The notes under the pieces are model-generated. The model was not told the DNA's origin. It searched no databases and worked only from the letters and a program-made list of their open reading frames with translations. Positions 1 to 64,000 of a stretch of DNA of 64,000 bases are shown one piece after another (positions within the stretch are counted from its first letter, which is position 1; the number at the start of each line of letters is the position of its first letter). The translations under genes and the position numbers were made by a program. The stretch is from Bacteroidia bacterium (GTDB lineage Bacteria; Bacteroidota; Bacteroidia; Flavobacteriales; Schleiferiaceae): the NCBI GenBank assembly GCA_030424545.1, contig JAUHWL010000012.1:20315-84314 (forward strand). The letters are read 5' to 3'.

Positions 1-54
1 GAAGTTAATGGTTATGTAATTGGCAGAGCCCCAACAGCCTTATTTGTAGCATAA
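1..54 (+). CDS. 3' end of a partial upstream CDS (…EVNGYVIGRAPTALFVA*)
   Basis: Open frame from the window edge to TAA at 52-54; too short to identify. Confidence 0.25.
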   Translation, partial: EVNGYVIGRAPTALFVA

Positions 55-306
55 AAGGATTTGAGACAGGCTTTGAAAAAAGTAAAAAAATATAAAAAGG
101 ACTTATCCTACTAAAGTTTGTCCCTCATATTGGGCACGTAAAGCAATTCACGTTTATAATTTGGTAAAACCTTTTTTTGAAAAACTAGAGCTTAATGATC
201 CTTGTGGTTTGATGTACTTGTGCATTTAGGCTAAACAGACCAAGCATTTACAAATCAAATAATGAATAAAACAGGGGATGTTGCTTAGATTAAGAAATCA
301 AAAGGA

Positions 307-1176
307 CTATTCTGCCAAAGCTTCTGCAACGCATTTTTCTCGCAATGCAATAAGTTCGGGCATTGCCACGGGGCTTTTTGCAATATTCATTAATGGTTTT
401 TGGTCTAGTACTAACTGAGATTCTAACTCATCCCAACCATCATCCATGCAAATCCAGTTTACCCTTAAGTTTTGGTTAATCCACTTTACAATTTTGGCTT
501 CATCGCTTGGTGAAAAAGAAAAATTTTCTTGATCGCTACTAGAAATTAAAGAGCCTTTAACCGGCATAAAGCCCAACATAGCGCCCATACTGCCAAAGAA
601 TGTTCCGTTTTCTTTGCCACGAAGTGCGCGCTCTAACAAGCGGTGTTTTAAAGATTTTGCGGCAACGCCTATGTAAAGGAGGTTGTGTTTTCTTTCTTCT
701 AAAACATTAGAGTAAACTTTTGGTAATTTGTGTACATTTCTAATGCGTATAGCATACATACCTGGTAAATCGGGTACAATGCTATCAACAGCATCAGCCG
801 GTCTTGTGTTTTTTTGATTTAGCAAAACTTTAGAGGCTAAACCAGGATTAGAAAGCTTGATAGAATTTTTTGTGCCTGCTTGAGAAGTAATCACAATGGC
901 AGGTTGTTTTACATCTTCTACTTTTAGCGGACCTTCTTTTAACCCGATTAAAGAACCTTGTATAGAAAACAACTTTAAATAATTTCCTACACGTGCTTCA
1001 ACTTGACTAGACTTTATATCGCTGCCATCTTTTTTGGTATAAAGTTGTGTAGAGTTTAATTCAAGTGCAATTTCAACACTTGTCATTGGTCGGTTGTTTT
1101 TGCGAATTACGGTGTCTATAGCTTCGTGAAAGGTCATGTAAATAGTTGTGCCGTTGAGATTTTTAAGAATTGACAA
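307..1176 (-). CDS. GIY-YIG-type nuclease-like protein with N-terminal winged-helix domain
   Basis: 289-aa ORF. Central G-M-Y...(hexapeptide)...LLYIGVAAKSLKHRLLERALRG matches the GIY-X10-YIG...R...E arrangement of GIY-YIG nucleases. The N-terminal ~60 aa (HEAIDTVIRKNNRPMTSVEIALEL) looks like a wHTH. Confidence 0.5.
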   Translation of the reverse strand: MSILKNLNGTTIYMTFHEAIDTVIRKNNRPMTSVEIALELNSTQLYTKKDGSDIKSSQVEARVGNYLKLFSIQGSLIGLKEGPLKVEDVKQPAIVITSQAGTKNSIKLSNPGLASKVLLNQKNTRPADAVDSIVPDLPGMYAIRIRNVHKLPKVYSNVLEERKHNLLYIGVAAKSLKHRLLERALRGKENGTFFGSMGAMLGFMPVKGSLISSSDQENFSFSPSDEAKIVKWINQNLRVNWICMDDGWDELESQLVLDQKPLMNIAKSPVAMPELIALREKCVAEALAE

Positions 1177-1326
1177 AGAAATAATCTATTTTTCACATAT
1201 TGATAATATCCATGTTGTATTTGCTGAAAATAATCATGTTCATTTTTACAGATACAGATTGTTGAAATGTAGATTAATTGAAACAGCTAACTTAAAAGTT
1301 AATTGCATGAAAACCAAGTGAATGTA

Positions 1327-2091
1327 TTAAAAAGGGGGTTCTAATTCGGTTTTAAAATAAGTATACTGCACAGCGCTTAAGTGCAGCCCTTGTGCATAAG
1401 CTTTATGATGTTTAGGAATATTGACTTCCACGTTTAAATAGTTTTTAAATGCATCAAGCGTTGTTTTGCCTTTTCCTATTTCTAATAATTCACCAACCAA
1501 CATTCTTATCATGCTACGTAAATAATGGTCTCCATGAAAACGAAATGCAATTTGATTTTTTGTTGGGTTTTTAAACAATTCAACCTTTTCTATTTTGCAC
1601 AGTGTTGATTTGTGTTTGGCAGGTTCTAGACAAAAATTTTTAAAATCACGCGCTTCGGTAATAAGGACACATGCTTGTTCTATTGCGTTTAAATTAAGAT
1701 TTTCTATAAAATAATAAGTGCTAAAGTTGTTGAGATATGGGTCTTTTGTAAAATGAACGTAGTAGGTATATGTACGAGAAATGGCATCTAGTTGTGCGTT
1801 TGCTTTTGGGCTGACTTGGGTCATGCTTTTAACAGCAATCTGGGCGGGTAATTTATTATTTAGCTTAAAGATGAGGTTATCAACCTCAGAAGGTAAAACC
1901 GCGTGGAACACATAGTTTTGGCCATGTACTCCAGCATCTGTGCGTCCGCAGCCATGAATCGTAATAGTTGTTTTAAAAAGCGCAATAAAGGCAAGCTCAA
2001 TTGTTTCTTGAACACTCAAACCATCCTTCTGGTTTTGCCAACCCCTAAATCCTCGGCCATTATAGGTAACGATAAAAAAATACTTTTTCAA
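1327..2091 (-). CDS. truA: tRNA pseudouridine(38-40) synthase TruA
   Basis: 254 aa with the GCGRTDAGVHGQNYVFH catalytic-Asp motif typical of TruA. Confidence 0.9.
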   Translation of the reverse strand: MKKYFFIVTYNGRGFRGWQNQKDGLSVQETIELAFIALFKTTITIHGCGRTDAGVHGQNYVFHAVLPSEVDNLIFKLNNKLPAQIAVKSMTQVSPKANAQLDAISRTYTYYVHFTKDPYLNNFSTYYFIENLNLNAIEQACVLITEARDFKNFCLEPAKHKSTLCKIEKVELFKNPTKNQIAFRFHGDHYLRSMIRMLVGELLEIGKGKTTLDAFKNYLNVEVNIPKHHKAYAQGLHLSAVQYTYFKTELEPPF

Positions 2092-2343
2092 AGTGAAATT
2101 GATTAGGATTATACTATGATTGGCGCAAATTAGTTTAATAAAATGTAGTGCAAATAAGTAAAGGATGTGGAACTAGCGTAGTTAAAAAACCAATTTTAAT
2201 TGTTGATAATCAATTGTTTAAGGGTTGTTACATTGGCCTTATTTATATTTTGGCACACATTTTGAAAATTGGTTAAGCCTCCCGATATTCGGGAATTGAA
2301 CTAAGTGTAAAATACTGAAAAACTAATCCTTAAAAATTACATC

Positions 2344-3603
2344 ATGAAAAAGAAATTAATTGGCTTCTTAGCTATTGCCGTTTTTCTTGGTTTCCAAAGC
2401 GCAAATGCGCAAGGGCTAATTATAAACGATGATTACAAAAATTCATTTGAATCGTATGAGCCTGAATTAGGTTTTGCAGAAGACTTGCCATCATCTGCAT
2501 CTTTAAGAAAGTATGCACCTACGCCTCGCAATCAGCAGGGCAGTACATGTGTTGGATGGGCTGGGGCGTATGCCGCCATGTCTACACAATTTAATTACGT
2601 ATATAATATTACGGCAATGAATGAAAAGGACGCCTTCGCTTTTGATCCTTATTTTTTGTTTCATCAAATAAAAGGAACAGACAATTTTAATTGCGAAAAC
2701 GGAACATCTTTGTTAGACGCACTTATGGCAATGAGAGATTATGGTGTTAAAAGACAACTTTTTCCGGCTCATTTGGTTTGCGAAAATGATTTATCTGTAG
2801 AGTTGTATAACAAGTCTCTAGAATATGCAAAATCTTATCGTATTAAAGATGCATTGATTTTTGATTTAGAAGGTGAAGAAACACCCGAAACCATGAAGTA
2901 TGTATTAACACAAGGATATCCTATTATGATAGGAACCAATGTTACAGCACAAATGGAAGTGGATTCTCGTCAGAAATATGGAAACGGTGTGGGGCTTTGG
3001 GAGCCAAAAGAATCTTATAAAGAAGAACTTGGCGGACATGCAATGTGCATTGTTGGTTATGATGATAACAAATTTGGAGGTGCTTGGGAAATTCAAAACA
3101 GCTGGGGAACAGACATAGGTGATAATGGCTACATATGGGTAAAGTATGATGACTTTATGCAAATAGCTGTTGCAGCTGTAATTCTAGAACTGTACGAGTT
3201 TAACACAAAAGCACCTGCATGTCAAATTGGTGATTGCGAAACCCAATATTCTCGGGCTGATTTTGGAGGTGGAGAAAAGTATGAAGGTGAAGTAAAAAAC
3301 GGTGTGTTCAACGGATGGGGATATCAAATCTTAAAAGATGGTAGCATCTATTCTGGTCCTTACTCTGAAGGTTATATGAATGGCCGCGGGTATTACCTAA
3401 CAGCAGATCACACCTGGTATATTGTACAAATGGAAAAAGGAAGTTTAGTTGATTCTGAAGCGTTAGGATTTAGCAGTAAAACATCTAAAGAAGATGCTGT
3501 TGTAAATGCTTCTGCAAACGTTCTAGGTAACTATTTAAACTTTGAAGAAGGCATGCCATCGGGCAACGTATTAGAAGGAAAAGTAAAACGCAAAATGAAA
3601 TAG
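2344..3603 (+). CDS. Secreted papain-family (C1) cysteine peptidase with C-terminal MORN repeats
   Basis: Signal peptide MKKKLIGFLAIAVFLGFQSANAQ. Catalytic triad context: QGSTCVGWAGAYA (Cys), GGHAMCIVGYDD (His), NSWG (Asn). The C-terminus carries YEGEVKNGVFNGWGYQ / DGSIYSGPYSEGYMNGRGYY MORN-like repeats. Confidence 0.8.
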   Translation: MKKKLIGFLAIAVFLGFQSANAQGLIINDDYKNSFESYEPELGFAEDLPSSASLRKYAPTPRNQQGSTCVGWAGAYAAMSTQFNYVYNITAMNEKDAFAFDPYFLFHQIKGTDNFNCENGTSLLDALMAMRDYGVKRQLFPAHLVCENDLSVELYNKSLEYAKSYRIKDALIFDLEGEETPETMKYVLTQGYPIMIGTNVTAQMEVDSRQKYGNGVGLWEPKESYKEELGGHAMCIVGYDDNKFGGAWEIQNSWGTDIGDNGYIWVKYDDFMQIAVAAVILELYEFNTKAPACQIGDCETQYSRADFGGGEKYEGEVKNGVFNGWGYQILKDGSIYSGPYSEGYMNGRGYYLTADHTWYIVQMEKGSLVDSEALGFSSKTSKEDAVVNASANVLGNYLNFEEGMPSGNVLEGKVKRKMK

Positions 3604-3604
3604 T

Positions 3605-5101
3605 ATGCGTTTTCAATCTCTTTTAACTGTAGTGTTTTTAACCTTGGCCATGCATTTGCATGGCCAAGTAAAATGGGCAAGTGTAGAAAAAGTGTACGCC
3701 AACCTTATTACAGCAATTGGCGATAATAGCAAAATTGCGCCTCCCATAAAATCTTCTCGCACAGAGAGCCGCGTTGCCTACTACTCGCCAACAAGACAAA
3801 CCATTTATATAGAAGAAAAGTTCCTTTCTGTTTGCGCTTCTTTTGGTGCAGATTCTTTAAATGTTTTGGCTTTTATAGTTGGCCATGAATTGGCGCATGT
3901 ATACCGCAACCATGGTTGGGTAAGCGCCAATGGTTTAGGGTATGTTGGTGGCGAGTTAAAAGATGATTGGAAAAATTTAAGAAACGATGAAACGAGCCAT
4001 GCTAAAGACGAGTCTGAAGCAGATATTTTTTCTGGGTTTTATACAATGATGGCGGGTTATAATGGGATGGAAGTAGCAGAAAAAGCATTGACAAAACTCT
4101 ATCAAGAATACAGTATACCTGATACTGTTGCTGGATATCCAACATTACAACAACGTGTAGAAATATCTAAAAGCGCAAGACAAAAAGCTAACGATTTGTA
4201 TTTGGTGTTTAATACAGGTCTGTATTGTTTAGCTACTCAAAAGTATGGAGTAGCTGCCGATTTGTACACGTATATTTATAATCAAGATTATACAGGTACA
4301 GAAATATTAAACAACTTAGCAATTGCCGAAATATTAATGGGGTATAACCTACTGGTAGAAGAACCCAATTTTTATTACCCCATTTTTATATCTACAGAAA
4401 CGGAGTTAGAATCTGGTACGAGAGGAAATGAAGGTGAAGAACATATTAAAAAGGGAATTGTGTACTTGCAACAGGCTCTGAAAAAAGAAGAAAGCAATCC
4501 TAGTTTGTATTTAAACTTGGCATGTGCCTATGCCATGTTAAATTCATTTGTTGATGCGAATTATTTCTTAGAAAAAGCAAGAGCTGCAAAAGCAAACCAA
4601 TCCGCCATAGAAAATTTACAGGCCATTATTGCTTATAAAAATGGCGATATAAAGTCTGCAAAAAAAATCTGGAAAAGCCTAAGAGCTGATGATGCATTTG
4701 CGGCCAAAAATTATCAAACACATATAGCTAAAAAAGAAGAGGTGTTGTTAGCCACTGCTAACCAAGTTGAAAAACAGGCAAAAATTGATGATATAGATTT
4801 AACTGATAATAACTTGAGGAAATCGGTAGATTTTGAAGTAATTAAATTGCCTGGCTTAAAGGTTTCTTATGCTAAGCTGCCCAACTCTTTGTTAATAGAT
4901 GTTTATGGAGGTGGTGCATTGAATTACAGATTCCAGATTTTTAATATTCAATTGCCTGATACAGACAATGAAGTTTGGACACCAGTCATTCAATCATCAA
5001 CAAAGGTTATACAAGAAAACAAGGATAAAAACAGATTAAAAATAAAAAGCCTCAACAATAGTGAGGCTTCTTCAGAGATCGTTTTATTCTATTTAAATTA
5101 G
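3605..5101 (+). CDS. Secreted HExxH zinc-metallopeptidase-like protein with TPR-like C-terminal region
   Basis: N-terminal signal peptide and the FIVGHELAHVYRNHGW (HExxH) motif. Its start lies 2 nt after the C1 peptidase stop, so the two genes are probably co-transcribed. Confidence 0.55.
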   Translation: MRFQSLLTVVFLTLAMHLHGQVKWASVEKVYANLITAIGDNSKIAPPIKSSRTESRVAYYSPTRQTIYIEEKFLSVCASFGADSLNVLAFIVGHELAHVYRNHGWVSANGLGYVGGELKDDWKNLRNDETSHAKDESEADIFSGFYTMMAGYNGMEVAEKALTKLYQEYSIPDTVAGYPTLQQRVEISKSARQKANDLYLVFNTGLYCLATQKYGVAADLYTYIYNQDYTGTEILNNLAIAEILMGYNLLVEEPNFYYPIFISTETELESGTRGNEGEEHIKKGIVYLQQALKKEESNPSLYLNLACAYAMLNSFVDANYFLEKARAAKANQSAIENLQAIIAYKNGDIKSAKKIWKSLRADDAFAAKNYQTHIAKKEEVLLATANQVEKQAKIDDIDLTDNNLRKSVDFEVIKLPGLKVSYAKLPNSLLIDVYGGGALNYRFQIFNIQLPDTDNEVWTPVIQSSTKVIQENKDKNRLKIKSLNNSEASSEIVLFYLN

Positions 5102-5773
5102 ATGATGCTCAAAGGCGTATCTAACCAGCCCTGCGGTATTTCTGATTTGCAATTTATTCAACATGTTTTGCCTGTGGTTATCTACCGTGCGCTTGCTTAA
5201 CGATAGTTTTATAGCAATTTCTTCATTTGTATGTTCTCCGGCAATAAGTCTAATAATTTGCAATTCTCTGTTTGAAAGTGGCGTTTCAGAATCTACATTT
5301 TCCATAAACCGAAATGCTTTGCTGTCTTCTTCTAACAACAATTCTTTTAGCTTATGGTTTATTAATTTGTTTGCTATTTCATTTGAATAGTAAACGTTAC
5401 CATCCATAATTTGATGTATAGCCGAGAGCAAATCTTTTGGGCCTACATTTTTTAGTACATAGCCTTTCGCACCAGCTTTTAACATATCTAGCGCATATGC
5501 ATATTCATCATAATTAGAAAGGCCTAAAACTTTAAGGCTAGGATTAATCTGTAAAATAGATTCGGTTATTTCATGACCCTTTTTATCAGGTAGTTGAAAA
5601 TCCATAATGACAAATTCAATAGGAAATTTGGCGACTGCGGCAATAGCTTCCTTTTCATTCTCGGCTTCATACACAACAAACGTGGTGTCGTCATTTTGTG
5701 CATCTAACATATTTCTAAGGCCATCTCTAATTATGGGATGATCATCAACAATAAGAATGTTAAGCGTTTTCAT
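5093..5773 (-). CDS. NarL/LuxR-family response regulator
   Basis: REC domain (ILIVDDHPIIRDGL...D phospho-acceptor) plus a C-terminal LuxR HTH (LSNRELQIIRLIAGEHTNEEIAIKLSLSKRTVDNHRQNMLNKL). Confidence 0.9.
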   Translation of the reverse strand: MKTLNILIVDDHPIIRDGLRNMLDAQNDDTTFVVYEAENEKEAIAAVAKFPIEFVIMDFQLPDKKGHEITESILQINPSLKVLGLSNYDEYAYALDMLKAGAKGYVLKNVGPKDLLSAIHQIMDGNVYYSNEIANKLINHKLKELLLEEDSKAFRFMENVDSETPLSNRELQIIRLIAGEHTNEEIAIKLSLSKRTVDNHRQNMLNKLQIRNTAGLVRYAFEHHLI

Positions 5774-5794
5774 GAAAATAATTTTGATGTTTAG

Positions 5795-6991
5795 TTAATG
5801 CAAGATAACAAAAGCTAATGGAAATTTTATTTCCATTTGTGTCCCCTTATCGGGGGCTGAATGAATTTCTAAAGATCCGTAGTAAGATTCTACTCGTGTT
5901 TTTATGTTGCGCAATCCCATGCCAGATCTATTCTCTAAAATTTTTAAATCAAACCCAATACCGTTTTCTTTTAGTAAAACTTTTAGCTTTGATGTAGGTT
6001 TTTCTAATGAAAAATTTACTTCAACAATGGTTGCTTTACCATGTTTAATTGCATTATTTAAAAATTCTTGAACTATTCTAAAGCATGCAATTTCAAAGGC
6101 TTTGTTAAGTTTTGGAACATTTTCTGTGAATTCTACACTGAGCTTTAAATGCCCATCTACGTTAAATTTACTCGCTAACTCTCCCAATGAAAATTTTAGG
6201 GTATGATTTTCTAACGTTCTGGGCATTAAATTAAAACAAATGTCTCTCAATTCAATAATGGCGTTGTCTATAGATTTTAACGTTTTATCGTATTGATTCA
6301 ATAGCTTTTTATTGGCCTCTACACTGTGTTGAATTGCAGAAATATAAAATCTTATTCCTGAAAGTTGTTGGCCTAAACTGTCATGTAAATCAGATGCAAA
6401 TCTGTTTCTCTCTTTTTCTTGGGTGTCAATAATTGTTCTAATAACAAGTTTTTCTCTTGCTATCTTTTCTGTTACGTCTTCGGCTATTAGAATTATGCTA
6501 GAAGGTTCTTGGCCTAGCCCGCTCAGCATTGCAAAGCTGCATTTGAGTTTTACATTTTGATTTTGAATTAGTTCACCATCTAAAATAACTTTGTCGTTTT
6601 TGATGTTTATTTTATTGTTTTTAACGGTAAGGACAGTGTTTTTTTTAATCCGTATAAAATCAAATAAATTTTTATTTAATAAATCAAATTTGGAAAACCC
6701 CAGTTGATCGCAAGCCACAGGATTTACTTCTTCTATATTACCAGATAAATCAGCTACAATAAGCATTTCTGAAATGCTATTATAAATGCTCTTTAAAAAG
6801 CTGTTGGATATTGTAACATGTTTAAGTTCTTCGCCCAACATGTTAACGCCAGCAATAATAGCATCAATATCATCACCTGTTTCAGACAAAGGCAATTGTT
6901 CATCAAAATTACCAAGAGAAAATTGAATGAGTTTGTTGCTGATTTCTTCTAGACGAAAATCTTCATTTATTTGGTTTTTCTTCATCAGCAA
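5795..6991 (-). CDS. Cytoplasmic PAS-domain sensor histidine kinase (HisKA_3/HATPase_c)
   Basis: No transmembrane segment and a PAS-like N-terminal half. HisKA_3 H-box ERNRFASDLHDSLGQQL, then the HATPase N/G boxes (NNAIKHGKA...ENGIGF...GMGLRNI). Confidence 0.85.
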   Translation of the reverse strand: MLMKKNQINEDFRLEEISNKLIQFSLGNFDEQLPLSETGDDIDAIIAGVNMLGEELKHVTISNSFLKSIYNSISEMLIVADLSGNIEEVNPVACDQLGFSKFDLLNKNLFDFIRIKKNTVLTVKNNKINIKNDKVILDGELIQNQNVKLKCSFAMLSGLGQEPSSIILIAEDVTEKIAREKLVIRTIIDTQEKERNRFASDLHDSLGQQLSGIRFYISAIQHSVEANKKLLNQYDKTLKSIDNAIIELRDICFNLMPRTLENHTLKFSLGELASKFNVDGHLKLSVEFTENVPKLNKAFEIACFRIVQEFLNNAIKHGKATIVEVNFSLEKPTSKLKVLLKENGIGFDLKILENRSGMGLRNIKTRVESYYGSLEIHSAPDKGTQMEIKFPLAFVILH

Positions 6992-7355
6992 ATGATTTTA
7001 GCCACAGTTCTGCGGCTGTTCTATCTGTAAAAACTTTTACCGGTAAGTTGGGTCTAGATATCTTCAAAACAAAATTAACCAACATACTATTTACTACAGA
7101 AGAACTTATGATGGCACTCGCACTAATTCCTTTTACCCCTTCGCTAGAAGATAAAAAGTCTCTTGCTTGTTTGTCCATGCTCACTAAACCAGAATCAATA
7201 ACTAACACAGGCACGTCTTTGTTGTTTGTGTATGTTAATCTCTCATCTAATATTTGCTTTGCAGCAGGCAAATCAATTTTAGGTCCGGCTTTATAACGGG
7301 CAATAAGAAAGTTGTCACCCATTTCTAGGTCAACATATTTGCCTTCTTTTTTCAT
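6963..7355 (-). CDS. STAS/SpoIIAA-like small protein, co-operonic with the kinase
   Basis: 130 aa with an alpha/beta pattern like anti-sigma-antagonist/STAS folds. Overlaps the kinase start by 29 nt. Confidence 0.35.
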   Translation of the reverse strand: MKKEGKYVDLEMGDNFLIARYKAGPKIDLPAAKQILDERLTYTNNKDVPVLVIDSGLVSMDKQARDFLSSSEGVKGISASAIISSSVVNSMLVNFVLKISRPNLPVKVFTDRTAAELWLKSFADEEKPNK

Positions 7356-7476
7356 AAAATCATCTAAAAAATTAAGTGTAAATACTTACAGTGAATATAA
7401 TTATTTAAGTGTTGAATACCTTGTTGTGTTGATTACTTATTTAAACTTTTGAATAACAAATATATAGGTTCATATT

Positions 7477-9927
7477 ATGAAAAATTATCACTCTTTTGTG
7501 CAGTCTGTTTATCAGATTGCTCAGGATGCTTCTCGCAACGGCATTGCCCATTTATCTACACAAGACAACCGATTTAACGGTAATACAATAACACTAAATA
7601 ATACAAAAAGCACCAATTTTGGTTCATGTAGCTATTTAGGGTTAGAGTTTGATGAACGCATTAAAAATGCGGCCATTGACGCTATTCAAAAATATGGCAC
7701 TCAATTTTCATCATCTAGAGCCTATGTTTCGCTTGGTCTTTATGAAGAGCTGGAAGATTTGTTTAGAAAAATTTTTAGGGGAAACCATGTTTTGGTAACC
7801 CCCACAACCACGCTTGGCCACATAGCTGCAATTCCAGTATTGGTTAAAGATGATGATGCCGTTATTTTAGACCATCAAGTGCATAGTAGTGTGCAAGGTG
7901 CCGCAAATATGTTAAAGGCCAGAGGCATTCATGTGGATATGATCCGCCACAATAACATGGAAATGTTGGAGAAAAAAATTGTAGAGCTAAAATCAAAGTA
8001 TAAAAATATTTGGTATATGGCAGATGGCATATACTCTATGTACGGAGATGGGGCCCCAATAAAAGAAATACACGCACTTTTAGATAAATATGAACAGTTT
8101 AATTTTTATGTAGACGATGCACACGGTATGAGCTGTTTTGGCGAAAACGGTGCTGGTTTTGTTATGCAGCAGGCGCCTATGCACCCAAAACAAGTTATCG
8201 CCATTTCCTTGGCAAAAGCTTTTGCTACAGGAGGTGCTGTTTTGGTGTTTCCAACATGGGAGCAATACCAATTGGTACGTTCTTGCGGAGGGCCAATGAT
8301 AACGTCAGGGCCAATGCAACCAGGAAATCTGGGTGCAGCAGTAGCTTCGGCAAAAATACATTTGAGCCCAGAAATTTATAATCTTCAAGAGGATTTAAAT
8401 GAAAATATAAAATTTACAAGCCTAATGCTTCACAAATATGGCTTGCCTGTAATTCATGAAACAGATTCGCCAGTATTTTTTGTTGGCGTTAGCCTTCCTA
8501 AAATTGGAAATCAAATCATACAAAAATTGGTTAAGCAAGGGTTTTATGTAAACCTTGGTGTTTATCCCGCGGTACCATTAAAAAATACAGGTATCAGATT
8601 CACAATTACAAGACTTCATTCATTTCAACAAATTGAAGAAATGGTGAAGCAGCTTGCATTTAATTTTAATGAAACATTGGTGCAAGAAGATTTTCACATC
8701 AACAAAATATACAACGCCTTTAGAATGCCGCTTCCAGAGGAAGTCATGGCAGACCAGAAGGTGAAAAGCTTGATGGCAAAATCGAACTTAAAAGTTGAGA
8801 GTTATGCCAGTATCAACCAAATTGATAAAGACGAGTGGGATTCATTCTTTAAAGAACGCGGATCTTTTGATTGGGATGGCCTTCAATTATTAGAGCAAAC
8901 ATTTACTAAAAATGAAAACCCGATTCAAAACTGGGAGTTTGATTATTTAATTGTACGAGATGAGTATCACAAGCCTGTTTTGGCAACATTTTTTACAACA
9001 GCTTTAAGCAAAGATGATATGATGTCTCCTTCTGCAATTTCTGAAGCAGTTGAAGAAATGCGCAAAAAAGAAGGAGAAACATATTTGACTTCTAAATCGG
9101 TATTAATGGGTTCAATGCTTACCGAAGGCGAACACCTTTACATAGATAAAAGCCATTACCATTGGCAAGCTGCCATGGAATGTATGTTCGATTTTTCTTC
9201 ACAGTTGCTTGATTTATACGATGCAAACTCCATTATGTATCGTGATTTTAAAAATTCCGATGAGAAACTAGACAAATTTTTTATGGAAAACGGTTTTATT
9301 AAAACAGATTTACCTGATTGCCATAGCATTGAAGGCTTTTCTTGGGGTACTACAGAAGAATGGCTCAAACTACTTTCGCCAAAATCAAGAAGACATGTAA
9401 GGGGGAATATTCTAAAAAAAGAATCATTTTATGAAACCAATGTGGTAAAAAATGCAACGCAAAGTAAAATAGAACATTGGTACGAACTATACCTTCAAGT
9501 CAAGAAAAATAGCCTCGCATTGAACACATTTACCATGCCTTTTAAATTATTTAAGAATTTAGCAAACGCCCGTAACTGGGAGGTTTTAGAGCTAAGTTTA
9601 AAGAATGATGAGCGCTTAAATAAAAAACCAGTGGCCGTGATTTTCAATTACAAATCTGGTAATTCTTACTCTGCTATGTTTATTGGGGTAGATTATTCAA
9701 TGCAAGCCGATTTTATGCCTTATAGACAAGCGTTATATCAATCAATTTTAAGAGCAAAAGAATTAGGCATGGACAAACTTAACCTAGGTTTTACGGCAGA
9801 TTTAGAAAAGAAAAGACTCGGCTCTATTAGCAATGCTACCCATGGTTATGTACAGATAAAAGATCATTATAATCTTTCTGTAATTGGTAACATAGCTAAA
9901 ACGAAACGTATAAAAAAAGCTGTTTAA
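7477..9927 (+). CDS. Fusion protein: PLP-dependent alpha-oxoamine synthase (AOS/BioF/Spt-like) N-terminal domain + FemAB/BioF2-like GNAT-fold acyltransferase C-terminal domain
   Basis: 816 aa. The N-terminal ~400 aa has class-II aminotransferase features including the PLP-lysine motif AISLAKAFATGGAVL (S-x-x-K-x-x-G-x-GG). The C-terminal ~400 aa resembles Acetyltransf_6/FemAB-like domains. Confidence 0.7.
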   Translation: MKNYHSFVQSVYQIAQDASRNGIAHLSTQDNRFNGNTITLNNTKSTNFGSCSYLGLEFDERIKNAAIDAIQKYGTQFSSSRAYVSLGLYEELEDLFRKIFRGNHVLVTPTTTLGHIAAIPVLVKDDDAVILDHQVHSSVQGAANMLKARGIHVDMIRHNNMEMLEKKIVELKSKYKNIWYMADGIYSMYGDGAPIKEIHALLDKYEQFNFYVDDAHGMSCFGENGAGFVMQQAPMHPKQVIAISLAKAFATGGAVLVFPTWEQYQLVRSCGGPMITSGPMQPGNLGAAVASAKIHLSPEIYNLQEDLNENIKFTSLMLHKYGLPVIHETDSPVFFVGVSLPKIGNQIIQKLVKQGFYVNLGVYPAVPLKNTGIRFTITRLHSFQQIEEMVKQLAFNFNETLVQEDFHINKIYNAFRMPLPEEVMADQKVKSLMAKSNLKVESYASINQIDKDEWDSFFKERGSFDWDGLQLLEQTFTKNENPIQNWEFDYLIVRDEYHKPVLATFFTTALSKDDMMSPSAISEAVEEMRKKEGETYLTSKSVLMGSMLTEGEHLYIDKSHYHWQAAMECMFDFSSQLLDLYDANSIMYRDFKNSDEKLDKFFMENGFIKTDLPDCHSIEGFSWGTTEEWLKLLSPKSRRHVRGNILKKESFYETNVVKNATQSKIEHWYELYLQVKKNSLALNTFTMPFKLFKNLANARNWEVLELSLKNDERLNKKPVAVIFNYKSGNSYSAMFIGVDYSMQADFMPYRQALYQSILRAKELGMDKLNLGFTADLEKKRLGSISNATHGYVQIKDHYNLSVIGNIAKTKRIKKAV

Positions 9928-10055
9928 ATAGATAAAAAAGACCCTATATATTTTGAAGTATAAACTTTTAATACAATTAAATTAAGGAAGCATAGAAAAA
10001 CACAACATACAATTCGTAAATAAACTTAGTAACAACAAATTCAAAATTTACTTGG

Positions 10056-10313
10056 ATGGAATTGACATTAGCTGAATTTGCTTGTTTCAATCTAAAATCG
10101 AAACAACAAATTCTAAATTATAAAGGCAATTACGTTTGTAGTATGGTTTTGAGTGATGGTAATTCGCTTATGCTATATACTATGAATGGTAATTTTATAA
10201 CCGCCCTAAAGTCTACAAAGACAGGGGAAGTAGTTCAAATAGATTCTGTGGTTAATAAAGATATATTGTACCTATTTGCAGAAAAATTAGATTTAGCTGG
10301 TTTTGTAAATTGA
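10056..10313 (+). CDS. hypothetical small protein
   Basis: 85-aa ORF in otherwise non-coding 540-nt spacer; no recognisable motif. Confidence 0.3.
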   Translation: MELTLAEFACFNLKSKQQILNYKGNYVCSMVLSDGNSLMLYTMNGNFITALKSTKTGEVVQIDSVVNKDILYLFAEKLDLAGFVN

Positions 10314-10443
10314 AAATGGTCATTATTCTTTAAATCCATTTTTTTAATTGAAATTGGTAATGATTATCCATTGATCATATCCGCGATTATCAACGTCCGA
10401 AAATCACTAAATCATATTTAGTTTTTCATTTACCTATAATTAC

Positions 10444-10451
10444 TATATTTG
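10444..10451 (+). promoter_or_regulatory. Bacteroidota sigma-A -7 element TAnnTTTG (TATATTTG) upstream of rimP
   Basis: Exact match to the Bacteroidetes -7 consensus, 55 nt upstream of the likely rimP start. Confidence 0.4.
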
Positions 10452-10472
10452 CAGCCGAATTTAGATGATATG

Positions 10473-10500
10473 GAGGGGACCGAAAGTCCCCTCTTTTATT
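10473..10500 (+). terminator. Leader hairpin + U-tract (GAGGGGAC-CGAAA-GTCCCCTC-TTTTATT) in the rimP-nusA-infB 5' leader
   Basis: Perfect 8-bp GC-rich stem and 5-nt loop followed by a T-tract, placed between the -7 box and the rimP ATG. Confidence 0.5.
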
Positions 10501-10506
10501 AGCCAT

Positions 10507-10953
10507 ATGGATCATAAATTATTGCATGCCGCTATTGACGAGGCTCTTGAGAACAACGAGGCCTTTTTAGTTGACCTTGAGATAAAAGAGGGTAATAAGA
10601 TTTTATTGTTTGTAGATGCAGACAATGGCATTACGGTACAACAATTAAAAATGATTAATAGGCAAGTAGAGGCCGCGTTTGATAGAGATATTGAGGATTT
10701 TGATCTGACTGTTTCATCACCAGGATTAGATAGGCCTTTTAAGGTAAAAAGACAATATACCAACAATGTTGGTAGATGGGTAAAAGTAAAGTTGAACGAT
10801 GGAGAAATCGTAATCGGACAACTTATAGATGTTAATGAAAACGAAATGACGTTGAGCGTACCTCCAGTAAAGAAAAAAGAGGAAAGCACAGAACGTCTTA
10901 TTGCATTTGCAAATGTTGAAGAAACTAAAATTGAGATTCGCTTTACGCGTTAA
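10507..10953 (+). CDS. rimP: Ribosome maturation factor RimP
   Basis: Conserved position before nusA and typical RimP length. Start moved to ATG 10507 (MDHKLL...) because the longer ORF-track start would run through the leader hairpin. Confidence 0.85.
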   Translation: MDHKLLHAAIDEALENNEAFLVDLEIKEGNKILLFVDADNGITVQQLKMINRQVEAAFDRDIEDFDLTVSSPGLDRPFKVKRQYTNNVGRWVKVKLNDGEIVIGQLIDVNENEMTLSVPPVKKKEESTERLIAFANVEETKIEIRFTR

Positions 10954-10966
10954 CTGATTTAGAAAA

Positions 10967-12208
10967 ATGGAAAATCAAGCAATTATAGAATCATTCTCAG
11001 AATTTAGAGAAGAGAAAAACATAGATAGAGTAACGCTAATGGCATTTATAGAAGATGCTTTTAGAAACCAACTACGTAAAAAGTTTGGTAGTGATGATAA
11101 CTTTGATGTTATTGTTAACCCAGACAAAGGCGATTTAGAAATCTGGCAAAACAGAGTAATTGTAGAAGACGGTGCGGTGGAAGAACCTCATTTAGAAATT
11201 GCACTTTCTGAAGCATTAAAAATAGAGCCCGATTTTGAAGTAGGAGAAGAAGTGTCTGAAGAAATAAAAATTATTTCTTTAGGTCGTAGATTTATTTTGG
11301 CCTTCCGCCAAAACTTGGTTGCGCGTATTCAAGAGCACGATAGCTCTGAGTTATTTAAGCGCTACAAAGAGATGGAAGGCGAAATGATTGCTGGAGAAGT
11401 TCACCACGTAAGACACAGAGAACTTATTATATATGATGATGAGGGTAACGAACTTATTCTTCCTCGTGATCAGATGATTCCTGAAAAGGATTTTTACCGT
11501 AAAGGAGATACCGTCAAAGCTGTTGTTAGAACGGTTACGTTTAAAGGCAACAAGCCAACTGTGATTCTTTCTAGAACAGATGAGCGTTTCTTAGAAAAAC
11601 TTTTTGAACAAGAAATTCCTGAAGTTTATGACGGTTTGATAATTGTGAGAAAAGTTGTGCGTGCACCTGGAGAGAAAGCCAAAGTAGCCGTAGAAAGTTA
11701 TGATGATAGAATAGACCCTGTTGGAGCATGTGTTGGAATGAAAGGTTCTAGAATTCACGGAATTGTACGTGAATTAAGAAATGAGAATATTGATGTAATT
11801 AACTTTACAGCCAATAACCAGCTCTTTATACAGCGTGCACTTAGCCCAGCTAAGATAAGCAGTATAGAAATAAACGAAGAAGAAAAAAGTGTTGATGTTT
11901 ACTTACAACCAGACCAAGTGTCAATGGCAATAGGTAAGGGTGGAAACAACATTAAACTAGCTAGTCGTTTAACCGGATATGAAATTGATGTTTACAGAGA
12001 TGACGTGGTAGAAGAAGAAGATGTTAAACTATCTGAATTCTCTGACGAAATTGATGCATGGATCATTGCCGAATTACACAACATAGGTTGCGATACAGCC
12101 ATGAGTGTTCTTGACATGAGTGTTGAGGATTTGGCAAATCGTACAGACCTTGAAGTTGAAACAATAGAAGAAGTTAGAAATATCTTAAAGTCTGAGTTTG
12201 AAGACTAA
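10967..12208 (+). CDS. nusA: Transcription termination/antitermination factor NusA
   Basis: 413 aa with S1 and KH domains (GACVGMKGSRIHGIVREL...) and conserved rimP-nusA-infB synteny. Confidence 0.95.
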   Translation: MENQAIIESFSEFREEKNIDRVTLMAFIEDAFRNQLRKKFGSDDNFDVIVNPDKGDLEIWQNRVIVEDGAVEEPHLEIALSEALKIEPDFEVGEEVSEEIKIISLGRRFILAFRQNLVARIQEHDSSELFKRYKEMEGEMIAGEVHHVRHRELIIYDDEGNELILPRDQMIPEKDFYRKGDTVKAVVRTVTFKGNKPTVILSRTDERFLEKLFEQEIPEVYDGLIIVRKVVRAPGEKAKVAVESYDDRIDPVGACVGMKGSRIHGIVRELRNENIDVINFTANNQLFIQRALSPAKISSIEINEEEKSVDVYLQPDQVSMAIGKGGNNIKLASRLTGYEIDVYRDDVVEEEDVKLSEFSDEIDAWIIAELHNIGCDTAMSVLDMSVEDLANRTDLEVETIEEVRNILKSEFED

Positions 12209-12253
12209 TTAAAAAGATATTTTTAACAACAATAAAGAAGAGCAGAATAGTAC

Positions 12254-15208
12254 ATGGGTAGTATAAGGCTGAGTAAAGTATTAAAAGATTTGAACATCTC
12301 TCTTGATAGAGCGGTAGATTTCTTGTCTCAAAAAGGACATGATATTGAAAATAACCGTAATACCAAGATAGACGATGCTCAATATGATGTTCTTGTTAAA
12401 GAATTTGAACAAGACAGAACGCGCAAAGAAAAATCTGAACAAGTTAGTCAGCTTGTACGCGAAGAAAAAGAAGTGCTTCGCGCAGAAAAAGAAGCACGTT
12501 TAAACCCTGAGCCTGCTAAACCAAAAGTGGAACCCGCTGCTCCGAAAAAAGAAGAAGAACCTGCCAAGGAAGCTCCTACTGTTAAAGAAGTTCCTGTAGA
12601 GAAACCTGTTGTAAAAGCTCCGGAAGTTAAGGCGCCACTTGAAGAAAAAGTAAAAGATGAGCCTGTTCTCAAAGAAGTAAAAGAAGAACCTGTTGTAGAG
12701 TCAAAACCTAAAGAAAAAGAGGTTGTTGAAAAAACAGAAGCTAAAGCACCAGAATCTAAACCCACTGAGGAAAAACCTGAAGTTGTAGAAACAACTCCAG
12801 AAGCAGAGGAAACAGAAGAAAGCGTTGTTAAAGGTAAAGCAACAAAGTTATCTGGACCTAAAGTTTTAAAAACAATTGACTTAACCCCCAAGAAAAAGGC
12901 GGCTAAAAAGGTTGAAGAAAAAGCTGAAGAAAAGAAAGAAGAAAAGGTTATTGAAGAAAAAGTAACCAAAGATGAAAAGCCCGCAGCAGTAGACAAAAAA
13001 GAGCCCGTAGCAGCAGAAGATGCTAAAAGTGAAACCTCAAAAGATGACGAGGTTCACACAACAAAATATATAAAGCTAGATGGGCCTAAGTTTACAGGAC
13101 AAAAAATAGATTTACCATCTCCAAAACCAAAAAAGAAACCTGCCGATAAAAAAGCAGAAGAAGCAAGCAAACGCAGCAAGCGCAAGCGCATTAAAAAAGT
13201 GCCAGATGCCCGTCCAGGAACTGGTACACCAAGACCAGCTGGCGCAAGACCGGCAGGTGGCGGTAGAGGTAGAGGTCCGGCTAAAAAAGTTGAAAAAGTA
13301 GAGCTAACAGATGAGCAAATTCAAAAGCAAATCAAGGAAACGCTTGAAAAACTTACATCACGCAAAAAATCTAAAGGCTCTAAATTTAGAAGAGACAAAC
13401 GTTTAGAAAGACGCGAAAAAGAAGAATTACAAGACATACAGCGCGAAGAAGAAAGCAAAGTGCTTAAAGTTACAGAGTTTGTAACAGCTACAGAACTTTC
13501 TAATATGATGAGCGTATCTGTTAACGAAGTTATTTCTACGTTAATGGGGCTTGGCGTTATGGTAACCATGAATCAGCGATTGGATGCCGAAGTATTATCT
13601 ATTGTAGCGGAAGAATTTGGGTTTACTGCAGAGTTTGTAGATACCGAAGTTACAGACACCTATATTTTAGAAGAAGATAAAGAAGAAGATTTACAACCTC
13701 GTGCACCAATTGTTACCGTAATGGGTCATGTAGATCACGGTAAAACTTCATTGCTAGATTACGTACGTAGTGCTAATGTAATTGCGGGCGAAGCCGGTGG
13801 TATTACACAGCACATTGGTGCATATTCAGTACAAATAGAAAGTGGTCAACACATTACCTTCTTAGACACACCTGGTCACGAAGCGTTTACCGCCATGCGT
13901 GCGCGTGGAGCTCAAGTTACCGATATCGCAATTATTGTAATTGCCGCAGATGATGCCGTAATGCCTCAAACAAAAGAGGCCATTGCACACGCGCAAGCTG
14001 CAAACGTGCCATTTATTATTGCCATTAATAAGGTAGACCGCGAAGTTTCTAACCCAGATAAAATTAAAGAACAACTTTCTGCCATGAATGTCTTGGTAGA
14101 AGAGTGGGGTGGAAAAGTTCAATGTCAGCACGTTTCTGCAAAAACAGGCGAAGGTGTTTCTGATTTACTAGAAAAAGTTATGCTTGAAGCAGAGATGCTT
14201 GATTTAAAAGCAAATCCAAATAGAAATGCTGTTGGTACTGTAATAGAAGCTAGTTTAGATAAAGGACGTGGATATCTAACCACAATCTTAGTAGAGAGCG
14301 GTACCCTAAAAATGGGCGATTATGTACTTGCCGGTAAATACAGCGGTAAAGTAAAAGCAATGCTTGATGAGCGTAGTCATAGAATTAAAAAAGCAGGACC
14401 ATCAACACCAGTTATATTACTAGGATTAGATGGTGCACCTCAAGCAGGAGACCGTTTTGTTATTATGGATGACGAGCGCGAAGCAAAACAAATTGCTACT
14501 AAACGTTTACAATTGCAAAGAGAGCAAAGTGTACGTAGTCAGAAAAAAATGACTTTAGAAGAAATAGGAAGACGTTTGGCAATTGGAGATTTCCAAGAGT
14601 TAAACATTGTTCTTAAAGGTGATGTGGATGGATCTATAGAAGCACTTGCAGATTCATTGCAAAAACTTTCTACACCAGAGATTGCCGTAAACATCATACA
14701 CAAAGGTGTTGGTCAGATTACTGAAACAGATGTATTATTAGCATCTGCATCAAATGCAATTCTTATTGGTTTCCAAGTAAGACCATCAGCACCAGCTAGA
14801 AAATTAGCCGAAAAAGAAGATATAGATGTACGCTTGTATAGCATTATTTACGATGCCATAAATCAGGTTAAAGATGCCATGGAAGGCATGCTTTCGCCAG
14901 AAATACAAGAAGAAATTACAGGTACTGCAGAAATTAGAGAAACATTTAAAATTTCTAAAGTTGGTACAATTGCGGGTTGTATGGTTACAGATGGCGTTAT
15001 TAGCCGCAACAGCCAAATACGCTTAATACGCGATGGTGTTGTTATCTATACCGGAGAACTTGGTTCGCTTAAACGATTTAAAGATGATGTGAAAGAAGTG
15101 AAGAAAGGCTACGATTGTGGTCTTAACATCAAAAACTACAACGATATTAAAGTAGATGATATAGTTGAATCATTTAAGCATATTGAAGTTAGAAAGACAC
15201 TAGATTAA
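12254..15208 (+). CDS. infB: Translation initiation factor IF-2
   Basis: GTP-binding motifs [12 protein letters not shown] / DTPGHEAF / NKVD. Long K/E/P-rich N-terminal extension. Confidence 0.95.
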
Positions 15209-15228
15209 TTTTATAGAAATTGCAAATA

Positions 15229-15258
15229 AAGCCTCGGAAATAACCGAGGCTTTTTTGT
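15229..15258 (+). terminator. Rho-independent terminator after infB
   Basis: GCCTCGG-aaataa-CCGAGGC stem-loop followed by TTTTTTG. Confidence 0.7.
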
Positions 15259-15338
15259 TTCTGTTAATTTTAACACATCGTTTTGGGCGAAAGCATACCA
15301 AGCAATTGTTCATTTCGTTCTAGATAAAACCTTTTCTC

Positions 15339-16832
15339 ATGAAATATTCTCGACACGCCATTGCTTTTTTTATTGCACTTGCATTTTCTTGGTTATTCTT
15401 CGAAAGATCCGCAGGTATCAATCTGATTATTTTTGACATTCTATTGTTATCGGCCGTTTACTTTTTGCAAAGAGAAAAGCTTAAAAGCAAGTTGGTACAA
15501 TTGTTTTTATTTGGCGTTTTTTCTAGCTCAGTTTTCGTAGTTGTTCACAACAGTAATTGGAGTATTTTTATACACCACTTTAGCGTGTTTTTGCTTGGTG
15601 GTGCCTTAGCTTCACCGCAATTAAAGTCTGTGGTTAGCGTGATGACGGCTGGCGTTACAAATAGCGTTCTTAGCGTTAAAGAATTTATTGTTTCGCGTAC
15701 CCCTTCTGTAGAGCCCAAAAGGCCAGCATTTAGAGTTTTGCACGCGCTCAGGTTATCTATAATTCCTTTAATAGTTCTCGTGGTATTTGGCACTCTCTAC
15801 GCAAATGCTTCACCTTGGTTTAATACGTTTTGGGATAAATTGGGCACTTTTTTCACATCCATATTTGGCGATTTGTTTAATATGATAAGTTTTACCTGGT
15901 TTTTCACTTTAGTGCTAGGCTTGTTAATTACTGTCTATTTATTGTTTGCCAAAAGCATGCAAAGTGTAGATGAGATGGAAAAAGATCAGCCAGACGATTT
16001 AGAGAAAATAACACCAGATGCCTCTATAGCGAAAGAAATAAAGAGAGAATACCAAGTTGCTTTGTTGCTTTTTGGTAGTTTAAACGTCATGCTTTTTGGC
16101 CAAAACATTTTAGATTTAGTACATGTATGGGTTGGTTTTGAATGGCAAGGTGCTTACTTAAAACAATTTGTTCATGAGGGCACTTGGCTCTTAATTGTGT
16201 CTATTTTTTTAAGTGCCATTTTGGTACTCTATTACTTTAGAAACCAGCTTAACTTTATACAGAACAATAAAACGCTTAAAGTTTTAACGTACATTTTTAT
16301 TGCACAAAATGCTTTTTTAGTAGCAAGTGTTGCGGTAAGAAACATATGGTACATAAGCTATTTTAATTTGGCATTTAAGCGCATAGGTGTTTTCTTCTTT
16401 TTAATTGCCGTATTGTATGGTTTGTACAGTGTTTATATTAAAATTAACAAGCAAAAAACAATTACTTATTTGGTGAGGAAAAACAGTGTGGTTATGTATG
16501 TGCTTTTATTGGCTATTGGTTTTGCCAATTGGGATACCATCATTGCCAAATACAATTTTTCTCATGCAGATAGCGCTTATGTGCACCTAAGTTTTTTAAG
16601 CAAATTATCTAACAATGCATTGCCATATTTACAACAGCCTATAGAAAAATTAGAAGCTGTAAAGCAAGACCAAGATTTAAATTATGGGCGAGATAAATAT
16701 GCACTCAGTCCTGTAGATTACGCGCAAAGAATTGACGAACGCATTTTGGAATTTAAACAAGAATATGAGCGTAAAGATTGGCTAGAATGGAATTATGCCA
16801 GTTGGCATGCTTATTCGTTGCTCACAAAATAA
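15339..16832 (+). CDS. Polytopic inner-membrane protein (DUF4173-like)
   Basis: 497 aa with roughly 10 hydrophobic helices; no catalytic motif seen. Confidence 0.55.
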   Translation: MKYSRHAIAFFIALAFSWLFFERSAGINLIIFDILLLSAVYFLQREKLKSKLVQLFLFGVFSSSVFVVVHNSNWSIFIHHFSVFLLGGALASPQLKSVVSVMTAGVTNSVLSVKEFIVSRTPSVEPKRPAFRVLHALRLSIIPLIVLVVFGTLYANASPWFNTFWDKLGTFFTSIFGDLFNMISFTWFFTLVLGLLITVYLLFAKSMQSVDEMEKDQPDDLEKITPDASIAKEIKREYQVALLLFGSLNVMLFGQNILDLVHVWVGFEWQGAYLKQFVHEGTWLLIVSIFLSAILVLYYFRNQLNFIQNNKTLKVLTYIFIAQNAFLVASVAVRNIWYISYFNLAFKRIGVFFFLIAVLYGLYSVYIKINKQKTITYLVRKNSVVMYVLLLAIGFANWDTIIAKYNFSHADSAYVHLSFLSKLSNNALPYLQQPIEKLEAVKQDQDLNYGRDKYALSPVDYAQRIDERILEFKQEYERKDWLEWNYASWHAYSLLTK

Positions 16833-16856
16833 TATCAGTATTCAATTTTAAGTTAG

Positions 16857-17501
16857 GTGTATAAATCAACAACTATTCAGCATCAAGAGTTTTGGCTTTT
16901 ACACCAACGTGCCTTGTTTTGGCCGGCAAAACAAACATTAATAATTGCTGATGTTCACCTTGGCAAAACCAGCCATTTTAGAAAAAATGGGTTGGCGTTA
17001 CCCGTTAACATCCCCTTTGCAGAGATAGAAAACCTGAACAAGTTGGTTGAAGAATATAAGCCAGAAACTATCATTTTTTTAGGCGATTTATTTCACTCTG
17101 ACGTAAACCAAGAATGGAATCTTTTTATACAATGGTTATCACAATATGCTTTTAAAGCCATTTTGGTTAATGGCAATCATGATACTGCGCTTTTGCAAGA
17201 GACCAACCTTGGCAAGTTAATTTCAGTAAATCAGCAAAAAATTGAAAACTTTTTATTTACTCACGAGCCAACCGAATTACATGAAAATCTTTACAATTTT
17301 TGTGGCCACATTCACCCAGGATTTACTCTAAAAGGCAAGGGACATCAAAAACTGAGGTTACCTTGCTTTTCGGTAGGAAAAATGCAAACCATCTTACCAG
17401 CTTTTGGTTTAACTACTGGTGCCGTTGCTCAGAAGCAAAAAGCACAAAACCGGTTTTTTGTAATTGCCGAAAATGAGGTGTTTGAAGTAAATAAAAAGTA
17501 G
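16857..17501 (+). CDS. Calcineurin-like metallophosphoesterase (PdeM-like)
   Basis: Metallophosphatase motifs ADVHLG, GDLFH and GNHD. Confidence 0.7.
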   Translation: MYKSTTIQHQEFWLLHQRALFWPAKQTLIIADVHLGKTSHFRKNGLALPVNIPFAEIENLNKLVEEYKPETIIFLGDLFHSDVNQEWNLFIQWLSQYAFKAILVNGNHDTALLQETNLGKLISVNQQKIENFLFTHEPTELHENLYNFCGHIHPGFTLKGKGHQKLRLPCFSVGKMQTILPAFGLTTGAVAQKQKAQNRFFVIAENEVFEVNKK

Positions 17502-17602
17502 CTTTTCAATGAAAATAATTTGGTTTACAAACGGCTATTTTTTTCATCAGAATATTCTTTGTTTTAACGGGTTTTTAACAATCAATTTCGCATACAGTCT
17601 GT

Positions 17603-17610
17603 TAAATTTG
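17603..17610 (+). promoter_or_regulatory. -7 promoter element TAAATTTG upstream of the moxR/bat operon
   Basis: Exact TAnnTTTG match 21 nt upstream of the moxR ATG. Confidence 0.4.
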
Positions 17611-17630
17611 CGGGACTAACATTTTTTTTA

Positions 17631-18635
17631 ATGGAAGAGAATACAACAGCAATTGATATAAAATTGCTCAATGAAAAAATTGAGAAAGAAAGTTCGATTA
17701 TAGAACTTTTACAAATGGAAATGGGCAAACGCATTGTTGGCCAAAAAAAGATGGTAGAAAGCCTTTTGATTGGCATGCTAGGCAACGGACACATACTCTT
17801 AGAAGGTGTTCCAGGTTTGGCAAAAACCTTGGCCATAAAAACCTTGTCTGATGCGGTAGATGGCACATTTAGCCGTTTGCAGTTTACCCCAGATTTGCTC
17901 CCTAGCGATTTAATTGGTACGCAGATGTACAACATGAGTACCAACAGCTTTAGCACCAAAAAGGGGCCCATATTTGCCAACTTTGTCTTGGCCGATGAGA
18001 TTAACAGAGCTCCCGCAAAAGTGCAAAGTGCCTTGCTAGAAGCCATGCAAGAAAAACAAGTAACCTTAGGCGATGAAACATTTCCACTGCCCAAGCCATT
18101 TCTTGTGCTTGCCACACAAAACCCGGTAGAGCAAGAAGGTACCTACCCACTGCCCGAAGCACAGGTAGATAGGTTTATGCTTAAAACTATTATTAGTTAT
18201 CCAACTATAGAGGATGAGCAAGCCATTATGCGCCAAAACATGACCATGGCGCAAGACCAATTAACCCCCGTTGTTAGCATAGATAAATTGCTAAAAGCGC
18301 GCGAAGTAGTTCGCGAGGTTTATATGGACGAAAAAATTGAGCGCTATATTTTAGATTTAATTTTTGCTACCAGAAATCCAGAGAATTACAAAATGGCAAA
18401 ACTTAAGCCGCTCATCACATTTGGTGCATCGCCACGCGGCAGCATTAACTTGGCCGTTGCCAGCAAAGCCAGAGCATTTATTAAGCGCAGAGGATTTGTA
18501 ATTCCAGAAGATGTAAGAGCTGTAGCCCATGATGTTTTGCGCCATCGTATTGGATTAACCTACGAGGCAGAAGCAGAAAACATGACCACAGACGACATTA
18601 TTACCCAGGTTTTAAACACAGTTGAAGTGCCGTAG
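17631..18635 (+). CDS. moxR: MoxR-family AAA+ ATPase
   Basis: AAA_3-type Walker A (LLEGVPGLAKT) and Walker B (LADEINRA). Confidence 0.9.
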   Translation: MEENTTAIDIKLLNEKIEKESSIIELLQMEMGKRIVGQKKMVESLLIGMLGNGHILLEGVPGLAKTLAIKTLSDAVDGTFSRLQFTPDLLPSDLIGTQMYNMSTNSFSTKKGPIFANFVLADEINRAPAKVQSALLEAMQEKQVTLGDETFPLPKPFLVLATQNPVEQEGTYPLPEAQVDRFMLKTIISYPTIEDEQAIMRQNMTMAQDQLTPVVSIDKLLKAREVVREVYMDEKIERYILDLIFATRNPENYKMAKLKPLITFGASPRGSINLAVASKARAFIKRRGFVIPEDVRAVAHDVLRHRIGLTYEAEAENMTTDDIITQVLNTVEVP

Positions 18636-18754
18636 GCATTCGGCTTGTTCAATATTAAAAGTCCAGGGTTGTATGCTCAATGTCGCAACCATGAACATTC
18701 AACGTTGAACCTTGACCCTTGAACCATTAACGTTTAACAACAAACTCACCTTAG

Positions 18755-19627
18755 GTGGAAACTCAAGAATTACTTCGTAAAGTACGCAAGCTGGAAATTA
18801 AAACCAGAAGGCTAAGCGATCAGCTTTTTTCTGGCGAGTATCATAGCTCGTTTAAGGGGAGAGGTATGGCGTTTAGCGAAGTAAGAAAATACCAGTTTGG
18901 TGATGATATACGGGCAATAGATTGGAATGTTACCGCCAGAAAAAGAGAACCGTACATCAAAATTTTTGAAGAAGAACGCGAGTTAACGCTGATGCTTTTG
19001 GTAGATGTTAGTGGCTCCGGGAGTTTTGGTAGTCGCGTACAACAAAAGCGCGATATGATTACAGAAATTTGCGCTACACTAGCCTTTTCGGCTCTAACAA
19101 ACAATGATAAAGTTGGTTTGCTTTTGTTTAGTGATCGAGTTGAAAAGTTTATTCCTCCCGTAAAAGGAAGGCAAAATGTGTTGCGCATTATTCGTGATTT
19201 GGTAGAGCATGAAAATACAGGCCACCAAACCAATATAGAATTTGCACTCGAATACTTAAATGGCATTTTAAAAAAGAAAGCCATTGTGTTTATTCTTTCA
19301 GACTTTTTAGATGAAAACTACACCAAAGGCATACAGATTACCAGCAAAAAACACGATTTAACGGGCATACGCGTATTTGATGAATTAGACAACAAATTGC
19401 CTAACCTGGGCATGATACCTGCGCAAGATCCAGAAACCGGAAATTGGGGTTGGCTAAACACGGGGAGCAGACGCGTGCGCGAAAAGTATTATGCTGCCAA
19501 TGCCGAAAAGATAAACTACTTCAGAAATTTATTTAATAAAACCGGTGCGGGCCGAGTTGAAGTAAACGTACAAGATAGCTATGTTCACAAGCTTATGGCT
19601 TATTTTAAACAACGCGGAACCAAGTGA
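18755..19627 (+). CDS. DUF58-domain protein (MoxR-associated vWA-like)
   Basis: Characteristic ...FKGRGMAFSEVRKYQFGDDIRAIDWNVTAR... DUF58 core; position after moxR. Confidence 0.85.
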   Translation: METQELLRKVRKLEIKTRRLSDQLFSGEYHSSFKGRGMAFSEVRKYQFGDDIRAIDWNVTARKREPYIKIFEEERELTLMLLVDVSGSGSFGSRVQQKRDMITEICATLAFSALTNNDKVGLLLFSDRVEKFIPPVKGRQNVLRIIRDLVEHENTGHQTNIEFALEYLNGILKKKAIVFILSDFLDENYTKGIQITSKKHDLTGIRVFDELDNKLPNLGMIPAQDPETGNWGWLNTGSRRVREKYYAANAEKINYFRNLFNKTGAGRVEVNVQDSYVHKLMAYFKQRGTK

Positions 19628-20544
19628 TGAAAAAGTTTATTTACACCACCATATCATTGCTTTTTGCGGCTACAGCCTGGTGCCAAGCACCAACGTTTAC
19701 GGCACGTTTAGATACCAATTATATTCTTATTGGCCAGCAAACAACGTTGCAGTTTAAGGCAACAAACATTGCAGAAAACGCCCAGCTTTTGTGGCCGGCT
19801 TGGCCCGATACGCTTTCTGGATTAGAGCTATTAAGCCATACCAGAGATACGCTTGCCCAAAGCGATAATGGAACAATGACCATTGTAGAAAACCTTCGCC
19901 TTACGTCATTCGATTCGGGCTTTGTTATTATTCCCGAGTTTACTTTACAAGTAGAGCAAGAACTGCTTAAAACAGAACCCAAAATTTTAAACGTGGGCAC
20001 TGTTGAGGTGGTGGCAAATCAAGATTATTTTGATATAAAAGGTCCCGTAGATCCGCCTTTTGATTTTTGGTATTGGTTTAAAAAGCTTTGGTATGTGTCG
20101 GTAATTTTGGCTATTGCGCTAGCACTGTTTTTCTGGTTTTGGATGCGAAAACGCAAAGAAAAAGCCCAAGCTACAGAAGTACCAGATTTACGCACACCAG
20201 CCGAAAAAGCTAGAGATACGCTCAGCGAAATTCGCGAAAAACGCATTTGGCAAAATGGGCATGTAAAAATGTATTACAGCCAGGTTTCTGATGCGGTTAG
20301 ACTATACCTTGAAGAGCTGCATCACGTGCCAGCAATGGAAATGGTTTCTGATGAATTGCTTGATGCCATGGACACGCGCATTTCTGCCGAAGCGCATACG
20401 GTTTTGCGCCATATGCTTAAAGAAGCCGATATGGTAAAATTTGCAAAAGCAAAACCAGGAGAGCCTCAACACAATAAGTTGTGGGAAGACGCCCAAAGAA
20501 TAATTGAATTAACAGAGCCTAAAGAAGAAACAAATGCAAGCTGA
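19624..20544 (+). CDS. Bat-operon membrane protein (DUF4381-like)
   Basis: Signal peptide plus one internal TM. Conserved position between DUF58 and batA. Confidence 0.55.
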   Translation: MMKKFIYTTISLLFAATAWCQAPTFTARLDTNYILIGQQTTLQFKATNIAENAQLLWPAWPDTLSGLELLSHTRDTLAQSDNGTMTIVENLRLTSFDSGFVIIPEFTLQVEQELLKTEPKILNVGTVEVVANQDYFDIKGPVDPPFDFWYWFKKLWYVSVILAIALALFFWFWMRKRKEKAQATEVPDLRTPAEKARDTLSEIREKRIWQNGHVKMYYSQVSDAVRLYLEELHHVPAMEMVSDELLDAMDTRISAEAHTVLRHMLKEADMVKFAKAKPGEPQHNKLWEDAQRIIELTEPKEETNAS

Positions 20545-21532
20545 TGCTGTGTTTTTATATCCGCAAGTGCTATGGCTGCTTTTGGTTTTGCCACTTATTG
20601 CCATTATTCTGGTTTTTAGGAAAAAGCCAAGAATTGCACTTGTAAAAGTTCCTGTTTTGTACAGCTTTGGCACAAAAAATTTAGGGTCTAGATTGCGGCC
20701 TTTTTTGGTTGTGCTTAGGCTTGCCGCTTTAGGTTTGTTAATTGTTGCCTTGGCCAGACCCCAAAGCACAGATGTTAGCAAAGAAAAACGCGGCACCGAA
20801 GGAATTGACATTGTTATGACCGTTGATATCTCGGGCAGTATGCGCGCCAGAGATTTAAAACCAAACAGATTAGAAGCCTTAAAATTGGTTGGGCAAGAGT
20901 TTGTAGACCAACGCCCCAACGACCGTATTGGCCTTGTAATTTATGCCGGAGAAAGTTTTGGGCAAGTGCCTTTAACTACCGACCATAAAATTGTTAAAAA
21001 TGGTTTAGACGATTTAGAGTTTGACATGTTGCAAGATGGTACCGCCATTGGCATGGGGTTGGCCACCGCGGTAAACAGAATTAAAGATTCTGAGGCCTTA
21101 AGCAAAGTAATTATCTTACTTACAGATGGCGAAAACAACACGGGTATAATTGACCCAAAAACGGCAACCCAAATTGCACAAGAACTTAACATTAAAGTGT
21201 ACACCATTGGCGTAGGAACAAAAGGTTTGGCAGAAATGCCTGTGGCACAAGATTTTCAAGGCAATTTAATTTACCAAAAAGTGCCCGTAAACATAGATGA
21301 GGATTTGCTAAAATATATTGCCGATGCTACAAATGCCAAATACTTTAGGGCTACAGATAACGAGAGCTTGAGCAATATTTATAAAGAAATTGATGCCTTA
21401 GAAAAAACCGAATTAGAAGAGTTAACCTATTATCAATACCAAGAACACTTTTACAATTTTGTGTTTCTAGCCATAGGTTTTTTATTGCTTGAGCTTGTAT
21501 TACGTTTCACCATTTTTAGAAGTTTTATTTAA
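20534..21532 (+). CDS. batA: vWA-domain aerotolerance protein BatA
   Basis: N-terminal TM pair and a vWA MIDAS motif (VDISGSM...TAIG). Confidence 0.85.
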   Translation: MQADAVFLYPQVLWLLLVLPLIAIILVFRKKPRIALVKVPVLYSFGTKNLGSRLRPFLVVLRLAALGLLIVALARPQSTDVSKEKRGTEGIDIVMTVDISGSMRARDLKPNRLEALKLVGQEFVDQRPNDRIGLVIYAGESFGQVPLTTDHKIVKNGLDDLEFDMLQDGTAIGMGLATAVNRIKDSEALSKVIILLTDGENNTGIIDPKTATQIAQELNIKVYTIGVGTKGLAEMPVAQDFQGNLIYQKVPVNIDEDLLKYIADATNAKYFRATDNESLSNIYKEIDALEKTELEELTYYQYQEHFYNFVFLAIGFLLLELVLRFTIFRSFI

Positions 21533-22572
21533 TGTACCGTTTAGAACATCCAGAATATTTGCATACGCTTTGGATTATTCCTCTGCTGGTTATTGCTTTT
21601 CTGGCCTATAGAATGTGGCAAAAACGTGCACAAAAATTGTGGGGAGAAGAAGCCCTATTGGCAAAAATGGCAAGCAAAAAAAGCAATGCCAAAGCAGGCA
21701 TTAAGTTTGCCATAATTTGTTTGAGCTTGGTGTTTTTAGCCATCGGCTTGGCAAACCCTCAGGTAGGTACCAAAACCGAAACCGTTACCCGAAGAGGAGT
21801 AGATATTGTTTTTGCCTTAGATGTATCTAAAAGTATGTTGGCGGAAGATGTTGCGCCAAGCCGGATAGAAAAGGCTAAACATTTAATTTCTAAAATCATT
21901 GATGAGCTAAGTGGAGATCGCGTTGGCATAATTGCCTATGCCGGCAATGCATATCCACTGTTGCCAATTACTACAGATTACGCAGCGGCAAAATTGGCTA
22001 TTTCTAGTGCCTCGCCAGATTTTATTCCTACCCAGGGTACCGCCTTAGACATGGCGCTAGAATACAGCTTAAACTATTTTGATGATGCTTCGGAAGCAAG
22101 TAAAATACTGGTGATTTTAAGCGATGGTGAAGACCACGAAGACAATTGGAAAGAAGAGATTACACAGCTTAATCAAAAAAACATCATTGTATATTCTATA
22201 GGGTTAGGCACAAAAAAAGGTGGGCCTATACCAGAAAAAAGGGCAAATAGGATTGTTGGTTACAAAAAAGATAGAAATGGCGAGGTTGTAATAACACGTT
22301 TAAATGGAACTATTTTGCGCGAAATTGCACAAGCCACAAACGGAAGTTATATTGACGGAGACAACGTAAACAATGCGGTTAAAATGATTGCAGAATCTAC
22401 TGCAGGAATGAATAAAGCAGAAATTGAAGAAAAGGTTTTTACCGATTATGAAGATCAATTTCAATGGTTTATTGCCATTGCCATTATTTTGTTGCTTGTA
22501 GAATTGAGCATTGCAAACCGTAAAACGGCATGGTTAGCCAAATGGGGGATTAATAATAAAGACGTAAAATGA
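21532..22572 (+). CDS. batB: vWA-domain aerotolerance protein BatB
   Basis: Second vWA (LDVSKSM...ILSDGEDH) with a C-terminal TM. Confidence 0.85.
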   Translation: MYRLEHPEYLHTLWIIPLLVIAFLAYRMWQKRAQKLWGEEALLAKMASKKSNAKAGIKFAIICLSLVFLAIGLANPQVGTKTETVTRRGVDIVFALDVSKSMLAEDVAPSRIEKAKHLISKIIDELSGDRVGIIAYAGNAYPLLPITTDYAAAKLAISSASPDFIPTQGTALDMALEYSLNYFDDASEASKILVILSDGEDHEDNWKEEITQLNQKNIIVYSIGLGTKKGGPIPEKRANRIVGYKKDRNGEVVITRLNGTILREIAQATNGSYIDGDNVNNAVKMIAESTAGMNKAEIEEKVFTDYEDQFQWFIAIAIILLLVELSIANRKTAWLAKWGINNKDVK

Positions 22573-23429
22573 AGCAGATAAGCATACTTTTCTTGTTGAT
22601 GGTGAGTAGCTTTTTAATCCAAGCTCAACCGTTTCAGAGTAAGATTAAAGAAGGCAACAACGCGTTTAAAAATCAAGCGTATGATCAAGCCGAAATTCAA
22701 TACAAAAAAGCTACGGAAAACAACCCAGAAGCGTTTGAGGGGTGGTTTAATTTAGGTGATGCCCTTTACAAACAAGGCCGTTTTGATGAGGCTTTAGAAG
22801 CCTACGAAAAAGGAGCACAATACTCTACCGACCCGAAACGTGCAGCAAGCACATTGCACAATATGGGCAACACATTTGCCAATAAAAAGGAATTTGATAA
22901 AGCGGTAGAAGCGTATAAAAATGCGTTGCGCTTAAATCCTGATGACAATGAAACCCGCTATAATTTGGCAAAAACGCTAAAAGAGCTAAAGCAACAACAA
23001 AAACAAGATGGCCAAGATGGCCAAGACGGAGACGATAAAGACGATAAGAAAAAAGAAGACCAGCAAGAAAATAAAGACAATAAATCGAACCAAAACAAAG
23101 ACGAAGAAAACAAGAAAGATACAGAAGGCGGAGACCAAGGAGACAAGAAAGAACAAGAAAGTAAAGACGGAGATAAAAAAGAGCAGGGCGAAGAAGGCGA
23201 ACAAAAATCGGAGCAGGAAAAAAATGAAGAATCTACTGGGAAAGAAGGTGAGCAAAAAGAAGGAGAAAAGAAAGAAGGCCAACAGCAACCCGTAAAAATG
23301 GGCAAGCAAGAAATGGAGCAGCTTTTAGAAGCCATTGCCCAAGCCGAGAAACAAACTAAGGGTAAGATAGACGACAAAAAGAAAGCCAAAACAAAGGCGA
23401 AATCAACATCAACAGAAAAAGATTGGTAG
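22569..23429 (+). CDS. batC: TPR-repeat protein BatC with acidic/lysine-rich low-complexity tail
   Basis: TPR repeats are followed by a D/E/K/Q-rich region that includes GQDGQDGQDG. Confidence 0.8.
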   Translation: MKQISILFLLMVSSFLIQAQPFQSKIKEGNNAFKNQAYDQAEIQYKKATENNPEAFEGWFNLGDALYKQGRFDEALEAYEKGAQYSTDPKRAASTLHNMGNTFANKKEFDKAVEAYKNALRLNPDDNETRYNLAKTLKELKQQQKQDGQDGQDGDDKDDKKKEDQQENKDNKSNQNKDEENKKDTEGGDQGDKKEQESKDGDKKEQGEEGEQKSEQEKNEESTGKEGEQKEGEKKEGQQQPVKMGKQEMEQLLEAIAQAEKQTKGKIDDKKKAKTKAKSTSTEKDW

Positions 23430-25186
23430 TGAAAAAATTTGCTTACATACTTTTACTTTTAGCATGTACAACGCAGCTTTTTGCACAAGTACAATTTACG
23501 GCCCAAGCCAACCGATACAAAGTAGGCGTTGGCGAAATGTTTATTGTAGAATTTAAAATTAACGCCAACTCTAGCGATTTTAAGTTACCCAGTTTTCAAG
23601 ATTTTAAAATTGTTGGTGGACCATCTCATGGCCAATCTACGAGCTATATCAATGGTGTGCGCTCTATGGAAAAATCTGTACGATTAGATTTAATGGCGCT
23701 TAAAAAAGGAACCTATACTATTGGTGCCGCAAAAACCGAAGCCAATGGTGACAGTTACACCACAAAACCGATAACCATAACCGTAGTAGATGCCGGTACA
23801 AATCAGCCTGGTAGTATAGAAGAAAAAGCTGCCCAATTGGTGTACATAAATATATTAACCAATAAAAATAAAGTGTATTTGGGCGAGCCTATTTCGGTGC
23901 GCTACACCCTTATTTTAAACGCAAATGTTGGCCAGTTTGAGTATTTAGAAACACCAGAATTTTTAGGATTTGTAAAAAATGATATTGAAATAAAGCAGAT
24001 CCAAACCAAGCAAGAAACCATAAACGGAAACCCAACCACAACGGCAGATCTCTCTAAATTTTTATTGATTCCGCAACAAGTAGGCGAATTTGATTTGGGC
24101 AAACTGCAAATGCGGTTGCCTACGCAAATTCCTACTGGCAGAAGAGATTGGTTTGGCAATCCAGAAACGCGCACAATTAATCAGATAAGCACAAGCAAAT
24201 TTCCTAAAATCACGGTGCTCCCGCTACCCAATGCAGGTAAACCAGCCAGTTTTAATGGTGCTGTGGGTAATTTTGAATTAAAAACTTCACTGAGCAGAAA
24301 TGAAGTAAAAGGAGGGGAGTCTGTTACGCTTACGGTTGAGGTTTCGGGCAAAGGAAATATTCAGCTTATAGAATTACCAGAGCCACAGGTGCCCAACTCT
24401 ATAGAAAGCTATGACCCTAAATACAAGGAAAGCATTAACGTTTTGCCCACTGGAGTAAAAGGGTATAAACGAAATGAATACCTATTAATACCTCAATACA
24501 AAGGCGTATATAAAATACCGGGTTTAACGTTTAGTTTTTTTAACCCCTATACAGAACAGTACGAAACGCAAACAACTGAGGAGCTGCTTATAGATGTTAC
24601 TGAAGGTGAAATAGCAAAGACAAACCCAAGCCAAAACAAACCAATAAACAATGATAAAAATGAAGTTACGGCATTAGGAGAAGACATTGGTTTTATACAA
24701 CTTACTCCTTCAGAATTTGAATTAAAAGGCCCTTCGTTTTTTGTGCAACCATTGCATTATATATTGGCCATAGCCCTTTTTCTAGCAACATTAGGGTTGT
24801 TTGTGTACAACCGCATCCGCCAAAAATTTAAGCCAGATTACGCGGCCAAGGCACGAAAAAATGCTGGAAGCAATGCCAAGAAACAGCTCAAGCTTGCGCA
24901 TCAAAAATTGCAAGCAAATCAAATAAAAGAGTTTTATGGAGAGTTGTTAGCAGCGCTTCAAAAATACTTTCAGTTTAAAGCCAATTTAGCACCAGCAGAT
25001 TTTAACACAGAACGCGTAGCAGAAATAATTAATCAAAAGCAAAAAGATGGTGAGTTGGCTCAATCTTTAACATATTTAATTAATCAGGCCAATAGTGCTA
25101 GATATGCACCGTTAACTCAAGCCAACATGAAACAGGATTATGACTTGGGATTAAAAAGCCTAGAAAAATTAGAAGATTTGTTATGA
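23423..25186 (+). CDS. batD: Oxygen-tolerance protein BatD
   Basis: 587 aa with a signal peptide and a C-proximal TM. Conserved position in the operon. Confidence 0.8.
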   Translation: MVVKKFAYILLLLACTTQLFAQVQFTAQANRYKVGVGEMFIVEFKINANSSDFKLPSFQDFKIVGGPSHGQSTSYINGVRSMEKSVRLDLMALKKGTYTIGAAKTEANGDSYTTKPITITVVDAGTNQPGSIEEKAAQLVYINILTNKNKVYLGEPISVRYTLILNANVGQFEYLETPEFLGFVKNDIEIKQIQTKQETINGNPTTTADLSKFLLIPQQVGEFDLGKLQMRLPTQIPTGRRDWFGNPETRTINQISTSKFPKITVLPLPNAGKPASFNGAVGNFELKTSLSRNEVKGGESVTLTVEVSGKGNIQLIELPEPQVPNSIESYDPKYKESINVLPTGVKGYKRNEYLLIPQYKGVYKIPGLTFSFFNPYTEQYETQTTEELLIDVTEGEIAKTNPSQNKPINNDKNEVTALGEDIGFIQLTPSEFELKGPSFFVQPLHYILAIALFLATLGLFVYNRIRQKFKPDYAAKARKNAGSNAKKQLKLAHQKLQANQIKEFYGELLAALQKYFQFKANLAPADFNTERVAEIINQKQKDGELAQSLTYLINQANSARYAPLTQANMKQDYDLGLKSLEKLEDLL

Positions 25187-25923
25187 AAAAAGCAATTGTA
25201 TTTTTCTTGGTACTTATAAGTATATCGGCTTTGCGTGCCAACCCGCAAGAGCTTTTTGCAAAAGCAAATCAAGCCTACCAAGCGGGCGATTTTAACCAAG
25301 CAGTAGTGCTTTATGATAGTATTGTTAACCTCGGTTACAATCACCCAGAAACGTATTTTAATTTAGCCAACGCACATTATAGATTAAACCACGTTGGCCC
25401 AGCTATTTTAAACTACGAAAAGGCATTAAAACTAGACCCTAAAAACGAAGAAATACAACACAACTTGGCCCTAGCCAATAAGGCCGTTGTAGATGAGTTT
25501 AACGTTTTACCTACACCCGCAATAGCAAGAATTACAAGAGATTTTTCTTCAATTTTTTCCTCATCTACATGGAGTGTATTGGGCATTGTGTTTTTATTGG
25601 CAACATTTCTGTTTTCTTTTCTATTTTTATTTGTAAATCAAAAAAGTGTATTTATCGCTGTAGCAGTAATTACTTTATTTTCTGCCGTATTGGTTGAGGG
25701 CGTTGCTTACCAAAAGTATTTGTTTGAACAAGAAAGGTTTGTTGTAATCACATCATCAAACAGTTATGTAAAAAGTGCCCCAGCAACTACAGCCGAAGAC
25801 CTTTTTATTCTACACGAGGGCACCAAGTGCAAAGTGCTAGATGAGTTTGATGAATGGCAAAAAATAAAATTGCCAGATGGTAAAATTGGCTGGATAAAAA
25901 CCGAAACGATTTCTGCGATTTAG
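25183..25923 (+). CDS. batE: TPR + SH3-like protein BatE
   Basis: TPR repeats, two TM segments and a C-terminal SH3b-like region (KVLDEFDEWQKIKLPDGKIGWIKTETI). Confidence 0.75.
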   Translation: MKKAIVFFLVLISISALRANPQELFAKANQAYQAGDFNQAVVLYDSIVNLGYNHPETYFNLANAHYRLNHVGPAILNYEKALKLDPKNEEIQHNLALANKAVVDEFNVLPTPAIARITRDFSSIFSSSTWSVLGIVFLLATFLFSFLFLFVNQKSVFIAVAVITLFSAVLVEGVAYQKYLFEQERFVVITSSNSYVKSAPATTAEDLFILHEGTKCKVLDEFDEWQKIKLPDGKIGWIKTETISAI

Positions 25924-25950
25924 TATCTTAGTGCGTAAAAGATACACACC

Positions 25951-26241
25951 ATGAATAGAGATGAATTAAAGGGGAAAGCCCACAAAGCGGTAAACAAATT
26001 GTTTAATCAGTTAGATGAGTTAGACGCTAAAAAGGATGAGCTTAGTGGAAAAGCAAAGGCAGAGTACGCAGAAAAAAGAGAAGCGCTGGCAAAGAAAAAA
26101 GTAGAACTCCAGGCCAAATACAAAGAGCTTGAAGGCGCTTCTGGCGAAAGTTTAGACGACTTAAAAATTGCGCTAGACAAATCTGTAGAATCTTTTAAAG
26201 AGGCCTTTGGAAATATAAAAACGCACTTTAACAAGGAATAA
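25951..26241 (+). CDS. Small coiled-coil protein (CsbD/stress-like)
   Basis: 96 aa and highly charged with K/E heptads. Followed by a terminator. Confidence 0.45.
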   Translation: MNRDELKGKAHKAVNKLFNQLDELDAKKDELSGKAKAEYAEKREALAKKKVELQAKYKELEGASGESLDDLKIALDKSVESFKEAFGNIKTHFNKE

Positions 26242-26265
26242 CAATATCTACGATATTATTTCAAA

Positions 26266-26298
26266 AGACTCGTTTTCTTTAAACGGGTCTTTTTTTTG
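26266..26298 (+). terminator. Probable intrinsic terminator
   Basis: AGACTCG...CGGGTCT imperfect stem (one G·U pair) followed by TTTTTTTT. Confidence 0.45.
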
Positions 26299-26415
26299 TC
26301 CAGAATTTTCGTTCCTAAGCAGCCAATCGTTTATAGTATTTGTCTTATATAGACAGATGGTAGATTGGCAGGCTACAAATTTGTAATTTTATTTAACCAA
26401 TAATATATCCTTTCT

Positions 26416-29154
26416 ATGAAAAAGATTTACATCCTATTGTTGCTATTTGCAAGCGCAGTTTTTGCAAATGCACAATGCAACGTACCCACAAATTTTGCCG
26501 CTGTAAACAATTGGCCAGACTCTACGCTTATGGCATGGTCAGGTCCAATAGATACATTTCAAGTAGAATATGGTCATTTTGGATTTTTACAAGGAACTGG
26601 AGCTATAATAACGCTTGTAGATACTTCCATTACGTTTTCTGCACCAACATTACTGAATTGTTATAATTACGAAATGTATGTACGCAGGAAATGTGGCAAT
26701 ACGTATTCTGCTTGGGTTGGGCCTAACGCTTTTCAAATAAAGCCAAGCAATACGCCTATTCCTTACGGAATCAATAAATGGTTCTCTTTTCATTGTAAGG
26801 ACTCGCTTAATCCGGTAACAAACGGTTTTCAAATTGGAAATACATGGATCAATACTCCACCAGATTTGCCGAGTACGTTTTCGGTTGTTCAAAACTCTTG
26901 GAGTTGGCTTTATGCCGATGGAGATCTGGATACCATTATGAGTTATTCAACTCCATGGATTGATTTTACTGGCGGCACACAAGATGCAGTTTTCTTTTTA
27001 TACTCGAATAATGAAACTACGCCAGGAGACAATGTTACGGTAAATGTGCATGTGCAAAATGGAATTTCTACTTTTTATAATGTGTACACATATTCAGGCG
27101 ATAACCCCAATTGGAATAAGGAATTTATTGATTTGGGACCTTATTATTCTGCGGCCACCAACAAAGTGAAAATTACTTTTGAGGTTGACCAAAAAACAGC
27201 AATTACACCTAAATGGAACGATATATATATTGACGATTTATTTGTTGGTGATACATCTACATGCTCAACGCAATATACCGTACAACTTTCAAGACCGCAA
27301 CCAAACGATGTCCTTATAAAACGATTTAATGGAACTGCATATAATGCAACGTACCAATATGGCCCAGCTGGTTTTACGCCCAGTGTTGGCCAAAGTGGCA
27401 CAATAAGCACTTCTAGCGATAGTATTTATTTTTCGTCTGTACCGCCCGGTACTGATTGGTTGTACATAAAAGACAGTTGCGTTGGTGCGGATAAGCACAA
27501 GTTTGCCAAATGGAATGGCCCATATTATATAGACTCCACCTATTCTTACAGAATTCATGGCGTGCTAGCAGCAGATATGAACTCCAATTGTGTGCTCGAC
27601 ACGGCAGATTATCGCTTTGTACATCAAAGAGTATCATTGTTTCCAGATAATTTGCGTTGCTTAACAGATGCGCACGGAAATTTTGAATTTATGGTTGATG
27701 GTGGAAATTATTACGTGCACCGTTATAGTTATTCTCTGCCAAATTTACCTTGCCATGCAGATAGTGTTTTTGTTTCTACAGATAGCCTAAATCTCCTTCA
27801 AGCCAATCTATTACGAGACTCGATTTTTCTCCCAGTAGATGTGAAGCCATTTTTGCATACACGAGCATCTGTTTTGCAGGGTGATACCTTTGATATTGGT
27901 TTCTATGTCTACAATTTGAGCAATCAAATAAGCGACACGCTAAATGCTTATTACCGCGTAGATACTACAACCATGAGAATCCTCTCCCAGAATGGATGGA
28001 CACTTACGCCAGGCGGGCAATACTATCATAAAAAAGTGCCACCCATCTACCCTAACCAAAAGTACTTTGAGTCTAACTCGTTTACAATTACTGCAAAAAT
28101 AGGCAGTGCCATTCTTGGCCATTTAAACTATATCGAGATAAGAATTGATACCATAATTCCTTATGAAAATCCTAGCAATGCTCATAACAATTACCACGGT
28201 TGGTATATCGGAAATGTTGCTGCAATAGACCCTAACGACAAAGCCATCTCTCTATCGGGCAATACCTTAATACAAGACTCGGTCTTTAATTTTAAAATTC
28301 GTTTTCAAAATACGGGCAATCACCCAGCTTCGCTAGTTGTGGTGGTTGATACGCTGCCTGCCTATTTACACAATGCCGAGTTTGAGCTTATTAACACAAG
28401 TCACAATTGTGTGACAACGTTAGATAGCAACCATGTGATAAAATTCAAGTTTTACGATATTCAACTGCCCGACAGCACTACAGATTTAGAAGGCAGCAAG
28501 GGCTTTATAGATTTTGCCATGCGCTTGAGCAGCCCTATGCAAATAGGAGATTCTTTGGCAAACCGTGCACATATCTTTTTCGATTATCAGCCAGCCGTAA
28601 TCACAAATTGGGCGTGGGTTAATGTTATTGACTCCTGCAATTTTATTCTGCCCGAGGCACAATTTACCAGCAACTTTGTGGCGCTAAACAGCCAAGGATT
28701 TACGGTTGATTTTACCTCTTCTGCAATAAATGCAAAAACGGTTGTTTGGGATTTTGATGACGGCACCACCGATACAGGAACTTTTGTAAGCCACACATTT
28801 GTTACAAACGGCTCTTACAATGTTGTGCAAACCATTATTAACGCTTGTGGAGTTCAAGATACGGCTGTGAAAAACATCTCCGTTAACGGCATTGGAATAG
28901 AAGAAAACTATACAAATTCGTTTTCGGTGTTTCCAAATCCAGCCTCCAACATGCTTTCTATTCGCTGTTTAAATACCGAAGTTTTAGACATTACGCTAAT
29001 AGATGCCGCAGGTAGAGCGGTACTTAGGGAGCAAATGCAAGACGGAAGCAAAGAATTAAACGTGAGCAAACTTGAACAAGGAACGTACATTATTTCTTTA
29101 CAAAATAAAGATGGCCAGTCCAAAGGCAAAAAAGTAATTCAGATTGTGCGGTAG
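26416..29154 (+). CDS. Secreted T9SS cargo protein with PKD domain and type-A C-terminal sorting domain
   Basis: Signal peptide and a PKD motif (VWDFDDGTTDTGTFVSHTFVTNGSYNV). The C-terminal ~80 aa (FSVFPNPASNMLSI...YIISLQNKDGQSKGKKVIQIVR) is a canonical T9SS CTD. Confidence 0.8.
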   Translation: MKKIYILLLLFASAVFANAQCNVPTNFAAVNNWPDSTLMAWSGPIDTFQVEYGHFGFLQGTGAIITLVDTSITFSAPTLLNCYNYEMYVRRKCGNTYSAWVGPNAFQIKPSNTPIPYGINKWFSFHCKDSLNPVTNGFQIGNTWINTPPDLPSTFSVVQNSWSWLYADGDLDTIMSYSTPWIDFTGGTQDAVFFLYSNNETTPGDNVTVNVHVQNGISTFYNVYTYSGDNPNWNKEFIDLGPYYSAATNKVKITFEVDQKTAITPKWNDIYIDDLFVGDTSTCSTQYTVQLSRPQPNDVLIKRFNGTAYNATYQYGPAGFTPSVGQSGTISTSSDSIYFSSVPPGTDWLYIKDSCVGADKHKFAKWNGPYYIDSTYSYRIHGVLAADMNSNCVLDTADYRFVHQRVSLFPDNLRCLTDAHGNFEFMVDGGNYYVHRYSYSLPNLPCHADSVFVSTDSLNLLQANLLRDSIFLPVDVKPFLHTRASVLQGDTFDIGFYVYNLSNQISDTLNAYYRVDTTTMRILSQNGWTLTPGGQYYHKKVPPIYPNQKYFESNSFTITAKIGSAILGHLNYIEIRIDTIIPYENPSNAHNNYHGWYIGNVAAIDPNDKAISLSGNTLIQDSVFNFKIRFQNTGNHPASLVVVVDTLPAYLHNAEFELINTSHNCVTTLDSNHVIKFKFYDIQLPDSTTDLEGSKGFIDFAMRLSSPMQIGDSLANRAHIFFDYQPAVITNWAWVNVIDSCNFILPEAQFTSNFVALNSQGFTVDFTSSAINAKTVVWDFDDGTTDTGTFVSHTFVTNGSYNVVQTIINACGVQDTAVKNISVNGIGIEENYTNSFSVFPNPASNMLSIRCLNTEVLDITLIDAAGRAVLREQMQDGSKELNVSKLEQGTYIISLQNKDGQSKGKKVIQIVR

Positions 29155-29198
29155 CACGATTTAAGGCAAAAGAAACGAGGCAACTATGTAAAAATAAC

Positions 29199-30725
29199 TC
29201 ACTTCTTTTTAATGTTATCAATCTTGTAAAAACCACCAGCATTTTGTTCGCGAAGCAAGGATTGCTGCAAAATAAGCTGCGCAACGGCCAATAAATTTTT
29301 ACAGCGAAAATGTAATTGCATTGTGGTTAAAGAGGGTGTTATTTCCAACAAAGTATTTTCTAGCGTGGTCATTTCTTTTAGCGCATTTTTTAACTCTATG
29401 TTTCTGCGCACTATGCCCGCATTGGCCGACATGATTTGCTGAATTTCCTTTTGAATCACTTGGTAAAATTCGGCAGGAACATCTGCTTTAGAAAGTATAG
29501 GCAAGCGCGGGTTTGTTGATTTTAATTCCTCAAATTTCTGAGGGATTAAATCTTCGGCACAATTGTGCGCAAACACCAAATTTTCTAACAAGCTGTTTGA
29601 TGCCAATCTATTTGCGCCATGCAAACCCGTGTAGGCACACTCGCCAATGGCAAATAAATGGTGGATGGATGTGCGTGCTTGCAAATCTGTAGCAATCCCG
29701 CCACACATGTAATGAGCTGCTGGAGCTACGGGGATCATTTCTGTTTTAGGGTTGATGCCATGCGCCAAACACTGCTGGTAGATGTGCGGAAACACCGTTT
29801 CGAAATCTTGTATTTCACGGCAATCTAGAAAAACATTGGGTGTTTTTGTGCGCAATTTTTCTTGCGAAATTGCTCTTGCAACCACATCGCGTGGTGCTAG
29901 AGATCCACGCTCATCATACCGATGCATAAATGTTTCTTCGTTGGCTAATTTAAGTTCGGCACCATGCCCACGTACAGCTTCCGAGATTAAAAAAGCTTTT
30001 CCTTTTTGTCCTTTTATGTACAAGGCAGTTGGGTGAAATTGAACAAACTCCATAAATGAGATATTAGCACCGGCCCGTTGGGCAATAGCAATACCATCTC
30101 CAGAAGCCACATCAGGATTTGTAGTAAGCGCATAAACCTGTCCTGCCCCACCTGTGGCCAGCACGGTATAAATGGCGCTTATTGTTGATAGTTCTTGGCT
30201 GTACAGGTTTAAAAAGCTTGCGCCAACGCATTGCTTTTCGTGCATAAGCAAATCCACAGAAAACCAATTATTTAGCTTCGTAACATTTGGGAAATCGGAA
30301 ACAACTTTAAGTAAAACGCTAATTAGCGATTGTCCTGTTTGGTCTTTGCTGTGAACCACACGTGAAGCCGAGTGGCCACCTTCGCGCGCCAAATCTAGTT
30401 TTCTAGAAGGAGCAGTATCGGGCTCCCATCCCCATGAGATAAGCTCATGTATACGAGCCGCTCCTTGGTTAATTACCGCGTTCACAACATCTGGCTTGCA
30501 CCAGCCATCGCCCGCTTTTAAAGTGTCTTCTAAATGCCGTTGCACAGAGTCCTCTACAGCATTCATCACGGCAGCTACCCCTCCTTGTGCAAGGCTAGAG
30601 TTAGAATCAGAAAAATTTGATTTTGATGTGATCGTAATTCTTAGATCAGGCCGTGCCTTGGCCAACTTTATGGCCAACGTTAAGCCTGCTACTCCAGAAC
30701 CTATAATGAGCACATCTGTTTTCAC
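29199..30725 (-). CDS. nadB: L-aspartate oxidase
   Basis: FAD-binding DVLIIGSGVAGL and overall NadB-like sequence. Confidence 0.95.
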   Translation of the reverse strand: MKTDVLIIGSGVAGLTLAIKLAKARPDLRITITSKSNFSDSNSSLAQGGVAAVMNAVEDSVQRHLEDTLKAGDGWCKPDVVNAVINQGAARIHELISWGWEPDTAPSRKLDLAREGGHSASRVVHSKDQTGQSLISVLLKVVSDFPNVTKLNNWFSVDLLMHEKQCVGASFLNLYSQELSTISAIYTVLATGGAGQVYALTTNPDVASGDGIAIAQRAGANISFMEFVQFHPTALYIKGQKGKAFLISEAVRGHGAELKLANEETFMHRYDERGSLAPRDVVARAISQEKLRTKTPNVFLDCREIQDFETVFPHIYQQCLAHGINPKTEMIPVAPAAHYMCGGIATDLQARTSIHHLFAIGECAYTGLHGANRLASNSLLENLVFAHNCAEDLIPQKFEELKSTNPRLPILSKADVPAEFYQVIQKEIQQIMSANAGIVRRNIELKNALKEMTTLENTLLEITPSLTTMQLHFRCKNLLAVAQLILQQSLLREQNAGGFYKIDNIKKK

Positions 30726-30726
30726 A

Positions 30727-31686
30727 TCAGGCTAATTGTGGTTGAGAAATCTGTAGCATACGATCTATGGGCAAACGTGCGCGGTCTATTATTTCTTCTG
30801 AAATATCTACCTGATTGCTTTTGTTTTTAAGCACGTTATATATTTTTTGCAAAGAATTCATCTTCATGTATGGGCACTCGCTGCACGCACAAGTATTGTC
30901 TTCATTTATAGGGGCAGCAATTAGTTTTTTATGCGGATTCTCCTTTGTCATTTGGTGTAAAATACCCGCTTCTGTTGCAACAATGATTGTTTTTTCTTCT
31001 GTTGATTTTGCATAACTAAGCAAAGCACTGGTTGAACCAATAAAATCGGCCATTTCTAAAATAGCCTCTTCGCTTTCTGGGTGCGCTATAAATTTTGCTC
31101 CCGGATTTTGCGTTTTTAAATCTTGAATTTTATCTCTACAAAAAGCTTCATGTACTGTACAAGCACCATCCCAAATCACCATGTCGCGCCCGGTAGTTTT
31201 GGCTAAATAGGCCCCTAAATTTTTGTCGGGAGCAAACAATATTTTTCTGTCTTCAGGAATCGATTCTATTACTTTTACAGCGTTAGATGAAGTACAGCAA
31301 ATGTCACTAAGTGCTTTCACTTCTGCACTGCAATTCACATAAGTAACAACTACATGGTCTGGGTATTGCGCTTTAAAAGCGGCAAAATCTAGTGGCGGGC
31401 AAGATTCATCTAACGAGCAACCCGCCTCAGGCTCTGGCTCTAACACCAATTTTGAAGGGTTAAGAATTTTTGCGGTTTCGGCCATAAAATGCACACCTGC
31501 CAATACGATAATATCAGCATCTGTTTGTTCGGCAATTTGCGCAAGAGCGAGGCTGTCTCCCACAAAATCGGCCACTTCTTGTATTTCGGGAACTTGGTAG
31601 TAGTGGGCAAGAATTACTGCGTTATTCTTGGCACAAAGTGTTCTAATATCCGAAGATAAAGTTTCGTTTTCTGCTTGATTATTCAT
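30727..31686 (-). CDS. nadA: Quinolinate synthase
   Basis: NadA-like with conserved cysteines and adjacency to nadB. Confidence 0.95.
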
Positions 31687-31881
31687 ATTTCACCGCTTAG
31701 AAAGTAGTTTGCAAAGGTGTATTCTTGTGGATTGAGCAAACATGAAATTTGTCATGATGTACTTTGAAAAGAATCAATTTAGAAATTACAATTTACTGCT
31801 TACTGAAACGTAAAACCTCTGGTTTTAGCATGTGTTGCCAAGAATTATGAGACGTCAACTTGTATAAGAAAAGGTTGGAAA

Positions 31882-32871
31882 TTACTTCGCCAACTTTCGC
31901 AACGCAACCCATTGTTTTAGCATTTCGCGAGAATCTACTGCGGGGTAACCTAAAACGGTTTTTCCAGCTGGAACGTCATTCATTACTCCGCTGCCCGCGC
32001 CAACAACGGCTCCAGAATGGATGGTTGTGTGGTCTTTTATAGATGCGCTGCCGCCAATAATTACGCCATCGCCAAGGGTAACCGAGCCCGCTAAACCGCT
32101 GTGGCCCGCCATGATGCAGGCGCGGCCCATCACGCAGTTGTGCGCAATTTGTACCAGGTTGTCAATCTTGCAGCCATCACCAATAATGGTGCTACTAAAT
32201 TTGCCCCGATCTACGCAGCTGTTGGCACCAATTTCTACGCCATTGCCAATAACCACATTCCCAATTTGCGGAATTTTAACCAAGCCGCGGCCGTCTTCGG
32301 TAGGACGGTAACCAAAACCATCGGCACCAATACTCACGTTTATGTGGAAGATACAGCCCATACCAATTTCGCTGCGTTCGCGGATGACGGTGCCGCTCCA
32401 AACCACGGTGCCCATACCAATGGTTGTTTCGTCAAATACAGAAACATTGTGGTATAAAACCACACCATCGCCCAGGACAACATCTTTGCCCACGTAGCAA
32501 TGCGGCCCAATTTTTACGCCCGCGCCCAGTTTTGCGCTTGGGTGTATTACGGCTGTAGGATGAATTGCTTCTTCAAAAACTGGTGGTGCGGGATTTATCG
32601 CTTCTAGTAATTTTGCCATCGCGAGGTCGGCATTTTTTACTTTGATGAGTGCGCGGTTCTCGCCTGGATCAAGATCAATATTGTCATTTATAAAAGCAAC
32701 AGAAGCTTTAGATGTAGCCCATTGTTTTGCAAATTTCGCACTTCCAATAAAAGTAATGTGGTTTTCTGTAGCTTTTGTAATTTGCTCTGGGGCAGTAATT
32801 TTATGCGTGGTATTCCCTACCAATTCCCCTTGTACAATGTTGTTTATTTCTGTTGCTGTAAATCCTGTCAT
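31882..32871 (-). CDS. lpxD: UDP-3-O-acylglucosamine N-acyltransferase
   Basis: N-terminal LpxD domain followed by hexapeptide-repeat left-handed beta-helix. Confidence 0.9.
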
Positions 32872-32872
32872 A

Positions 32873-34459
32873 TTATTCTTTTTCCGATTCGTCTTTAGGT
32901 GTTGTAGGCGTTGTTCCTGTCTTAGGCTTACTAATTTCTTTAATGTCTTCCTTTACTTCTTCGGCTGTTTTTCCCGAAAGATATTCGGGTAAATTCATGC
33001 CCGCTTGGTTAAATAAATCTTGCAAGGGAGGAACAGATTTGTACAGTCCGGTGATAAAATCTGGCGTGCTGTTGCCACCGCCTTTGCCACCGTTGCCGCT
33101 ATCCCAAACGGTAACTTTATCAATTTTTATGGCTTTAACAGCCTCTACTTGTGTTTTTATTAATTCCGGAAGTTTCTCGGCCATTAGGAGCATAAAGGCA
33201 TCTTTAGGGTCGTTGCCGGCCGATTTCACGAGGCGTTCAAAACCTTCGGCTTGTTTGCTTAGTATTTCAAAATGTCCGCGAGCTTCGGCTTCTAGCTTGG
33301 CGTATATCGCATCGGCTTCACCTCGTGCAATACGTCTTTGGCGCTCGGCTTCCGCTTCGGCATCAATTTCTACTTTTTCTTTTTGTATGGTGGTTGGTAC
33401 TACAATGTTGGCGTGTTGCGAGGCTCTATCACGATTGGCGCGCGCTTCTTCGGCTTTTTTCTCAGCCTCGTAAGATTCTTCTAACGCTTGGGCTTCTTTT
33501 ACCTTTTCTGCAGCAATGGCCAATCTGCGTGCTTCTGCTTCGGCTTCTCTACGCGTTGCATCAGATTTTGCAATGGTAATTTTTGCTAAGTTTTCTCCTT
33601 CAACGGCTTTGGCGTTTGCTTCTGAGGTTTGTATACGCTCGTTTTGCTTGGCTTCGGCCTCGCCAATTACGGCACTTGCATCGGCTTTAGAAATTTCTAT
33701 GCGTTCTTTTTGGCCAGCTTCGGCTTCACCAATATTGGCATCGGCATGTGCCGAAGCTACTTTTACGCGCTGTGTCATGGTGGCGTTTGCCTCGCCAATG
33801 CTACCATCTCTGGTTTTTTCGGCCACACTTACGCGGGCATCGTTAATGGCTTTTGCAGCGGCTTCTTTTCCTAACGCTTCAATGTAACCGCTTTCATCTT
33901 TAATGTCGGTTACGTTTACGTTAATCAGTTTAAGTCCTATTTTCTTCAACTCAGCCTCCACATTGCTGGCTACGTTTGCCAAGAATTTATCGCGGTTGTT
34001 GTTAATTTCTTCAATGTCCATGGTGGCCACAACCAAGCGCAACTGGCCGAATATGATGTCTTTGGCCAAATCGTGTACTTGTTGTTGTGTAAGGCCCAAA
34101 AGGCGTTCGGCTGCATTGTTCATGATGCCGGGCTCGGTAGAAATACCCACGGTAAAGCGCGAAGGCACATCAACACGAATGTTTTGGCGGCTTAAGGCAT
34201 TGGTAAGGTTTACCTCTATAGAAATTGGTGTGAGGTCTAAAAACGCATAATCTTGAATTACGGGAATAACAAATGCGGCACCACCGTGAATACATCGGGC
34301 GCTTAAAGAGCCTTCGGAGTTGCTGCCAACTTTTCCGTAAACAACTAGAATTCTGTCGGACGGACAACGTTTATACCGTTGAATAAACAGAAAGAAAATT
34401 ACAAATATTGAAACTACCGCAATGGCAATAACAATTAAAAACATAGGGCTTAAATCCAT
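32873..34459 (-). CDS. Flotillin / SPFH (band 7) family protein, YqiK-like
   Basis: N-terminal TM, SPFH domain, then a long EA-repeat coiled coil ([22 protein letters not shown]...). Confidence 0.85.
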
Positions 34460-34460
34460 T

Positions 34461-35084
34461 TTATACCAATTTTACACGCATTATATTACCTTCTAAAACT
34501 TCTACTACTTCTATAATTGCTCCTGTTGGGATGTCTTCGGTGGCATTGGTTAATGCACTAAATTCATGTACGGAGCCTTGTAATGTTATTTGAATCTTTC
34601 CGAATCCTTTGTTGTTCGCTGGAATTTTTAAATATGTTTCGCCTGTTTTACCAACGGCATTTTGCGGCATTACATTTCCCGTTTCTTTTAGTTTAAATAG
34701 AAAATACATAAGGGTGGCCATGGCTGTCATCATGAGTAAACCGGCAAATATGGAGGTAGTAATTGTTGCAAAAGTGCCAAACCCAGAATCTATACATGCT
34801 ATGCCGGTCCAAGACATTATGGTAAAGAAGGCTACCAAATTTCTAAGTGTTAAAAAATGAAAGCCGATGCCGCTATCATTCTCTACTTCAACATCAGCAT
34901 CTGCCACATCATTACCATCGGCACCAAGAAATGCGGTAATGATTTGAATAATAAAAATGATTGAAGACGGAATTGCGATTATCCAATATATTTTTTCTAA
35001 TGTGGCGAGCGATTCAAACCACTGCGTTAAATCTTGCATGCTGTACTTATAAAGAATGTAAATATGAGAAAATATCTTATGCAA
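34461..35084 (-). CDS. NfeD/YqiJ-like membrane protein (flotillin partner)
   Basis: Membrane helices plus a C-terminal OB-fold-like segment (GKIQITLQGSVHEFSAL...). Lies immediately upstream of the flotillin gene. Confidence 0.6.
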   Translation of the reverse strand: MHKIFSHIYILYKYSMQDLTQWFESLATLEKIYWIIAIPSSIIFIIQIITAFLGADGNDVADADVEVENDSGIGFHFLTLRNLVAFFTIMSWTGIACIDSGFGTFATITTSIFAGLLMMTAMATLMYFLFKLKETGNVMPQNAVGKTGETYLKIPANNKGFGKIQITLQGSVHEFSALTNATEDIPTGAIIEVVEVLEGNIMRVKLV

Positions 35085-35166
35085 GAAATTACTTTACAAT
35101 AGCAATTAAAAAACCTTTTTTAATTGCCTGAGCAGAGCGTTATATTTAAGCCAAAATATATCAAAC

Positions 35167-35937
35167 TTGAAAAATAAAAAAGACATCATAAACAATTGGT
35201 TACCCCGTTATACGGGAAGAACCTTAGAAGATTTTTCTTCATACATCATACTTGTAAATTTTGGAGATTACGTTAGCCGATTTGCAACCCATCATAACGT
35301 AGAAATTGTGGGCAAAGACAAGGCCATGCCAAATGCGAAAGCCGATGGTATAACCATAATTAATTTTGGTATGGGTAGCCCAAACGCTGCCACGGTAATG
35401 GATTTGCTTGGTGCCATAAAGCCCAAGGCGGTTTTGTTTTTAGGTAAATGCGGTGGACTAAAAAAGAAAAATAAAATTGGAGATTTTATCTTGCCTATAG
35501 CGGCCGTACGTGGCGAAGGAACATCAGACGATTATTTTCCGCCAGAGGTTCCTGCGTTGCCTTCTTTTGCGTTGCAAAAAGCCATTTCTACCACCATTAG
35601 AGATTACAACCAAGACTACTGGACGGGCACTGTATACACCACCAACCGCAGGGTGTGGGAGCACGATAACGACTTTAAGAGCTATTTAAAATCCATTAGA
35701 TGTATGGGCATTGATATGGAAACGGCCACCGTTTTTACAACAGCGTTTGCCAATCAAATACCGGCTGGTGCGCTCTTGTTGGTATCAGACCAACCTATGG
35801 TTGCAGAAGGCGTAAAAACTTCGGAAAGTGATAAAAAGGTTACAGACAACTTTGTGGAACTACACATTAAACTGGGCATTGCTTCGCTGAAACAGCTTAT
35901 CAATAATGGAAATACGGTTAAGCATTTGCGGTTTTAA
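35167..35937 (+). CDS. PNP/UDP-1 family nucleoside phosphorylase (AMP nucleosidase-like)
   Basis: 256 aa; the GKCGG / METATVF motifs are consistent with the PNP_UDP_1 fold. Confidence 0.65.
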   Translation: MKNKKDIINNWLPRYTGRTLEDFSSYIILVNFGDYVSRFATHHNVEIVGKDKAMPNAKADGITIINFGMGSPNAATVMDLLGAIKPKAVLFLGKCGGLKKKNKIGDFILPIAAVRGEGTSDDYFPPEVPALPSFALQKAISTTIRDYNQDYWTGTVYTTNRRVWEHDNDFKSYLKSIRCMGIDMETATVFTTAFANQIPAGALLLVSDQPMVAEGVKTSESDKKVTDNFVELHIKLGIASLKQLINNGNTVKHLRF

Positions 35938-35973
35938 CACATAAAAAAACCCGAAGCAATTTGCTTCGGGTTT
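35937..35973. repeat. Copy 1 of a 37-nt direct repeat that is itself a palindromic bidirectional terminator (ACACATAAAAAAACCCGAAGCAATTTGCTTCGGGTTT)
   Basis: Identical to 42658-42694. AAAAAAACCCGAAGCAA / TTGCTTCGGGTTT is a perfect inverted repeat with A- and T-tracts. Confidence 0.75.
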
Positions 35974-36017
35974 CTTCTCTATAGAAAGATAGCATTATAA
36001 AACAATTTCAACACATG

Positions 36018-38345
36018 CTATCTCACCAACTTTATTGTAGCGTTTTCTTGAGCTGTAGAAACACTAACAATATACATTTGGGGTGCTGAGGTATTGGAAA
36101 TTGGAATGTAAAAATCGTTTTTAGTGTCTATATGATTTTCAGAAAAAATTACTTGACCAAGTGAATTGTATAATTGAACATTGGCGTTGGATCCAGCATT
36201 GGCCTTGAACTTTATGATTACGCCTTGCGCAGTATGAGAAAATTGGCAAATGCTTTTTTCTAATTGTAAGTCATCTGGATCTATGATTCCATTGCTGAAA
36301 TGTAAATTAAACCGCTCTACTTCACTACCTTCTTGGTACTCAAATTTATATGGTTTGTTTGTGATTTCATGTAAAATACCAGGTGCTGTTTTTAAATCTT
36401 CAATATAAATATGCCATCCAATTTTTAAAGTTTTTGGATTAACACTTAGACTATAGGTGCCAGTACTGCGCGACCAAAAGCGAACTGGATAAAAGTCATT
36501 TTTCTGAGGTTGGTTGACCGTATTTGTGTATAAAGGGGCAATAATTTCTGTGTTATTTACTTTATAGCTATTTTGAAACCCTATTTGTGGTCGGGTTTTT
36601 CCTGGTTGACTTAAGACATAAGAATCAAACTCGGTATCGTATTGTTTTGTTGCTAAATCATCAAATTTTAAAAGAATGCTATTGGCACTTGTATCTAATA
36701 AATTTAGAGCAATAAGTTCTATTTCATTTGCACCTGTTTTTTGAAATGATTCAGTTGAAAAAACGCGTTGGTCATTTTCAAAAACAAGATATTGATTATT
36801 GCCCGCTGTAGACCATTTTACCCAAAACGCTTGCATTGGTGGTATGTTGGAGGATTGGCCCGGTGCTACATATTGATAATCAATATCTGTTAAGGTCCCA
36901 TCCGCAGTGGTATAAGTCTTTCCTTTATTCCAAATTCTAATATTGTCATACGGAATATTACCGTTGTCATCGCAAAACTCTTGAATGCTTAAGCCACAAG
37001 GATATGGGTTTGCTACTAACGCCCAACCATCCCAGTTGGCTTTGTGGTCTGCTGGTTCATCTGGGTTTGGGCAGCCAATGCCAGTGTAAATTCCTTGAGA
37101 AGCGCCCGCAGAATTTAAGGCATGAGGTGCGCTATGTACATAATCATAAACTAAAGATGCACTAGGTTCATTAAAAATTCCTGTAGCTTTTATAACGCCT
37201 GAAGTGCCGAAATTTTGGCCACCAAGAAATATAGAATAACCTAAAGTGCCACCCATGGCGCTTATGCTGGCTGGGCTGTGCCACTCATGTGGCTCTGTTA
37301 AAGTAGCACCTCCCTCAAATTGAGTAATATTTACGGTTGAAATGTCATTTCCGAAGTTCCCACAATTATCACGAGTAGAAGGGCTTGTGTGATAGGATTT
37401 GTAACTACCATCTACGTTAGCACTTGCCCCCCCAAGGTCTAAATTTTCAATTGATTGTACTGGAAAAGACATGTTTCGCCAACCTTCGTTAGTGCCAGCA
37501 TATTGTTGAATGGTTCCTGATATAGCTGGTCCAATGTATTGAGAATAACCAGTGTTGTCAGAATTCAATACAAATTCTGAAGTGGCAGAATGCGGGTAAT
37601 TAACCGATGCTTGATTAAATGGGCGCATGGTAGCGTTAGAAGCCATATTTAGCGTGAAACCTGATGGTATTTCGAAATAATCAACTTCAACATTTCCAAA
37701 GAGTGTTGCAGAGTTATCGGAAGTTGTTGGGTCGATGATTAACTCTTTTGCGGCATCTGTTTCATTAGGAGCACCATTTGTTCCGTTTCCACCGGTCCAA
37801 ACTCCATCTTTATAAGTAATTATATCATAACCAGAACCAAAAGGAATGAGAACTGGCGAACCATTGTTGTAATTATTCCACTCTTGAGCGGCTGCATTAT
37901 AACCTGGTCCAAGATTTTCATATTCCAGTTTTTGAGTATTATCAACAATGGTAAATTTAAACTCAATTACATCTTGCCAAGCGGTAGTTAATTGGCTTGT
38001 TGGTGGTGAAAAAGTCAACCCGCGGCCAAAAGCTATTTCATTAGGTGCGTTTTGTCCAATTTTTACAAAAGGCACAACGCCAACATCAGTAAAGCCTAAC
38101 CACGCGTGGTTAGCTGCTGGTATATTGTTACTACCATCATTTGGAATCGAAACAGCTAATGGGTTAAATGATAAACCAATAGAAAAGACACCAGAAGTGT
38201 ACGTTGTATTGGCTCGTACTTGAACTTTGACCCAAAAATCACCACCCACAACGCGATCATTTTTGGTAACCACAAGATTTAAGTCATAGTTCTGTCCAAT
38301 TAATAATGCTGGAGTAAAAAGTATTATCAGTAGAATTTTACGCAT
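36018..38345 (-). CDS. Large secreted surface protein with T9SS C-terminal sorting domain
   Basis: Signal peptide MRKILLIILFTPALLIGQ. C-terminal ...VQLYNSLGQVIFSENH...MYIVSVSTAQENATIKLVR resembles a type-A CTD. Confidence 0.75.
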   Translation of the reverse strand: MRKILLIILFTPALLIGQNYDLNLVVTKNDRVVGGDFWVKVQVRANTTYTSGVFSIGLSFNPLAVSIPNDGSNNIPAANHAWLGFTDVGVVPFVKIGQNAPNEIAFGRGLTFSPPTSQLTTAWQDVIEFKFTIVDNTQKLEYENLGPGYNAAAQEWNNYNNGSPVLIPFGSGYDIITYKDGVWTGGNGTNGAPNETDAAKELIIDPTTSDNSATLFGNVEVDYFEIPSGFTLNMASNATMRPFNQASVNYPHSATSEFVLNSDNTGYSQYIGPAISGTIQQYAGTNEGWRNMSFPVQSIENLDLGGASANVDGSYKSYHTSPSTRDNCGNFGNDISTVNITQFEGGATLTEPHEWHSPASISAMGGTLGYSIFLGGQNFGTSGVIKATGIFNEPSASLVYDYVHSAPHALNSAGASQGIYTGIGCPNPDEPADHKANWDGWALVANPYPCGLSIQEFCDDNGNIPYDNIRIWNKGKTYTTADGTLTDIDYQYVAPGQSSNIPPMQAFWVKWSTAGNNQYLVFENDQRVFSTESFQKTGANEIELIALNLLDTSANSILLKFDDLATKQYDTEFDSYVLSQPGKTRPQIGFQNSYKVNNTEIIAPLYTNTVNQPQKNDFYPVRFWSRSTGTYSLSVNPKTLKIGWHIYIEDLKTAPGILHEITNKPYKFEYQEGSEVERFNLHFSNGIIDPDDLQLEKSICQFSHTAQGVIIKFKANAGSNANVQLYNSLGQVIFSENHIDTKNDFYIPISNTSAPQMYIVSVSTAQENATIKLVR

Positions 38346-38368
38346 AGAATTTGGAGTTAAGTTCTGAT

Positions 38369-41300
38369 TTAAGGGAAATTAATTGTAAAAAAGAAGTTTA
38401 AATTAATTAAGCTGGCATCAGTAGCATTTACTACTCCGTCTAAGTATGTGTCGCCAGATAAATACCCACTAAGGAAGAATTGTTCAGCAATGGCATCTAC
38501 GTCTGTTGCATTGATGTTTTGATCGTTGTTGCAATCGCCACCATGTAAAACGTAGTAGTTATTGCCGCCATTTAATACTCTTTTAACACCTCTTGGATTT
38601 CCGCCTGTGGTGTATACATTACTGTCGTCTGTTCTAATGTCCCAAACAGCGGTTCCAGGTGAACCTACAACAGTGTTTAAACTAGCAACGTTTGCATGGT
38701 TTCTATGTACCACAGATACATAATAATTATCTTCAGGTGCAGTAATTGCCACGCCAGCATTACCTGAAACATCCAACGCTTCTCCTGTTGAAGTTAGAAA
38801 ACAGGCTTTCTGGTACAGGACTATACTGGGATCATTTTTATCACGTAGTTGAACTAATATCCAATCTGTAACACTTGGATATGTATCAAAAAAGTCGGCA
38901 GTTACACTCTCTGTACCAGCATAATTCCATGGTGAAGCATTATAAGGTTGGTTGAGTGCGTTTGTAGCTAAAATACTCGAGCTTCCCCCAGTACTTAGGT
39001 GGGTTGTCATTGTTCCCGCAGATGATGTGAAGGGCCCTTCTAAAAAGCACTTAATATCCCAAAGAATGATGTTTTCCTCTACCAACAAGTGTAAAGTGGC
39101 AAAGGTACATGTACCATTGTCGCACACTTCGTAAGGTTGTGCGTAGCTACCTGTAAAGTTGGCGTCCGGTGTAAAAATATAGGCGCCATTAGGCCCAACA
39201 ATTAAACTACCCACTCCTGGGATGACTTGATTTTGAGGTGTAATTGCCATTGGGCCTGTTCCTGTTGTAAAATCATTGATTAGTAAGCCGTCAGCTACAG
39301 CAACTGTTACTTGCTCTCCTTTTTTAGAATAAGACAAATCATCTGAAGCTTGTATTGCATATTCCGAGTTTGGATTTGCGACCGTAATAATTACTTGAGC
39401 ATCATCACACAAGCCTGAAGGTGTTTCACACACCTGGTAAATTACTGTATCCATGCCATAAAAGCCAGCATTTGGTGTATATTCTAACTGTCCGCTTCCA
39501 TTAATAACAGCCGTTCCATTTGCTGCACCTGTTAAAATACTCGGTGTGCTAAGGCTTCCGCCATTCCCAGATGAGGCATCGTTTAATAAAATACTTACGG
39601 TTCCTGTAGCTGGCGTAGCTTCGTCTCCATCCAACAGTAAGACATCGTCTAGCGCAACGGGAGGTCTATTCGCAATTGGCTTGTCTTGTACAACTATTTT
39701 TAGACTTTCATCTTTACAAACGGGTGTTGGTAAAGTTGCATCGCAAATGGTTGTTGTAAAATAATAAGTACCAGAAGTGCTGGTTAGAAACGAATATGTG
39801 CCATCACTATTAAGCACTGGTAAATCACCACTTGGGTTGCCAGATTGTGCTACTACATTACTATATGTTGAACCTGCCTCAACAAAGTCATTTGTATTTA
39901 CATTTCCATTTATGGTACTGCCAAGCAGTCCAATAGAAACATCTGGCTTAGTGCTCATAACATTTATTATAAACTCAACATATGGGCGGCAAGTTATGTC
40001 TGCGGGCAAACCAGTAGGAATTAGATAGATGTAATAAGTGCCTTCTGGAGAGAAATATTTTCTGTTTGGGGTGATGCTGGCAAGAGAAGTTACCTCATCT
40101 GCGGTAGAAGAATCTATAACTGTACCTCCGCTATACATTGCAGAGCCAGTTTGTTGGCTTGTAAAAAGAACCCATTTAAGTGCTTTATCAAGTTTTAATG
40201 TAGATCCAATTGTAAGAGGACTTATTGTTTCACCAATAAATACATTTTGAGTAGCGCTCTCACCGGGTGCAAGCGACAGTGTTGGACAACAGTTTAACCC
40301 CCCACCTCCATTGGCTAAAGAAGTTTCTACAAAGGCGTAATAAATATTGAGAGTTGAGAGTAACTGTGCATTTACCAACCCTCCAAAGCTTATTTTTACC
40401 TCATCAAAATCTAAACTTGTGTAAAACCCAACAGCTCTTTTTGTGGTTTGTTGATTACCCAACAATCCTAGCAACTCTAAATCAAGTAAGTTACTGGCAC
40501 TCTGTGATTCTTGTTGTGTTCCGTCTAAAAATGTCGTGACCGTTATGTTCTCGAGCAAGTCTAAAACCAAGAGGCCCAATGTTCCAGATTCTACAACAAA
40601 CCCTGTTAACGAACCTCCAGGGTATGTATTGGCTGGATCTTGTACAGACAGTGAAAGTGATCCTAAAAGGCCAGCCGTAAGTACCATTTCAGCGGCATCT
40701 GAAGTGTCAATATTTGTGACAAAATCTGCATTTTCTATCTGACAACCAACACATGCCGTTCCAACTCCAGTTTCTTGAAAGTTGACAAACGCAGGGGTTT
40801 CTGGATTTGTTAGAATTATGATCTCTTCGCATTGCAGGGTTAAGGCACATGTACGCGTTGTAACCATAGAGTATACATTTATTGTATTAAGAACACCTAC
40901 AAGTGGTGTGAATGATATTCTCACTTCGTCAAAGGCCTGTGTACTTACAAAGCCAACTGTTTGCTTACCTGTTGTTCCATACAACAGCCCTGTACTTACA
41001 TCAGCTAGGCCTGAAGCGCCAGAGGCCGACTCAATTAACGTTCCATTGCTATACGTTGCAACCGTAAGTTGATCCAACACATTAACTCCTAAAATGCCTG
41101 GTTTCTCAATCACAAAACCAGCGAACGTATTTGCCGGATATTCATCTACCGCATTTGCTACAGGTAATGTTACCGTAGATGCTACGCCAGCAACCGAATA
41201 CATTTGGGCAAAATTTGATGTATCGTTATCAATTACACTATCTGGGTTGGTAACACCTGCATCAACGTCAAGCACTCCAGATACACCTAAAGCCTGCGTA

Positions 41301-41986
41301 TTTATGTACAAAGGGTAATCTGGTACGTTTTGTAGGGTAGGTGTATTACATTCTAAAAACTCTGTGCCATCAACCAAAGGCGCAGCACAAAACTTTTGGA
41401 TTACCGGATAGTATACTCTATAAGAACTCAAGAGACCTAGCCCGAACGTAATTCTTATTTCATCGAATGGCTGTGTAGCTATAAACCCACCTGTAATTCG
41501 CGATTGAGATAGTAGGCCAACTCCAATAGCGGATAAATTTGAACCACTTTCTGACTGTATTAGAACGCCATTATTATAGGTTGCAATCGTTACATTATTT
41601 AACAACCCTAACAAATCAAGATTTAGCAAAGTGCTTTCGGTAAAGTTAAATCCAACAAAAAAGGGGGCTGTAGCGGTGGCGTTATACGTATTCGTGGGAT
41701 CTTCTACGGTTGCATACCCTGAACTCAATAATGTGCTTATTGAATGATAATTATTTAAATCAGAGTCTAGCACGTTGCCTGAGCATGGAGGTTGAAGAAA
41801 GCCTCCACAATTGCTTGCATCAAATGTTAACCCAGCTGTAACATTGCTTATCCATGGTGTGGGCTCGTTACAACTAAGCGCAGTACTTTGACTAAAGGCT
41901 GCTGTGCTTATAACGATTGTAATTGACGCAATTAAAAGTTTAAAAATAAAATTCATTTGGCAACTATTGTTTGTGCTTTCAATCAA
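38369..41986 (-). CDS. Giant secreted adhesin-like protein with triplicated ~90-aa module, Ig/cadherin-like segment and dockerin-like C-terminus
   Basis: Signal peptide; the true start is probably the internal MNFIFKLL at ~41956. Three paralogous modules (…ATYNNGVLIQSESGSNL…FDEIRITFG / …ATYSNGTLIESASGASGL…FDEVRISF / …TTFLDGTQQESQSASNL…FDEVKISFG). The C-terminus is DCNNDQNINATDVDAIAEQF…DTYLDGVVNATDASLINL, a duplicated calcium-binding-like repeat. Confidence 0.7.
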   Translation of the reverse strand: MIESTNNSCQMNFIFKLLIASITIVISTAAFSQSTALSCNEPTPWISNVTAGLTFDASNCGGFLQPPCSGNVLDSDLNNYHSISTLLSSGYATVEDPTNTYNATATAPFFVGFNFTESTLLNLDLLGLLNNVTIATYNNGVLIQSESGSNLSAIGVGLLSQSRITGGFIATQPFDEIRITFGLGLLSSYRVYYPVIQKFCAAPLVDGTEFLECNTPTLQNVPDYPLYINTQALGVSGVLDVDAGVTNPDSVIDNDTSNFAQMYSVAGVASTVTLPVANAVDEYPANTFAGFVIEKPGILGVNVLDQLTVATYSNGTLIESASGASGLADVSTGLLYGTTGKQTVGFVSTQAFDEVRISFTPLVGVLNTINVYSMVTTRTCALTLQCEEIIILTNPETPAFVNFQETGVGTACVGCQIENADFVTNIDTSDAAEMVLTAGLLGSLSLSVQDPANTYPGGSLTGFVVESGTLGLLVLDLLENITVTTFLDGTQQESQSASNLLDLELLGLLGNQQTTKRAVGFYTSLDFDEVKISFGGLVNAQLLSTLNIYYAFVETSLANGGGGLNCCPTLSLAPGESATQNVFIGETISPLTIGSTLKLDKALKWVLFTSQQTGSAMYSGGTVIDSSTADEVTSLASITPNRKYFSPEGTYYIYLIPTGLPADITCRPYVEFIINVMSTKPDVSIGLLGSTINGNVNTNDFVEAGSTYSNVVAQSGNPSGDLPVLNSDGTYSFLTSTSGTYYFTTTICDATLPTPVCKDESLKIVVQDKPIANRPPVALDDVLLLDGDEATPATGTVSILLNDASSGNGGSLSTPSILTGAANGTAVINGSGQLEYTPNAGFYGMDTVIYQVCETPSGLCDDAQVIITVANPNSEYAIQASDDLSYSKKGEQVTVAVADGLLINDFTTGTGPMAITPQNQVIPGVGSLIVGPNGAYIFTPDANFTGSYAQPYEVCDNGTCTFATLHLLVEENIILWDIKCFLEGPFTSSAGTMTTHLSTGGSSSILATNALNQPYNASPWNYAGTESVTADFFDTYPSVTDWILVQLRDKNDPSIVLYQKACFLTSTGEALDVSGNAGVAITAPEDNYYVSVVHRNHANVASLNTVVGSPGTAVWDIRTDDSNVYTTGGNPRGVKRVLNGGNNYYVLHGGDCNNDQNINATDVDAIAEQFFLSGYLSGDTYLDGVVNATDASLINLNFFFTINFP

Positions 41987-42229
41987 TAACGATTAACTTT
42001 AAAACTAGATCCTTTAAATCGAAAGGATTGAACGAAGCACTAGTTAGAGTGGCAAAATTGGCCATAATAAAATCTACTTGATACAACATATTTGATGTAT
42101 TAGTTAAAATACCTAGTGTCTAACTTTATGAAATGTATAGATAGTATCACCGATCAACTTATGTACCTGATGGATAGTTTGTTAAATTGAAAGGATAAAT
42201 GAAAGTGTTATTGATTTTAATTTATCTAG

Positions 42230-42451
42230 ATGAAATGTGGTGTTATGAAAGACGATCAGATAAAAAAATTAGGAAAAAGAATTAAAGAATTAAGGAAACA
42301 AAAAGGTTTAACCCAATTTGATTTGGCGAGTTTTATCAATAAAGACCAGCAAGCACTTCAGAGAATAGAAACAGGAAAAGTAAATCCGTCTTATTATTAT
42401 CTTGTTTTATTATGTAGAGGGTTAGACATAACAATGGAAGATATGTTTTAA
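42230..42451 (+). CDS. XRE-family HTH transcriptional regulator
   Basis: LGKRIKELRKQKGLTQFDLASFINKDQQALQRIETGK is a classic Cro/C1-type HTH. Confidence 0.7.
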   Translation: MKCGVMKDDQIKKLGKRIKELRKQKGLTQFDLASFINKDQQALQRIETGKVNPSYYYLVLLCRGLDITMEDMF

Positions 42452-42657
42452 AATATAGATATTCATTTTTCAGAATGTGAAAAAAAAAGTGGTGAGATCG
42501 ACAATCAACAATTTTCTGGGAAAGGATTTTAATAAAAGCTTGTTGTTTAGATTGCGCTGCAACGGGCTTTGTTAAGTTCATACTTGTTAGCAGGTAAAGA
42601 CGATAAAAACCTATTCTTGCTGCCAGTATTCGTAAAATTTAAGTTTTATAAAAATAT

Positions 42658-42694
42658 ACACATAAAAAAACCCGAAGCAATTTGCTTCGGGTTT
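42658..42694. repeat. Copy 2 of the 37-nt direct repeat / palindromic terminator
   Basis: Identical over 37/37 nt to 35937-35973; flanks diverge immediately outside. Confidence 0.75.
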
Positions 42695-42923
42695 TTCTGT
42701 TGCCCCACAAGGATAAATTCATTGTCGTAAATCGGCTGTATGTTTCTGTAATTAAGACACATATAGTGATTTGTGTTAGCTATTTAATAGTATAGGCAGA
42801 CATTAAAAGATTTTAAGAGACGGTTATTCGGGTCACCTTTCGGGTCACGGTATTAATTGTACGGATTTAGGTTATTAGAATAGGTTTTCCACAACTTTTT
42901 GATGAATCCGGCATATAATACAT

Positions 42924-44159
42924 ATGAGGAATATACATTTTTATCTACCCCGAAAGAATATGCAGCTTAATACGATTCGTTTTAAGTTTACTTTAAACTA
43001 CCAAACCATTAGTGGTAGTACAGGACTTCGGATTGAATCTAAGAATTGGGATTTTAAAAGAGCAAGAGCCAAACCTTCCTTTAAACATGCATCACAGTAT
43101 AACACGGCTTTATCTGCTATTGATGAAGAAATAAAAAGTGTATTAGTTGACTTACAATTGAAAAACAACTTAAGCAAGGAGGAATTCTACTTAGCGTATC
43201 GTTCAGATAAAGAAAAGCTAAGCTTGGGAATGAGCATATTTACATTCACAAATTACTACATGATACCGAATAAAAGAAAAGAGGGCAAAAGTGAAGAAAC
43301 AATCAAAAGTTATAAGAATAGTTTAGCTAGGCTAAGGCAATATTGTTTTTTTCGAAAAATGGACGAACATAGCCTTACATTGGAGAGAATTATGGACTAT
43401 TCTTTTTATCTTGATTATTTAGGTTATCTAAATCTAGAATGCGGATTCATGCTTAATTATCAAGGATCATTGATAAAACATTTAAAGACAACAATTAATC
43501 ATGCAAAGGATTTGGGTATTCATAGTAAAAATTTGTCAAAAAAATATAAGAAGCCCTCTGAAACGATTGAACCATTAATCTTGGAAAAATCGGAGTTAGC
43601 GGCACTTGAAACCTGTGAGGGGTTATCTAGTATTGAATCAGCAGCACGAGATTGGTTTCTTATTTCATGTAAAACAGGACTGCGTATTAGTGATTTTCTT
43701 GACTTGAATAAAGCAAACATTAATTTGGAGCGAAACATTATTTCATTACGAACTGATAAAAACTCAAATAAAATAATAGAAATACCAATTTCTAATTCAA
43801 TCCATAAAGTTTTGGAACGAAATGGAGGGGGTCTTCCTCAAAAAATGTTAGATCAAAAATTCAATTTAAATATTAAGAAGGTTTGCCAAAAAGCGAAAAT
43901 TAATTCTAAAGTTATTATTGAGAGAAAGATTAAGGGTAAAATTCAATCAAAAGAAGTTTTTAAATATTTAAAAATTTCAGCTCATTGCGGTAGGCGAACT
44001 TTTGCTACCCATGCTTTTTTGGATGGCCTATTAGATCTTCCAGAGTTAATGCTTATTACTGGACATTCAGATTTAAAAACATTAATGCTTTATATCAAGG
44101 TAGATAATAAAAAGGCTGCAATCAAAATGCAAGCTAATATGGATAAATTGAATTGGTAA
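42924..44159 (+). CDS. Tyrosine-type site-specific recombinase (phage integrase family)
   Basis: C-terminal catalytic region with R...HxxRxxF (AHCGRRTFATHAF) and LITGHSDLKTLMLYIKV, which contains the Tyr nucleophile. The start may instead be the internal ATG at ~42960. Confidence 0.85.
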   Translation: MRNIHFYLPRKNMQLNTIRFKFTLNYQTISGSTGLRIESKNWDFKRARAKPSFKHASQYNTALSAIDEEIKSVLVDLQLKNNLSKEEFYLAYRSDKEKLSLGMSIFTFTNYYMIPNKRKEGKSEETIKSYKNSLARLRQYCFFRKMDEHSLTLERIMDYSFYLDYLGYLNLECGFMLNYQGSLIKHLKTTINHAKDLGIHSKNLSKKYKKPSETIEPLILEKSELAALETCEGLSSIESAARDWFLISCKTGLRISDFLDLNKANINLERNIISLRTDKNSNKIIEIPISNSIHKVLERNGGGLPQKMLDQKFNLNIKKVCQKAKINSKVIIERKIKGKIQSKEVFKYLKISAHCGRRTFATHAFLDGLLDLPELMLITGHSDLKTLMLYIKVDNKKAAIKMQANMDKLNW

Positions 44160-44314
44160 ACTCAATACCCACATTTGGCTTAAATAATTATTTGATTTGT
44201 CTTGATGTCTAGGTAGTTCATAATCCTGGAATTTTAATATAACAAAAAAAAATATGGCTTTCTATTACCTTGTGTTGTCTATTTTGAAAATCTAAAATCA
44301 ATAGACTTAAAATT

Positions 44315-45646
44315 TTGAAAAACATTAGGCAAGTTCTGGTATTTGTCTGTAATTCAAATAAAAGGGAACGAGAATTTGTCAACTCTGCTATTCAGATAAG
44401 TAATAGTAGATATAGAAAAAAGGCAATAAGACTTCATCGGAAGCTTTGTGACTTAGGGTGTTTGGATAATGGGGTAAGTTTAAAAACTCAAAATTTCAGG
44501 TTTTTAAGTTCAGACGATCGGACAAAGTGTTCAGCATTAATCAGAAAGAGTTATTTGGCTCTGAAAGCAACGCAAGGGTTTTATACAAATCCTGAAGATA
44601 AGTCAGAATATCAAAGGCAGTTTTTATCATTGTCAATCCGACAGATGCAATATGAGCAGAAATATTCTGAAACATTGCTTAGCACTCTATACCGAGAACA
44701 TTCAAAGGTGATTTCTGGAATGCCAATATATGAGGCAATTCAAAATTTGGAATTAAATCAACAAGAAGGCAATGATTATCTTAGTAGAGTTGAGTCGTCT
44801 CTCAAAAAGTTGGAAAGGGAGGTGAGTATTGGAGAGTTGTTGTCCTATGATGAAGCATTTAAGCTAAGATATTCAATATTCAATTTAGATTTGTCAGCCA
44901 TCATTGATACTTTCAATGATTCGAAGGTCAAAAAGTCTAGGTCATTTAAGGTTCTTTCAGAATTAGTAAAAAGTGGTGTTTTTCCATCTTCTAAGCATTT
45001 AAACAAAAAGTGCATTGTATATGGCGGAATATTTCACTTACTCTCTGTATCGGAAATTCAAACGATTTTTTGGTATTATCAATTGTTAAACAATGGAACT
45101 ATTGATTCCGACAAATTGCTAATTTACGTGAATGACGAAAGTCTATCTGTCAGTCAGCTTCCGTTAGTTTATTCGGTTTTTTCGGAGGATATGTATTGTA
45201 TTACAAAATTGGGTAAAGCGCATTTTAATTTTTGGATAAAGAAGGAAAATGCGTTAAAAATTTCAATAGCAAGCCAAGTTTTATTTAATGTGGTTTCAGC
45301 GTTTCTAGAACCTTTTAGTTCCTTTTTAGCGGGAAAAGCATCGCGATTGGGGAAATGGTATTTTATTGAAATAACGCTAGAGATAGTAGTTTTATTAAAT
45401 AAAGGAGTAGAGGAATTAGCTGAATCAAAAATTGAAGTATTTCGTAAAGCGCTAGATAGAGTCGAAATGGATATTGCACTTAGAAATCTGCATAAGCAGG
45501 TTCAGCGAAGATTGCACCAAATGGTGATGGGGTCAATTAACAAAATGAACCTAATACAATCCATTGAAGAGCTATTTACGAATCACCATAAGTATCAAAT
45601 CCATGAAAGATTGGTTAAATTTATTTTGAGTTACGTGATGAAATAG
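44315..45646 (+). CDS. hypothetical protein (island cargo)
   Basis: 443-aa ORF with AT-rich codon usage; no motif recognised. Confidence 0.45.
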   Translation: MKNIRQVLVFVCNSNKREREFVNSAIQISNSRYRKKAIRLHRKLCDLGCLDNGVSLKTQNFRFLSSDDRTKCSALIRKSYLALKATQGFYTNPEDKSEYQRQFLSLSIRQMQYEQKYSETLLSTLYREHSKVISGMPIYEAIQNLELNQQEGNDYLSRVESSLKKLEREVSIGELLSYDEAFKLRYSIFNLDLSAIIDTFNDSKVKKSRSFKVLSELVKSGVFPSSKHLNKKCIVYGGIFHLLSVSEIQTIFWYYQLLNNGTIDSDKLLIYVNDESLSVSQLPLVYSVFSEDMYCITKLGKAHFNFWIKKENALKISIASQVLFNVVSAFLEPFSSFLAGKASRLGKWYFIEITLEIVVLLNKGVEELAESKIEVFRKALDRVEMDIALRNLHKQVQRRLHQMVMGSINKMNLIQSIEELFTNHHKYQIHERLVKFILSYVMK

Positions 45647-45798
45647 ACAGATTCTGAGAAGTTTTTTGTATCAGTAGATCAATTAAATGCGCATCTATTG
45701 TCCTGAAACAGTCGAAAGTTTCCATGGGGTTTTACAGAGTAGTGAATATCTATGCCGCTCAAACCTTATAGATAAATTTTGATTAAAACCATTTTCTC

Positions 45799-46230
45799 AT
45801 GAAGAATCTAATTTTAGCCATTGTAGCTATTGTGTTTTTGCATATAAATCTAAAAGCTCAAGTACAGGATACATTTCACTTTGCTGTAGAATTAATTAAC
45901 CCTGTCGTCAGCAGCAATGGAGATACTTCATATACTTTCAAATGCGTCATTGATGCTGATGATAGTTTGCAAGTTTCAGCTGTACAATTTGATATTGGAA
46001 CATATCCCGGAGATAATAGTGTTGCCAGTCAGCTATTTGTAGTTGGTCAAAATTATGGGTTACCCAACGGATATTCCGTAACTACCGCCACAAATGAAAT
46101 AACACTAGGGCTAGGAATCTTAGATGTGGGGTTATATCACTACAAAGTTCGGTTGCAGTTTTTAAATGGTAGCAATTCTCGTGATTTAGTTTACAATGCC
46201 GCAACTGGGCAATACACATTTTTGCCATGA
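45799..46230 (+). CDS. small secreted protein
   Basis: Signal peptide MKNLILAIVAIVFLHINLKAQ. Overlaps the next gene by 4 nt, typical of an operon. Confidence 0.5.
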   Translation: MKNLILAIVAIVFLHINLKAQVQDTFHFAVELINPVVSSNGDTSYTFKCVIDADDSLQVSAVQFDIGTYPGDNSVASQLFVVGQNYGLPNGYSVTTATNEITLGLGILDVGLYHYKVRLQFLNGSNSRDLVYNAATGQYTFLP

Positions 46231-47159
46231 AAAAAGTTGTCTTTATCATAGTTTCAATTTGGGTGGTACTAAGTGTAAAAGGCCAAGTTCCCATCAATCA
46301 AAAAACTGTTACGTTATCTCCCTCAAAGGATGCAATGGTTTGGTTAAAACACGGGGATGATGTGTTTAAAAATACGAACTATGGGTTGAATGATCATTTG
46401 AGAATAATTGCAGGTACACATGGAGGGGCATTGTCATTTTATCGCACATTCATGGAGTTTGATTTGTCAAGCATTCCTCAAAATGCAGTTGTAACCGATG
46501 TGAAACTGTATTTGTACGCGCAGGGCGACCATTCTCAAACGAGTGGAAGCAATGAAAGCCGGTTATATGCGCTTAGTACAAGTTGGTCTGAAAGTACAAT
46601 AACATGGGAGAACTCGCCCAAGGAAGGTGATGCCGATGGTTCAAGTTTGCTAATTCCAGCAAGTAATACAGGAGGAGTTAATGATCCAAATAAAGATTAC
46701 ATCGTTGATGTTACCGAATTTTTCAATGAATACAGGACCAGCAACGCATTTTCATACTTCATTAAGTTAGAAACAGAGGTAAAGTATAGAAAATTGACAT
46801 TTTATTCAAAAGACTATGCCACCGTTTCTAAAAGGCCAAAATTGGAAGTTACATATACAGTTCCATTTGTAGAGCTATTGCCAGAGCTTTCAAGCGATTT
46901 TATAAAGCTTAAAGGTGATGTTCTTTATATTAAGTATGATGAAGAGGAGGTTCCATCTAGCATATTAAACTATAGAATTTTAGATTTTTTTCAGGATGAA
47001 TTATCGGGTTTGCCTACTATATCAAGTGTTTTACCAGGCCATAATCTAATAGCGATAGACTTAGCGAGTGTTAGCTTGAGTAATGGGGAATTTTACATTT
47101 TAGAGGTAACAGATTCTCATGGTGAGAAAAAATATTTACGATTTAAAAAAATCATTTAG
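46227..47159 (+). CDS. secreted protein with SW-E-TW-N-P motif (possible DNRLRE-type domain)
   Basis: Signal peptide plus LYALSTSWSESTITWENSPKEG. Family assignment is tentative. Confidence 0.45.
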   Translation: MKKVVFIIVSIWVVLSVKGQVPINQKTVTLSPSKDAMVWLKHGDDVFKNTNYGLNDHLRIIAGTHGGALSFYRTFMEFDLSSIPQNAVVTDVKLYLYAQGDHSQTSGSNESRLYALSTSWSESTITWENSPKEGDADGSSLLIPASNTGGVNDPNKDYIVDVTEFFNEYRTSNAFSYFIKLETEVKYRKLTFYSKDYATVSKRPKLEVTYTVPFVELLPELSSDFIKLKGDVLYIKYDEEEVPSSILNYRILDFFQDELSGLPTISSVLPGHNLIAIDLASVSLSNGEFYILEVTDSHGEKKYLRFKKII

Positions 47160-47163
47160 CAGT

Positions 47164-47688
47164 ATGAAAATTTCACACATAGTCTTAGGCGTATTGATTG
47201 GTGTTGCGCTCACTTTATCAGGTGTTGCTATGTATAAAGCAACAACCGTCTCAGAGGTGATGTATGTTGACGTTCCCAAACTTTTCAACTCATTTGATTT
47301 AAAGAAGGATCTTAGTGTAAAGTTAGAAGGAGTCATGACGAGGAGAAATGAAATAATAGACAGTCTTCAAACCGAGCTTAAATTGCTAGAAAACAATCTT
47401 AGACATGAACAAGGCAGTGATCAGATAATGCAGGCTTATATAAAAAAGAAAGAAGAATTGGCTGTACATCAAAACAGGTTTGCAGAGCTAAACGCACAAG
47501 ATGCGCAAAAATATGACGAGCAGATTTATACTCAAATCAACCAATATATATCAGAGTATGGAAAAGAACAGAAATGCAGATTTATCCTTGGGGCTAACGG
47601 AAATGGCTCTATGCTCTATGCCAATCAGGACAACGATATTACTGATGAAGTCATAGCCTATGCGAATTTTAAATTTAATGGAGAATGA
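47164..47688 (+). CDS. OmpH/Skp-like periplasmic chaperone
   Basis: N-terminal TM/signal (MKISHIVLGVLIGVALTLSG), then a long coiled-coil region and a C-terminal KCRFILGANGNGSMLYANQD resembling the OmpH C-terminus. Start chosen at 47164 so the gene does not overlap its upstream neighbour. Confidence 0.55.
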   Translation: MKISHIVLGVLIGVALTLSGVAMYKATTVSEVMYVDVPKLFNSFDLKKDLSVKLEGVMTRRNEIIDSLQTELKLLENNLRHEQGSDQIMQAYIKKKEELAVHQNRFAELNAQDAQKYDEQIYTQINQYISEYGKEQKCRFILGANGNGSMLYANQDNDITDEVIAYANFKFNGE

Positions 47689-48245
47689 AACGTCTATTAG
47701 TTATGTTTTTGGTTGTTCAACTTCTTGCTTGCAGTCAATCTGATAAACCTGTTAGTGATGTTGAGTATTTGGCTTGGATGGAAAATGAAGAAAATGGTTT
47801 CTTTCAACAGAAAACGATTGAAAACATAACCTTTAGCTTATTCAGGCAAACCTCTACCTATAGAACATTAAAATCAACAGATGAGCAGCTAGGAGAGCAG
47901 TTTGTTCTGCGCATAAGCCCAAAAGAGCGAAACGCTCAAAATGTATTAGAGCAACATGCCACAAGTACTGAAGAGTATTTTAGTTTACTTCAATACTTCA
48001 ATACCGCATTTAGAACTCAAATTGAACTTGTTGATTTAGAAAATAGCACAGCATTGCCCATTGCATACATGAACATTCCTAATTATAGGACTGCCAATTA
48101 TTTAGAGTTCGTTTTTGCGTTTAATCAATTGCCACTTGAAAGCGAGTTCAAAATAGTCATAAATGACAATGTATTTGATTCAGGTCCAGTAGTATTTCGT
48201 TTTAAAAACACAACCCCGCCTTACTTAATCGCCAACGCAAAATGA
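47685..48245 (+). CDS. lipoprotein
   Basis: Lipobox LLAC-S (MKRLLVMFLVVQLLACSQ). Its stop overlaps the start of the SpvB-domain gene. Confidence 0.55.
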   Translation: MKRLLVMFLVVQLLACSQSDKPVSDVEYLAWMENEENGFFQQKTIENITFSLFRQTSTYRTLKSTDEQLGEQFVLRISPKERNAQNVLEQHATSTEEYFSLLQYFNTAFRTQIELVDLENSTALPIAYMNIPNYRTANYLEFVFAFNQLPLESEFKIVINDNVFDSGPVVFRFKNTTPPYLIANAK

Positions 48246-51200
48246 ATATGATTTCAAAAATTAGAAAAGGAAAATTAATACGTCTGTTAGCCGCATTTAT
48301 TGCCATAAATATGCTAGTAGAGATAGTGAGTCCGACAACTGCATTTGCACTCACAACTGGCCCGTCTCAGCCTGAAGTACAGTCATTTGAGCCAGTGAGC
48401 ACAAGTGATATGGTTAATTTATTTTCTGGAGATTTTACTTATAATATTCCACTTTTTGAATTACCCGGTCCAGATGGAGGGTATCCATTTAATTTAGCTT
48501 ACCACTCAGGCATCGGCATGGAGCAAGAAGCATCATGGGTTGGATTGGGATGGAATATTAATCCAGGAGCACTGACCCGACAGATGCGAGGTGTACCCGA
48601 TGAGTTTAAAGGTGATGAGTACAAGTATGAGATGGATATGAAGTCATCTCAAACATTTGGAATCAATGCTTCAGCCAGTATGGAAATTTGGGGGTCAGAT
48701 TTAAGTAAGGCTACAGGAGGAGAAGGAAATGGAGCCTTATCTCTTTCAACAAGTCTTTATTATAACAACTATAGAGGATTTGGGTATTCCCTTGGTTCAG
48801 GGGTTAGTTTTAGAGCAGCGCACACTTCCATTGGATTGAATATGGATTCACAAGGAGGGACATCAGTGAGTATGGACTTCAGTGCTTCGCATGAACTGAG
48901 TTCCAAAAGTAATACGAGCATGAATGTAGGTGTTGGAATAAGTCTTAGTTCAAAAGCAGGTTTACAGGGAAGTTTGAGCTCATCATTAACAAAAAAATCC
49001 ACATTGACAGGGGAGAACGCAGCTGGAAAGAAGATTACTAATGATGTCACTAAATCATTAGGAACTAGTTCAACATTAAGCAGTGCTACGTTAGCTTATT
49101 CAAGTTATAACCCAATGGCTACAAGAGCGAATCATTTAAATGTAAGTTTCAGGACAGGGGGTGATTTGGCTGGAGCATTTACCAATTTTTCGATAGGAGG
49201 TTTTTTTAATACTACATATGCAAAAGATAAAAACTCTTCAAGAAAAGCCTACGGATTATTTTATGCACAGAAAAGAACAAAAGATGGCTTACAAGATTTT
49301 AATCGAGAGCGCGAAAAATCAGTGCACAGAGACGATAAAACATTTCCAATTCCTGTATCTACGCCAGACTTTTATTCGTTTACAGGGCAAGGAATAGGAG
49401 GAATGTTCCGCACGTTCAGGTCAGATATAGGAAATTTTCACGACCCATATACTAAATCAACTACAGATGGCGGGAGTTTTGGTTTTGAAGTAGGCCCAGG
49501 ACAACCTAACCATATTGGAGTTACGGGCACATATACTCATGGGCAAAGTGAAGTAGGAAAATGGAATGTAAATGGTGGCGCATATGATTTCAACAATTAT
49601 GGAGAAGAAAGAAATGATAAAGAGATTTCTTGGTTTGCTTTGAATGGAGAGATGGTTGCCATGGAGAAAGATGAATTAGATTGGATTGGTGGAGAAAAAG
49701 CTGTGACAGCAAAAATGCAGAAAAAAGGCTCAACTGAATATGTACCTGTTGCGAACACATTTATTGATAAATCGAAAAATCAAATTACGCTATCCAATCA
49801 AAACAGGCAAGAAGCAGGCTTCAACAAAAGGAAACGCAGAGGAACATTGATTCAACAAGTAACCAATGGATTGTTGCTTGATGGAAACAATGAATTAATG
49901 TCAGAGTACAAAGTGGGCTATTATAGTAGCTCAGTTGATGTTTCAGATGCGTTAGATGTCTTGGCCGCTACAGAAACATCTTATTTAAGAGGGACTAAAA
50001 AGTCGCATCACTTTGCGGGTTTTTCAGTTCACCAACCCAATGGCCAGCGCTACGTTTATGGCATTCCCGCTTATAATAATAAACAAATAGAAAGTTCATT
50101 TAGTGTTCCAGATGAGGATGTTGATTGTATACCAAGAGTAGATGTGCCTATAGATGGTAGTTCTTTGAAATATAAACATAACCTGACCAATGAGTTTTTG
50201 ATGCGCACGGAAATTCCGGAATATGCACATTCATACTTGCTAACAGGTATTTTAGGAAATGACTATATCGATGTGTTAGACGATGGGATAACTGATGATG
50301 ATTATGGTTATTGGGTAAAATTCAACTACGCAAAAATTCATGACAATTTTAACTGGCGTATGCCCTTTAAAGGTGCTCGATACAATAAAGGGAGCTACTC
50401 CCTAAAAGAAGACAATAAAGGAAGTTTTATTTATGGAGAAAAAGAGATCTGGTACTTAACTTCAGTAGAGACCAGAACGCACGTTGCCGTTTTCGAATTA
50501 AACGATCGCATGGATGGCATAGAGGCCCCAGGGGAACTAGCGGGATTAAGTGCTTCTTTATCTGGGTTGAGCAAGCTAAAAAAAATAAAGAGCATAAAGC
50601 TATACTCCAAGTTAGCATATCAAAATGCTGTTTCTCAAAGTACGCTATCATCGCTAAACCCTATTCAAACCATTCATTTTGAGTATGATTATTCGTTATG
50701 TGAAGGAGTAGAGAATAATAATGGTCAAACCGACCCAAATGATGGAGACCCTATTAGCAATGATGGAGGAAAACTAACACTTAAAAAGGTGTACATGACC
50801 TATGAAGGAAATCAACGCGGAGCGCTCAGTCCATATGAATTCAACTATAGCAATGTAAATCCAGACTATGATGAGTTTGCCATGGATAGGTGGGGAAACT
50901 ATAAACAAAGCAACAATGAGGGAGATTATTGTTCAAATATTGACATGCCTTATGTCAGCCAGTATGATGTGAGTACAGGATATACAAAAACAGAGTTGGA
51001 AAACTTTAGAGAAAATGAAGTAGATGACTATGCCAATGCATGGCATTTAAATGAAATCATAACCCCCACAGGAGGTAAAATATCAATCGAATATGAGAGT
51101 GATGATTACAGCTACGTTCAGCACCGCAAGGCAACACAGATGTTTCAAATAAACGGTTTAAAAAAGGACGCCAATGATGGTTTAACTACTTATACATACG

Positions 51201-54200
51201 AATCAAACCAAATAAACAACCGTGTAGAATTTAATTTAGAAGTTCCTATAGCAGCCGATATATCATATTATGCAGATAAATACCAAGGTATTTCTGACCC
51301 AGATGACGTATTAGAACAACACTATTTAAAAGGGTTGGAAAGACGTGGAGAACACATAGTATATTTTAAAACCTACGCTAATTTAAGAGATAATTTGTGG
51401 GATTATGTAAATGGATATGCAAAAGTAGTTGACTGGGGAGTAACGGGAGAAACAGCTGTAAAAAATATAAATGGCAGTAACCTGACCGCTTATACAAAAG
51501 GGTATTTAGTATTGGAAGATGTTGAGGGTTATAACCCGTTTGCTGCGGCAGTTTTCCAGCATATGCGCACAAATGAACCCATATTGCTCAATTATAATAC
51601 AGCAATTAACGGAGAGCCAGGTACTTCGGATTTTGAAAAGGCAGCTCGAGTAAAAAGCTTGCTTAGTTTCATCACTGAAATTCCGAAAATGTTTACCAAG
51701 TTTCGTAATTTCTGTAGAATGAAAGGATTTGGAAACAAGATTGACCCCGCAAAAACGGTCATCAAACTCACAAGTCCAGATGGCGTGAAATATGGTGGCG
51801 GCACTCGCGTAAAAGCGATAAGAATGAGTGACGAGTTTCCAGTAAATGGATCTTCAGCAGAATATGGACAAGTGTATTCTTACACGATGAATGATCCAAA
51901 GAATCCAGGCTTAACCATTAGTTCTGGAGTAGCTAGTTATGAGCCACAAATAGGAGGAGATGAAAATGCATTACGCTATGCTGAGAGTTTTTATACAGAA
52001 GGAACAGGTAAAAATACTTCAAACCAGCGATATGTAGAAATGCCAATCAATGAATCCTATTTTCCAGGTGCTTCAGTAGGCTATGAACAAGTAGAAGTGA
52101 TGAGTTTGAACACAGCTAATGTAGTTGATGGCCAAACTACGAATGTGGGAGATCCAACAGGAGTAAGTGTTCACAAATTTTATACAGCGCGTGAGTTTCC
52201 GACAATGGTGGAAAAAACAAATCGAACCGAAAACACTGGCAAAGCAAGAAGATTATGGATTCCAATTCCATTTATTGGGCAAATAGAAACCAATAGGATG
52301 CACGCTTCTCAAGGATATGCCGTACAAACCAATGATATGCATGGCAAACAAAAAAGCATTAGCAACTACGGGATAAGTAAGGCGGGTAACATAGTGTGGG
52401 AAGCTGCAATAAGTAAAGTAGAATATGACTATAAAAAGAAACTTATACTCTATGATGAAACAGCGGTATATAAACTTGAGAATAAGGTAAATACTATCCG
52501 CATTGTTGGTGCGGGAGATCATTATTTTGATCACGTACAAGATGAAATGTTGCTAGGTGTTCAATACGAATTCTTTTCGGATCAGCGTTGGTCTAAGTCA
52601 TATTCAAATATGGGAGGATTAGAGTTTAATACAGAGATTTTAACTGTTTATCCCATTCCAATTCCTTGGCCAAGCGTAAATTCCAGTACCAATGAACTCG
52701 GGCTTTGGATTACCAATAAAGTTATTCATCGCTCGGGGATTCAGCACAAAACAGTGGCCACTGATGGTCAAAGTACGGTAACAACAGAAAACCTAGCCTT
52801 TGACGCTTATACAGGTAAACCACTCTATACACGAACTAAAAACAATTGGGATAATAATGTGTACGGGTTGCAAGATGTTTATAATTACCCAGCAGTGTCA
52901 AATTTAGGATATCAATTTATTAGTGGGTTGCAAACGGTAGTGGGGCCAGGAAGTAATGACGTAAGTGTTGACCTCATGCAAATCACAGAAACGGGAAAAG
53001 AGCTTTATCCCGGAGATGAACTGATCTTGATCGATGAAAGTGGGAATAGATATAAAGCCACAGTTGTGCATGATTTAAGTATGCAATATGCAACTCAACA
53101 TGCAGATGAGGGGTCTTATTTAGAAGTAGGAAGTAGATTAATCTATGGGGAAAATTTACCTGTAAGTCCATCAGGAGAATACAATATAACCGTTGTACGG
53201 TCAGGTCACAGAAATATATTAAACCTACCTGCTCATGGTCTTACAGCATTGTCAGATCCTTTAAATTCGGATAACAGGATAGTAGGGAATTTAGATGATG
53301 AGTTTACAGGAATAAGAAATGTGCTCAATGCTAGTGCGGTTAATTACACCGATAAATGGAGCAAATTAAATGAAGACAATAATCCATATAAAAATGGCTT
53401 GAGAGGCATATTGCGGAAACAAAATGATCTTTTTTATGCAGCAAATCGCAAGCAAAGTTCTGGCTTGGTTTTAGGGCAAGATGGGATATATCAAGACGAT
53501 CAAGGAGGAGTTAACTATTATTATCCTGCCATATTACCATGGAACTTTTATGATGGTGACCCTATGGTGCTAGGTATGGATTATGCCACATCTACCAATA
53601 AAGACAGTAAAGATACATGGTATTATGGTTCTACTACCACACAGTTTGATGCCTACGGAAATGAAATTGAAAGTACTGATCCTTTAGGAATATTTAGTAG
53701 TGCGAAATATGGTTATAAAGGTTCATTGCCCATTTGGGTAGCGGCTAACGCATACCAAAAAGAAGTGCTTTTTGATGGTTTTGAGACCATTGATGAAACG
53801 GGCTTACAGGCAGACAACGGTGAATCATATAACCCGCTTGACGAGACTTTTATCGTAGATGAAGAAGCACATACTGGAAAAAGGAGTTTGCGTGTTCAGT
53901 CACCAACTTTGGATGTGCGATCAGATTTAGAGTTAGAAGGTGAAAAAGAATATGTTATTAGCGCTTGGGTGAAAGCAGATGAAACTGATTTTACTTATAA
54001 CCATGAAGGTGGTGACAACATTTCTATAGAAGTCCGCTTTTACGATCAAAACAGAACGACCATACTAGGTTCGGTTGTGGCTATCCCTGTTGGTGAAGTG
54101 ATTGAAGGTTGGCAACAAGTTGCTTTACAATTTGAGACCCCAAATGATCCAGCATTTGCAAAGACCGATTTCTATTTCTATACGGGTAACCAATATGCAC

Positions 54201-54424
54201 ATATGTGGGTAGACGATTTGCGCATTTTTCCTGCGAACGGAAACATGCAAAGTTATGTCTATGATGCAAACAATTACAGATTACAAGCCACATTGGATCA
54301 AAACAACTTTGCATCATTTTATTACTACGATGAGGCGGGTAACCTCTATTTAGTGAAAAAAGAAACCGAGCGAGGCATCTTCACTATTTCAGAAAGCACA
54401 AGCCATAAACAAGAAACGAATTAA
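48242..54424 (+). CDS. Giant SpvB/TcaC-N-terminal-domain protein (Tc toxin TcB-like)
   Basis: Residues ~60-125 (FSGDFTYNIPLFELPGPDGGYPFNLAYHSGIGMEQEASWVGLGWNINPGALTRQMRGVPDEF) match the SpvB N-terminal domain signature LPxGxxGxxPxLxLxYxSGxGNGxxGxGWxL...I.R.T..G.P. An S/T/G-rich low-complexity region follows, then a long beta-rich body. Confidence 0.75.
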   Translation: MNMISKIRKGKLIRLLAAFIAINMLVEIVSPTTAFALTTGPSQPEVQSFEPVSTSDMVNLFSGDFTYNIPLFELPGPDGGYPFNLAYHSGIGMEQEASWVGLGWNINPGALTRQMRGVPDEFKGDEYKYEMDMKSSQTFGINASASMEIWGSDLSKATGGEGNGALSLSTSLYYNNYRGFGYSLGSGVSFRAAHTSIGLNMDSQGGTSVSMDFSASHELSSKSNTSMNVGVGISLSSKAGLQGSLSSSLTKKSTLTGENAAGKKITNDVTKSLGTSSTLSSATLAYSSYNPMATRANHLNVSFRTGGDLAGAFTNFSIGGFFNTTYAKDKNSSRKAYGLFYAQKRTKDGLQDFNREREKSVHRDDKTFPIPVSTPDFYSFTGQGIGGMFRTFRSDIGNFHDPYTKSTTDGGSFGFEVGPGQPNHIGVTGTYTHGQSEVGKWNVNGGAYDFNNYGEERNDKEISWFALNGEMVAMEKDELDWIGGEKAVTAKMQKKGSTEYVPVANTFIDKSKNQITLSNQNRQEAGFNKRKRRGTLIQQVTNGLLLDGNNELMSEYKVGYYSSSVDVSDALDVLAATETSYLRGTKKSHHFAGFSVHQPNGQRYVYGIPAYNNKQIESSFSVPDEDVDCIPRVDVPIDGSSLKYKHNLTNEFLMRTEIPEYAHSYLLTGILGNDYIDVLDDGITDDDYGYWVKFNYAKIHDNFNWRMPFKGARYNKGSYSLKEDNKGSFIYGEKEIWYLTSVETRTHVAVFELNDRMDGIEAPGELAGLSASLSGLSKLKKIKSIKLYSKLAYQNAVSQSTLSSLNPIQTIHFEYDYSLCEGVENNNGQTDPNDGDPISNDGGKLTLKKVYMTYEGNQRGALSPYEFNYSNVNPDYDEFAMDRWGNYKQSNNEGDYCSNIDMPYVSQYDVSTGYTKTELENFRENEVDDYANAWHLNEIITPTGGKISIEYESDDYSYVQHRKATQMFQINGLKKDANDGLTTYTYESNQINNRVEFNLEVPIAADISYYADKYQGISDPDDVLEQHYLKGLERRGEHIVYFKTYANLRDNLWDYVNGYAKVVDWGVTGETAVKNINGSNLTAYTKGYLVLEDVEGYNPFAAAVFQHMRTNEPILLNYNTAINGEPGTSDFEKAARVKSLLSFITEIPKMFTKFRNFCRMKGFGNKIDPAKTVIKLTSPDGVKYGGGTRVKAIRMSDEFPVNGSSAEYGQVYSYTMNDPKNPGLTISSGVASYEPQIGGDENALRYAESFYTEGTGKNTSNQRYVEMPINESYFPGASVGYEQVEVMSLNTANVVDGQTTNVGDPTGVSVHKFYTAREFPTMVEKTNRTENTGKARRLWIPIPFIGQIETNRMHASQGYAVQTNDMHGKQKSISNYGISKAGNIVWEAAISKVEYDYKKKLILYDETAVYKLENKVNTIRIVGAGDHYFDHVQDEMLLGVQYEFFSDQRWSKSYSNMGGLEFNTEILTVYPIPIPWPSVNSSTNELGLWITNKVIHRSGIQHKTVATDGQSTVTTENLAFDAYTGKPLYTRTKNNWDNNVYGLQDVYNYPAVSNLGYQFISGLQTVVGPGSNDVSVDLMQITETGKELYPGDELILIDESGNRYKATVVHDLSMQYATQHADEGSYLEVGSRLIYGENLPVSPSGEYNITVVRSGHRNILNLPAHGLTALSDPLNSDNRIVGNLDDEFTGIRNVLNASAVNYTDKWSKLNEDNNPYKNGLRGILRKQNDLFYAANRKQSSGLVLGQDGIYQDDQGGVNYYYPAILPWNFYDGDPMVLGMDYATSTNKDSKDTWYYGSTTTQFDAYGNEIESTDPLGIFSSAKYGYKGSLPIWVAANAYQKEVLFDGFETIDETGLQADNGESYNPLDETFIVDEEAHTGKRSLRVQSPTLDVRSDLELEGEKEYVISAWVKADETDFTYNHEGGDNISIEVRFYDQNRTTILGSVVAIPVGEVIEGWQQVALQFETPNDPAFAKTDFYFYTGNQYAHMWVDDLRIFPANGNMQSYVYDANNYRLQATLDQNNFASFYYYDEAGNLYLVKKETERGIFTISESTSHKQETN

Positions 54425-54425
54425 T

Positions 54426-55124
54426 ATGAAAAGGCTACAATCACATATGTTGGCGCTGCTATGGGCAATAATTAGTCTGTTATATGTTCCAGAGGCTGAT
54501 GCGCAAGACTTTAAAGCTGATATGCAATATTTAACTGAGCATGTTATGGCAAATAAGAGTGTTAACATCAAAGCAAGCATAGAGATATTTGATGCCAACG
54601 ATAGGCCAATTCAACAGCAAACATATAGCCTGCTAAAAAGAGATCAAGAATTCAAATTTACCACCAACTCTATGGCAATGCTCTATAACAAAGATGTAAT
54701 GCTCAGCATAAATCATGTAGATAAGAAGATATTTATTTCTCAGAGAAGTGCGGAAAAAGAACAAAAACAGCATATCCCAGAATGGGATATGGGGATTGAT
54801 AGTTTGGTGCACACCCCTTTTCCGAGTGTAGTTTATCATCACACAAGTATTGGGCATACCTATGTTTTAACGCCTTCAGCCGAAACAGGCATAAAAGAAA
54901 TTGTTATCGTGTTAAGTAATAACAAACGGAGTATCCATTCTGTAGAATATTTCTTCAAACCAGATGGAGTCTATGAGTATAGCAAGATTGTTATTGAATA
55001 TGAAAAATTTGATACACGCCCCATAGCGGCAAAAGAATTTTCCATCGCCAATTATGTGCTTCAGAAAAAGGGAAAGCAAGTTCCGGCAAGTGCTTATGGA
55101 GACTATGAAATCACCCTGTTTTAA
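54426..55124 (+). CDS. secreted hypothetical protein between the TcB-like and RHS genes
   Basis: Signal peptide MKRLQSHMLALLWAIISLLYVPEADAQ. Begins 1 nt after the upstream stop. Confidence 0.5.
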   Translation: MKRLQSHMLALLWAIISLLYVPEADAQDFKADMQYLTEHVMANKSVNIKASIEIFDANDRPIQQQTYSLLKRDQEFKFTTNSMAMLYNKDVMLSINHVDKKIFISQRSAEKEQKQHIPEWDMGIDSLVHTPFPSVVYHHTSIGHTYVLTPSAETGIKEIVIVLSNNKRSIHSVEYFFKPDGVYEYSKIVIEYEKFDTRPIAAKEFSIANYVLQKKGKQVPASAYGDYEITLF

Positions 55125-55143
55125 TCGCCAAACCATTTGATTT

Positions 55144-58100
55144 ATGCAATTTTTAAAAAACCTTCTTAGCGCTGCCTTTTTACTTTTTAGCAGCACCGTA
55201 CTTGCTCAACAAACCACTTTGTTGCAAACTGATAAAGCGGATTTGAGCATAAATAAAGTGATTCGGTTGAAGGATGCTGTTGAAGATCCATCCTCAGGAG
55301 GATATATTTTACGCAAACATAAAGTGCGCTTAGAGTATACCAGAAGCAATCGTACCGATGTGTATAGCGGGAGTGATTGGACATATCAAATAGACTATAA
55401 AATATATAATTACGGTTCTGGTGTTTCAGGGTCTACATATTCTTTAAAAGTAGCCTTTAAGCCATCAGAAGAAAATTTTATCTACGAGGCCATACGTGTA
55501 CACGATCAGCTTGCCACAGAAGATTTAGGCGTTAAAATAGTGGGGATATCAACTACAGGCACTGTGCCAGATGACATTGTACTTTCAGTAGAAACAGAAA
55601 CAGAAGTACATTATTTTTTATCTCCTGCTGCACAAGGGTATGTGCATTTCAACAACACCGCAAAAGAAGTGCGCTGGAAAACAGTCGAAGGAGCGAAGCA
55701 ATACGATGTAGAATGGGTGTTTGTAGATGACGAATCCGCAGCGGCATATACAGCGTTTATTGGAGCAACTGGAAATGCCAAACCATTTGCTTTTAAAGAG
55801 CCAGTGAGAGTGCGTACCGCAGGCAATAGTTTAAGATTAGAGCCTACATATCCTTCAGGCACACTTTACTTTCGTGTGCGTCCCGTAGGAGTGTGGGTAG
55901 TGGGGGTTAATGGGAATTATAGCCACATAAAAACGGGGGCTTGGGGATATACCAAAAGTCCAACTGATGGTACGGTTGCTAAACACATCATCAGCACCTC
56001 CTTTGAAGAAGACAAAAACTGGCAAATGGTGGTTACCTATGCCGAAGAAGGTAAAAACAAGCGAGTTGTTAGCTACTATGACGGGAGTTTGCGCAACCGC
56101 CAAAGCCTGACCAACCTTTCTACACAAGATGTTACATTGGCGGCAGAACAAGTGTATGATTTTGAAGGGCGCCCAGCAGTTAGCATTTTACCAGCACCAC
56201 TTAGCAATAACACATTTGGTTATAAAAGCAATTTAAACAAAAAGGGTAGCAATGCCTTTTCTGCTAGTGATTTTGATGGTAAAAATGGAAGTGCATTGAA
56301 TACCAGTGCAACAGGAAGTGCTGCACAATATTATTCAAACAACAACCTTTACAAAAACCAGCAAACCAATGGCAATTTCATTCCAGATGCTGAAGGTTAT
56401 GTGTATGCACAAAATGTATACATGCGCGATAATACAGGACGAATGGCTATTTCAGGAGGAGTTGGGAGTACCTTTAAAATTGGAGGCGATCATGAAACGA
56501 AATATTACTACGGAACCCCCTCAGCAGTAGAGCTCTATCGCTTATTTGGAACAAATGTTGGGGAAGCTAGTCATTATAAAAAAAACATGGTGATGGATCC
56601 GAATGGTCAACTTAGCGTGAGCTACCTTGATCAAGAAGGGCGCACCATTGCAACGGCATTGGCAGGGCTTAGCCCAGATAATTTGTATGCTTTGGAAAGC
56701 AATGTATCAGACGAAAGCATTCAAATAGATTTATTGGCAGGCAACAATGGTTGGGATTTGGCCAATGGAGTAGCCACAAGTGTGCATCGTCAACTAAACG
56801 TACTCCCAAATAATGAGTTTACTTTTGAGTACGACATAACAGGAGCGCTTTATGAAGTAAGTGTTACAGGGCTTGATCCTAACGAACCGCAAAACTCTAC
56901 GGACTTTTGCATGGATTGCGAATACGCATTAACAATTTCCATCACCGATCCGGATGGCAACAATGTGCCGATGGAAGTGACAAGCGGCCCAAGTGACAAA
57001 CTTGGAACCCATAATGTGCCATACCAGGACACAATTCGCATGACGGGAGATCCGGATTGCTCTAGCTCATCAACCTATAACCCTGAAATGGCTCCCGTTT
57101 ATTTTACGGCAGATTTTGAGGACATAGGTACATATACCATTACCCGACAGCTAAAAGTTATTATAAATGAAGCAGATTTTATGAGCCAAGCAGCGGATGC
57201 GTTAGAAGATTTAGGGCTTAGTGAGCAAGGCTTAATTGATCAATATCTGCAAAACGTAGATACGGTAGATTGCGATTTTACGTGCTACGACCGCGCCAAG
57301 ACGAAGGCAAAATTGATGTATCCGGGCTATAACAGCACACAAATTGAAAACGTGATTCCAGCAATAATGGACACCATGTGTGTGCGCTTGATGAATCAGG
57401 CAATGGGGGGAGGCGAAGCAGAGTGCGAAAGCCTTTTGGGTGCAATGATTACAGACGTTTCACCAGGTGGGTGGATGTACACTAGCGATGCCACCAGTGA
57501 TTTTTGGACTTCTATTGACGTGTCATCAATCAACACCTTATTAGGCACCAGTTTTACATTGGCCGATTTGCGCGACCCTACACAATGGTATAGTGAAATC
57601 AGTGATGAATTGGTAAAAAAACACCGAGAGTATTGCCACTACCTGCAATGCTCTACTTATGCTGAGTCTAAAGGTTATCAAAACAACATGGCCATGGGGG
57701 CAAATGATTGGGCAGAAGCTAAAACTCAGGGCTTTGATGACCCATTTAATGAAAAAGGAACTAGCAATGTTATCGATAAAGACCCTATTTCAGATGTTGA
57801 TTTGGGACAATCATTTTCTTTAACAGCAAATGATGGTGTCAGTTCTTCATTTTCGGCTACAGATCATCACTCTGATGCCATTGAATTTTTAATGATGCAC
57901 GGCTATCCTGGCATGTCTGGAAAAGCAAGCTTTTCCCTCGGTTTAGACCAATTGCAAGGCACTACTGTGAGTGGTATGGTCTATCCGTCTGATGATCAGG
58001 GAAAATGGTCGCTTTTCATGTCTGCCTACAACGCGGCATGGTATCAGGTGTACGAAGCGGTAAAAGCGGCAAGCAGCTGCGTATATTATCATGATGGCAA

Positions 58101-61100
58101 TCAGATTTTTAACGAACACCCAAATTTATCTGACCCTAGTGTTCAAAGTGGTATATATGCAGGTAGTGCCAATTTCTGGAATAGTACGAGTTTAGAGTGT
58201 GAAGACATTTGTGCCCAAAACGCCAGTGCTTGGCTAGATCAACTCAATACAGAAACTTCGGGGGATTTGTTTGCAGGGTTATTAACCTGCGATAGCGCCC
58301 AGGTTTACACTTTATTGTACAACTATTGTATTGGCGATTGTGGTACCAACAACCCGTTTGGTATGCTGCGTACAGGCACCACGGCATATAGTAATTTGGT
58401 AACTTCTTTGAGCAACTGCAGCTTGACTCTAGACAGCCTCACTACTGTGGCTAGTTATATAGATAGTTGTGAAAATGAAATTACCACGCATTATCGGGTT
58501 TCAGATTGTATGGAGAATATTTTTAAGGGATTAAACAGTGTATTGCCAATACCTACCTCAAACTTCGTTCAAGCCCCACCAACATCTCATGCAATGTGGG
58601 CTTGTATCAATTCATATTATCAATATAAACCTAGCGTAAGAGTTCAACAAACGCACAACTATGAACAATTTGGACTAGGAGATAGTACGGTGAGTAATTG
58701 TGTTTTGTTTAGTCTGTGGACAGATGCAGGAAGTAATGTTGATCTAAACAATGTGGCTCAAATTTTATCTTCCAAAGTAAATTTAACTGGTTCTACATCT
58801 GCTCCATCTTCCCCTGGCTGGACTATAACATATTCGGGCATATCCGTAAAAGTGAGGTATATCAATAATTCTATTGAGGAGGTATTTCTGTATACAGGAA
58901 GCGAATGGGCTGTTTGTACTTCAATTTTGGCTTATGAATCTTATGAAGTGCCCTGTCAGCCTTACATAGACTCTGCCTTTGCTGCCAATTTAGATACCAA
59001 TCGTTTCAACTTTCAAACCGCCCGAGAAGATTGTATAGAGCTGATAAAAGCCCGTGCCGAGCAAAATGCAAAAGACGCCTGGCAAGATTTATTGCAAAAT
59101 GCCGCCAGCCAACTTTTGGCGGAGTACAACGAAAACTGCTTGCAAAATTCAGCAGAATCATTCATTGCCAATTATGATTTGCGCGAGTACCACTACACGC
59201 TTTATTATTATGACCAGGCAGGAAACCTGGTGCAAACCGTGCCGCCAGAAGGTGTAGATATTTTGTCTAGTGCAGCTTTTCCTAATGGCATCTACAACCA
59301 AAGTAGCATGCCCGCACACAGGCTAAAAACACAATACCAATACAATAGCTTAAACCAGTTGGTGTGGCAAAGCACACCAGATGGTGGCGAGACCGACTTT
59401 TGGTACAACAACATCGGCCAATTGCGCTTTTCACAAAATGCAAAGCAAGCACCCGGCAACTACTTTAGCTACACAAAATATGATGCACTGGGGCGCATCA
59501 TAGAGGTAGGTGAACATGATAAAGACTTACTAAATACATTGACCTTTACCGTGAATGCCCATACTCCAGATTGGCCGGCTACCAAAGGGTGGGAAGTAAC
59601 ACAAACCCATTATGACCAGGTAGCCTCAGCCGCAGTGCAAGCTCAGTTTAATCAGCCACAGAGCCATTTGCGCAACCGCGTAGCCACTACAGAATATATT
59701 GAAAACACAAAAGACGTACTCAGCCAAAACAACAAAATTACAGCTGCCACGCATTACAGCTATGATGTGCACGGCAACGTAAAGGAGTTGGTGCAACAGC
59801 AAAACTATTGGGTAGCCACGCCAAACCGCTACAAGCAAATGGCGTATGATTATGATTTGGTAAGTGGCAATGTAAAAGAAGTAGCCTACCAAAAAGGGCA
59901 TTATGACCAGTTTTACCACCGCTATCGTTATGATGCAGACAACCGCATTACCCGTATGCTAACCAGCCGCGATGGTGAACGTTGGGAAACCGATGCCCGT
60001 TATGAATACTACTTGCATGGCCCACTGGCACGAACTGTGATTGGCGAAGACAATGTGCAAGGCGTTGATTATGCCTACACCCTGCAAGGGTGGCTCAAAG
60101 CCGTAAATGGCATTACCGTAAACGCATCAGAAGATATGGGGAAAGACGGCAACAGCACCGCCCATCGCTGGAATGCCGAAGATGCCTTTGGGTTTAATCT
60201 TGGCTACTACCAAAGCAATAACCAGGCAGACTACCTAGCCATTGGCAGCACAAGCGATCATATTGTAGCCATTACCGCAGGTAACCTTACACAAAGTAAC
60301 GGCACCAAGCACCGCCTATACAATGGCAACATAGGCTTTATGGCCACAAGGTTGCCGATGAGCTACGGCACCCATGTGCGCATGGGCATGTACCAATATG
60401 ACCAGCTAAACCGCCTAAAAGAGAGTAAAAGCGACTATGTATATGATGGATTTTACCTAACCACCGCAGGCAATCATTTTAAAACATTGTATGATTACGA
60501 TGCCAATGGAAACATTGAAAACCTGAAACGCTTTGACGGTGGTGGAAGCCAATCTGACGATATTAATTATACCTACAACAAAACTTCCGGAGAGCTAGAC
60601 AACAACAAGCTTGCTAGCGTATCAGACAGTTATAATGGCCCGGGCGATGACATACACGGCACCCATAGCTACACGTATGACAATATTGGCAACCTAATAG
60701 CCGATAGTGGCGAAGACATTGGCAGTATAGATTGGACCGTTTATGGCAAAATAAAAAGCGTAAACCGCAATGGGGGCAACCTGCCCAACTTAGCCTTTGG
60801 CTATGGCCCCGATGGCAACCGAATGTATAAAATAACAAAAGGCAACGGCACCACCCCCGGCAACGTACACACTTGGGAAGGCCAATGGTACGTGCGCGAT
60901 GCCAGCGGCAACGTAATGGCCATCTACAACGAAGCCTTTTCCAACATAGGCGAAGACGCCTATAAAAGCACACTCACCCTGAGCGAGCTACCCCTCTACG
61001 GCAGCAGCCGTGTAGGGTTGCAAGAGGGGCAAACTACCGATACTGAAAACGCATATTTTTCAGGCACCAGCACCGCCACAGGTTTTACACCTGGCACCGC

Positions 61101-62598
61101 TTATGTGCTGCATGACGTTTTTACAACAGGCGATGATTATGATGTAACCAACGAAAATGGGGGCGATGTAACCCTTGGTGGAGGCAGTGACCATACCCTA
61201 ACGGTAGGCGCAACCTACGAGAAAATTTACTTTACTACCTCGGGCGAAATAGAAGTGCCGGGCGATATGTTCGAAACAGATGAAACGGGCAACTACATCC
61301 CACAGGGTGGAGAAATCACCATCACCCTTTACACCGGAGGCGAGTTTGAGTTGTTAGACCCTATCTTTTTTGAAATAAAAAAAGTATTTAGTGGATTAAC
61401 CTTGCTAGGCAAAGGCGTACAAGTAACTCGCGGTGTGAATGAGGAAGAAATATTTAGTGAGCGAGAGTTACTAAACAAAAAATATGAACTCTCAAACCAT
61501 TTAGGGAATGTTTTAACGGTTGTGTCAGATTTAAAACTTGGTCAAGACAATAATAGTGACGATATTGCGGAGGCATATTTGGCAGACGTTCTTACATATG
61601 CTGACTATTATCCATTTGGGATGACCATGCCGGGGCGGTTTGCGAATCCGGGAAGTTACAGGTATGGCGGTGCAGGTGGCCAAGAATCAGATGTGGAAAT
61701 TTCAGGAAGTTTTGGAAATCATTACACGGCTGAATATTGGGAGTTGGATGCTCGAGTTGGGCGCAGATGGAACAGAGACCCAGTAGTGAAATCATGGCAA
61801 AGTCCTTATGCTGTATTTGATAATAATCCAATTTATTACAATGATCCATCTGGTGCAGAAAGTACCCCCTGTGATGATTGCGCAGAACATGTTTTATTGG
61901 ACGAGGTAGTAGTTACAGGAGAAGCTTCGAATAAAGTAGGGAAAGTGTTTAAGGAAATCGGAAGCTTTTTTGATAAAATAGGAGAAAGCTTAAAAGAGGC
62001 AGGGACTCAAGTAGCTATATTTACGGCTGGAGTTGTAAATGCATGGGGCACTAATCAAGTTATGGGCGTAGGTCGTAGAAACCCACAAGAGTTTGGACCC
62101 TATTCGTCAACTGCGCAAGCTGGACAAACTACTGGTGATGTTATATCTATTTTTACTGGTGCCGTAGAGGTATTTGCAGGTGGGGGTACTGAAGTTGTTT
62201 CCCTAGGCACTACGAGTGCGGTTTCTATTCCTCTTGCACTGCATGGTGTATCAGTTATGGGTACAGCAACGGCAAACATGATTAAGGATGGAGTAGAGCG
62301 TACTCATGATAATATAAATGGCAATCCTTCTTCTAATGGAAGTAGTGGTGGTGGAAGTAAAAAGCCAACTCCAGATACTAATCCAAGTGATTTTAAAAAG
62401 CTTCCAGGAAACCAAGGTTATGTGCATAAGAAAACGGGTGAAATTTACAAGAAAAGTCATACAAGTCATGGTAATAAGGGCAATACAGGAAAGCAATGGA
62501 AAGTATGGCCAAAGGGAACCAAAGATTTTGGAAAAAACTCCAAAAAATCTGGAAAGAGAACAACTGTTGATGGTGATGGAAATATAATAGGTAATTAA
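55144..62598 (+). CDS. RHS/YD-repeat protein with RHS core and C-terminal polymorphic toxin domain (TcC-like)
   Basis: Signal peptide. Many YD repeats (YTLYYYDQAGNLVQT, YQYNSLNQLVWQSTPDGGETDFWYNNIGQLRF, YDYDANGNIENL, YTYDNIGNLIADSG, YGPDGNRMYK). RHS core end motif PIYYNDPSGAE (PxxxxDPxG), followed by a ~245-aa non-repeat tail. Confidence 0.85.
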   Translation: MQFLKNLLSAAFLLFSSTVLAQQTTLLQTDKADLSINKVIRLKDAVEDPSSGGYILRKHKVRLEYTRSNRTDVYSGSDWTYQIDYKIYNYGSGVSGSTYSLKVAFKPSEENFIYEAIRVHDQLATEDLGVKIVGISTTGTVPDDIVLSVETETEVHYFLSPAAQGYVHFNNTAKEVRWKTVEGAKQYDVEWVFVDDESAAAYTAFIGATGNAKPFAFKEPVRVRTAGNSLRLEPTYPSGTLYFRVRPVGVWVVGVNGNYSHIKTGAWGYTKSPTDGTVAKHIISTSFEEDKNWQMVVTYAEEGKNKRVVSYYDGSLRNRQSLTNLSTQDVTLAAEQVYDFEGRPAVSILPAPLSNNTFGYKSNLNKKGSNAFSASDFDGKNGSALNTSATGSAAQYYSNNNLYKNQQTNGNFIPDAEGYVYAQNVYMRDNTGRMAISGGVGSTFKIGGDHETKYYYGTPSAVELYRLFGTNVGEASHYKKNMVMDPNGQLSVSYLDQEGRTIATALAGLSPDNLYALESNVSDESIQIDLLAGNNGWDLANGVATSVHRQLNVLPNNEFTFEYDITGALYEVSVTGLDPNEPQNSTDFCMDCEYALTISITDPDGNNVPMEVTSGPSDKLGTHNVPYQDTIRMTGDPDCSSSSTYNPEMAPVYFTADFEDIGTYTITRQLKVIINEADFMSQAADALEDLGLSEQGLIDQYLQNVDTVDCDFTCYDRAKTKAKLMYPGYNSTQIENVIPAIMDTMCVRLMNQAMGGGEAECESLLGAMITDVSPGGWMYTSDATSDFWTSIDVSSINTLLGTSFTLADLRDPTQWYSEISDELVKKHREYCHYLQCSTYAESKGYQNNMAMGANDWAEAKTQGFDDPFNEKGTSNVIDKDPISDVDLGQSFSLTANDGVSSSFSATDHHSDAIEFLMMHGYPGMSGKASFSLGLDQLQGTTVSGMVYPSDDQGKWSLFMSAYNAAWYQVYEAVKAASSCVYYHDGNQIFNEHPNLSDPSVQSGIYAGSANFWNSTSLECEDICAQNASAWLDQLNTETSGDLFAGLLTCDSAQVYTLLYNYCIGDCGTNNPFGMLRTGTTAYSNLVTSLSNCSLTLDSLTTVASYIDSCENEITTHYRVSDCMENIFKGLNSVLPIPTSNFVQAPPTSHAMWACINSYYQYKPSVRVQQTHNYEQFGLGDSTVSNCVLFSLWTDAGSNVDLNNVAQILSSKVNLTGSTSAPSSPGWTITYSGISVKVRYINNSIEEVFLYTGSEWAVCTSILAYESYEVPCQPYIDSAFAANLDTNRFNFQTAREDCIELIKARAEQNAKDAWQDLLQNAASQLLAEYNENCLQNSAESFIANYDLREYHYTLYYYDQAGNLVQTVPPEGVDILSSAAFPNGIYNQSSMPAHRLKTQYQYNSLNQLVWQSTPDGGETDFWYNNIGQLRFSQNAKQAPGNYFSYTKYDALGRIIEVGEHDKDLLNTLTFTVNAHTPDWPATKGWEVTQTHYDQVASAAVQAQFNQPQSHLRNRVATTEYIENTKDVLSQNNKITAATHYSYDVHGNVKELVQQQNYWVATPNRYKQMAYDYDLVSGNVKEVAYQKGHYDQFYHRYRYDADNRITRMLTSRDGERWETDARYEYYLHGPLARTVIGEDNVQGVDYAYTLQGWLKAVNGITVNASEDMGKDGNSTAHRWNAEDAFGFNLGYYQSNNQADYLAIGSTSDHIVAITAGNLTQSNGTKHRLYNGNIGFMATRLPMSYGTHVRMGMYQYDQLNRLKESKSDYVYDGFYLTTAGNHFKTLYDYDANGNIENLKRFDGGGSQSDDINYTYNKTSGELDNNKLASVSDSYNGPGDDIHGTHSYTYDNIGNLIADSGEDIGSIDWTVYGKIKSVNRNGGNLPNLAFGYGPDGNRMYKITKGNGTTPGNVHTWEGQWYVRDASGNVMAIYNEAFSNIGEDAYKSTLTLSELPLYGSSRVGLQEGQTTDTENAYFSGTSTATGFTPGTAYVLHDVFTTGDDYDVTNENGGDVTLGGGSDHTLTVGATYEKIYFTTSGEIEVPGDMFETDETGNYIPQGGEITITLYTGGEFELLDPIFFEIKKVFSGLTLLGKGVQVTRGVNEEEIFSERELLNKKYELSNHLGNVLTVVSDLKLGQDNNSDDIAEAYLADVLTYADYYPFGMTMPGRFANPGSYRYGGAGGQESDVEISGSFGNHYTAEYWELDARVGRRWNRDPVVKSWQSPYAVFDNNPIYYNDPSGAESTPCDDCAEHVLLDEVVVTGEASNKVGKVFKEIGSFFDKIGESLKEAGTQVAIFTAGVVNAWGTNQVMGVGRRNPQEFGPYSSTAQAGQTTGDVISIFTGAVEVFAGGGTEVVSLGTTSAVSIPLALHGVSVMGTATANMIKDGVERTHDNINGNPSSNGSSGGGSKKPTPDTNPSDFKKLPGNQGYVHKKTGEIYKKSHTSHGNKGNTGKQWKVWPKGTKDFGKNSKKSGKRTTVDGDGNIIGN

Positions 62599-62601
62599 AT
62601 A

Positions 62602-62937
62602 ATGAAATTTGAAAAAATATATAGGGAATCTATTTCGTTTTGGCCAAATAGTATTGATTTATCAGACGGTAAGTTGATTGAGGAAACAAATGGATTTTAT
62701 TCAGAAAACTTATCTTCTGCATGGGATAAAGCAGAAGAATTGGCTTCTAACGAATGGCAATCCTTAATGGTTTGGACTTTTTATCAGGAGCTACACAAAA
62801 AGGCAGTTGAGAGCTTTAAGGCAAATAGATTTTATTTAAATATTGATTCTATTGATATGGCAATGCTTAAACAGTCTTACTTAAATGCTTTAAAAGAAGA
62901 GGGGTATGAAAAAATGCTAAATCAATTGGAAGTATGA
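62602..62937 (+). CDS. candidate cognate immunity protein
   Basis: 111-aa cytoplasmic ORF 4 nt downstream of the RHS stop, the canonical rhs immunity position. Confidence 0.5.
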   Translation: MKFEKIYRESISFWPNSIDLSDGKLIEETNGFYSENLSSAWDKAEELASNEWQSLMVWTFYQELHKKAVESFKANRFYLNIDSIDMAMLKQSYLNALKEEGYEKMLNQLEV

Positions 62938-63446
62938 AGTCGTTGTTATTCATATCCGTTTTGTCCCTATTATTAACCACCTCATGGGTAAAGTTTACAC
63001 CGGAGAGTGGTGATTATACATTAGAATTAAATGATAAGGCGAAATATCAGCAACGAGTTATTGAAGGAGGGTATGCAGATATATACACAATAGTGGAAAA
63101 TATTACATCCCAAGAAAATGAGTATTATATCATATCAGTTTCAAAGTTGAATGAAGAAGAGGAGTTTACTCTTGAAAAAATAGCGTCAAAAGTCTTTAAA
63201 GACAACTATCTATTGACCTGTGGTTGTGAAGTGGTTAATGAAAAAGAAGTACAGTATCAAAATTTTAAGGCGATTGAATATGATCTTAGAATTACAAAAA
63301 ATGACGGTTTTTTAGTTGGAAAATCAGTTCATATCCCTAAAGGAAGGATATTGTACAGTGTCAGTTTTATTACATCGGAAAAATTCTTGAATAGATTTAA
63401 ATCAGAATATCAACGAACCATAAATTCAGTACAGCTTTTAAAATAA
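62934..63446 (+). CDS. small secreted protein (second immunity candidate or accessory)
   Basis: Signal peptide MKSLLFISVLSLLLTTSW. Overlaps the previous gene by 4 nt. Confidence 0.45.
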   Translation: MKSLLFISVLSLLLTTSWVKFTPESGDYTLELNDKAKYQQRVIEGGYADIYTIVENITSQENEYYIISVSKLNEEEEFTLEKIASKVFKDNYLLTCGCEVVNEKEVQYQNFKAIEYDLRITKNDGFLVGKSVHIPKGRILYSVSFITSEKFLNRFKSEYQRTINSVQLLK

Positions 63447-63548
63447 TTAATGGCAATGTTGGTAGCGTCTCAAACATGTTAGCTTGTATGTTATGCTTTT
63501 TAACAGGCAGCTACCCGGCAAAAAATAGATTTAGCATAGAAAAGGAGA

Positions 63549-63579
63549 GGCAACGTAAAAGTTGCCTTTTTTATTTTTG
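63549..63579 (+). terminator. Intrinsic terminator
   Basis: GGCAAC-gtaaaa-GTTGCC hairpin followed by TTTTTTATTTTTG. Confidence 0.6.
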
Positions 63580-63587
63580 AATTAGAA

Positions 63588-64000
63588 ACCATCACCCTTT
63601 ACACCGGAGGCGAGTTTGAGTTGTTAGATCCTATCTTTTTTGAAATAAAAAAAGCATTTAGCGGATTAACCTTGCTAGGCAAAGGCGTACAAGTAACTCG
63701 CGGTGTAAATGAGGAAGAAATAGTGAGTGAGCGCGAATTATTAAACAAAAAGTACGAGTTTAGCAACCACTTAGGCAACGTACTTACTGTGACTAGCGAT
63801 TTAAAATTAGGATTAGATAATTACGGCAGCGATGGCATCGTGGATGCGTACAATGCAGATGTTCTTTCATATAGTGACTATTACCCAGGCGGGTCGTTGT
63901 TACCCGGAAGAAACGCCAACCCAGGAAGCTACAGACACGGCTATCAGGGAAGTGAAACCGATAATGAAATAACGGGTACTTCAGGAACTCATATTACAAC
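63588..64000 (+). pseudogene. Orphan rhs C-terminal cassette (promoterless 3' fragment with alternative toxin tip; partial at window end)
   Basis: Nucleotides 63588-~63720 are ~95% identical to 61318-61450 of the main RHS gene, then diverge progressively. Translation ITLYTGGEFELLDPIFFEIKKAFSGLTLLGKGVQVTRGVNEEEIVSERELL… is in frame with no start codon. Begins right after the terminator. Confidence 0.75.

What the first reader, a model, noticed from the sequence alone, without database searches (positions are those of the whole stretch)
35937..42694. Identical 37-nt direct repeats of a palindromic terminator bracket a 6.7-kb segment encoding two giant surface proteins and an HTH regulator
ACACATAAAAAAACCCGAAGCAATTTGCTTCGGGTTT occurs at 35937-35973, overlapping the stop codon of the nucleoside phosphorylase gene. 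It occurs again, 37/37 nt identical, at 42658-42694, with unrelated sequence on either side. The bracketed DNA holds a T9SS-CTD surface protein, a 1205-aa adhesin and an XRE regulator. A tyrosine integrase gene starts 230 nt after the second copy. This fits a duplicated attachment site from site-specific insertion at the 3' end/terminator of the phosphorylase gene. It could even be two tandem islands sharing one att: element 1 = 35974-42657, and element 2 starting with the integrase. Exact repeats of this length are unlikely by chance.
Basis: seen in the sequence. Interest (0 to 1): 0.6.

Follow-up and report, generated by a model that had tools for sequence, protein, structure and literature searches.

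The report
Attachment-site repeat flanking stacked genomic islands
Two identical 37-base copies of a terminator hairpin bracket a 6.7-kb block of accessory surface-protein genes, and the second copy sits at the end of an integrase-carrying island, which most likely marks two foreign DNA blocks inserted side by side at one site, a common and well-known arrangement.

Summary
ACACATAAAAAAACCCGAAGCAATTTGCTTCGGGTTT occurs exactly twice, at 35937-35973 and 42658-42694, with unrelated flanks on both sides.

Copy 1 begins at the last base of the stop codon of an AMP nucleosidase gene. It is a strong bidirectional terminator.

Copy 2 lies 230 nt before an intact Bacteroidota-type tyrosine integrase gene. 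Homology to a related integrase element (54% identical integrase) starts just after copy 2. That element carries a different terminator-like hairpin at the same position.

The bracketed 775-aa protein has only 7 non-self homologs in the database, at most 46% identical. The nucleosidase has thousands, up to 88% identical. The segment therefore looks accessory.

Best reading (confidence about 0.5): the 37-mer is the core of an attachment site. An integrase-less island lies in tandem with an integrase island of at least 21 kb that carries Rhs toxin genes.

Not shown: an empty site, a third copy, or excision. The closest relatives are not syntenic here, and the rest of the source contig was out of reach.

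This is a new member of a known kind and of modest interest.

The parts
35167..35937 (+). AMP nucleosidase gene (256 aa). This is the proposed target gene. Its stop codon overlaps the first base of copy 1, so the coding sequence is untouched.
   Evidence: NCBIfam NF005500, 424.6 bits. Pfam PNP_UDP_1. More than 8000 homologs, the best non-self at 88%.
35937..35973 (.). Copy 1 of the 37-mer. It is a bidirectional terminator hairpin between the converging nucleosidase and 775-aa genes, and the proposed att copy next to the target gene.
   Evidence: Fold of -18.2 (+ strand) and -23.9 (- strand) kcal/mol. Terminator scan hit.
36018..38345 (-). 775-aa secreted protein with a T9SS type A C-terminal sorting domain. 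Cargo of the bracketed segment.
   Evidence: TIGR04183, 26.2 bits against a cutoff of 23. Only 7 non-self homologs, at most 46% identical. GC3 of 0.27.
38369..41986 (-). 1205-aa protein with Big_9 and cadherin-like domains (adhesin-like). Cargo of the bracketed segment.
   Evidence: Pfam Big_9 at 5e-20 and Cadherin_5 at 1e-16. GC3 of 0.29.
42230..42451 (+). 73-aa XRE-family HTH protein. It ends 206 nt before copy 2 and has a low GC content of 0.29.
   Evidence: Pfam HTH_3 at 1.2e-12. The same gene was called in an independent assembly. GC.
42658..42694 (.). Copy 2 of the 37-mer. It is the proposed att copy at the left end of the integrase island.
   Evidence: Fold of -20.6 and -23.9 kcal/mol.
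42695..42757 (+). Conserved element end directly after copy 2 (CCCACAAGGAT at 42704-42714, then ATTGTC and TGTAAT). It is shared with the homologous element in L021-L024.
   Evidence: Alignment. Local alignment score 37 against 14.5 +/- 2.3 in shuffles. Motif positions.
42827..42848 (+). Two direct TTCGGGTCAC copies 12 nt apart, 76-97 nt before the integrase start. They are candidate arm-type integrase-binding sites or an operator (inference).
   Evidence: the only two exact copies in the window. The motif also lies 65-74 nt before the 66% identical integrase in L020.
42924..44159 (+). Tyrosine integrase, 411 aa, with the domain order Arm-DNA-bind_5, Phage_int_SAM_5, Phage_integrase.
   Evidence: Pfam. 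Catalytic R, H-x-x-R, H and Y positions are invariant among 4 homologs, and the N-terminus is conserved.
44315..63446 (+). Island cargo, all on the + strand: 443-aa and 143-aa proteins of unknown function, a CBM96 protein, an OmpH-like protein, 186-aa, 2060-aa (weak DUF6531) and 232-aa proteins, a 2484-aa Rhs/YD-repeat protein (55144-62598), and 111-aa and 170-aa proteins.
   Evidence: The cargo is not shared with the homologous integrase loci.
63588..64000 (+). Start of an orphan Rhs C-terminal cassette. It repeats 61318-61520 at 88% identity, and the island continues past the end of the window.
   Evidence: Repeat family D1. Sequence. Unitigs end at 63617.

Best explanation
The 37-mer is the shared core of an attachment site for the tyrosine integrase encoded at 42924-44159. 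The site is the bidirectional terminator immediately after the AMP nucleosidase gene.

Two blocks of accessory DNA sit there in tandem:
- A 6.7-kb block without an integrase (35974-42657), carrying two secreted or surface proteins and an XRE regulator.
- To its right, an integrase island of at least 21 kb that starts at copy 2 and carries an Rhs toxin locus.

Each integration between an element copy and a chromosomal copy of the core regenerates the hairpin on both sides. The nucleosidase gene and the 775-aa gene therefore keep a terminator, and each new copy can serve as a further landing site. This is accretion, as described for cis-mobilizable elements next to integrative elements.

Shown:
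- The exact repeat with unrelated flanks.
- The integrase element's conserved end starting just after copy 2.
- An intact integrase.
- The sparse, distant homolog distribution of the bracketed 775-aa protein, which points to accessory DNA.

Inferred:
- That recombination happens inside the 37-mer.
- That the 6.7-kb block arrived by, or can leave by, that recombination.
- That a third copy closes the integrase island beyond the window.
For: - Exact 37/37 repeat with 0 expected by chance. Flanks are unrelated on both sides.
- DNA from just after copy 2 is homologous to the DNA right of a hairpin in L021-L024, whose integrase is 54% identical. DNA to the left is not.
- That homologous element has a different terminator-like hairpin (-16.2 kcal/mol) at a similar distance before its integrase: about 210-245 nt, against 230-266 nt here.
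- A k=31 unitig from an independent sample (L024) starts right at that hairpin. This is what a repeated or polymorphic junction would give.
- The integrase catalytic positions are invariant.
- The TTCGGGTCAC pair before the integrase is shared with the 66% homolog.
- GC falls to 0.31 in the stretch that includes copy 2. GC3 of the segment genes is 0.23-0.29, against 0.32-0.44 for the six genes to the left.
- The 775-aa protein has 7 non-self homologs, at most 46% identical. The nucleosidase has more than 8000, up to 88%.
- Relatives have neither the segment nor the hairpin after the nucleosidase gene.
- Precedents: a proven 53-bp att repeat of a Riemerella (Flavobacteriaceae) island that contains what looks to me like a terminator-type hairpin (PMC6764341); the accretion and CIME model (PMC5704250); three palindromic repeats at the 3' end of bacA giving modular excision of PAISt (PMC4057263).
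Against: - No empty site, no excised junction and no third copy could be examined.
- The 6.7-kb block has no recombinase, excisionase or transfer gene.
- Its copy-1 flank lacks the conserved element-end sequence, and it has no TTCGGGTCAC motif.
- Its two large genes have an overall GC of 0.38-0.40, close to the host's. Low homolog counts are also typical of fast-evolving surface proteins.
- No conjugation or mobilisation gene was seen in the 21 kb of the integrase island inside the window.
- All four read sets that carry the nucleosidase unitig also appear to carry both blocks, so no presence/absence polymorphism was seen.
Confidence: 0.5

Rival explanations
1. Only the integrase island is a mobile element. 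The 6.7-kb segment is resident, fast-evolving chromosomal DNA. The island's own copy of the terminator core landed at, or was copied to, the site after the XRE gene, for example by secondary-site integration or gene conversion. The pair of repeats therefore does not delimit an element.
For: The segment has no mobility genes, and its copy-1 flank lacks the conserved element end. The overall GC of its two large genes is host-like. Copy 1 and copy 2 could each work as an ordinary terminator for neighbouring genes.
Against: It needs an extra, unspecified event to produce 37 identical bases with sharp edges 6.7 kb apart. The segment's 775-aa protein has no homolog above 46% identity anywhere in the database. 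None of the relatives' nucleosidase loci examined carries the segment. GC3 of the segment genes is below that of the adjacent core genes.
Confidence: 0.2
2. The segment and the integrase island form one composite element with an internal copy of the recombination site. The element moves as a whole or in modules, as PAISt does.
For: The XRE gene has the same low GC as the integrase and lies just across copy 2 from it. An XRE-integrase pair is a common module in mobile elements (my own knowledge). [quoted passage not shown]
Against: This is indistinguishable from tandem accretion without the distal end or excision products. Nothing left of the hairpin is conserved with the homologous element.
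Confidence: 0.15
3. The 37-mer is a duplicated or dispersed palindromic terminator unit, similar to REP or MITE elements, and has nothing to do with the integrase.
For: The inner 27-nt hairpin occurs as an ordinary terminator in four unrelated Bacteroidota genomes with no integrase or nucleosidase nearby. Such hairpins therefore recur.
Against: There are only two copies in 64 kb. None of the four outside hits has the ACACATAAAA extension. Copy 2 coincides with the homology boundary of an integrase element, and the related element has its own hairpin at the same position.
Confidence: 0.08
4. The order of the blocks is an assembly artefact caused by the 37-nt repeat.
For: In k=31 graphs of two read sets the three pieces are separate unitigs that break inside the 37-mer, so those graphs cannot order them.
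Against: A 37-nt repeat is shorter than normal reads and normal assembly k-mers (my own knowledge). With two copies, the only alternative path makes the segment a free circle, which would itself prove mobility. All unitigs are 100% identical to the window.
Confidence: 0.05

Closest known systems
CIME-ICE tandem accretion (ICESt1/ICESt3 and CIMEs at the 3' end of fda in Streptococcus thermophilus; reviewed in PMC5704250)
   Same: An integrase-less block is flanked by the same att repeat as a neighbouring integrase-bearing element. Both sit at the 3' end of a housekeeping gene, and the repeat is regenerated at each junction (the fda details are from my own knowledge).
   Different: No conjugation or mobilisation genes were seen here. 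The phylum and integrase family differ. The integrase-less block lies next to the target gene rather than distal to it. Excision has not been demonstrated.
PAISt of Streptomyces turgidiscabies (PMC4057263)
   Same: A tyrosine integrase with a palindromic recombination site at the 3' end of a protein-coding gene. One internal and two flanking direct repeats delimit modules.
   Different: PAISt uses an 8-bp palindrome and is a very large conjugative island. Here the identity is 37 nt and is a full terminator hairpin, and only two copies are visible.
Riemerella anatipestifer 10K genomic island (PMC6764341)
   Same: [quoted passage not shown] The perfect direct repeat (53 bp) contains what I read as a terminator-like hairpin. 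Integration and excision were shown experimentally.
   Different: Its target is a tRNA-Arg gene and it is a single element, not a tandem array. No sequence comparison with its integrase was made here.
Bacteroides NBU1/NBU2 and CTnDOT-type integrases (from my own knowledge)
   Same: The domain architecture (N-terminal arm-binding, SAM-like and catalytic domains), and an integrase gene within a few hundred bases of one element end.
   Different: Those elements target tRNA 3' ends or short degenerate sites and carry mobilisation genes. Membership of those families was not tested here.

Membership tests
Site-specifically integrated genomic island (tyrosine integrase, att direct repeats) | Identical direct repeats at both ends of the element | tested here: inconclusive
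   Met for the 6.7-kb segment. For the integrase island only the left end lies in the window, and the distal end is beyond 64000.
Site-specifically integrated genomic island (tyrosine integrase, att direct repeats) | Integrase gene inside the element, next to one att copy | tested here: met
   Met for the island right of copy 2: the integrase starts 230 nt after the copy. Not met for the 6.7-kb segment, which has no recombinase.
Site-specifically integrated genomic island (tyrosine integrase, att direct repeats) | Integrase retains the catalytic R, H-x-x-R, H/W and Y residues | tested here: met
   R242, H342, R345, H369 and Y378 (numbering of the 399-aa form) are invariant in the 4-sequence alignment. 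The catalytic lysine was not assigned.
Site-specifically integrated genomic island (tyrosine integrase, att direct repeats) | Unoccupied attB in related genomes | tested here: inconclusive
   Relatives with 83-88% identical nucleosidase (L010, L013, L014, L018) have different neighbours and no such hairpin. They are too distant to serve as empty sites.
Site-specifically integrated genomic island (tyrosine integrase, att direct repeats) | Excised circular form or attP junction | not testable with these tools
   Raw reads cannot be searched. The k=31 unitigs are compatible with both the integrated and the circular form.
Cis-mobilizable element (CIME) accreted to an integrative element | Flanked by att sites of the neighbouring element while lacking integration and transfer genes | tested here: met
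   The structural criterion is met: identical 37-mers flank the segment, and no recombinase or transfer gene lies in 35974-42657. That the 37-mer functions as an att site is inferred, not shown.
Cis-mobilizable element (CIME) accreted to an integrative element | The neighbour is a conjugative or mobilizable element (relaxase, coupling protein, T4SS) | tested here: inconclusive
   No such Pfam domains among the ORFs of at least 80 aa between 42924 and 63446. The island continues beyond the window.
Dispersed palindromic repeat (REP/MITE-like) | Many copies scattered through the genome | tested here: not met
   Two copies in 64 kb, even allowing 3 mismatches. The full 37-mer is absent from the four outside hits to the 27-mer and from the metagenome scan. 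The rest of the source genome was not available.
Intrinsic (rho-independent) terminator | G+C-rich stem-loop followed by a T run, placed after a gene | tested here: met
   A 12-16 bp stem at -18 to -24 kcal/mol, with a T run on both strands. Copy 1 lies between converging genes. Copy 2 lies 206 nt after the XRE gene.
Integron (IntI, attI, attC cassettes) | IntI-type integrase and an array of small cassettes ending in attC sites | tested here: not met
   The integron-integrase model scores 30 bits against a cutoff of 265. There is one 6.7-kb three-gene block with genes on both strands. The homologous loci have a single hairpin in 4.6-5.6 kb upstream.

The most novel reading that the evidence does not exclude
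This subfamily of Bacteroidota tyrosine integrases may use a whole bidirectional terminator palindrome as its recombination core. The hairpin arms would act as the inverted core-binding sites, for example AAACCCGAAG / CAATTTG / CTTCGGGTTT. Different lineages would have adopted different terminators: the window and L021 have unrelated hairpins followed by the same CCCACAAGGAT...ATTGTC arm. Every insertion would then rebuild a terminator on both sides and create a new landing pad. Integrase-less gene blocks could be stacked next to the integrase, giving a terminator-based gene-capture platform.
Probability: 0.1. Interest if true: 0.55.

Novelty: new member of a known kind. Interest (0 to 1): 0.3.

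Why it matters
If correct, this locus shows how an uncultured Flavobacteriales-like bacterium acquires surface adhesins and Rhs toxin cassettes at one terminator-based landing site without damaging the adjacent housekeeping gene. It also gives a concrete 37-bp site and integrase pair that could be tested as a genetic tool for Bacteroidota. It adds an example to a well-described phenomenon (att duplication and tandem accretion of islands) and does not reveal a new mechanism.

Tried and rejected
- **Empty site through relatives.** I ran an exact-protein look-up of the nucleosidase and of four homologs at 83-86% identity. Neighbourhoods were not conserved and no hairpin was present, so this was uninformative.
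- **Third copy or other contexts of the repeat.** The 27-mer scan of 185,579 species genomes gave four ordinary terminators with no integrase or nucleosidase nearby. The 37-mer scan of JGI metagenomes gave nothing, and the viral contigs gave nothing.
- **Extending beyond the window.** Look-up of the last window ORF returned only 2-kb unitigs ending at 63617.
- **More integrase loci.** The metagenome scan with a 4-sequence profile found no relative. The viral scan found one 25% identical, irrelevant hit. A scan for the conserved arm motif in viral contigs found nothing.
- **Hidden homology beyond the 37 nt, or a decayed copy of the nucleosidase 3' end before copy 2.** Rejected by alignment against shuffles.
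- **Arm-site motif inside the 6.7-kb segment.** Absent.
- **A known RNA gene as integration target.** There is no tRNA or tmRNA in the window. Rfam gave only sub-threshold hits to the hairpin itself.
- **An 81-aa ORF left of the hairpin in L021.** It looked by eye like an integrase C-terminal remnant. Neither Pfam nor BLASTP supported this, so I dropped it.


Full report
**Observation**

The 37-mer ACACATAAAAAAACCCGAAGCAATTTGCTTCGGGTTT is present exactly twice in the window, at 35937-35973 and 42658-42694. Both copies are on the + strand and no further match appears even with three mismatches allowed. None was expected in shuffled sequence (read).

The repeat has sharp edges. The 80 nt to the left and the 80 nt to the right of the two copies align no better than shuffled sequence (p about 0.93 on each side).

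The inner 27 nt form a perfect palindrome. As RNA it folds at -18 to -24 kcal/mol on either strand, with an A run on one side and a T run on the other. It has the structure of a bidirectional intrinsic terminator.

**Surroundings**

- **Left of copy 1: ordinary Bacteroidota chromosome.** The genes are truA, nusA, infB, the Bat aerotolerance operon, nadB, nadA, lpxD, a flotillin, and then a 256-aa AMP nucleosidase at 35167-35937. The last base of its stop codon is the first base of copy 1.
- **Between the copies: three genes.**
  - A 775-aa protein with a T9SS type A sorting domain (36018-38345, - strand).
  - A 1205-aa Big_9/cadherin-like protein (38369-41986, - strand).
  - A 73-aa XRE protein, which is on the + strand at 42230-42451 and is not the minus-strand ORF.
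- **Terminator placement.** Copy 1 sits between converging genes, and copy 2 lies 206 nt after the XRE gene. Each copy could work as a terminator where it is.
- **Right of copy 2: an integrase island.** A 411-aa tyrosine integrase starts 230 nt after copy 2, with the domains Arm-DNA-bind_5, Phage_int_SAM_5 and Phage_integrase. A run of + strand genes follows, including 2060-aa and 2484-aa Rhs-type proteins and the start of an orphan Rhs cassette that runs off the window.
- **Other features.** There is no tRNA, tmRNA or known RNA family at either copy.

**Evidence that copy 2 is the end of an integrase element**

The integrase has few relatives: one at 100%, then 66%, 54% and 44% identity. They share the N-terminus MRNIHFYLPR, which fixes the start at 42924. 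The catalytic R, H-x-x-R, H and Y positions are invariant.

In four loci encoding the 54% homolog (L021-L024), a different terminator-like hairpin (AAAAAAAGCCTTACATTTCTGTAAGGCTTT, -16.2 kcal/mol) lies about 210-245 nt before the integrase. It is followed by CCCACAAGGAT...ATTGTC...TGTAAT. The same sequence follows copy 2 in the window, at 42704 onward.

The alignment of the two right flanks scores 37 against 14.5 +/- 2.3 for shuffles, with 0 of 2000 shuffles reaching it. Nothing to the left of the hairpins is alike, and the right flank of copy 1 is not like either. Homology between the two elements therefore begins just after the hairpin. This is where an element end would be if the hairpin were the att core.

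One unitig from an independent sample (L024) starts at that hairpin. This is compatible with a repeated or polymorphic junction, though low coverage could also explain it.

Two TTCGGGTCAC copies lie 76-97 nt before the window integrase and are the only exact copies in the window. One copy sits at a similar distance before the 66% homolog. The 54% homolog has different direct repeats (GATAGCCA-like) in the same place. I read these as candidate arm-type sites, which is an inference.

The cargo after the integrase is not shared between the loci. The conserved module is the integrase plus the short arm.

**Is the bracketed segment foreign?**

- GC content falls to 0.31 from about 42.0 kb, covering the XRE gene, copy 2 and the integrase.
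- GC3 is 0.27, 0.29 and 0.23 for the three segment genes, against 0.32-0.44 for the six genes to the left. The overall GC of the two large genes is host-like.
- The 775-aa protein has only seven non-self homologs in 5.8 billion proteins, the best at 46% identity. The nucleosidase has more than 8000, up to 88%.
- In four relatives' nucleosidase loci the segment is absent. Synteny on both sides is also absent, and none has the hairpin.

These relatives show that the segment is not conserved at this position, but they cannot serve as empty sites.

**Independent data**

Unitigs from public read sets (ERR3428543 and ERR3420974) are 100% identical to the window. Three of them have an end inside the 37-mer, at 33905-35966 (right end), 35944-42687 (both ends) and 42665 onward (left end). 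A k=31 graph must break there.

This confirms that the sequences are real. It cannot order the pieces or show polymorphism. The nucleosidase piece was seen in four samples, and both other pieces also appear in four (two plus two variants).

**What could not be done**

The source contig is an 84,314-nt NCBI record, but only short unitigs were served. The distal end of the island, and therefore a third copy, could not be examined. The 37-mer is absent from the JGI metagenome collection and from viral contigs.

The 27-nt hairpin alone occurs in four other Bacteroidota genomes as an ordinary terminator. Those copies lack the ACACATAAAA extension and have no integrase or nucleosidase nearby. A palindrome has only about 13 independent positions, so such recurrences are expected among hundreds of millions of terminators (my estimate). 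They do not explain a 37/37 match within one genome.

**Interpretation**

The most economical account is site-specific recombination at a terminator-shaped att core just after the nucleosidase gene. Two accessory blocks are stacked there: an integrase-less block, and then an integrase island carrying Rhs toxins.

This is the structure described as accretion of a cis-mobilizable element with an integrative element (PMC5704250). It also parallels two other cases:
- The internal and flanking palindromic repeats of PAISt at the 3' end of bacA (PMC4057263).
- The 53-bp att repeat of a Riemerella island, which contains what looks to me like a terminator-type hairpin (PMC6764341).

I give this reading about 0.5. 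The main rivals are:
- The segment is resident DNA and only the right-hand island is mobile (0.2).
- The two blocks form one composite element with an internal site (0.15).
- The repeat is a recombination-independent terminator duplicate (0.08).
- The block order is an assembly artefact (0.05).

**Verdict**

The phenomenon is a familiar one in a poorly studied lineage, so I class it as a new member of a known kind, with interest about 0.3.

The most novel reading still open is that this integrase subfamily uses whole terminator palindromes as recombination cores and stacks integrase-less gene blocks at them. I give it about 0.1.

Noticed in passing
L018:3922-4170 and L018:5554-5804 (GCA_020049755.1, JAHZTO010007877.1): In a relative whose nucleosidase is 86% identical, a block is repeated 1632 nt downstream at 73-88% identity. 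The block comprises the last 80 nt of the gene, the intergenic region and the first 45 nt of the next gene. It brackets two genes, and no integrase gene was called in the 10 kb downstream. The two downstream proteins share only their first 14 residues. The 3' end of this gene may be a recurrent insertion or duplication site.
   Followed up: partly
window 61318-61520 and 63588-63790: A 203-nt direct repeat at 88% identity. The conserved stretch before the C-terminal tip of the 2484-aa Rhs protein recurs after two small ORFs (111 and 170 aa). This fits an orphan Rhs toxin/immunity cassette array, and it continues past the window end.
   Followed up: partly
window 42606-42617 and 42877-42888: A perfect 12-nt inverted repeat (AAAACCTATTCT), 34 nt at 71% when extended, lies on either side of copy 2. 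One arm is in the end of the 6.7-kb segment and the other is just before the integrase gene. These are the only exact copies in the window. Their role is unknown; they could be protein-binding sites.
   Followed up: partly
L021:5633-5690, L024:1-60: The element with the 54% identical integrase has its own, unrelated terminator-like hairpin at the same relative position. A k=31 unitig from another sample begins at it. GATAGCCA-like direct repeats replace the TTCGGGTCAC pair before the integrase.
   Followed up: partly
L002:6135-6161, L003:4781-4807, L005:6838-6864: The same 27-nt hairpin sits in one conserved context in three Flavobacteriaceae MAGs (UBA3356, Zunongwangia, Marixanthomonas). It is apparently an orthologous terminator unrelated to this locus.
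   Followed up: partly
window 46227-48245 and 48242-55124: Between the integrase and the Rhs gene lie a CBM96 protein, an OmpH-like chaperone, and 186-aa, 2060-aa (weak DUF6531) and 232-aa proteins, all co-oriented and tightly packed. This may be a delivery or export module for the Rhs toxin. No family match explains it.
   Followed up: no

Follow-up and report, generated by a model that had tools for sequence, protein, structure and literature searches.

A probable Sec-dependent RHS polymorphic-toxin cassette of Bacteroidota, encoding a giant toxin and a secreted giant partner

Two very large secreted proteins, a 2060-aa protein (G1) and a 2484-aa DUF6443-RHS polymorphic toxin (G2), are encoded by neighboring genes in the window, i.e., the whole 64-kb stretch of DNA that was analysed. 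We propose, with a probability of roughly 55%, that their locus is a Sec-dependent RHS polymorphic-toxin cassette specific to Bacteroidota and assembled in the cell envelope, rather than a Tc (ABC) toxin. This reading draws on the linkage of G1 with G2, the RHS nature of G2, its polymorphic end and the accompanying orphan module, the OmpH- and LolA3-type chaperones, and the absence of another delivery system from our searches. The cassette may represent an undescribed toxin-delivery route, and its likeness to the Tc toxins of insect pathogens is remote.

The operon comprises nine genes on the + strand (45799-63446), which are joined by 4-nt overlaps or separated by gaps of 1-19 nt. The ORFs listed in an earlier note on this DNA are present where it placed them and are tightly packed on that strand, but the operon was drawn too short at both ends. 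Upstream, the string opens with a gene whose 143-aa product bears an N-terminal signal sequence (45799..46230), with homologues in only nine related loci and zero matches in Pfam or NCBIfam. It overlaps by 4 nt the gene for a secreted CBM96/DNRLRE-domain protein of 310 aa (46227..47159; Pfam CBM96, E 7.6e-20; NCBIfam DNRLRE_dom, E 7.8e-27). The chaperone and the lipoprotein announced in the earlier note come next and were both corroborated. The former, a 174-aa OmpH/Skp-like periplasmic protein read from the Met at 47164 (47164..47688), matches Pfam OmpH (E 8.8e-19; 68.5 bits, cutoff 32.4), and weakly matches Skp PRK10780. The latter (186 aa; 47685..48245) has the lipobox LLAC, whose Cys16 is kept in at least 90% of 23 homologues; it belongs to a family without annotation, with zero matches in Pfam, NCBIfam or the PDB. 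They are followed by G1 (48242..54424), a 232-aa LolA3-like periplasmic carrier protein with a signal sequence (54426..55124), and G2 (55144..62598). Downstream, the earlier outline had left out a 111-aa ORF without signal sequence (62602..62937), which starts 3 nt past the toxin gene, a 170-aa ORF with a hydrophobic N-terminus (62934..63446), which overlaps the preceding ORF by 4 nt and found zero matches in family searches, and an orphan rhs fragment beyond the operon (63588..64000, + strand), which runs past the window end. Signal sequences can be read on seven of the nine operon products and, together with the lipobox and the Cys-rich nature of G2, point to an extracytoplasmic location. 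Other large ORFs in the window are housekeeping or adhesin-like, and a T9SS cargo (26416-29154) and a cadherin-like giant are also encoded there.

The cassette, with the order CBM96/DNRLRE, OmpH, lipoprotein, G1, LolA3-like, G2, is shared by 80 loci that represent all major orders of Bacteroidota, and at least 577 species genomes of this phylum contain it. Of 64 testable loci, 63 have G2 after G1, and the link is reciprocal, as loci reached via homologues of the G2 N-terminal region also have G1 upstream. Among the 68 loci with enough flanking sequence, the CBM96 gene lies upstream of G1 in 64, and the lipoprotein and LolA3-like genes are present in 61 each. The OmpH gene was found in 41, and its absence from about 40% of the loci counts against the explanation proposed here. 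No published description of this cassette was found in the literature. The architecture is specific to Bacteroidota and seems poorly described, as had been suggested, and the operon is conserved across the phylum.

G2 starts with a Sec-type signal sequence (...STVLA|QQ) and combines an N-terminal module of its own, of 1300 aa, with an RHS region of ~900 aa. DUF6443 is found at aa 298-374 (28.5 bits, cutoff 27.8), at least 11 conserved Cys residues lie between aa 589 and 1332, and the RHS repeats score 25.7 bits in Pfam against a cutoff of 22. A family profile built from 20 homologues matches the TcC protein YenC2 (E 3e-17) and RhsA (E 4e-17), as well as Tse5, RhsP and teneurin-like proteins, over profile positions ~1318-2165; its best PDB match is mosquito SGS1 (E 2.6e-25). 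The shell ends in NNPIYYNDPSG, which conforms to the P-x4-DPxG pattern of the Rhs core ending (aa 2229-2237; 61828..61854), the expected autoproteolysis boundary. G2237, D2212 and P2213 are invariant in the 20 homologues, whose consensus is NxPIxxIDLDGLE; for G2 itself, the model TIGR03696 gave only E 0.096. The earlier description of G2 as an RHS-shell protein with such an ending is therefore upheld by the Pfam score, the motif and the profile matches. With its RHS region and N-terminal module, G2 alone is long enough to make a cocoon without G1, and a 'BC pair' is thus not required.

Beyond the core ending lies a variable C-terminal tail of 244 aa (61864..62595), consisting of a Gly-rich hydrophobic module and an 80-aa Lys-rich end domain. 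It has 162 relatives among 1.84 billion representatives, and each of its two modules can be found without the other at the C-terminal end of further RHS/DUF6443 proteins, with an HNH nuclease coming after the Gly-rich module in P0223. The tail has zero Pfam matches and belongs to no recognisable catalytic family. The adjacent 111-aa ORF has no family match in Pfam or NCBIfam and no homologue in related loci, as expected of a polymorphic pair, and its product is a candidate for the cognate immunity function. The orphan rhs fragment is a copy of G2 aa ~2069-2205: a direct repeat pairs 61318-61520 with 63588-63790 at 88% identity, and the translated ORF from 63621 closely copies the shell end. 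Both this orphan toxin module and the LolA3 likeness of the 232-aa protein had been missed in the earlier note.

The 232-aa protein matches NCBIfam LolA3_fam over its full length (E 2.7e-21), as do all 23 of its cassette homologues (best 4.6e-33). It thus resembles LolA3 of F. johnsoniae (Fjoh_0605) and P. gingivalis (PGN0947), its score of 76.2 bits lying under the cutoff of 83, and on sequence grounds it appears to be a member of, or a neighbor to, that family. In F. johnsoniae, Fjoh_0601-0606 around lolA3 have reportedly been found in a T9SS-dependent secretome. Published work on LolA3 (PMC11885536, PMC13103446) assigns it no function, finds gliding and T9SS unaffected by it and reports only weak binding to LolB; an RHS context is mentioned in neither article.

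G1 is an RHS-like partner protein from a large unannotated Bacteroidota family. Its Sec-type signal sequence ends in ...SPTTAFA|LT, with a cleavage site, AxA|LTSGPSQPE, that is conserved in 32 homologues, and both giants therefore carry Sec signal peptides, as claimed earlier. Conservation within the family peaks, with a dense run of invariant columns, in an SpvB/TcB-type, DUF6531-like motif (aa 56-125; 48407..48616), and some RHS proteins of Hymenobacter begin with this module by itself. The 'SpvB N-terminal signature' noted previously is thus real, in that aa 64-124 share 47% identity over 55 columns with aa 36-98 of SepB, but it is short (~60 aa) and its hhalign probability is 1.7% (E 0.029). 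DUF6531 is the sole Pfam/NCBIfam signal, under threshold at E 7.9e-4. The proposal that G1 is a TcB homologue did not survive: the Pfam SpvB and TcdB_mid models gave zero matches even at E<=10, the NCBIfam models gave none, no β-propeller was found, and the G1 profile aligned with neither SepB nor G2 past the N-terminal motif. Membership of the TcB family was therefore rejected, and the resemblance is to RHS-type sheet generally, not to TcB particularly.

If G1 were nevertheless a TcB that has diverged and G2 were a TcC, the two would form one closed cocoon, to be taken over at the outer membrane by a delivery device other than TcA. The N-terminal motif, the obligate adjacency in B-then-C order, and the terminal YD hairpins of G1, which could continue into another RHS sheet, would suit such a module. 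It is nonetheless unlikely in view of the empty SpvB/TcdB_mid searches, the self-sufficient length of G2, the LolA3-like gene between the giants, and the signal peptides on both of them, which Tc subunits are not known to have. Release of Tc toxins by lysis is described in PMC10847048.

Past its N-terminal motif, G1 has Ser/Gly/Thr-rich amphipathic β-hairpins (aa ~123-440; 48608..49561) that are predicted with medium confidence (pLDDT 55-75) to form a barrel-like domain, possibly an outer-membrane anchor or translocator; their hydrophobic face could equally pack against protein. Toward the C-terminus, a CBM4/16/22-type, carbohydrate-binding-like β-sandwich (aa ~1869-1990; 53846..54211) precedes the terminal YD hairpins. 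Such domains could belong to an A component, with the CBM for receptor binding and the hairpins as a membrane-active or pore-forming domain, G2 alone then being a fused TcB-TcC equivalent (1300-aa module, RHS shell and toxin; about 2420 aa). The size of G2 fits TcB plus TcC, the gene order parallels A then BC, the long hairpins match secretins and toxin pores in Foldseek, and G1 is split into two genes in 27 of the 80 loci (G2 in L088 and L089), as is TcA in some Tc loci. We regard this alternative as more doubtful still, given that G1 is predicted to be almost all-β, without a TcA-like helical shell or channel, and that sequence searches found no SpvB, propeller or SepB similarity in the G2 N-terminal module. 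As stated in the earlier note, no TcA lies in the 64 kb; phmmer with pADAP SepA returned no match, either in the window or across 86 related loci.

HMM searches revealed no PAAR, VgrG or T9SS C-terminal domain (Por_Secre_tail) on G1 or G2, and no intimin, TpsB, POTRA or TPS-domain match. The first three absences bear on the least probable of the alternatives, namely that the giants are surface adhesins or structural YD proteins of the cell envelope with an incidental toxin-like end, or cargo of a T9SS or T6SSiii encoded elsewhere, the accessory genes being merely folding aids. While the CBM-type and CBM96 domains, the T9SS cargo and cadherin-like giant in the same window and the reported T9SS-dependent secretome of F. 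johnsoniae are compatible with it, the near-obligate G1-G2 pairing counts against it, and the Rhs core ending, the polymorphic modular tail, the adjacent small ORF and the orphan rhs are hallmarks of toxin loci.

In the polymorphic-toxin cassette that we favor, G2 would be exported to the periplasm and build an RHS cocoon around its own tail, whose Gly-rich hydrophobic module and small variable toxin domain would presumably be released by cleavage just beyond the P-x4-DPxG core. Immunity would come from the 111-aa protein, and the orphan rhs fragment may supply spare toxin ends for recombination. G1 would be the obligate partner of G2, perhaps in a physical complex with it: secreted, mostly β with stretches of RHS-like sheet, and headed by the very conserved SpvB/DUF6531-type module. 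Its barrel-like hairpin domain might serve as an outer-membrane anchor or carry the protein across that membrane, much as in an inverse autotransporter, and its CBM-type domain could bind surface glycans of the target. Chaperoning in the periplasm would fall to the Skp-like and LolA3-like proteins, which would prevent these very large or hydrophobic clients from losing their export competence, and the lipoprotein and CBM96/DNRLRE protein may be further envelope or surface components. G2 would also have to cross the outer membrane, and a 12-16-strand barrel would not let a folded RHS cocoon through, which counts against this reading. The toxin is presumably used against bacteria, but its target might be eukaryotic.

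Among known systems, Tc toxins (TcB: TcdB2, YenB, SepB; TcC: TccC3, YenC2, SepC) likewise have two genes side by side in one operon. G2 resembles TcC in having a variable toxin at the C-terminus of an RHS shell with a core ending, and G1 has the ~60-aa N-terminal motif and pieces of fold in common with TcB. The cassette differs by the absence of TcA, the signal peptides on both giants and the dedicated Skp-like, LolA3-like and lipoprotein genes, G1 by its lack of SpvB/TcdB_mid matches and of a β-propeller gate and by its predicted barrel-like and CBM domains, and G2 by its Cys-rich 1300-aa DUF6443 module.

Like the Rhs toxins of proteobacterial T6SS (RhsA, Tse5, RhsP, Tre23) and the 'TcdB/TcaC export' class of Zhang et al. 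(2012, PMC3482391), the cassette combines a predicted RHS cocoon and a core motif with an exchangeable toxin end, a putative immunity gene and orphan modules. In contrast with these toxins, it has Sec signal peptides in place of a PAAR, VgrG or clade domain. Zhang et al. describe an SpvB-type N-terminal module that governs the trafficking of some Bacteroidetes toxins, in an article in which the terms OmpH, Skp and LolA do not occur. Here, the SpvB-like module is borne not by the toxin but by a second protein, its partner, and an integrin-like propeller is absent.

With type Ve inverse autotransporters, G1 shares a signal peptide, an N-proximal barrel-like domain, which is a medium-confidence prediction, a very large β-rich C-terminal region and a Skp-type chaperone, and with type Vb two-partner/CDI systems the cassette would share polymorphic toxin delivery with an immunity gene. 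It departs from type V secretion in the lack of intimin, TpsB, POTRA and TPS-domain similarity and in that the toxin is on a second protein, RHS-encapsulated rather than filamentous. Finally, while G2 differs from teneurins, teneurin-like proteins and SGS1 in being bacterial, with an Rhs core and a polymorphic toxin end, and while their NHL propeller and FN-plug were not detected in it by sequence, it is likewise an extracytoplasmic protein in which a YD shell is combined with extra N-terminal modules.

The locus fits an RHS polymorphic-toxin system that is exported by Sec and put together in the envelope, with chaperones and a partner protein of its own. Its nine ORFs follow one another closely on the + strand, where neighbors either overlap by 4 nt or are separated by 1-19 nt. 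They begin with a 143-aa product carrying a signal sequence (45799-46230) and a CBM96/DNRLRE product of 310 aa (46227-47159), followed by an OmpH/Skp-like product (47164-47688), a lipoprotein with the lipobox LLAC (47685-48245), the secreted giant G1 of 2060 aa (48242-54424), a LolA3-like product of 232 aa (54426-55124), the DUF6443-RHS toxin G2 of 2484 aa (55144-62598), and two products of 111 aa (62602-62937) and 170 aa (62934-63446). The earlier note, made from the sequence alone, had described a Tc-toxin-like BC module without TcA that extended from the OmpH gene to the end of G2; its coordinates and ORF sizes agree with those found here, but the operon begins upstream of that range and finishes downstream of it. 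The genes from CBM96/DNRLRE to G2 are called the cassette here.

G2 truly belongs to the RHS polymorphic toxins. RHS_repeat of Pfam scores 25.7 bits on it against a cutoff of 22, and a scan of the first 700 aa placed DUF6443 (PF20041), which is present in most homologues of the N-terminal part, at aa 298-374 (28.5 bits for a gathering score of 27.8). The family profile, built from 20 cassette homologues, matches known structures solely at profile positions ~1318-2165. The matched proteins are SGS1 (E 2.6e-25), the TcC proteins YenC2 (3e-17) and RHS2 (7e-10), the T6SS proteins RhsA, RhsP and Tse5, and teneurin-like proteins, with YenC2, RHS2, RhsA, RhsP and Tse5 in the range E 1e-10 to 1e-17. 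Judging from these sequence matches, the RHS/YD repeats of G2 are predicted to form a shell. The shell end reads NNPIYYNDPSG, i.e., P-x4-DPxG (aa 2229-2237), with D2212, P2213 and G2237 invariant in homologues, and the family consensus at this point is the canonical Rhs core, after which an encapsulated C-terminal toxin would be released by autoproteolysis. The match of TIGR03696 to G2 of the window is weak (13.2 bits vs 32.5, E 0.096), and the Aureibacter homologue is named 'RHS repeat-associated core domain-containing protein' in RefSeq. In its first 1300 aa, G2 has YD-like motifs together with a stretch in which at least 11 cysteines are conserved, as would suit a protein outside the cytoplasm. 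No PDB relative of this part was detected, it shows no similarity to SepB, the TcB of pADAP, and hhalign of the G2 profile against SepB gave nothing significant. GC content climbs to 0.43-0.46 along G2 (56000-62000), compared with 0.37-0.38 in G1 and 0.36 after G2. The rise may come from the amino acids that make up RHS repeats, or the toxin gene may have had an evolutionary history of its own.

Beyond the shell, G2 has a tail of 244 aa (61864-62595) made of a Gly-rich, hydrophobic, glycine-zipper-like module and an 80-aa Lys-rich end, for which no family assignment was found. Each of the two modules occurs separately as the C-terminal end of other RHS/DUF6443 proteins, and modules are swapped with HNH: in one relative the Gly-rich module precedes an HNH nuclease. 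Such an arrangement is that expected where a module for entry, or a pre-toxin, is joined to a swappable toxin, here a putative one. An orphan rhs module, which runs from 63588 to the window edge (64000), is a copy of the G2 shell end (88% identity over 203 nt to 61318-61520) and then leaves the window; a toxin end other than that of G2, and an immunity gene, presumably belong to it. Both this fragment and the sharing of modules between different carriers are traits of polymorphic toxins. Solely by its position, the 111-aa ORF is a candidate for the immunity protein.

The nature of G1 proved to be different from that first proposed. The earlier note had regarded it as an SpvB/TcB homologue, a claim that finds no match in SpvB or TcdB-mid models: for G1 and three homologues, SpvB (PF03534) and TcdB_mid gave nothing in Pfam even with the threshold relaxed to E<=10, and no NCBIfam model matched either. 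Neither phmmer nor a 32-sequence profile of G1 retrieved a TcB, SpvB or Rhs chain among PDB sequences, and BLASTP and hhalign against SepB were likewise negative except for an N-terminal motif, so that G1 is rejected as a TcB by sequence. That motif is real. At aa 64-124, G1 aligns with SepB 36-98 (47% identity over 55 columns), and the SpvB N-terminal signature reported from the sequence stands as an alignment, but with weak hhalign statistics and no SpvB model match. No other part of the G1 family is as well conserved, and Hymenobacter RHS proteins begin with this motif on its own. A true BC pair, in which G1 would be the TcB partner of G2, is suggested by this motif and by the adjacency of G1 and G2 in the B-then-C order, and is unlikely in the face of the searches just described. 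G1 and G2 were also considered as paralogues, and hhalign of their profiles gave nothing significant.

AlphaFold models of G1, built with 36-40 homologues, cover aa 1-1200 (pLDDT 74) and aa 861-2060 (pLDDT 78). Structural matches of the models scored 11.2 (230) with the SpvB N-domain, 11.0 (323) with TcdB2-TccC3, 9.5-10.8 (219-241) with T6SS Rhs cores, and 7.3-9.0 (124-159) with outer-membrane barrels of 12-14 strands (KdgM, CymA, OmpG, Omp33, autotransporter beta-domains). The six-bladed beta-propeller that forms the TcdB_toxin_midN/midC gate, by which TcB docks on TcA, is absent from both structure-match lists, and Foldseek places secretins and membrane barrels, rather than RHS proteins, at the top for the N-terminal half. 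Across 32 homologues, a hydrophobic face is kept in strands 136-236; most later RHS-like strands differ. On these models, G1 appears to hold SpvB- and RHS-like pieces of fold, yet it is not a member of the TcB family. We read its predicted order as signal peptide, SpvB/DUF6531-type module, barrel-like hairpin domain, partial RHS-like sheet with other beta domains, CBM-type domain, and terminal YD hairpins. A closed barrel is putative here, as is its insertion into a membrane.

Another reading makes G1 an A-like component and G2 a BC-like fusion; it is slightly less likely again than a BC pair. A phmmer search with SepA, the TcA of pADAP, gave no match in the window, nor in 86 related loci taken with as much as 10 kb of flanking sequence. 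For the window this agrees with the earlier note, and the other large ORFs were identified. The SepA, SepB and SepC queries (TcA, TcB and TcC of pADAP) had no match in any locus.

The G1 family is large. Clustered at 90%, it has over 3841 members; all those with a name are called hypothetical, and the family has no Pfam or NCBIfam model. A scan that took one genome per species confirmed at least 577 relatives, which span Flavobacteriales, Cytophagales, Chitinophagales, Saprospiraceae, and Bacteroidales MAGs; the cultured carriers of the cassette include Chitinophaga japonensis, Fulvivirga sp. M361, Chryseolinea lacunae, Dawidia cretensis, and Aureibacter tunicatorum (plasmid pAT2). Gene content was counted over 80 loci. 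G2 lies downstream of G1 in 63 of 64, and the CBM96/DNRLRE gene is present in 64 of 68, the LolA3-like gene and the lipoprotein gene in 61 of 68 each, and the OmpH gene in 41 of 68. G1 is also present in loci that were reached independently via homologues of the N-terminal part of G2. The least likely reading that we consider, namely that the locus encodes an adhesin or foreign cargo, has on its side the CBM-type domain predicted in G1 and against it this close pairing with an RHS toxin. G1 is split into ~1600 aa and 800-1300 aa in 27 of the 80 loci (L010-L020 among them), the cut falling close to the position of aa 1680 in G1 of the window, and in two related loci (L088 and L089) the DUF6443 module and the RHS shell of G2 are separate genes, which together suggests four structural modules.

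Among the accessory genes, the OmpH/Skp assignment is solid (Pfam PF03938, 68.5 bits for a gathering score of 32.4). The 232-aa protein scores 76.2 bits with NCBIfam LolA3_fam (NF053579), for which the cutoff is 83, and aligns from 9-229 to 2-231 of 232; the model is matched by all 23 cassette homologues (best E 4.6e-33), and no PDB match was found at the sequence level. In F. johnsoniae, lolA3 (Fjoh_0605) reportedly lies between large genes seen in a T9SS-dependent secretome; its neighbors are not mentioned in the LolA paper or its supplements. The structure of LolA3 (Fjoh_0605, PGN0947) has been solved following its recent crystallization, and no role has been assigned to it; its deletion affects neither gliding nor T9SS, and its binding to LolB is weak (PMC11885536, PMC13103446). 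For the cassette lipoprotein, no LolB-like relation to the LolA3-like protein was detected (hhalign of the cassette lipoproteins, A6, against the LolA3-like homologues, A5, gave a probability of 5%); it had no match in Pfam and PDB searches, and no annotation was found for its family or for the 143-aa protein. The size of the upstream CBM96/DNRLRE gene varies between species from ~150 aa to >1500 aa (related loci L003, L023, L024, L045, L059, L083 and others), as would befit a modular surface or secreted component.

Upstream of the cassette lie a tyrosine integrase (42924-44159) and, directly adjacent, an unannotated 443-aa ORF (44315-45646), both within a stretch of low GC (0.31-0.33 vs about 0.38-0.40; 42000-46000). 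Together with the presence of the cassette on Cytophagales plasmids, these features suggest that it is mobile. The window contains no tRNA gene, and hence no tRNA insertion site for an island, and no flanking repeat was found around the upstream low-GC/cassette region. Two large ORFs on the - strand converge on the island (36018-41986), of which the first (1205 aa) carries Big_9 and cadherin-like domains and the second (775 aa) has no Pfam match. The remainder is ordinary Bacteroidota chromosome (NusA, IF-2, the MoxR/Bat operon, NadA/NadB, LpxD, a T9SS-tailed protein). A 912-aa protein (26416-29154) combines DUF7619, PKD, and a T9SS C-terminal sorting domain, and the genome therefore uses type IX secretion. 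No Por_Secre_tail or PAAR/VgrG-type Pfam match was obtained on G1 or G2, and the ORFs of the window that were scanned include no T6SS gene.

With a probability of roughly 0.3, we propose that the cassette is a new, phylum-wide envelope machine for RHS-encapsulated toxins, in which G1 would be both outer-membrane translocator and receptor-binding subunit, and the orphan LolA3 family and the Skp paralogue its dedicated periplasmic chaperones. This would amount to a new Sec-dependent pathway of toxin delivery in Bacteroidota, and LolA3 would gain its missing function; if delivery is contact-dependent, a major weapon of soil, marine, and wastewater Bacteroidota would have been overlooked. Across hundreds of species, some of them cultured, the toxin is firmly tied to the same conserved envelope genes, and this set includes an unannotated giant family, G1. 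The cassette also gives a genomic context to LolA3, which has no phenotype and no partner. The chief worth of the locus lies in this context and in a candidate delivery pathway that can be tested.

RHS toxins take several routes, namely T6SS, Tc complexes, and wall-anchored proteins. The literature on DUF6443, LolA3, and RHS/SpvB in Bacteroidetes with OmpH yielded no description of the cassette, and no explanation was found there for how the signal-peptide-bearing DUF6443-RHS proteins of Bacteroidota exit the cell. Fusions of SpvB and propeller N-termini to RHS toxins have been classed as 'TcdB/TcaC export', Bacteroidetes included (Zhang et al., 2012; PMC3482391); this class is related to the cassette, but its architecture is different. 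The cassette does not belong with TcB, with T6SS Rhs effectors, or with T9SS cargo. It would work partly like the BC cocoon of Tc toxins, because its toxin is predicted to be RHS-encapsulated, and it may also be partly type V-like, on account of a putatively barrel-bearing giant and a Skp-type chaperone.

Follow-up and report, generated by a model that had tools for sequence, protein, structure and literature searches.

An orphan rhs cassette behind a full-length Rhs gene in a Flavobacteriales bacterium: a probable recombination-accessible reservoir of toxin tips

The window, by which we mean the whole stretch of 64,000 nucleotides that was analysed, ends in an orphan rhs fragment that lies behind a full-length Rhs/YD-repeat gene and begins with a short patch nearly identical to a part of it. 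We read this orphan as a parked 3' part of an Rhs polymorphic-toxin gene that would act as a silent reservoir of tips accessible to recombination, and give this reading a probability of roughly 0.7. The orphan layout is already known from Dickeya, Yersinia and Salmonella, so that it is an ordinary finding, and the current picture of Rhs biology is unchanged by it. What differs here is the host lineage, the shortness of the patch, a boundary between constant and variable sequence that lies upstream of the core domain, and the apparent lack of linkage to a type VI secretion system (T6SS). The locus is also a clean example of an orphan cassette from a little-studied marine or freshwater lineage of Flavobacteriales (Crocinitomicaceae-like). 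The features concerned are:

55144-62598, plus strand: full-length main Rhs/YD-repeat gene of 2484 aa (from the ORF list and its translation)
61318-61450, plus strand: first copy of the patch, inside the main gene (aa 2059-2102), codon-aligned with the second copy
61606-61854, plus strand: core domain (RHS-associated) of the main gene, YYPFGM (aa 2155) through P-IYYN-DPSG
61855-62598, plus strand: presumed toxin, the last 247 aa encoded by the main gene (its C-terminal tip)
62602-62937, plus strand: small ORF of 111 aa, beginning 3 nt past the stop codon of the main gene, without a signal peptide
62934-63446, plus strand: small ORF of 170 aa, sharing 4 nt with the end of the 111 aa ORF and encoding an N-terminal signal peptide (MKSLLFISVLSLLLTTSW)
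63543-63572, plus strand: hairpin and T-run resembling an intrinsic terminator (from a terminator scan), closing the main cassette
63572-63579, plus strand: TATTTTTG, a match to TAnnTTTG (the Bacteroidota -7 box), candidate promoter
63588-63720, plus strand: second copy of the patch, at the 5' end of the orphan, the proposed recombination substrate together with 61318-61450
63588-64000, plus strand: orphan rhs fragment, 137 open codons without ATG, continuing past the end of the window

At its N-terminus the main protein has a leader resembling a signal peptide (MQFLKNLLSAAFLLFSSTVLAQQ). Ten YD-type motifs are found between aa 1354 and 1851, the Pfam family RHS_repeat is matched at 25.7 bits (cut-off 22), and the core domain closes with P-IYYN-DPSG (aa 2229-2237, nt 61828-61854) as its PxxxxDPxG motif. 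Judged by these repeats, the core domain, the motif, the small ORF directly downstream and a tip poorer in GC than the core, the gene belongs to the Rhs/YD-repeat polymorphic toxins. The TIGR03696 model aligns over positions 1-75 of 76, at 13.2 bits and thus below its cut-off of 32.5. When the whole main protein was compared with the PDB using phmmer, there were no matches. A profile of the core end in which both copies from the window were included does match solved structures, at the C-terminal end of the RHS cocoon: mosquito SGS1 (E = 9e-11), TcdB2-TccC3 (7e-6), YenC2 (1.7e-4) and RHS2 (1.6e-3).

The tip of the main gene has no Pfam match at E-values up to 10 and no meaningful match in NCBIfam or, with phmmer, in the PDB, and may be a candidate for an undescribed toxin domain. 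It contains a hydrophobic segment rich in glycine (…AIFTAGVVNAWG…SIFTGAVEVFAGGG…), followed by a lysine-rich C-terminal part of about 80 aa (…GYVHKKTGEIYKKSHTSHGNKGNTGKQWKVWPKG…TTVDGDGNIIGN). From its position, the 111 aa ORF is the putative cognate immunity gene, and the 170 aa ORF could be a second, an accessory or a left-over immunity gene; neither ORF has a meaningful match in Pfam (E up to 10), NCBIfam or the PDB. The GC content is 45-53% in the shell, falls to 33-44% in the region of the main tip and to 29-33% over the end of the tip and the small ORFs (32% in the 111 aa ORF), and is back up to 39-43% in the orphan, with 38% for the window as a whole. A shell with high GC content and a tip with low GC content are the classic composition pattern of Rhs genes.

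In the preliminary description of this DNA, the orphan was said to follow a terminator and to have no start codon, and both points hold. The hairpin before it folds as RNA at -17.4 kcal/mol (z = -5.4; none of 200 shuffled sequences was as stable) and ends 16 bases before 63588. An in-frame TAG is found at 63537-63539, and the 16 in-frame codons between this stop and 63588 include no ATG, GTG or TTG. From 63588 on, the frame is open for 137 codons to base 64000 with an ATG count of zero; read from the sequence, TTG codons are present in frame inside the orphan at 63621 and 63672, and a GTG at 63723. These codons are one argument for regarding the orphan as an independently expressed module, with a promoter of its own and an internal non-ATG start, that would function as an intracellular pair resembling a toxin-antitoxin system or as a driver of its immunity gene. 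The TAnnTTTG box, 9 nt upstream of the orphan, points the same way; the plus strand of 55144-64000 has just one other match to this motif, which is otherwise depleted in the window. Many cassettes of relatives start with an ATG near the start of the core, and there is a precedent in Salmonella, where an orphan has internal promoters and a CTG start and drives the immunity gene downstream (PMC7043789). However, the box overlaps the T-tail of the terminator and may be a chance match, the majority of the TAnnTTTG matches in the window are not located 5' of genes, and the absence of any ATG from 137 codons also argues against such a module, which we hold to be quite improbable. Across the window, 55 matches to TAnnTTTG were counted where 96.6 ± 9.4 were expected from dinucleotide-preserving shuffles, a depletion that fits selection against spurious promoters. 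A sigma-70 promoter scan, which is uninformative for Bacteroidota, found fewer sites than in shuffled sequences.

The patch itself had been described as a stretch of about 130 nt in which 63588-63720 is nearly identical to 61318-61450. Pairwise alignment of the orphan with the corresponding segment of the main gene bears this out, with 129 of 133 bases the same and divergence thereafter. The mismatches are at positions 63629, 63655, 63662 and 63707, leaving exact runs of 41, 25, 44 and 15 nt. No other direct repeat of 25 nt or longer is present within 46000-64000, and the two copies begin 2270 nt apart. A tblastn search of the whole 64 kb window with the core end of the main gene likewise finds these two copies and no more. 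Homology of the orphan begins at aa 2059 of the main gene, and the N-terminal region is absent. Its 5' edge is abrupt: the 141 bases before 63588, aligned with 1 kb before 61318, give a local score of 24, while shuffled controls give 18.5 ± 2.4 and reach at least 24 in 14 of 300 cases. As there is no significant similarity upstream of 63588, the second copy of the patch starts abruptly. A weak MAFFT match had hinted at hidden shell homology 5' of 63588; it was rejected because the local alignment is not significant when compared with shuffles.

The orphan thus consists of the patch (codons 1-44) and a diverged start of the core domain (NHLGNVL...YSDYYPGG...PGR...YRHGYQG). It had been described as continuing in frame off the end of the window, which it does, and its divergent part had been called a C-terminal sequence, a wording that has to be revised. 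Past the patch, the orphan can be aligned with the first part of the RHS-associated core domain (KYEFSNHLGNVL...YSDYYPGG...PGR...YRHGYQG), and by this alignment the stretch that was quoted as divergent (NHLGNVL...YSDYYPGG...YRHGYQGSETDNE) is to be read as the start of that domain and not as a tip. In the window the orphan ends about 45 codons short of the expected PxxxxDPxG motif. In an alignment of ten core ends (A3), made up of the copies in the window and those of relatives, the visible part of the orphan retains 24 of 24 positions that are invariant in the family.

Between orphan and main gene, divergence is distributed as a mosaic. Over codons 1-44, pS is 0.10 and pN is 0.01, whereas over codons 45-136 pS is 0.90, i.e. 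saturated, and pN is 0.24. The maximum chi-square method places a breakpoint near 63752, with a value that was reached in none of 2000 permutations, and divergence sets in about 125 codons upstream of PxxxxDPxG. This contrast in pS and pN means that the two core ends are old, have evolved separately under purifying selection, and are joined to a patch that was shared recently. A patch with 97% identity beside saturated synonymous sites is a clear footprint of recombination, and from the pattern of substitutions the event would have been either recombination or gene conversion at the 5' edge of the cassette, or integration of a cassette via the patch. That the whole 3' end was simply duplicated not long ago is excluded by the saturated synonymous divergence beyond the patch.

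The same observations bear on the view that the orphan is an inert relic, i.e. debris from the time when an incoming cassette displaced an older tip, which has never been reused and is decaying. The lack of a start codon, usable homology that is down to 133 nt, and the fact that recombination would take away the presumed immunity genes can all be read in this way. Clearly broken cassettes do exist in relatives, such as a frameshifted one in Wandonia haliotis (L003, 15930-17079) and a truncated one in L005 (714-962). On the other hand, the frame of the orphan is intact over its 137 codons, all 24 of the family-invariant residues are kept, the 97% patch next to saturated synonymous sites implies recent exchange with the main gene and not neglect, and arrays of intact cassettes recur in several genera. 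A relic is therefore considered unlikely, and a silent but reusable reservoir is the reading that we follow below.

Repeats are where assemblies fail, and mis-assembly of a collapsed or duplicated region could in principle have made this one. A de Bruijn graph with k=31 cannot tell on its own which of the two sequences entering the patch belongs to which of the two leaving it, and three of three Logan contigs break exactly there. One Logan contig from ERR3428543 equals window positions 44426-61347 with 0 mismatches and stops 30 nt into the main copy of the patch. A second contig from the same sample (L001) equals 61407-63617, again with 0 mismatches, starting 30 nt before the mismatch at 61437 and ending 30 nt into the orphan copy. 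A third (L002, from ERR3420974) terminates at the same base as L001, and the junction from terminator to patch has 0 mismatches in both. The exact 170 aa protein was found in two independent Logan assemblies, and there only in 2 kb contigs that end in the patch. Such breaks are the ones expected for a k=31 graph at a true repeat; a graph of this kind does not phase the patch, and a deleted locus together with an excised circle would give the same graph. The preliminary description had named an assembly artefact as something that would refute its reading, and the evidence goes against one, as the independent assemblies of ERR3428543 and ERR3420974 contain both patch junctions, from terminator to patch and from patch to main core, with 0 mismatches. 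Furthermore, the copies are two distinct sequences, with 4 differences over the 133 positions of the patch and saturated divergence beyond it, and the same layout is found in isolate genomes and MAGs of relatives. Since the junctions and the four differences between the copies are reproduced outside the source assembly, an artefact is very unlikely and for the most part already refuted. Other searches returned relatives: the orphan protein compared with genome contigs, among which the source genome is absent, found only relatives at up to 60% identity; a protein scan of metagenome contigs found distant relatives only; an exact 72-nt pattern had no match in metagenome contigs; and a set of 5.8 billion proteins held no identical protein, the best being 55% identical.

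The closest loci are those of Wandonia haliotis, Brumimicrobium, Fluviicola and other Flavobacteriales, and several of them carry cassettes in arrays. In Wandonia haliotis JCM 16083 (NZ_BAAAFH010000003.1, 723100-743324) there are five copies of the core end in 20 kb, 1.8-4.4 kb apart, and in Brumimicrobium sp. (CANNGT010000016.1) there are three, 2.2-2.4 kb apart. Two further loci, L007 and L008, have three core-end matches each, two of those in L008 lying inside its single full-length ORF. Most copies in relatives are short, 5'-truncated ORFs with varying truncation points, and full-length genes are in the minority. The cassettes are 45-58% identical to the core region of the main gene and exceed the TIGR03696 cut-off, with scores of 50.7 and 41 bits; YD repeats, too, are present in some of those that pass. 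Their tips after the core are 190-295 aa long and differ from cassette to cassette, including Ntox46, Peptidase_M91 and a lipase-like tip with HSMGG, and behind each tip there are one or two small ORFs, which often encode signal peptides. Between cassettes of one genome, identity over the 5' parts is 88-97%.

The arrays of Wandonia and Brumimicrobium, both members of the Crocinitomicaceae, are therefore close to the window in several respects: they belong to the same protein family, with 45-60% identity over the core end, their period of 1.8-4.4 kb compares with the 2270 bp spacing in the window, and they combine homogenised 5' segments with differing tips. They differ from the window in that many of their cassettes have an ATG near the start of the core and, in Brumimicrobium, a repeated non-coding leader in common. 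In both genera the switch to divergent sequence comes right after YSDYYP, some 55 codons downstream of the switch in the window. Taken together, the positions of the switch in the window, Wandonia and Brumimicrobium indicate that the exchangeable unit is most or all of the core domain. It seems that in the Rhs family of the window locus the whole core domain is swapped, and not just the tip after PxxxxDPxG.

A few other observations on these arrays can be added. In the Brumimicrobium locus L005, a repeat of about 63 nt (…GATTTAGCGCAGCTTCTCGTGGCCTTGGG…), which might be a small mobile or regulatory repeat, is present in six copies between and around the rhs cassettes, the weakest with 62% identity, at the following positions:

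562-624
2029-2091
2900-2962
5108-5170
5164-5226
8374-8436

Two cassettes of the same locus have in common a non-coding leader of about 150 nt, about 93% identical, 5' of the ATG. Between two rhs cassettes of L007 (4463-6586) there are three tandem units about 710 nt apart and 87-96% identical, which may be paralogous immunity genes. In Wandonia haliotis (L003, about 14190-14200) a run of N, representing an assembly gap, is located exactly at the 5' edge of a cassette; rhs cassette arrays break the assemblies of isolate genomes too.

The preliminary description had recognised the layout of an orphan cassette, and this is what is found: a 5'-truncated copy on the same strand, downstream of a full-length gene, its tip, two ORFs and a terminator. 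The best-studied parallel is Salmonella enterica Typhimurium LT2 (STM0291/STM0292), where Koskiniemi et al. (2014, PMC3967940) described a full-length rhs gene with tip and immunity gene and, behind it in the same orientation, an orphan that lacks its 5' part, with a near-identical stretch of the core common to both. In that strain the common stretch is 522 bp long at 95% identity, and recombination within it fuses the shell of the main rhs to the orphan tip (PMC3967940); in the window the homology is 133 nt at 97%, and the corresponding switch of toxins across the patch is inferred from the Salmonella case. Divergence in the window begins about 125 codons before PxxxxDPxG, so that in contrast to Salmonella the swapped unit would be the whole core domain. 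The host is also different, belonging to the Flavobacteriales, its main protein carries a leader of the Sec type, and T6SS genes were not seen in the vicinity. Orphan rhs-CT/rhsI modules were described even earlier, for rhsC of Dickeya dadantii 3937 and for Yersinia pseudotuberculosis (Poole et al. 2011, PMC3150448). These too are tandem orphans downstream of a main rhs gene that retain a variable amount of upstream core, and each is paired with a small immunity ORF, with tips that are unrelated between modules. Unlike the window, these loci are linked to VgrG and T6SS, and activities of toxin and immunity protein were put to experimental test there, while tip and immunity gene of the orphan in the window are predicted.

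In a similar manner, the cdiA-CT/cdiI arrays and the mafB-CT cassettes of Neisseria (Jamet & Nassif 2015, PMC4436062) are silent 3' cassettes with short 5' homology that constitute a reservoir of diversity. The scaffold is different in each case, being a two-partner-secretion filament in CdiA, the MafB scaffold in Neisseria, and the RHS cocoon in the window. The TcC components of Tc/ABC toxins (TccC3, YenC2) share with the window protein a homologous end of the cocoon (profile E-values from 7e-6 to 1.7e-4) and a hypervariable toxin after the core. The main protein of the window differs from TcC in its 2484 aa and the long non-RHS part at its N-terminus. Orphan arrays are not known from Tc loci.

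For the orphan as a reservoir, the following course of events is proposed. Beyond base 64000, and modelled on the relatives, the next 45 codons or so should bring the orphan to its own PxxxxDPxG motif, after which a tip of 190-295 aa representing a different toxin would follow, and then one or two small ORFs for immunity. Further cassettes are probably present beyond the window, a reasonable guess because relatives carry arrays of 3-5 cassettes. The 133-nt direct repeats are codon-aligned and flank a unit of 2270 bp that comprises the core end, tip, two small ORFs and terminator. RecA-type recombination between them would fuse the shell of the main gene in frame to the core end and tip of the orphan, and the crossover would delete or excise the 2270 bp main cassette. 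In the reverse reaction, i.e. the integration of a cassette circle, or by unequal crossing-over, the array could grow. An array of this kind would serve as a silent reservoir of alternative toxin tips, together with immunity genes that are expressed or can be expressed, for use in competition between bacteria. Recombination is expected to be rare because the homology covers only 133 nt, in which no exact run exceeds 44 nt and the next longest has 41 nt. Since both small ORFs would be deleted, the presumed immunity gene among them, a plain crossover should be selected against among kin unless the locus is duplicated first. For Salmonella, switching has been proposed to follow duplication, which keeps immunity to the main toxin (PMC3967940).

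A more far-reaching version, which we regard as a long shot, would have a self-contained cassette of about 2.2 kb (patch, core with autoprotease, tip, immunity gene and terminator) moving as a RecA-generated circle, much like an integron without an integrase. The Rhs machine supplied in this way would be exported by Sec, independent of T6SS, and paired with a partner of 2060 aa and LolA/Skp-like chaperones, and the box in the terminator tail would express the parked cassettes or their immunity genes.

The genes that such a version would draw on lie directly upstream. The Rhs gene is the last of a cluster on the same strand, which comprises before it:

46227-55124, plus strand: genes for a CBM96 protein (310 aa), an OmpH/Skp-like protein (189 aa), an unknown protein (186 aa), a protein of 2060 aa and a LolA3-family protein (232 aa)

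The LolA3-family protein scores 76 bits against a cut-off of 83. The 2060 aa protein matches DUF6531 at 17.2 bits, below the cut-off of 24.1, and has no meaningful match in the PDB; its N-terminus (LFSGDFTYNIPLFELPG...GLGWNI) carries a motif reminiscent of SpvB/TcB/DUF6531. PAAR, VgrG and Hcp were found neither in the main protein nor in the ORFs at 36018-55124, so that within the window the sequence offers nothing to suggest a T6SS-delivered Rhs effector. Homologues of the 2060 aa protein precede Rhs genes in Fluviicola (L008) and Winogradskyella (L011) as well, which suggests a Sec-dependent, Tc-like route of delivery without T6SS. How an Rhs protein with a signal peptide is delivered, together with a 2060 aa partner and LolA/Skp-like genes and without an obvious T6SS, is the more interesting question raised by the upstream region.

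Just upstream of the Rhs cluster, a tyrosine integrase gene is located at 42924-44159 on the plus strand (Phage_integrase with Arm-DNA-bind_5, the type found in mobile elements of Bacteroidota), in a segment (42000-46000) with a GC content of 31-33%. The Rhs locus may lie next to or inside an integrated element; the window contains no tRNA genes that would mark an island border. Further upstream, two large genes for surface proteins are encoded on the opposite strand (36018-41986, minus strand). One of these proteins has 1205 aa with cadherin-like and Big_9 domains, and the other has 775 aa and a T9SS C-terminal sorting domain that scores 21.8 bits, below the threshold of 27.
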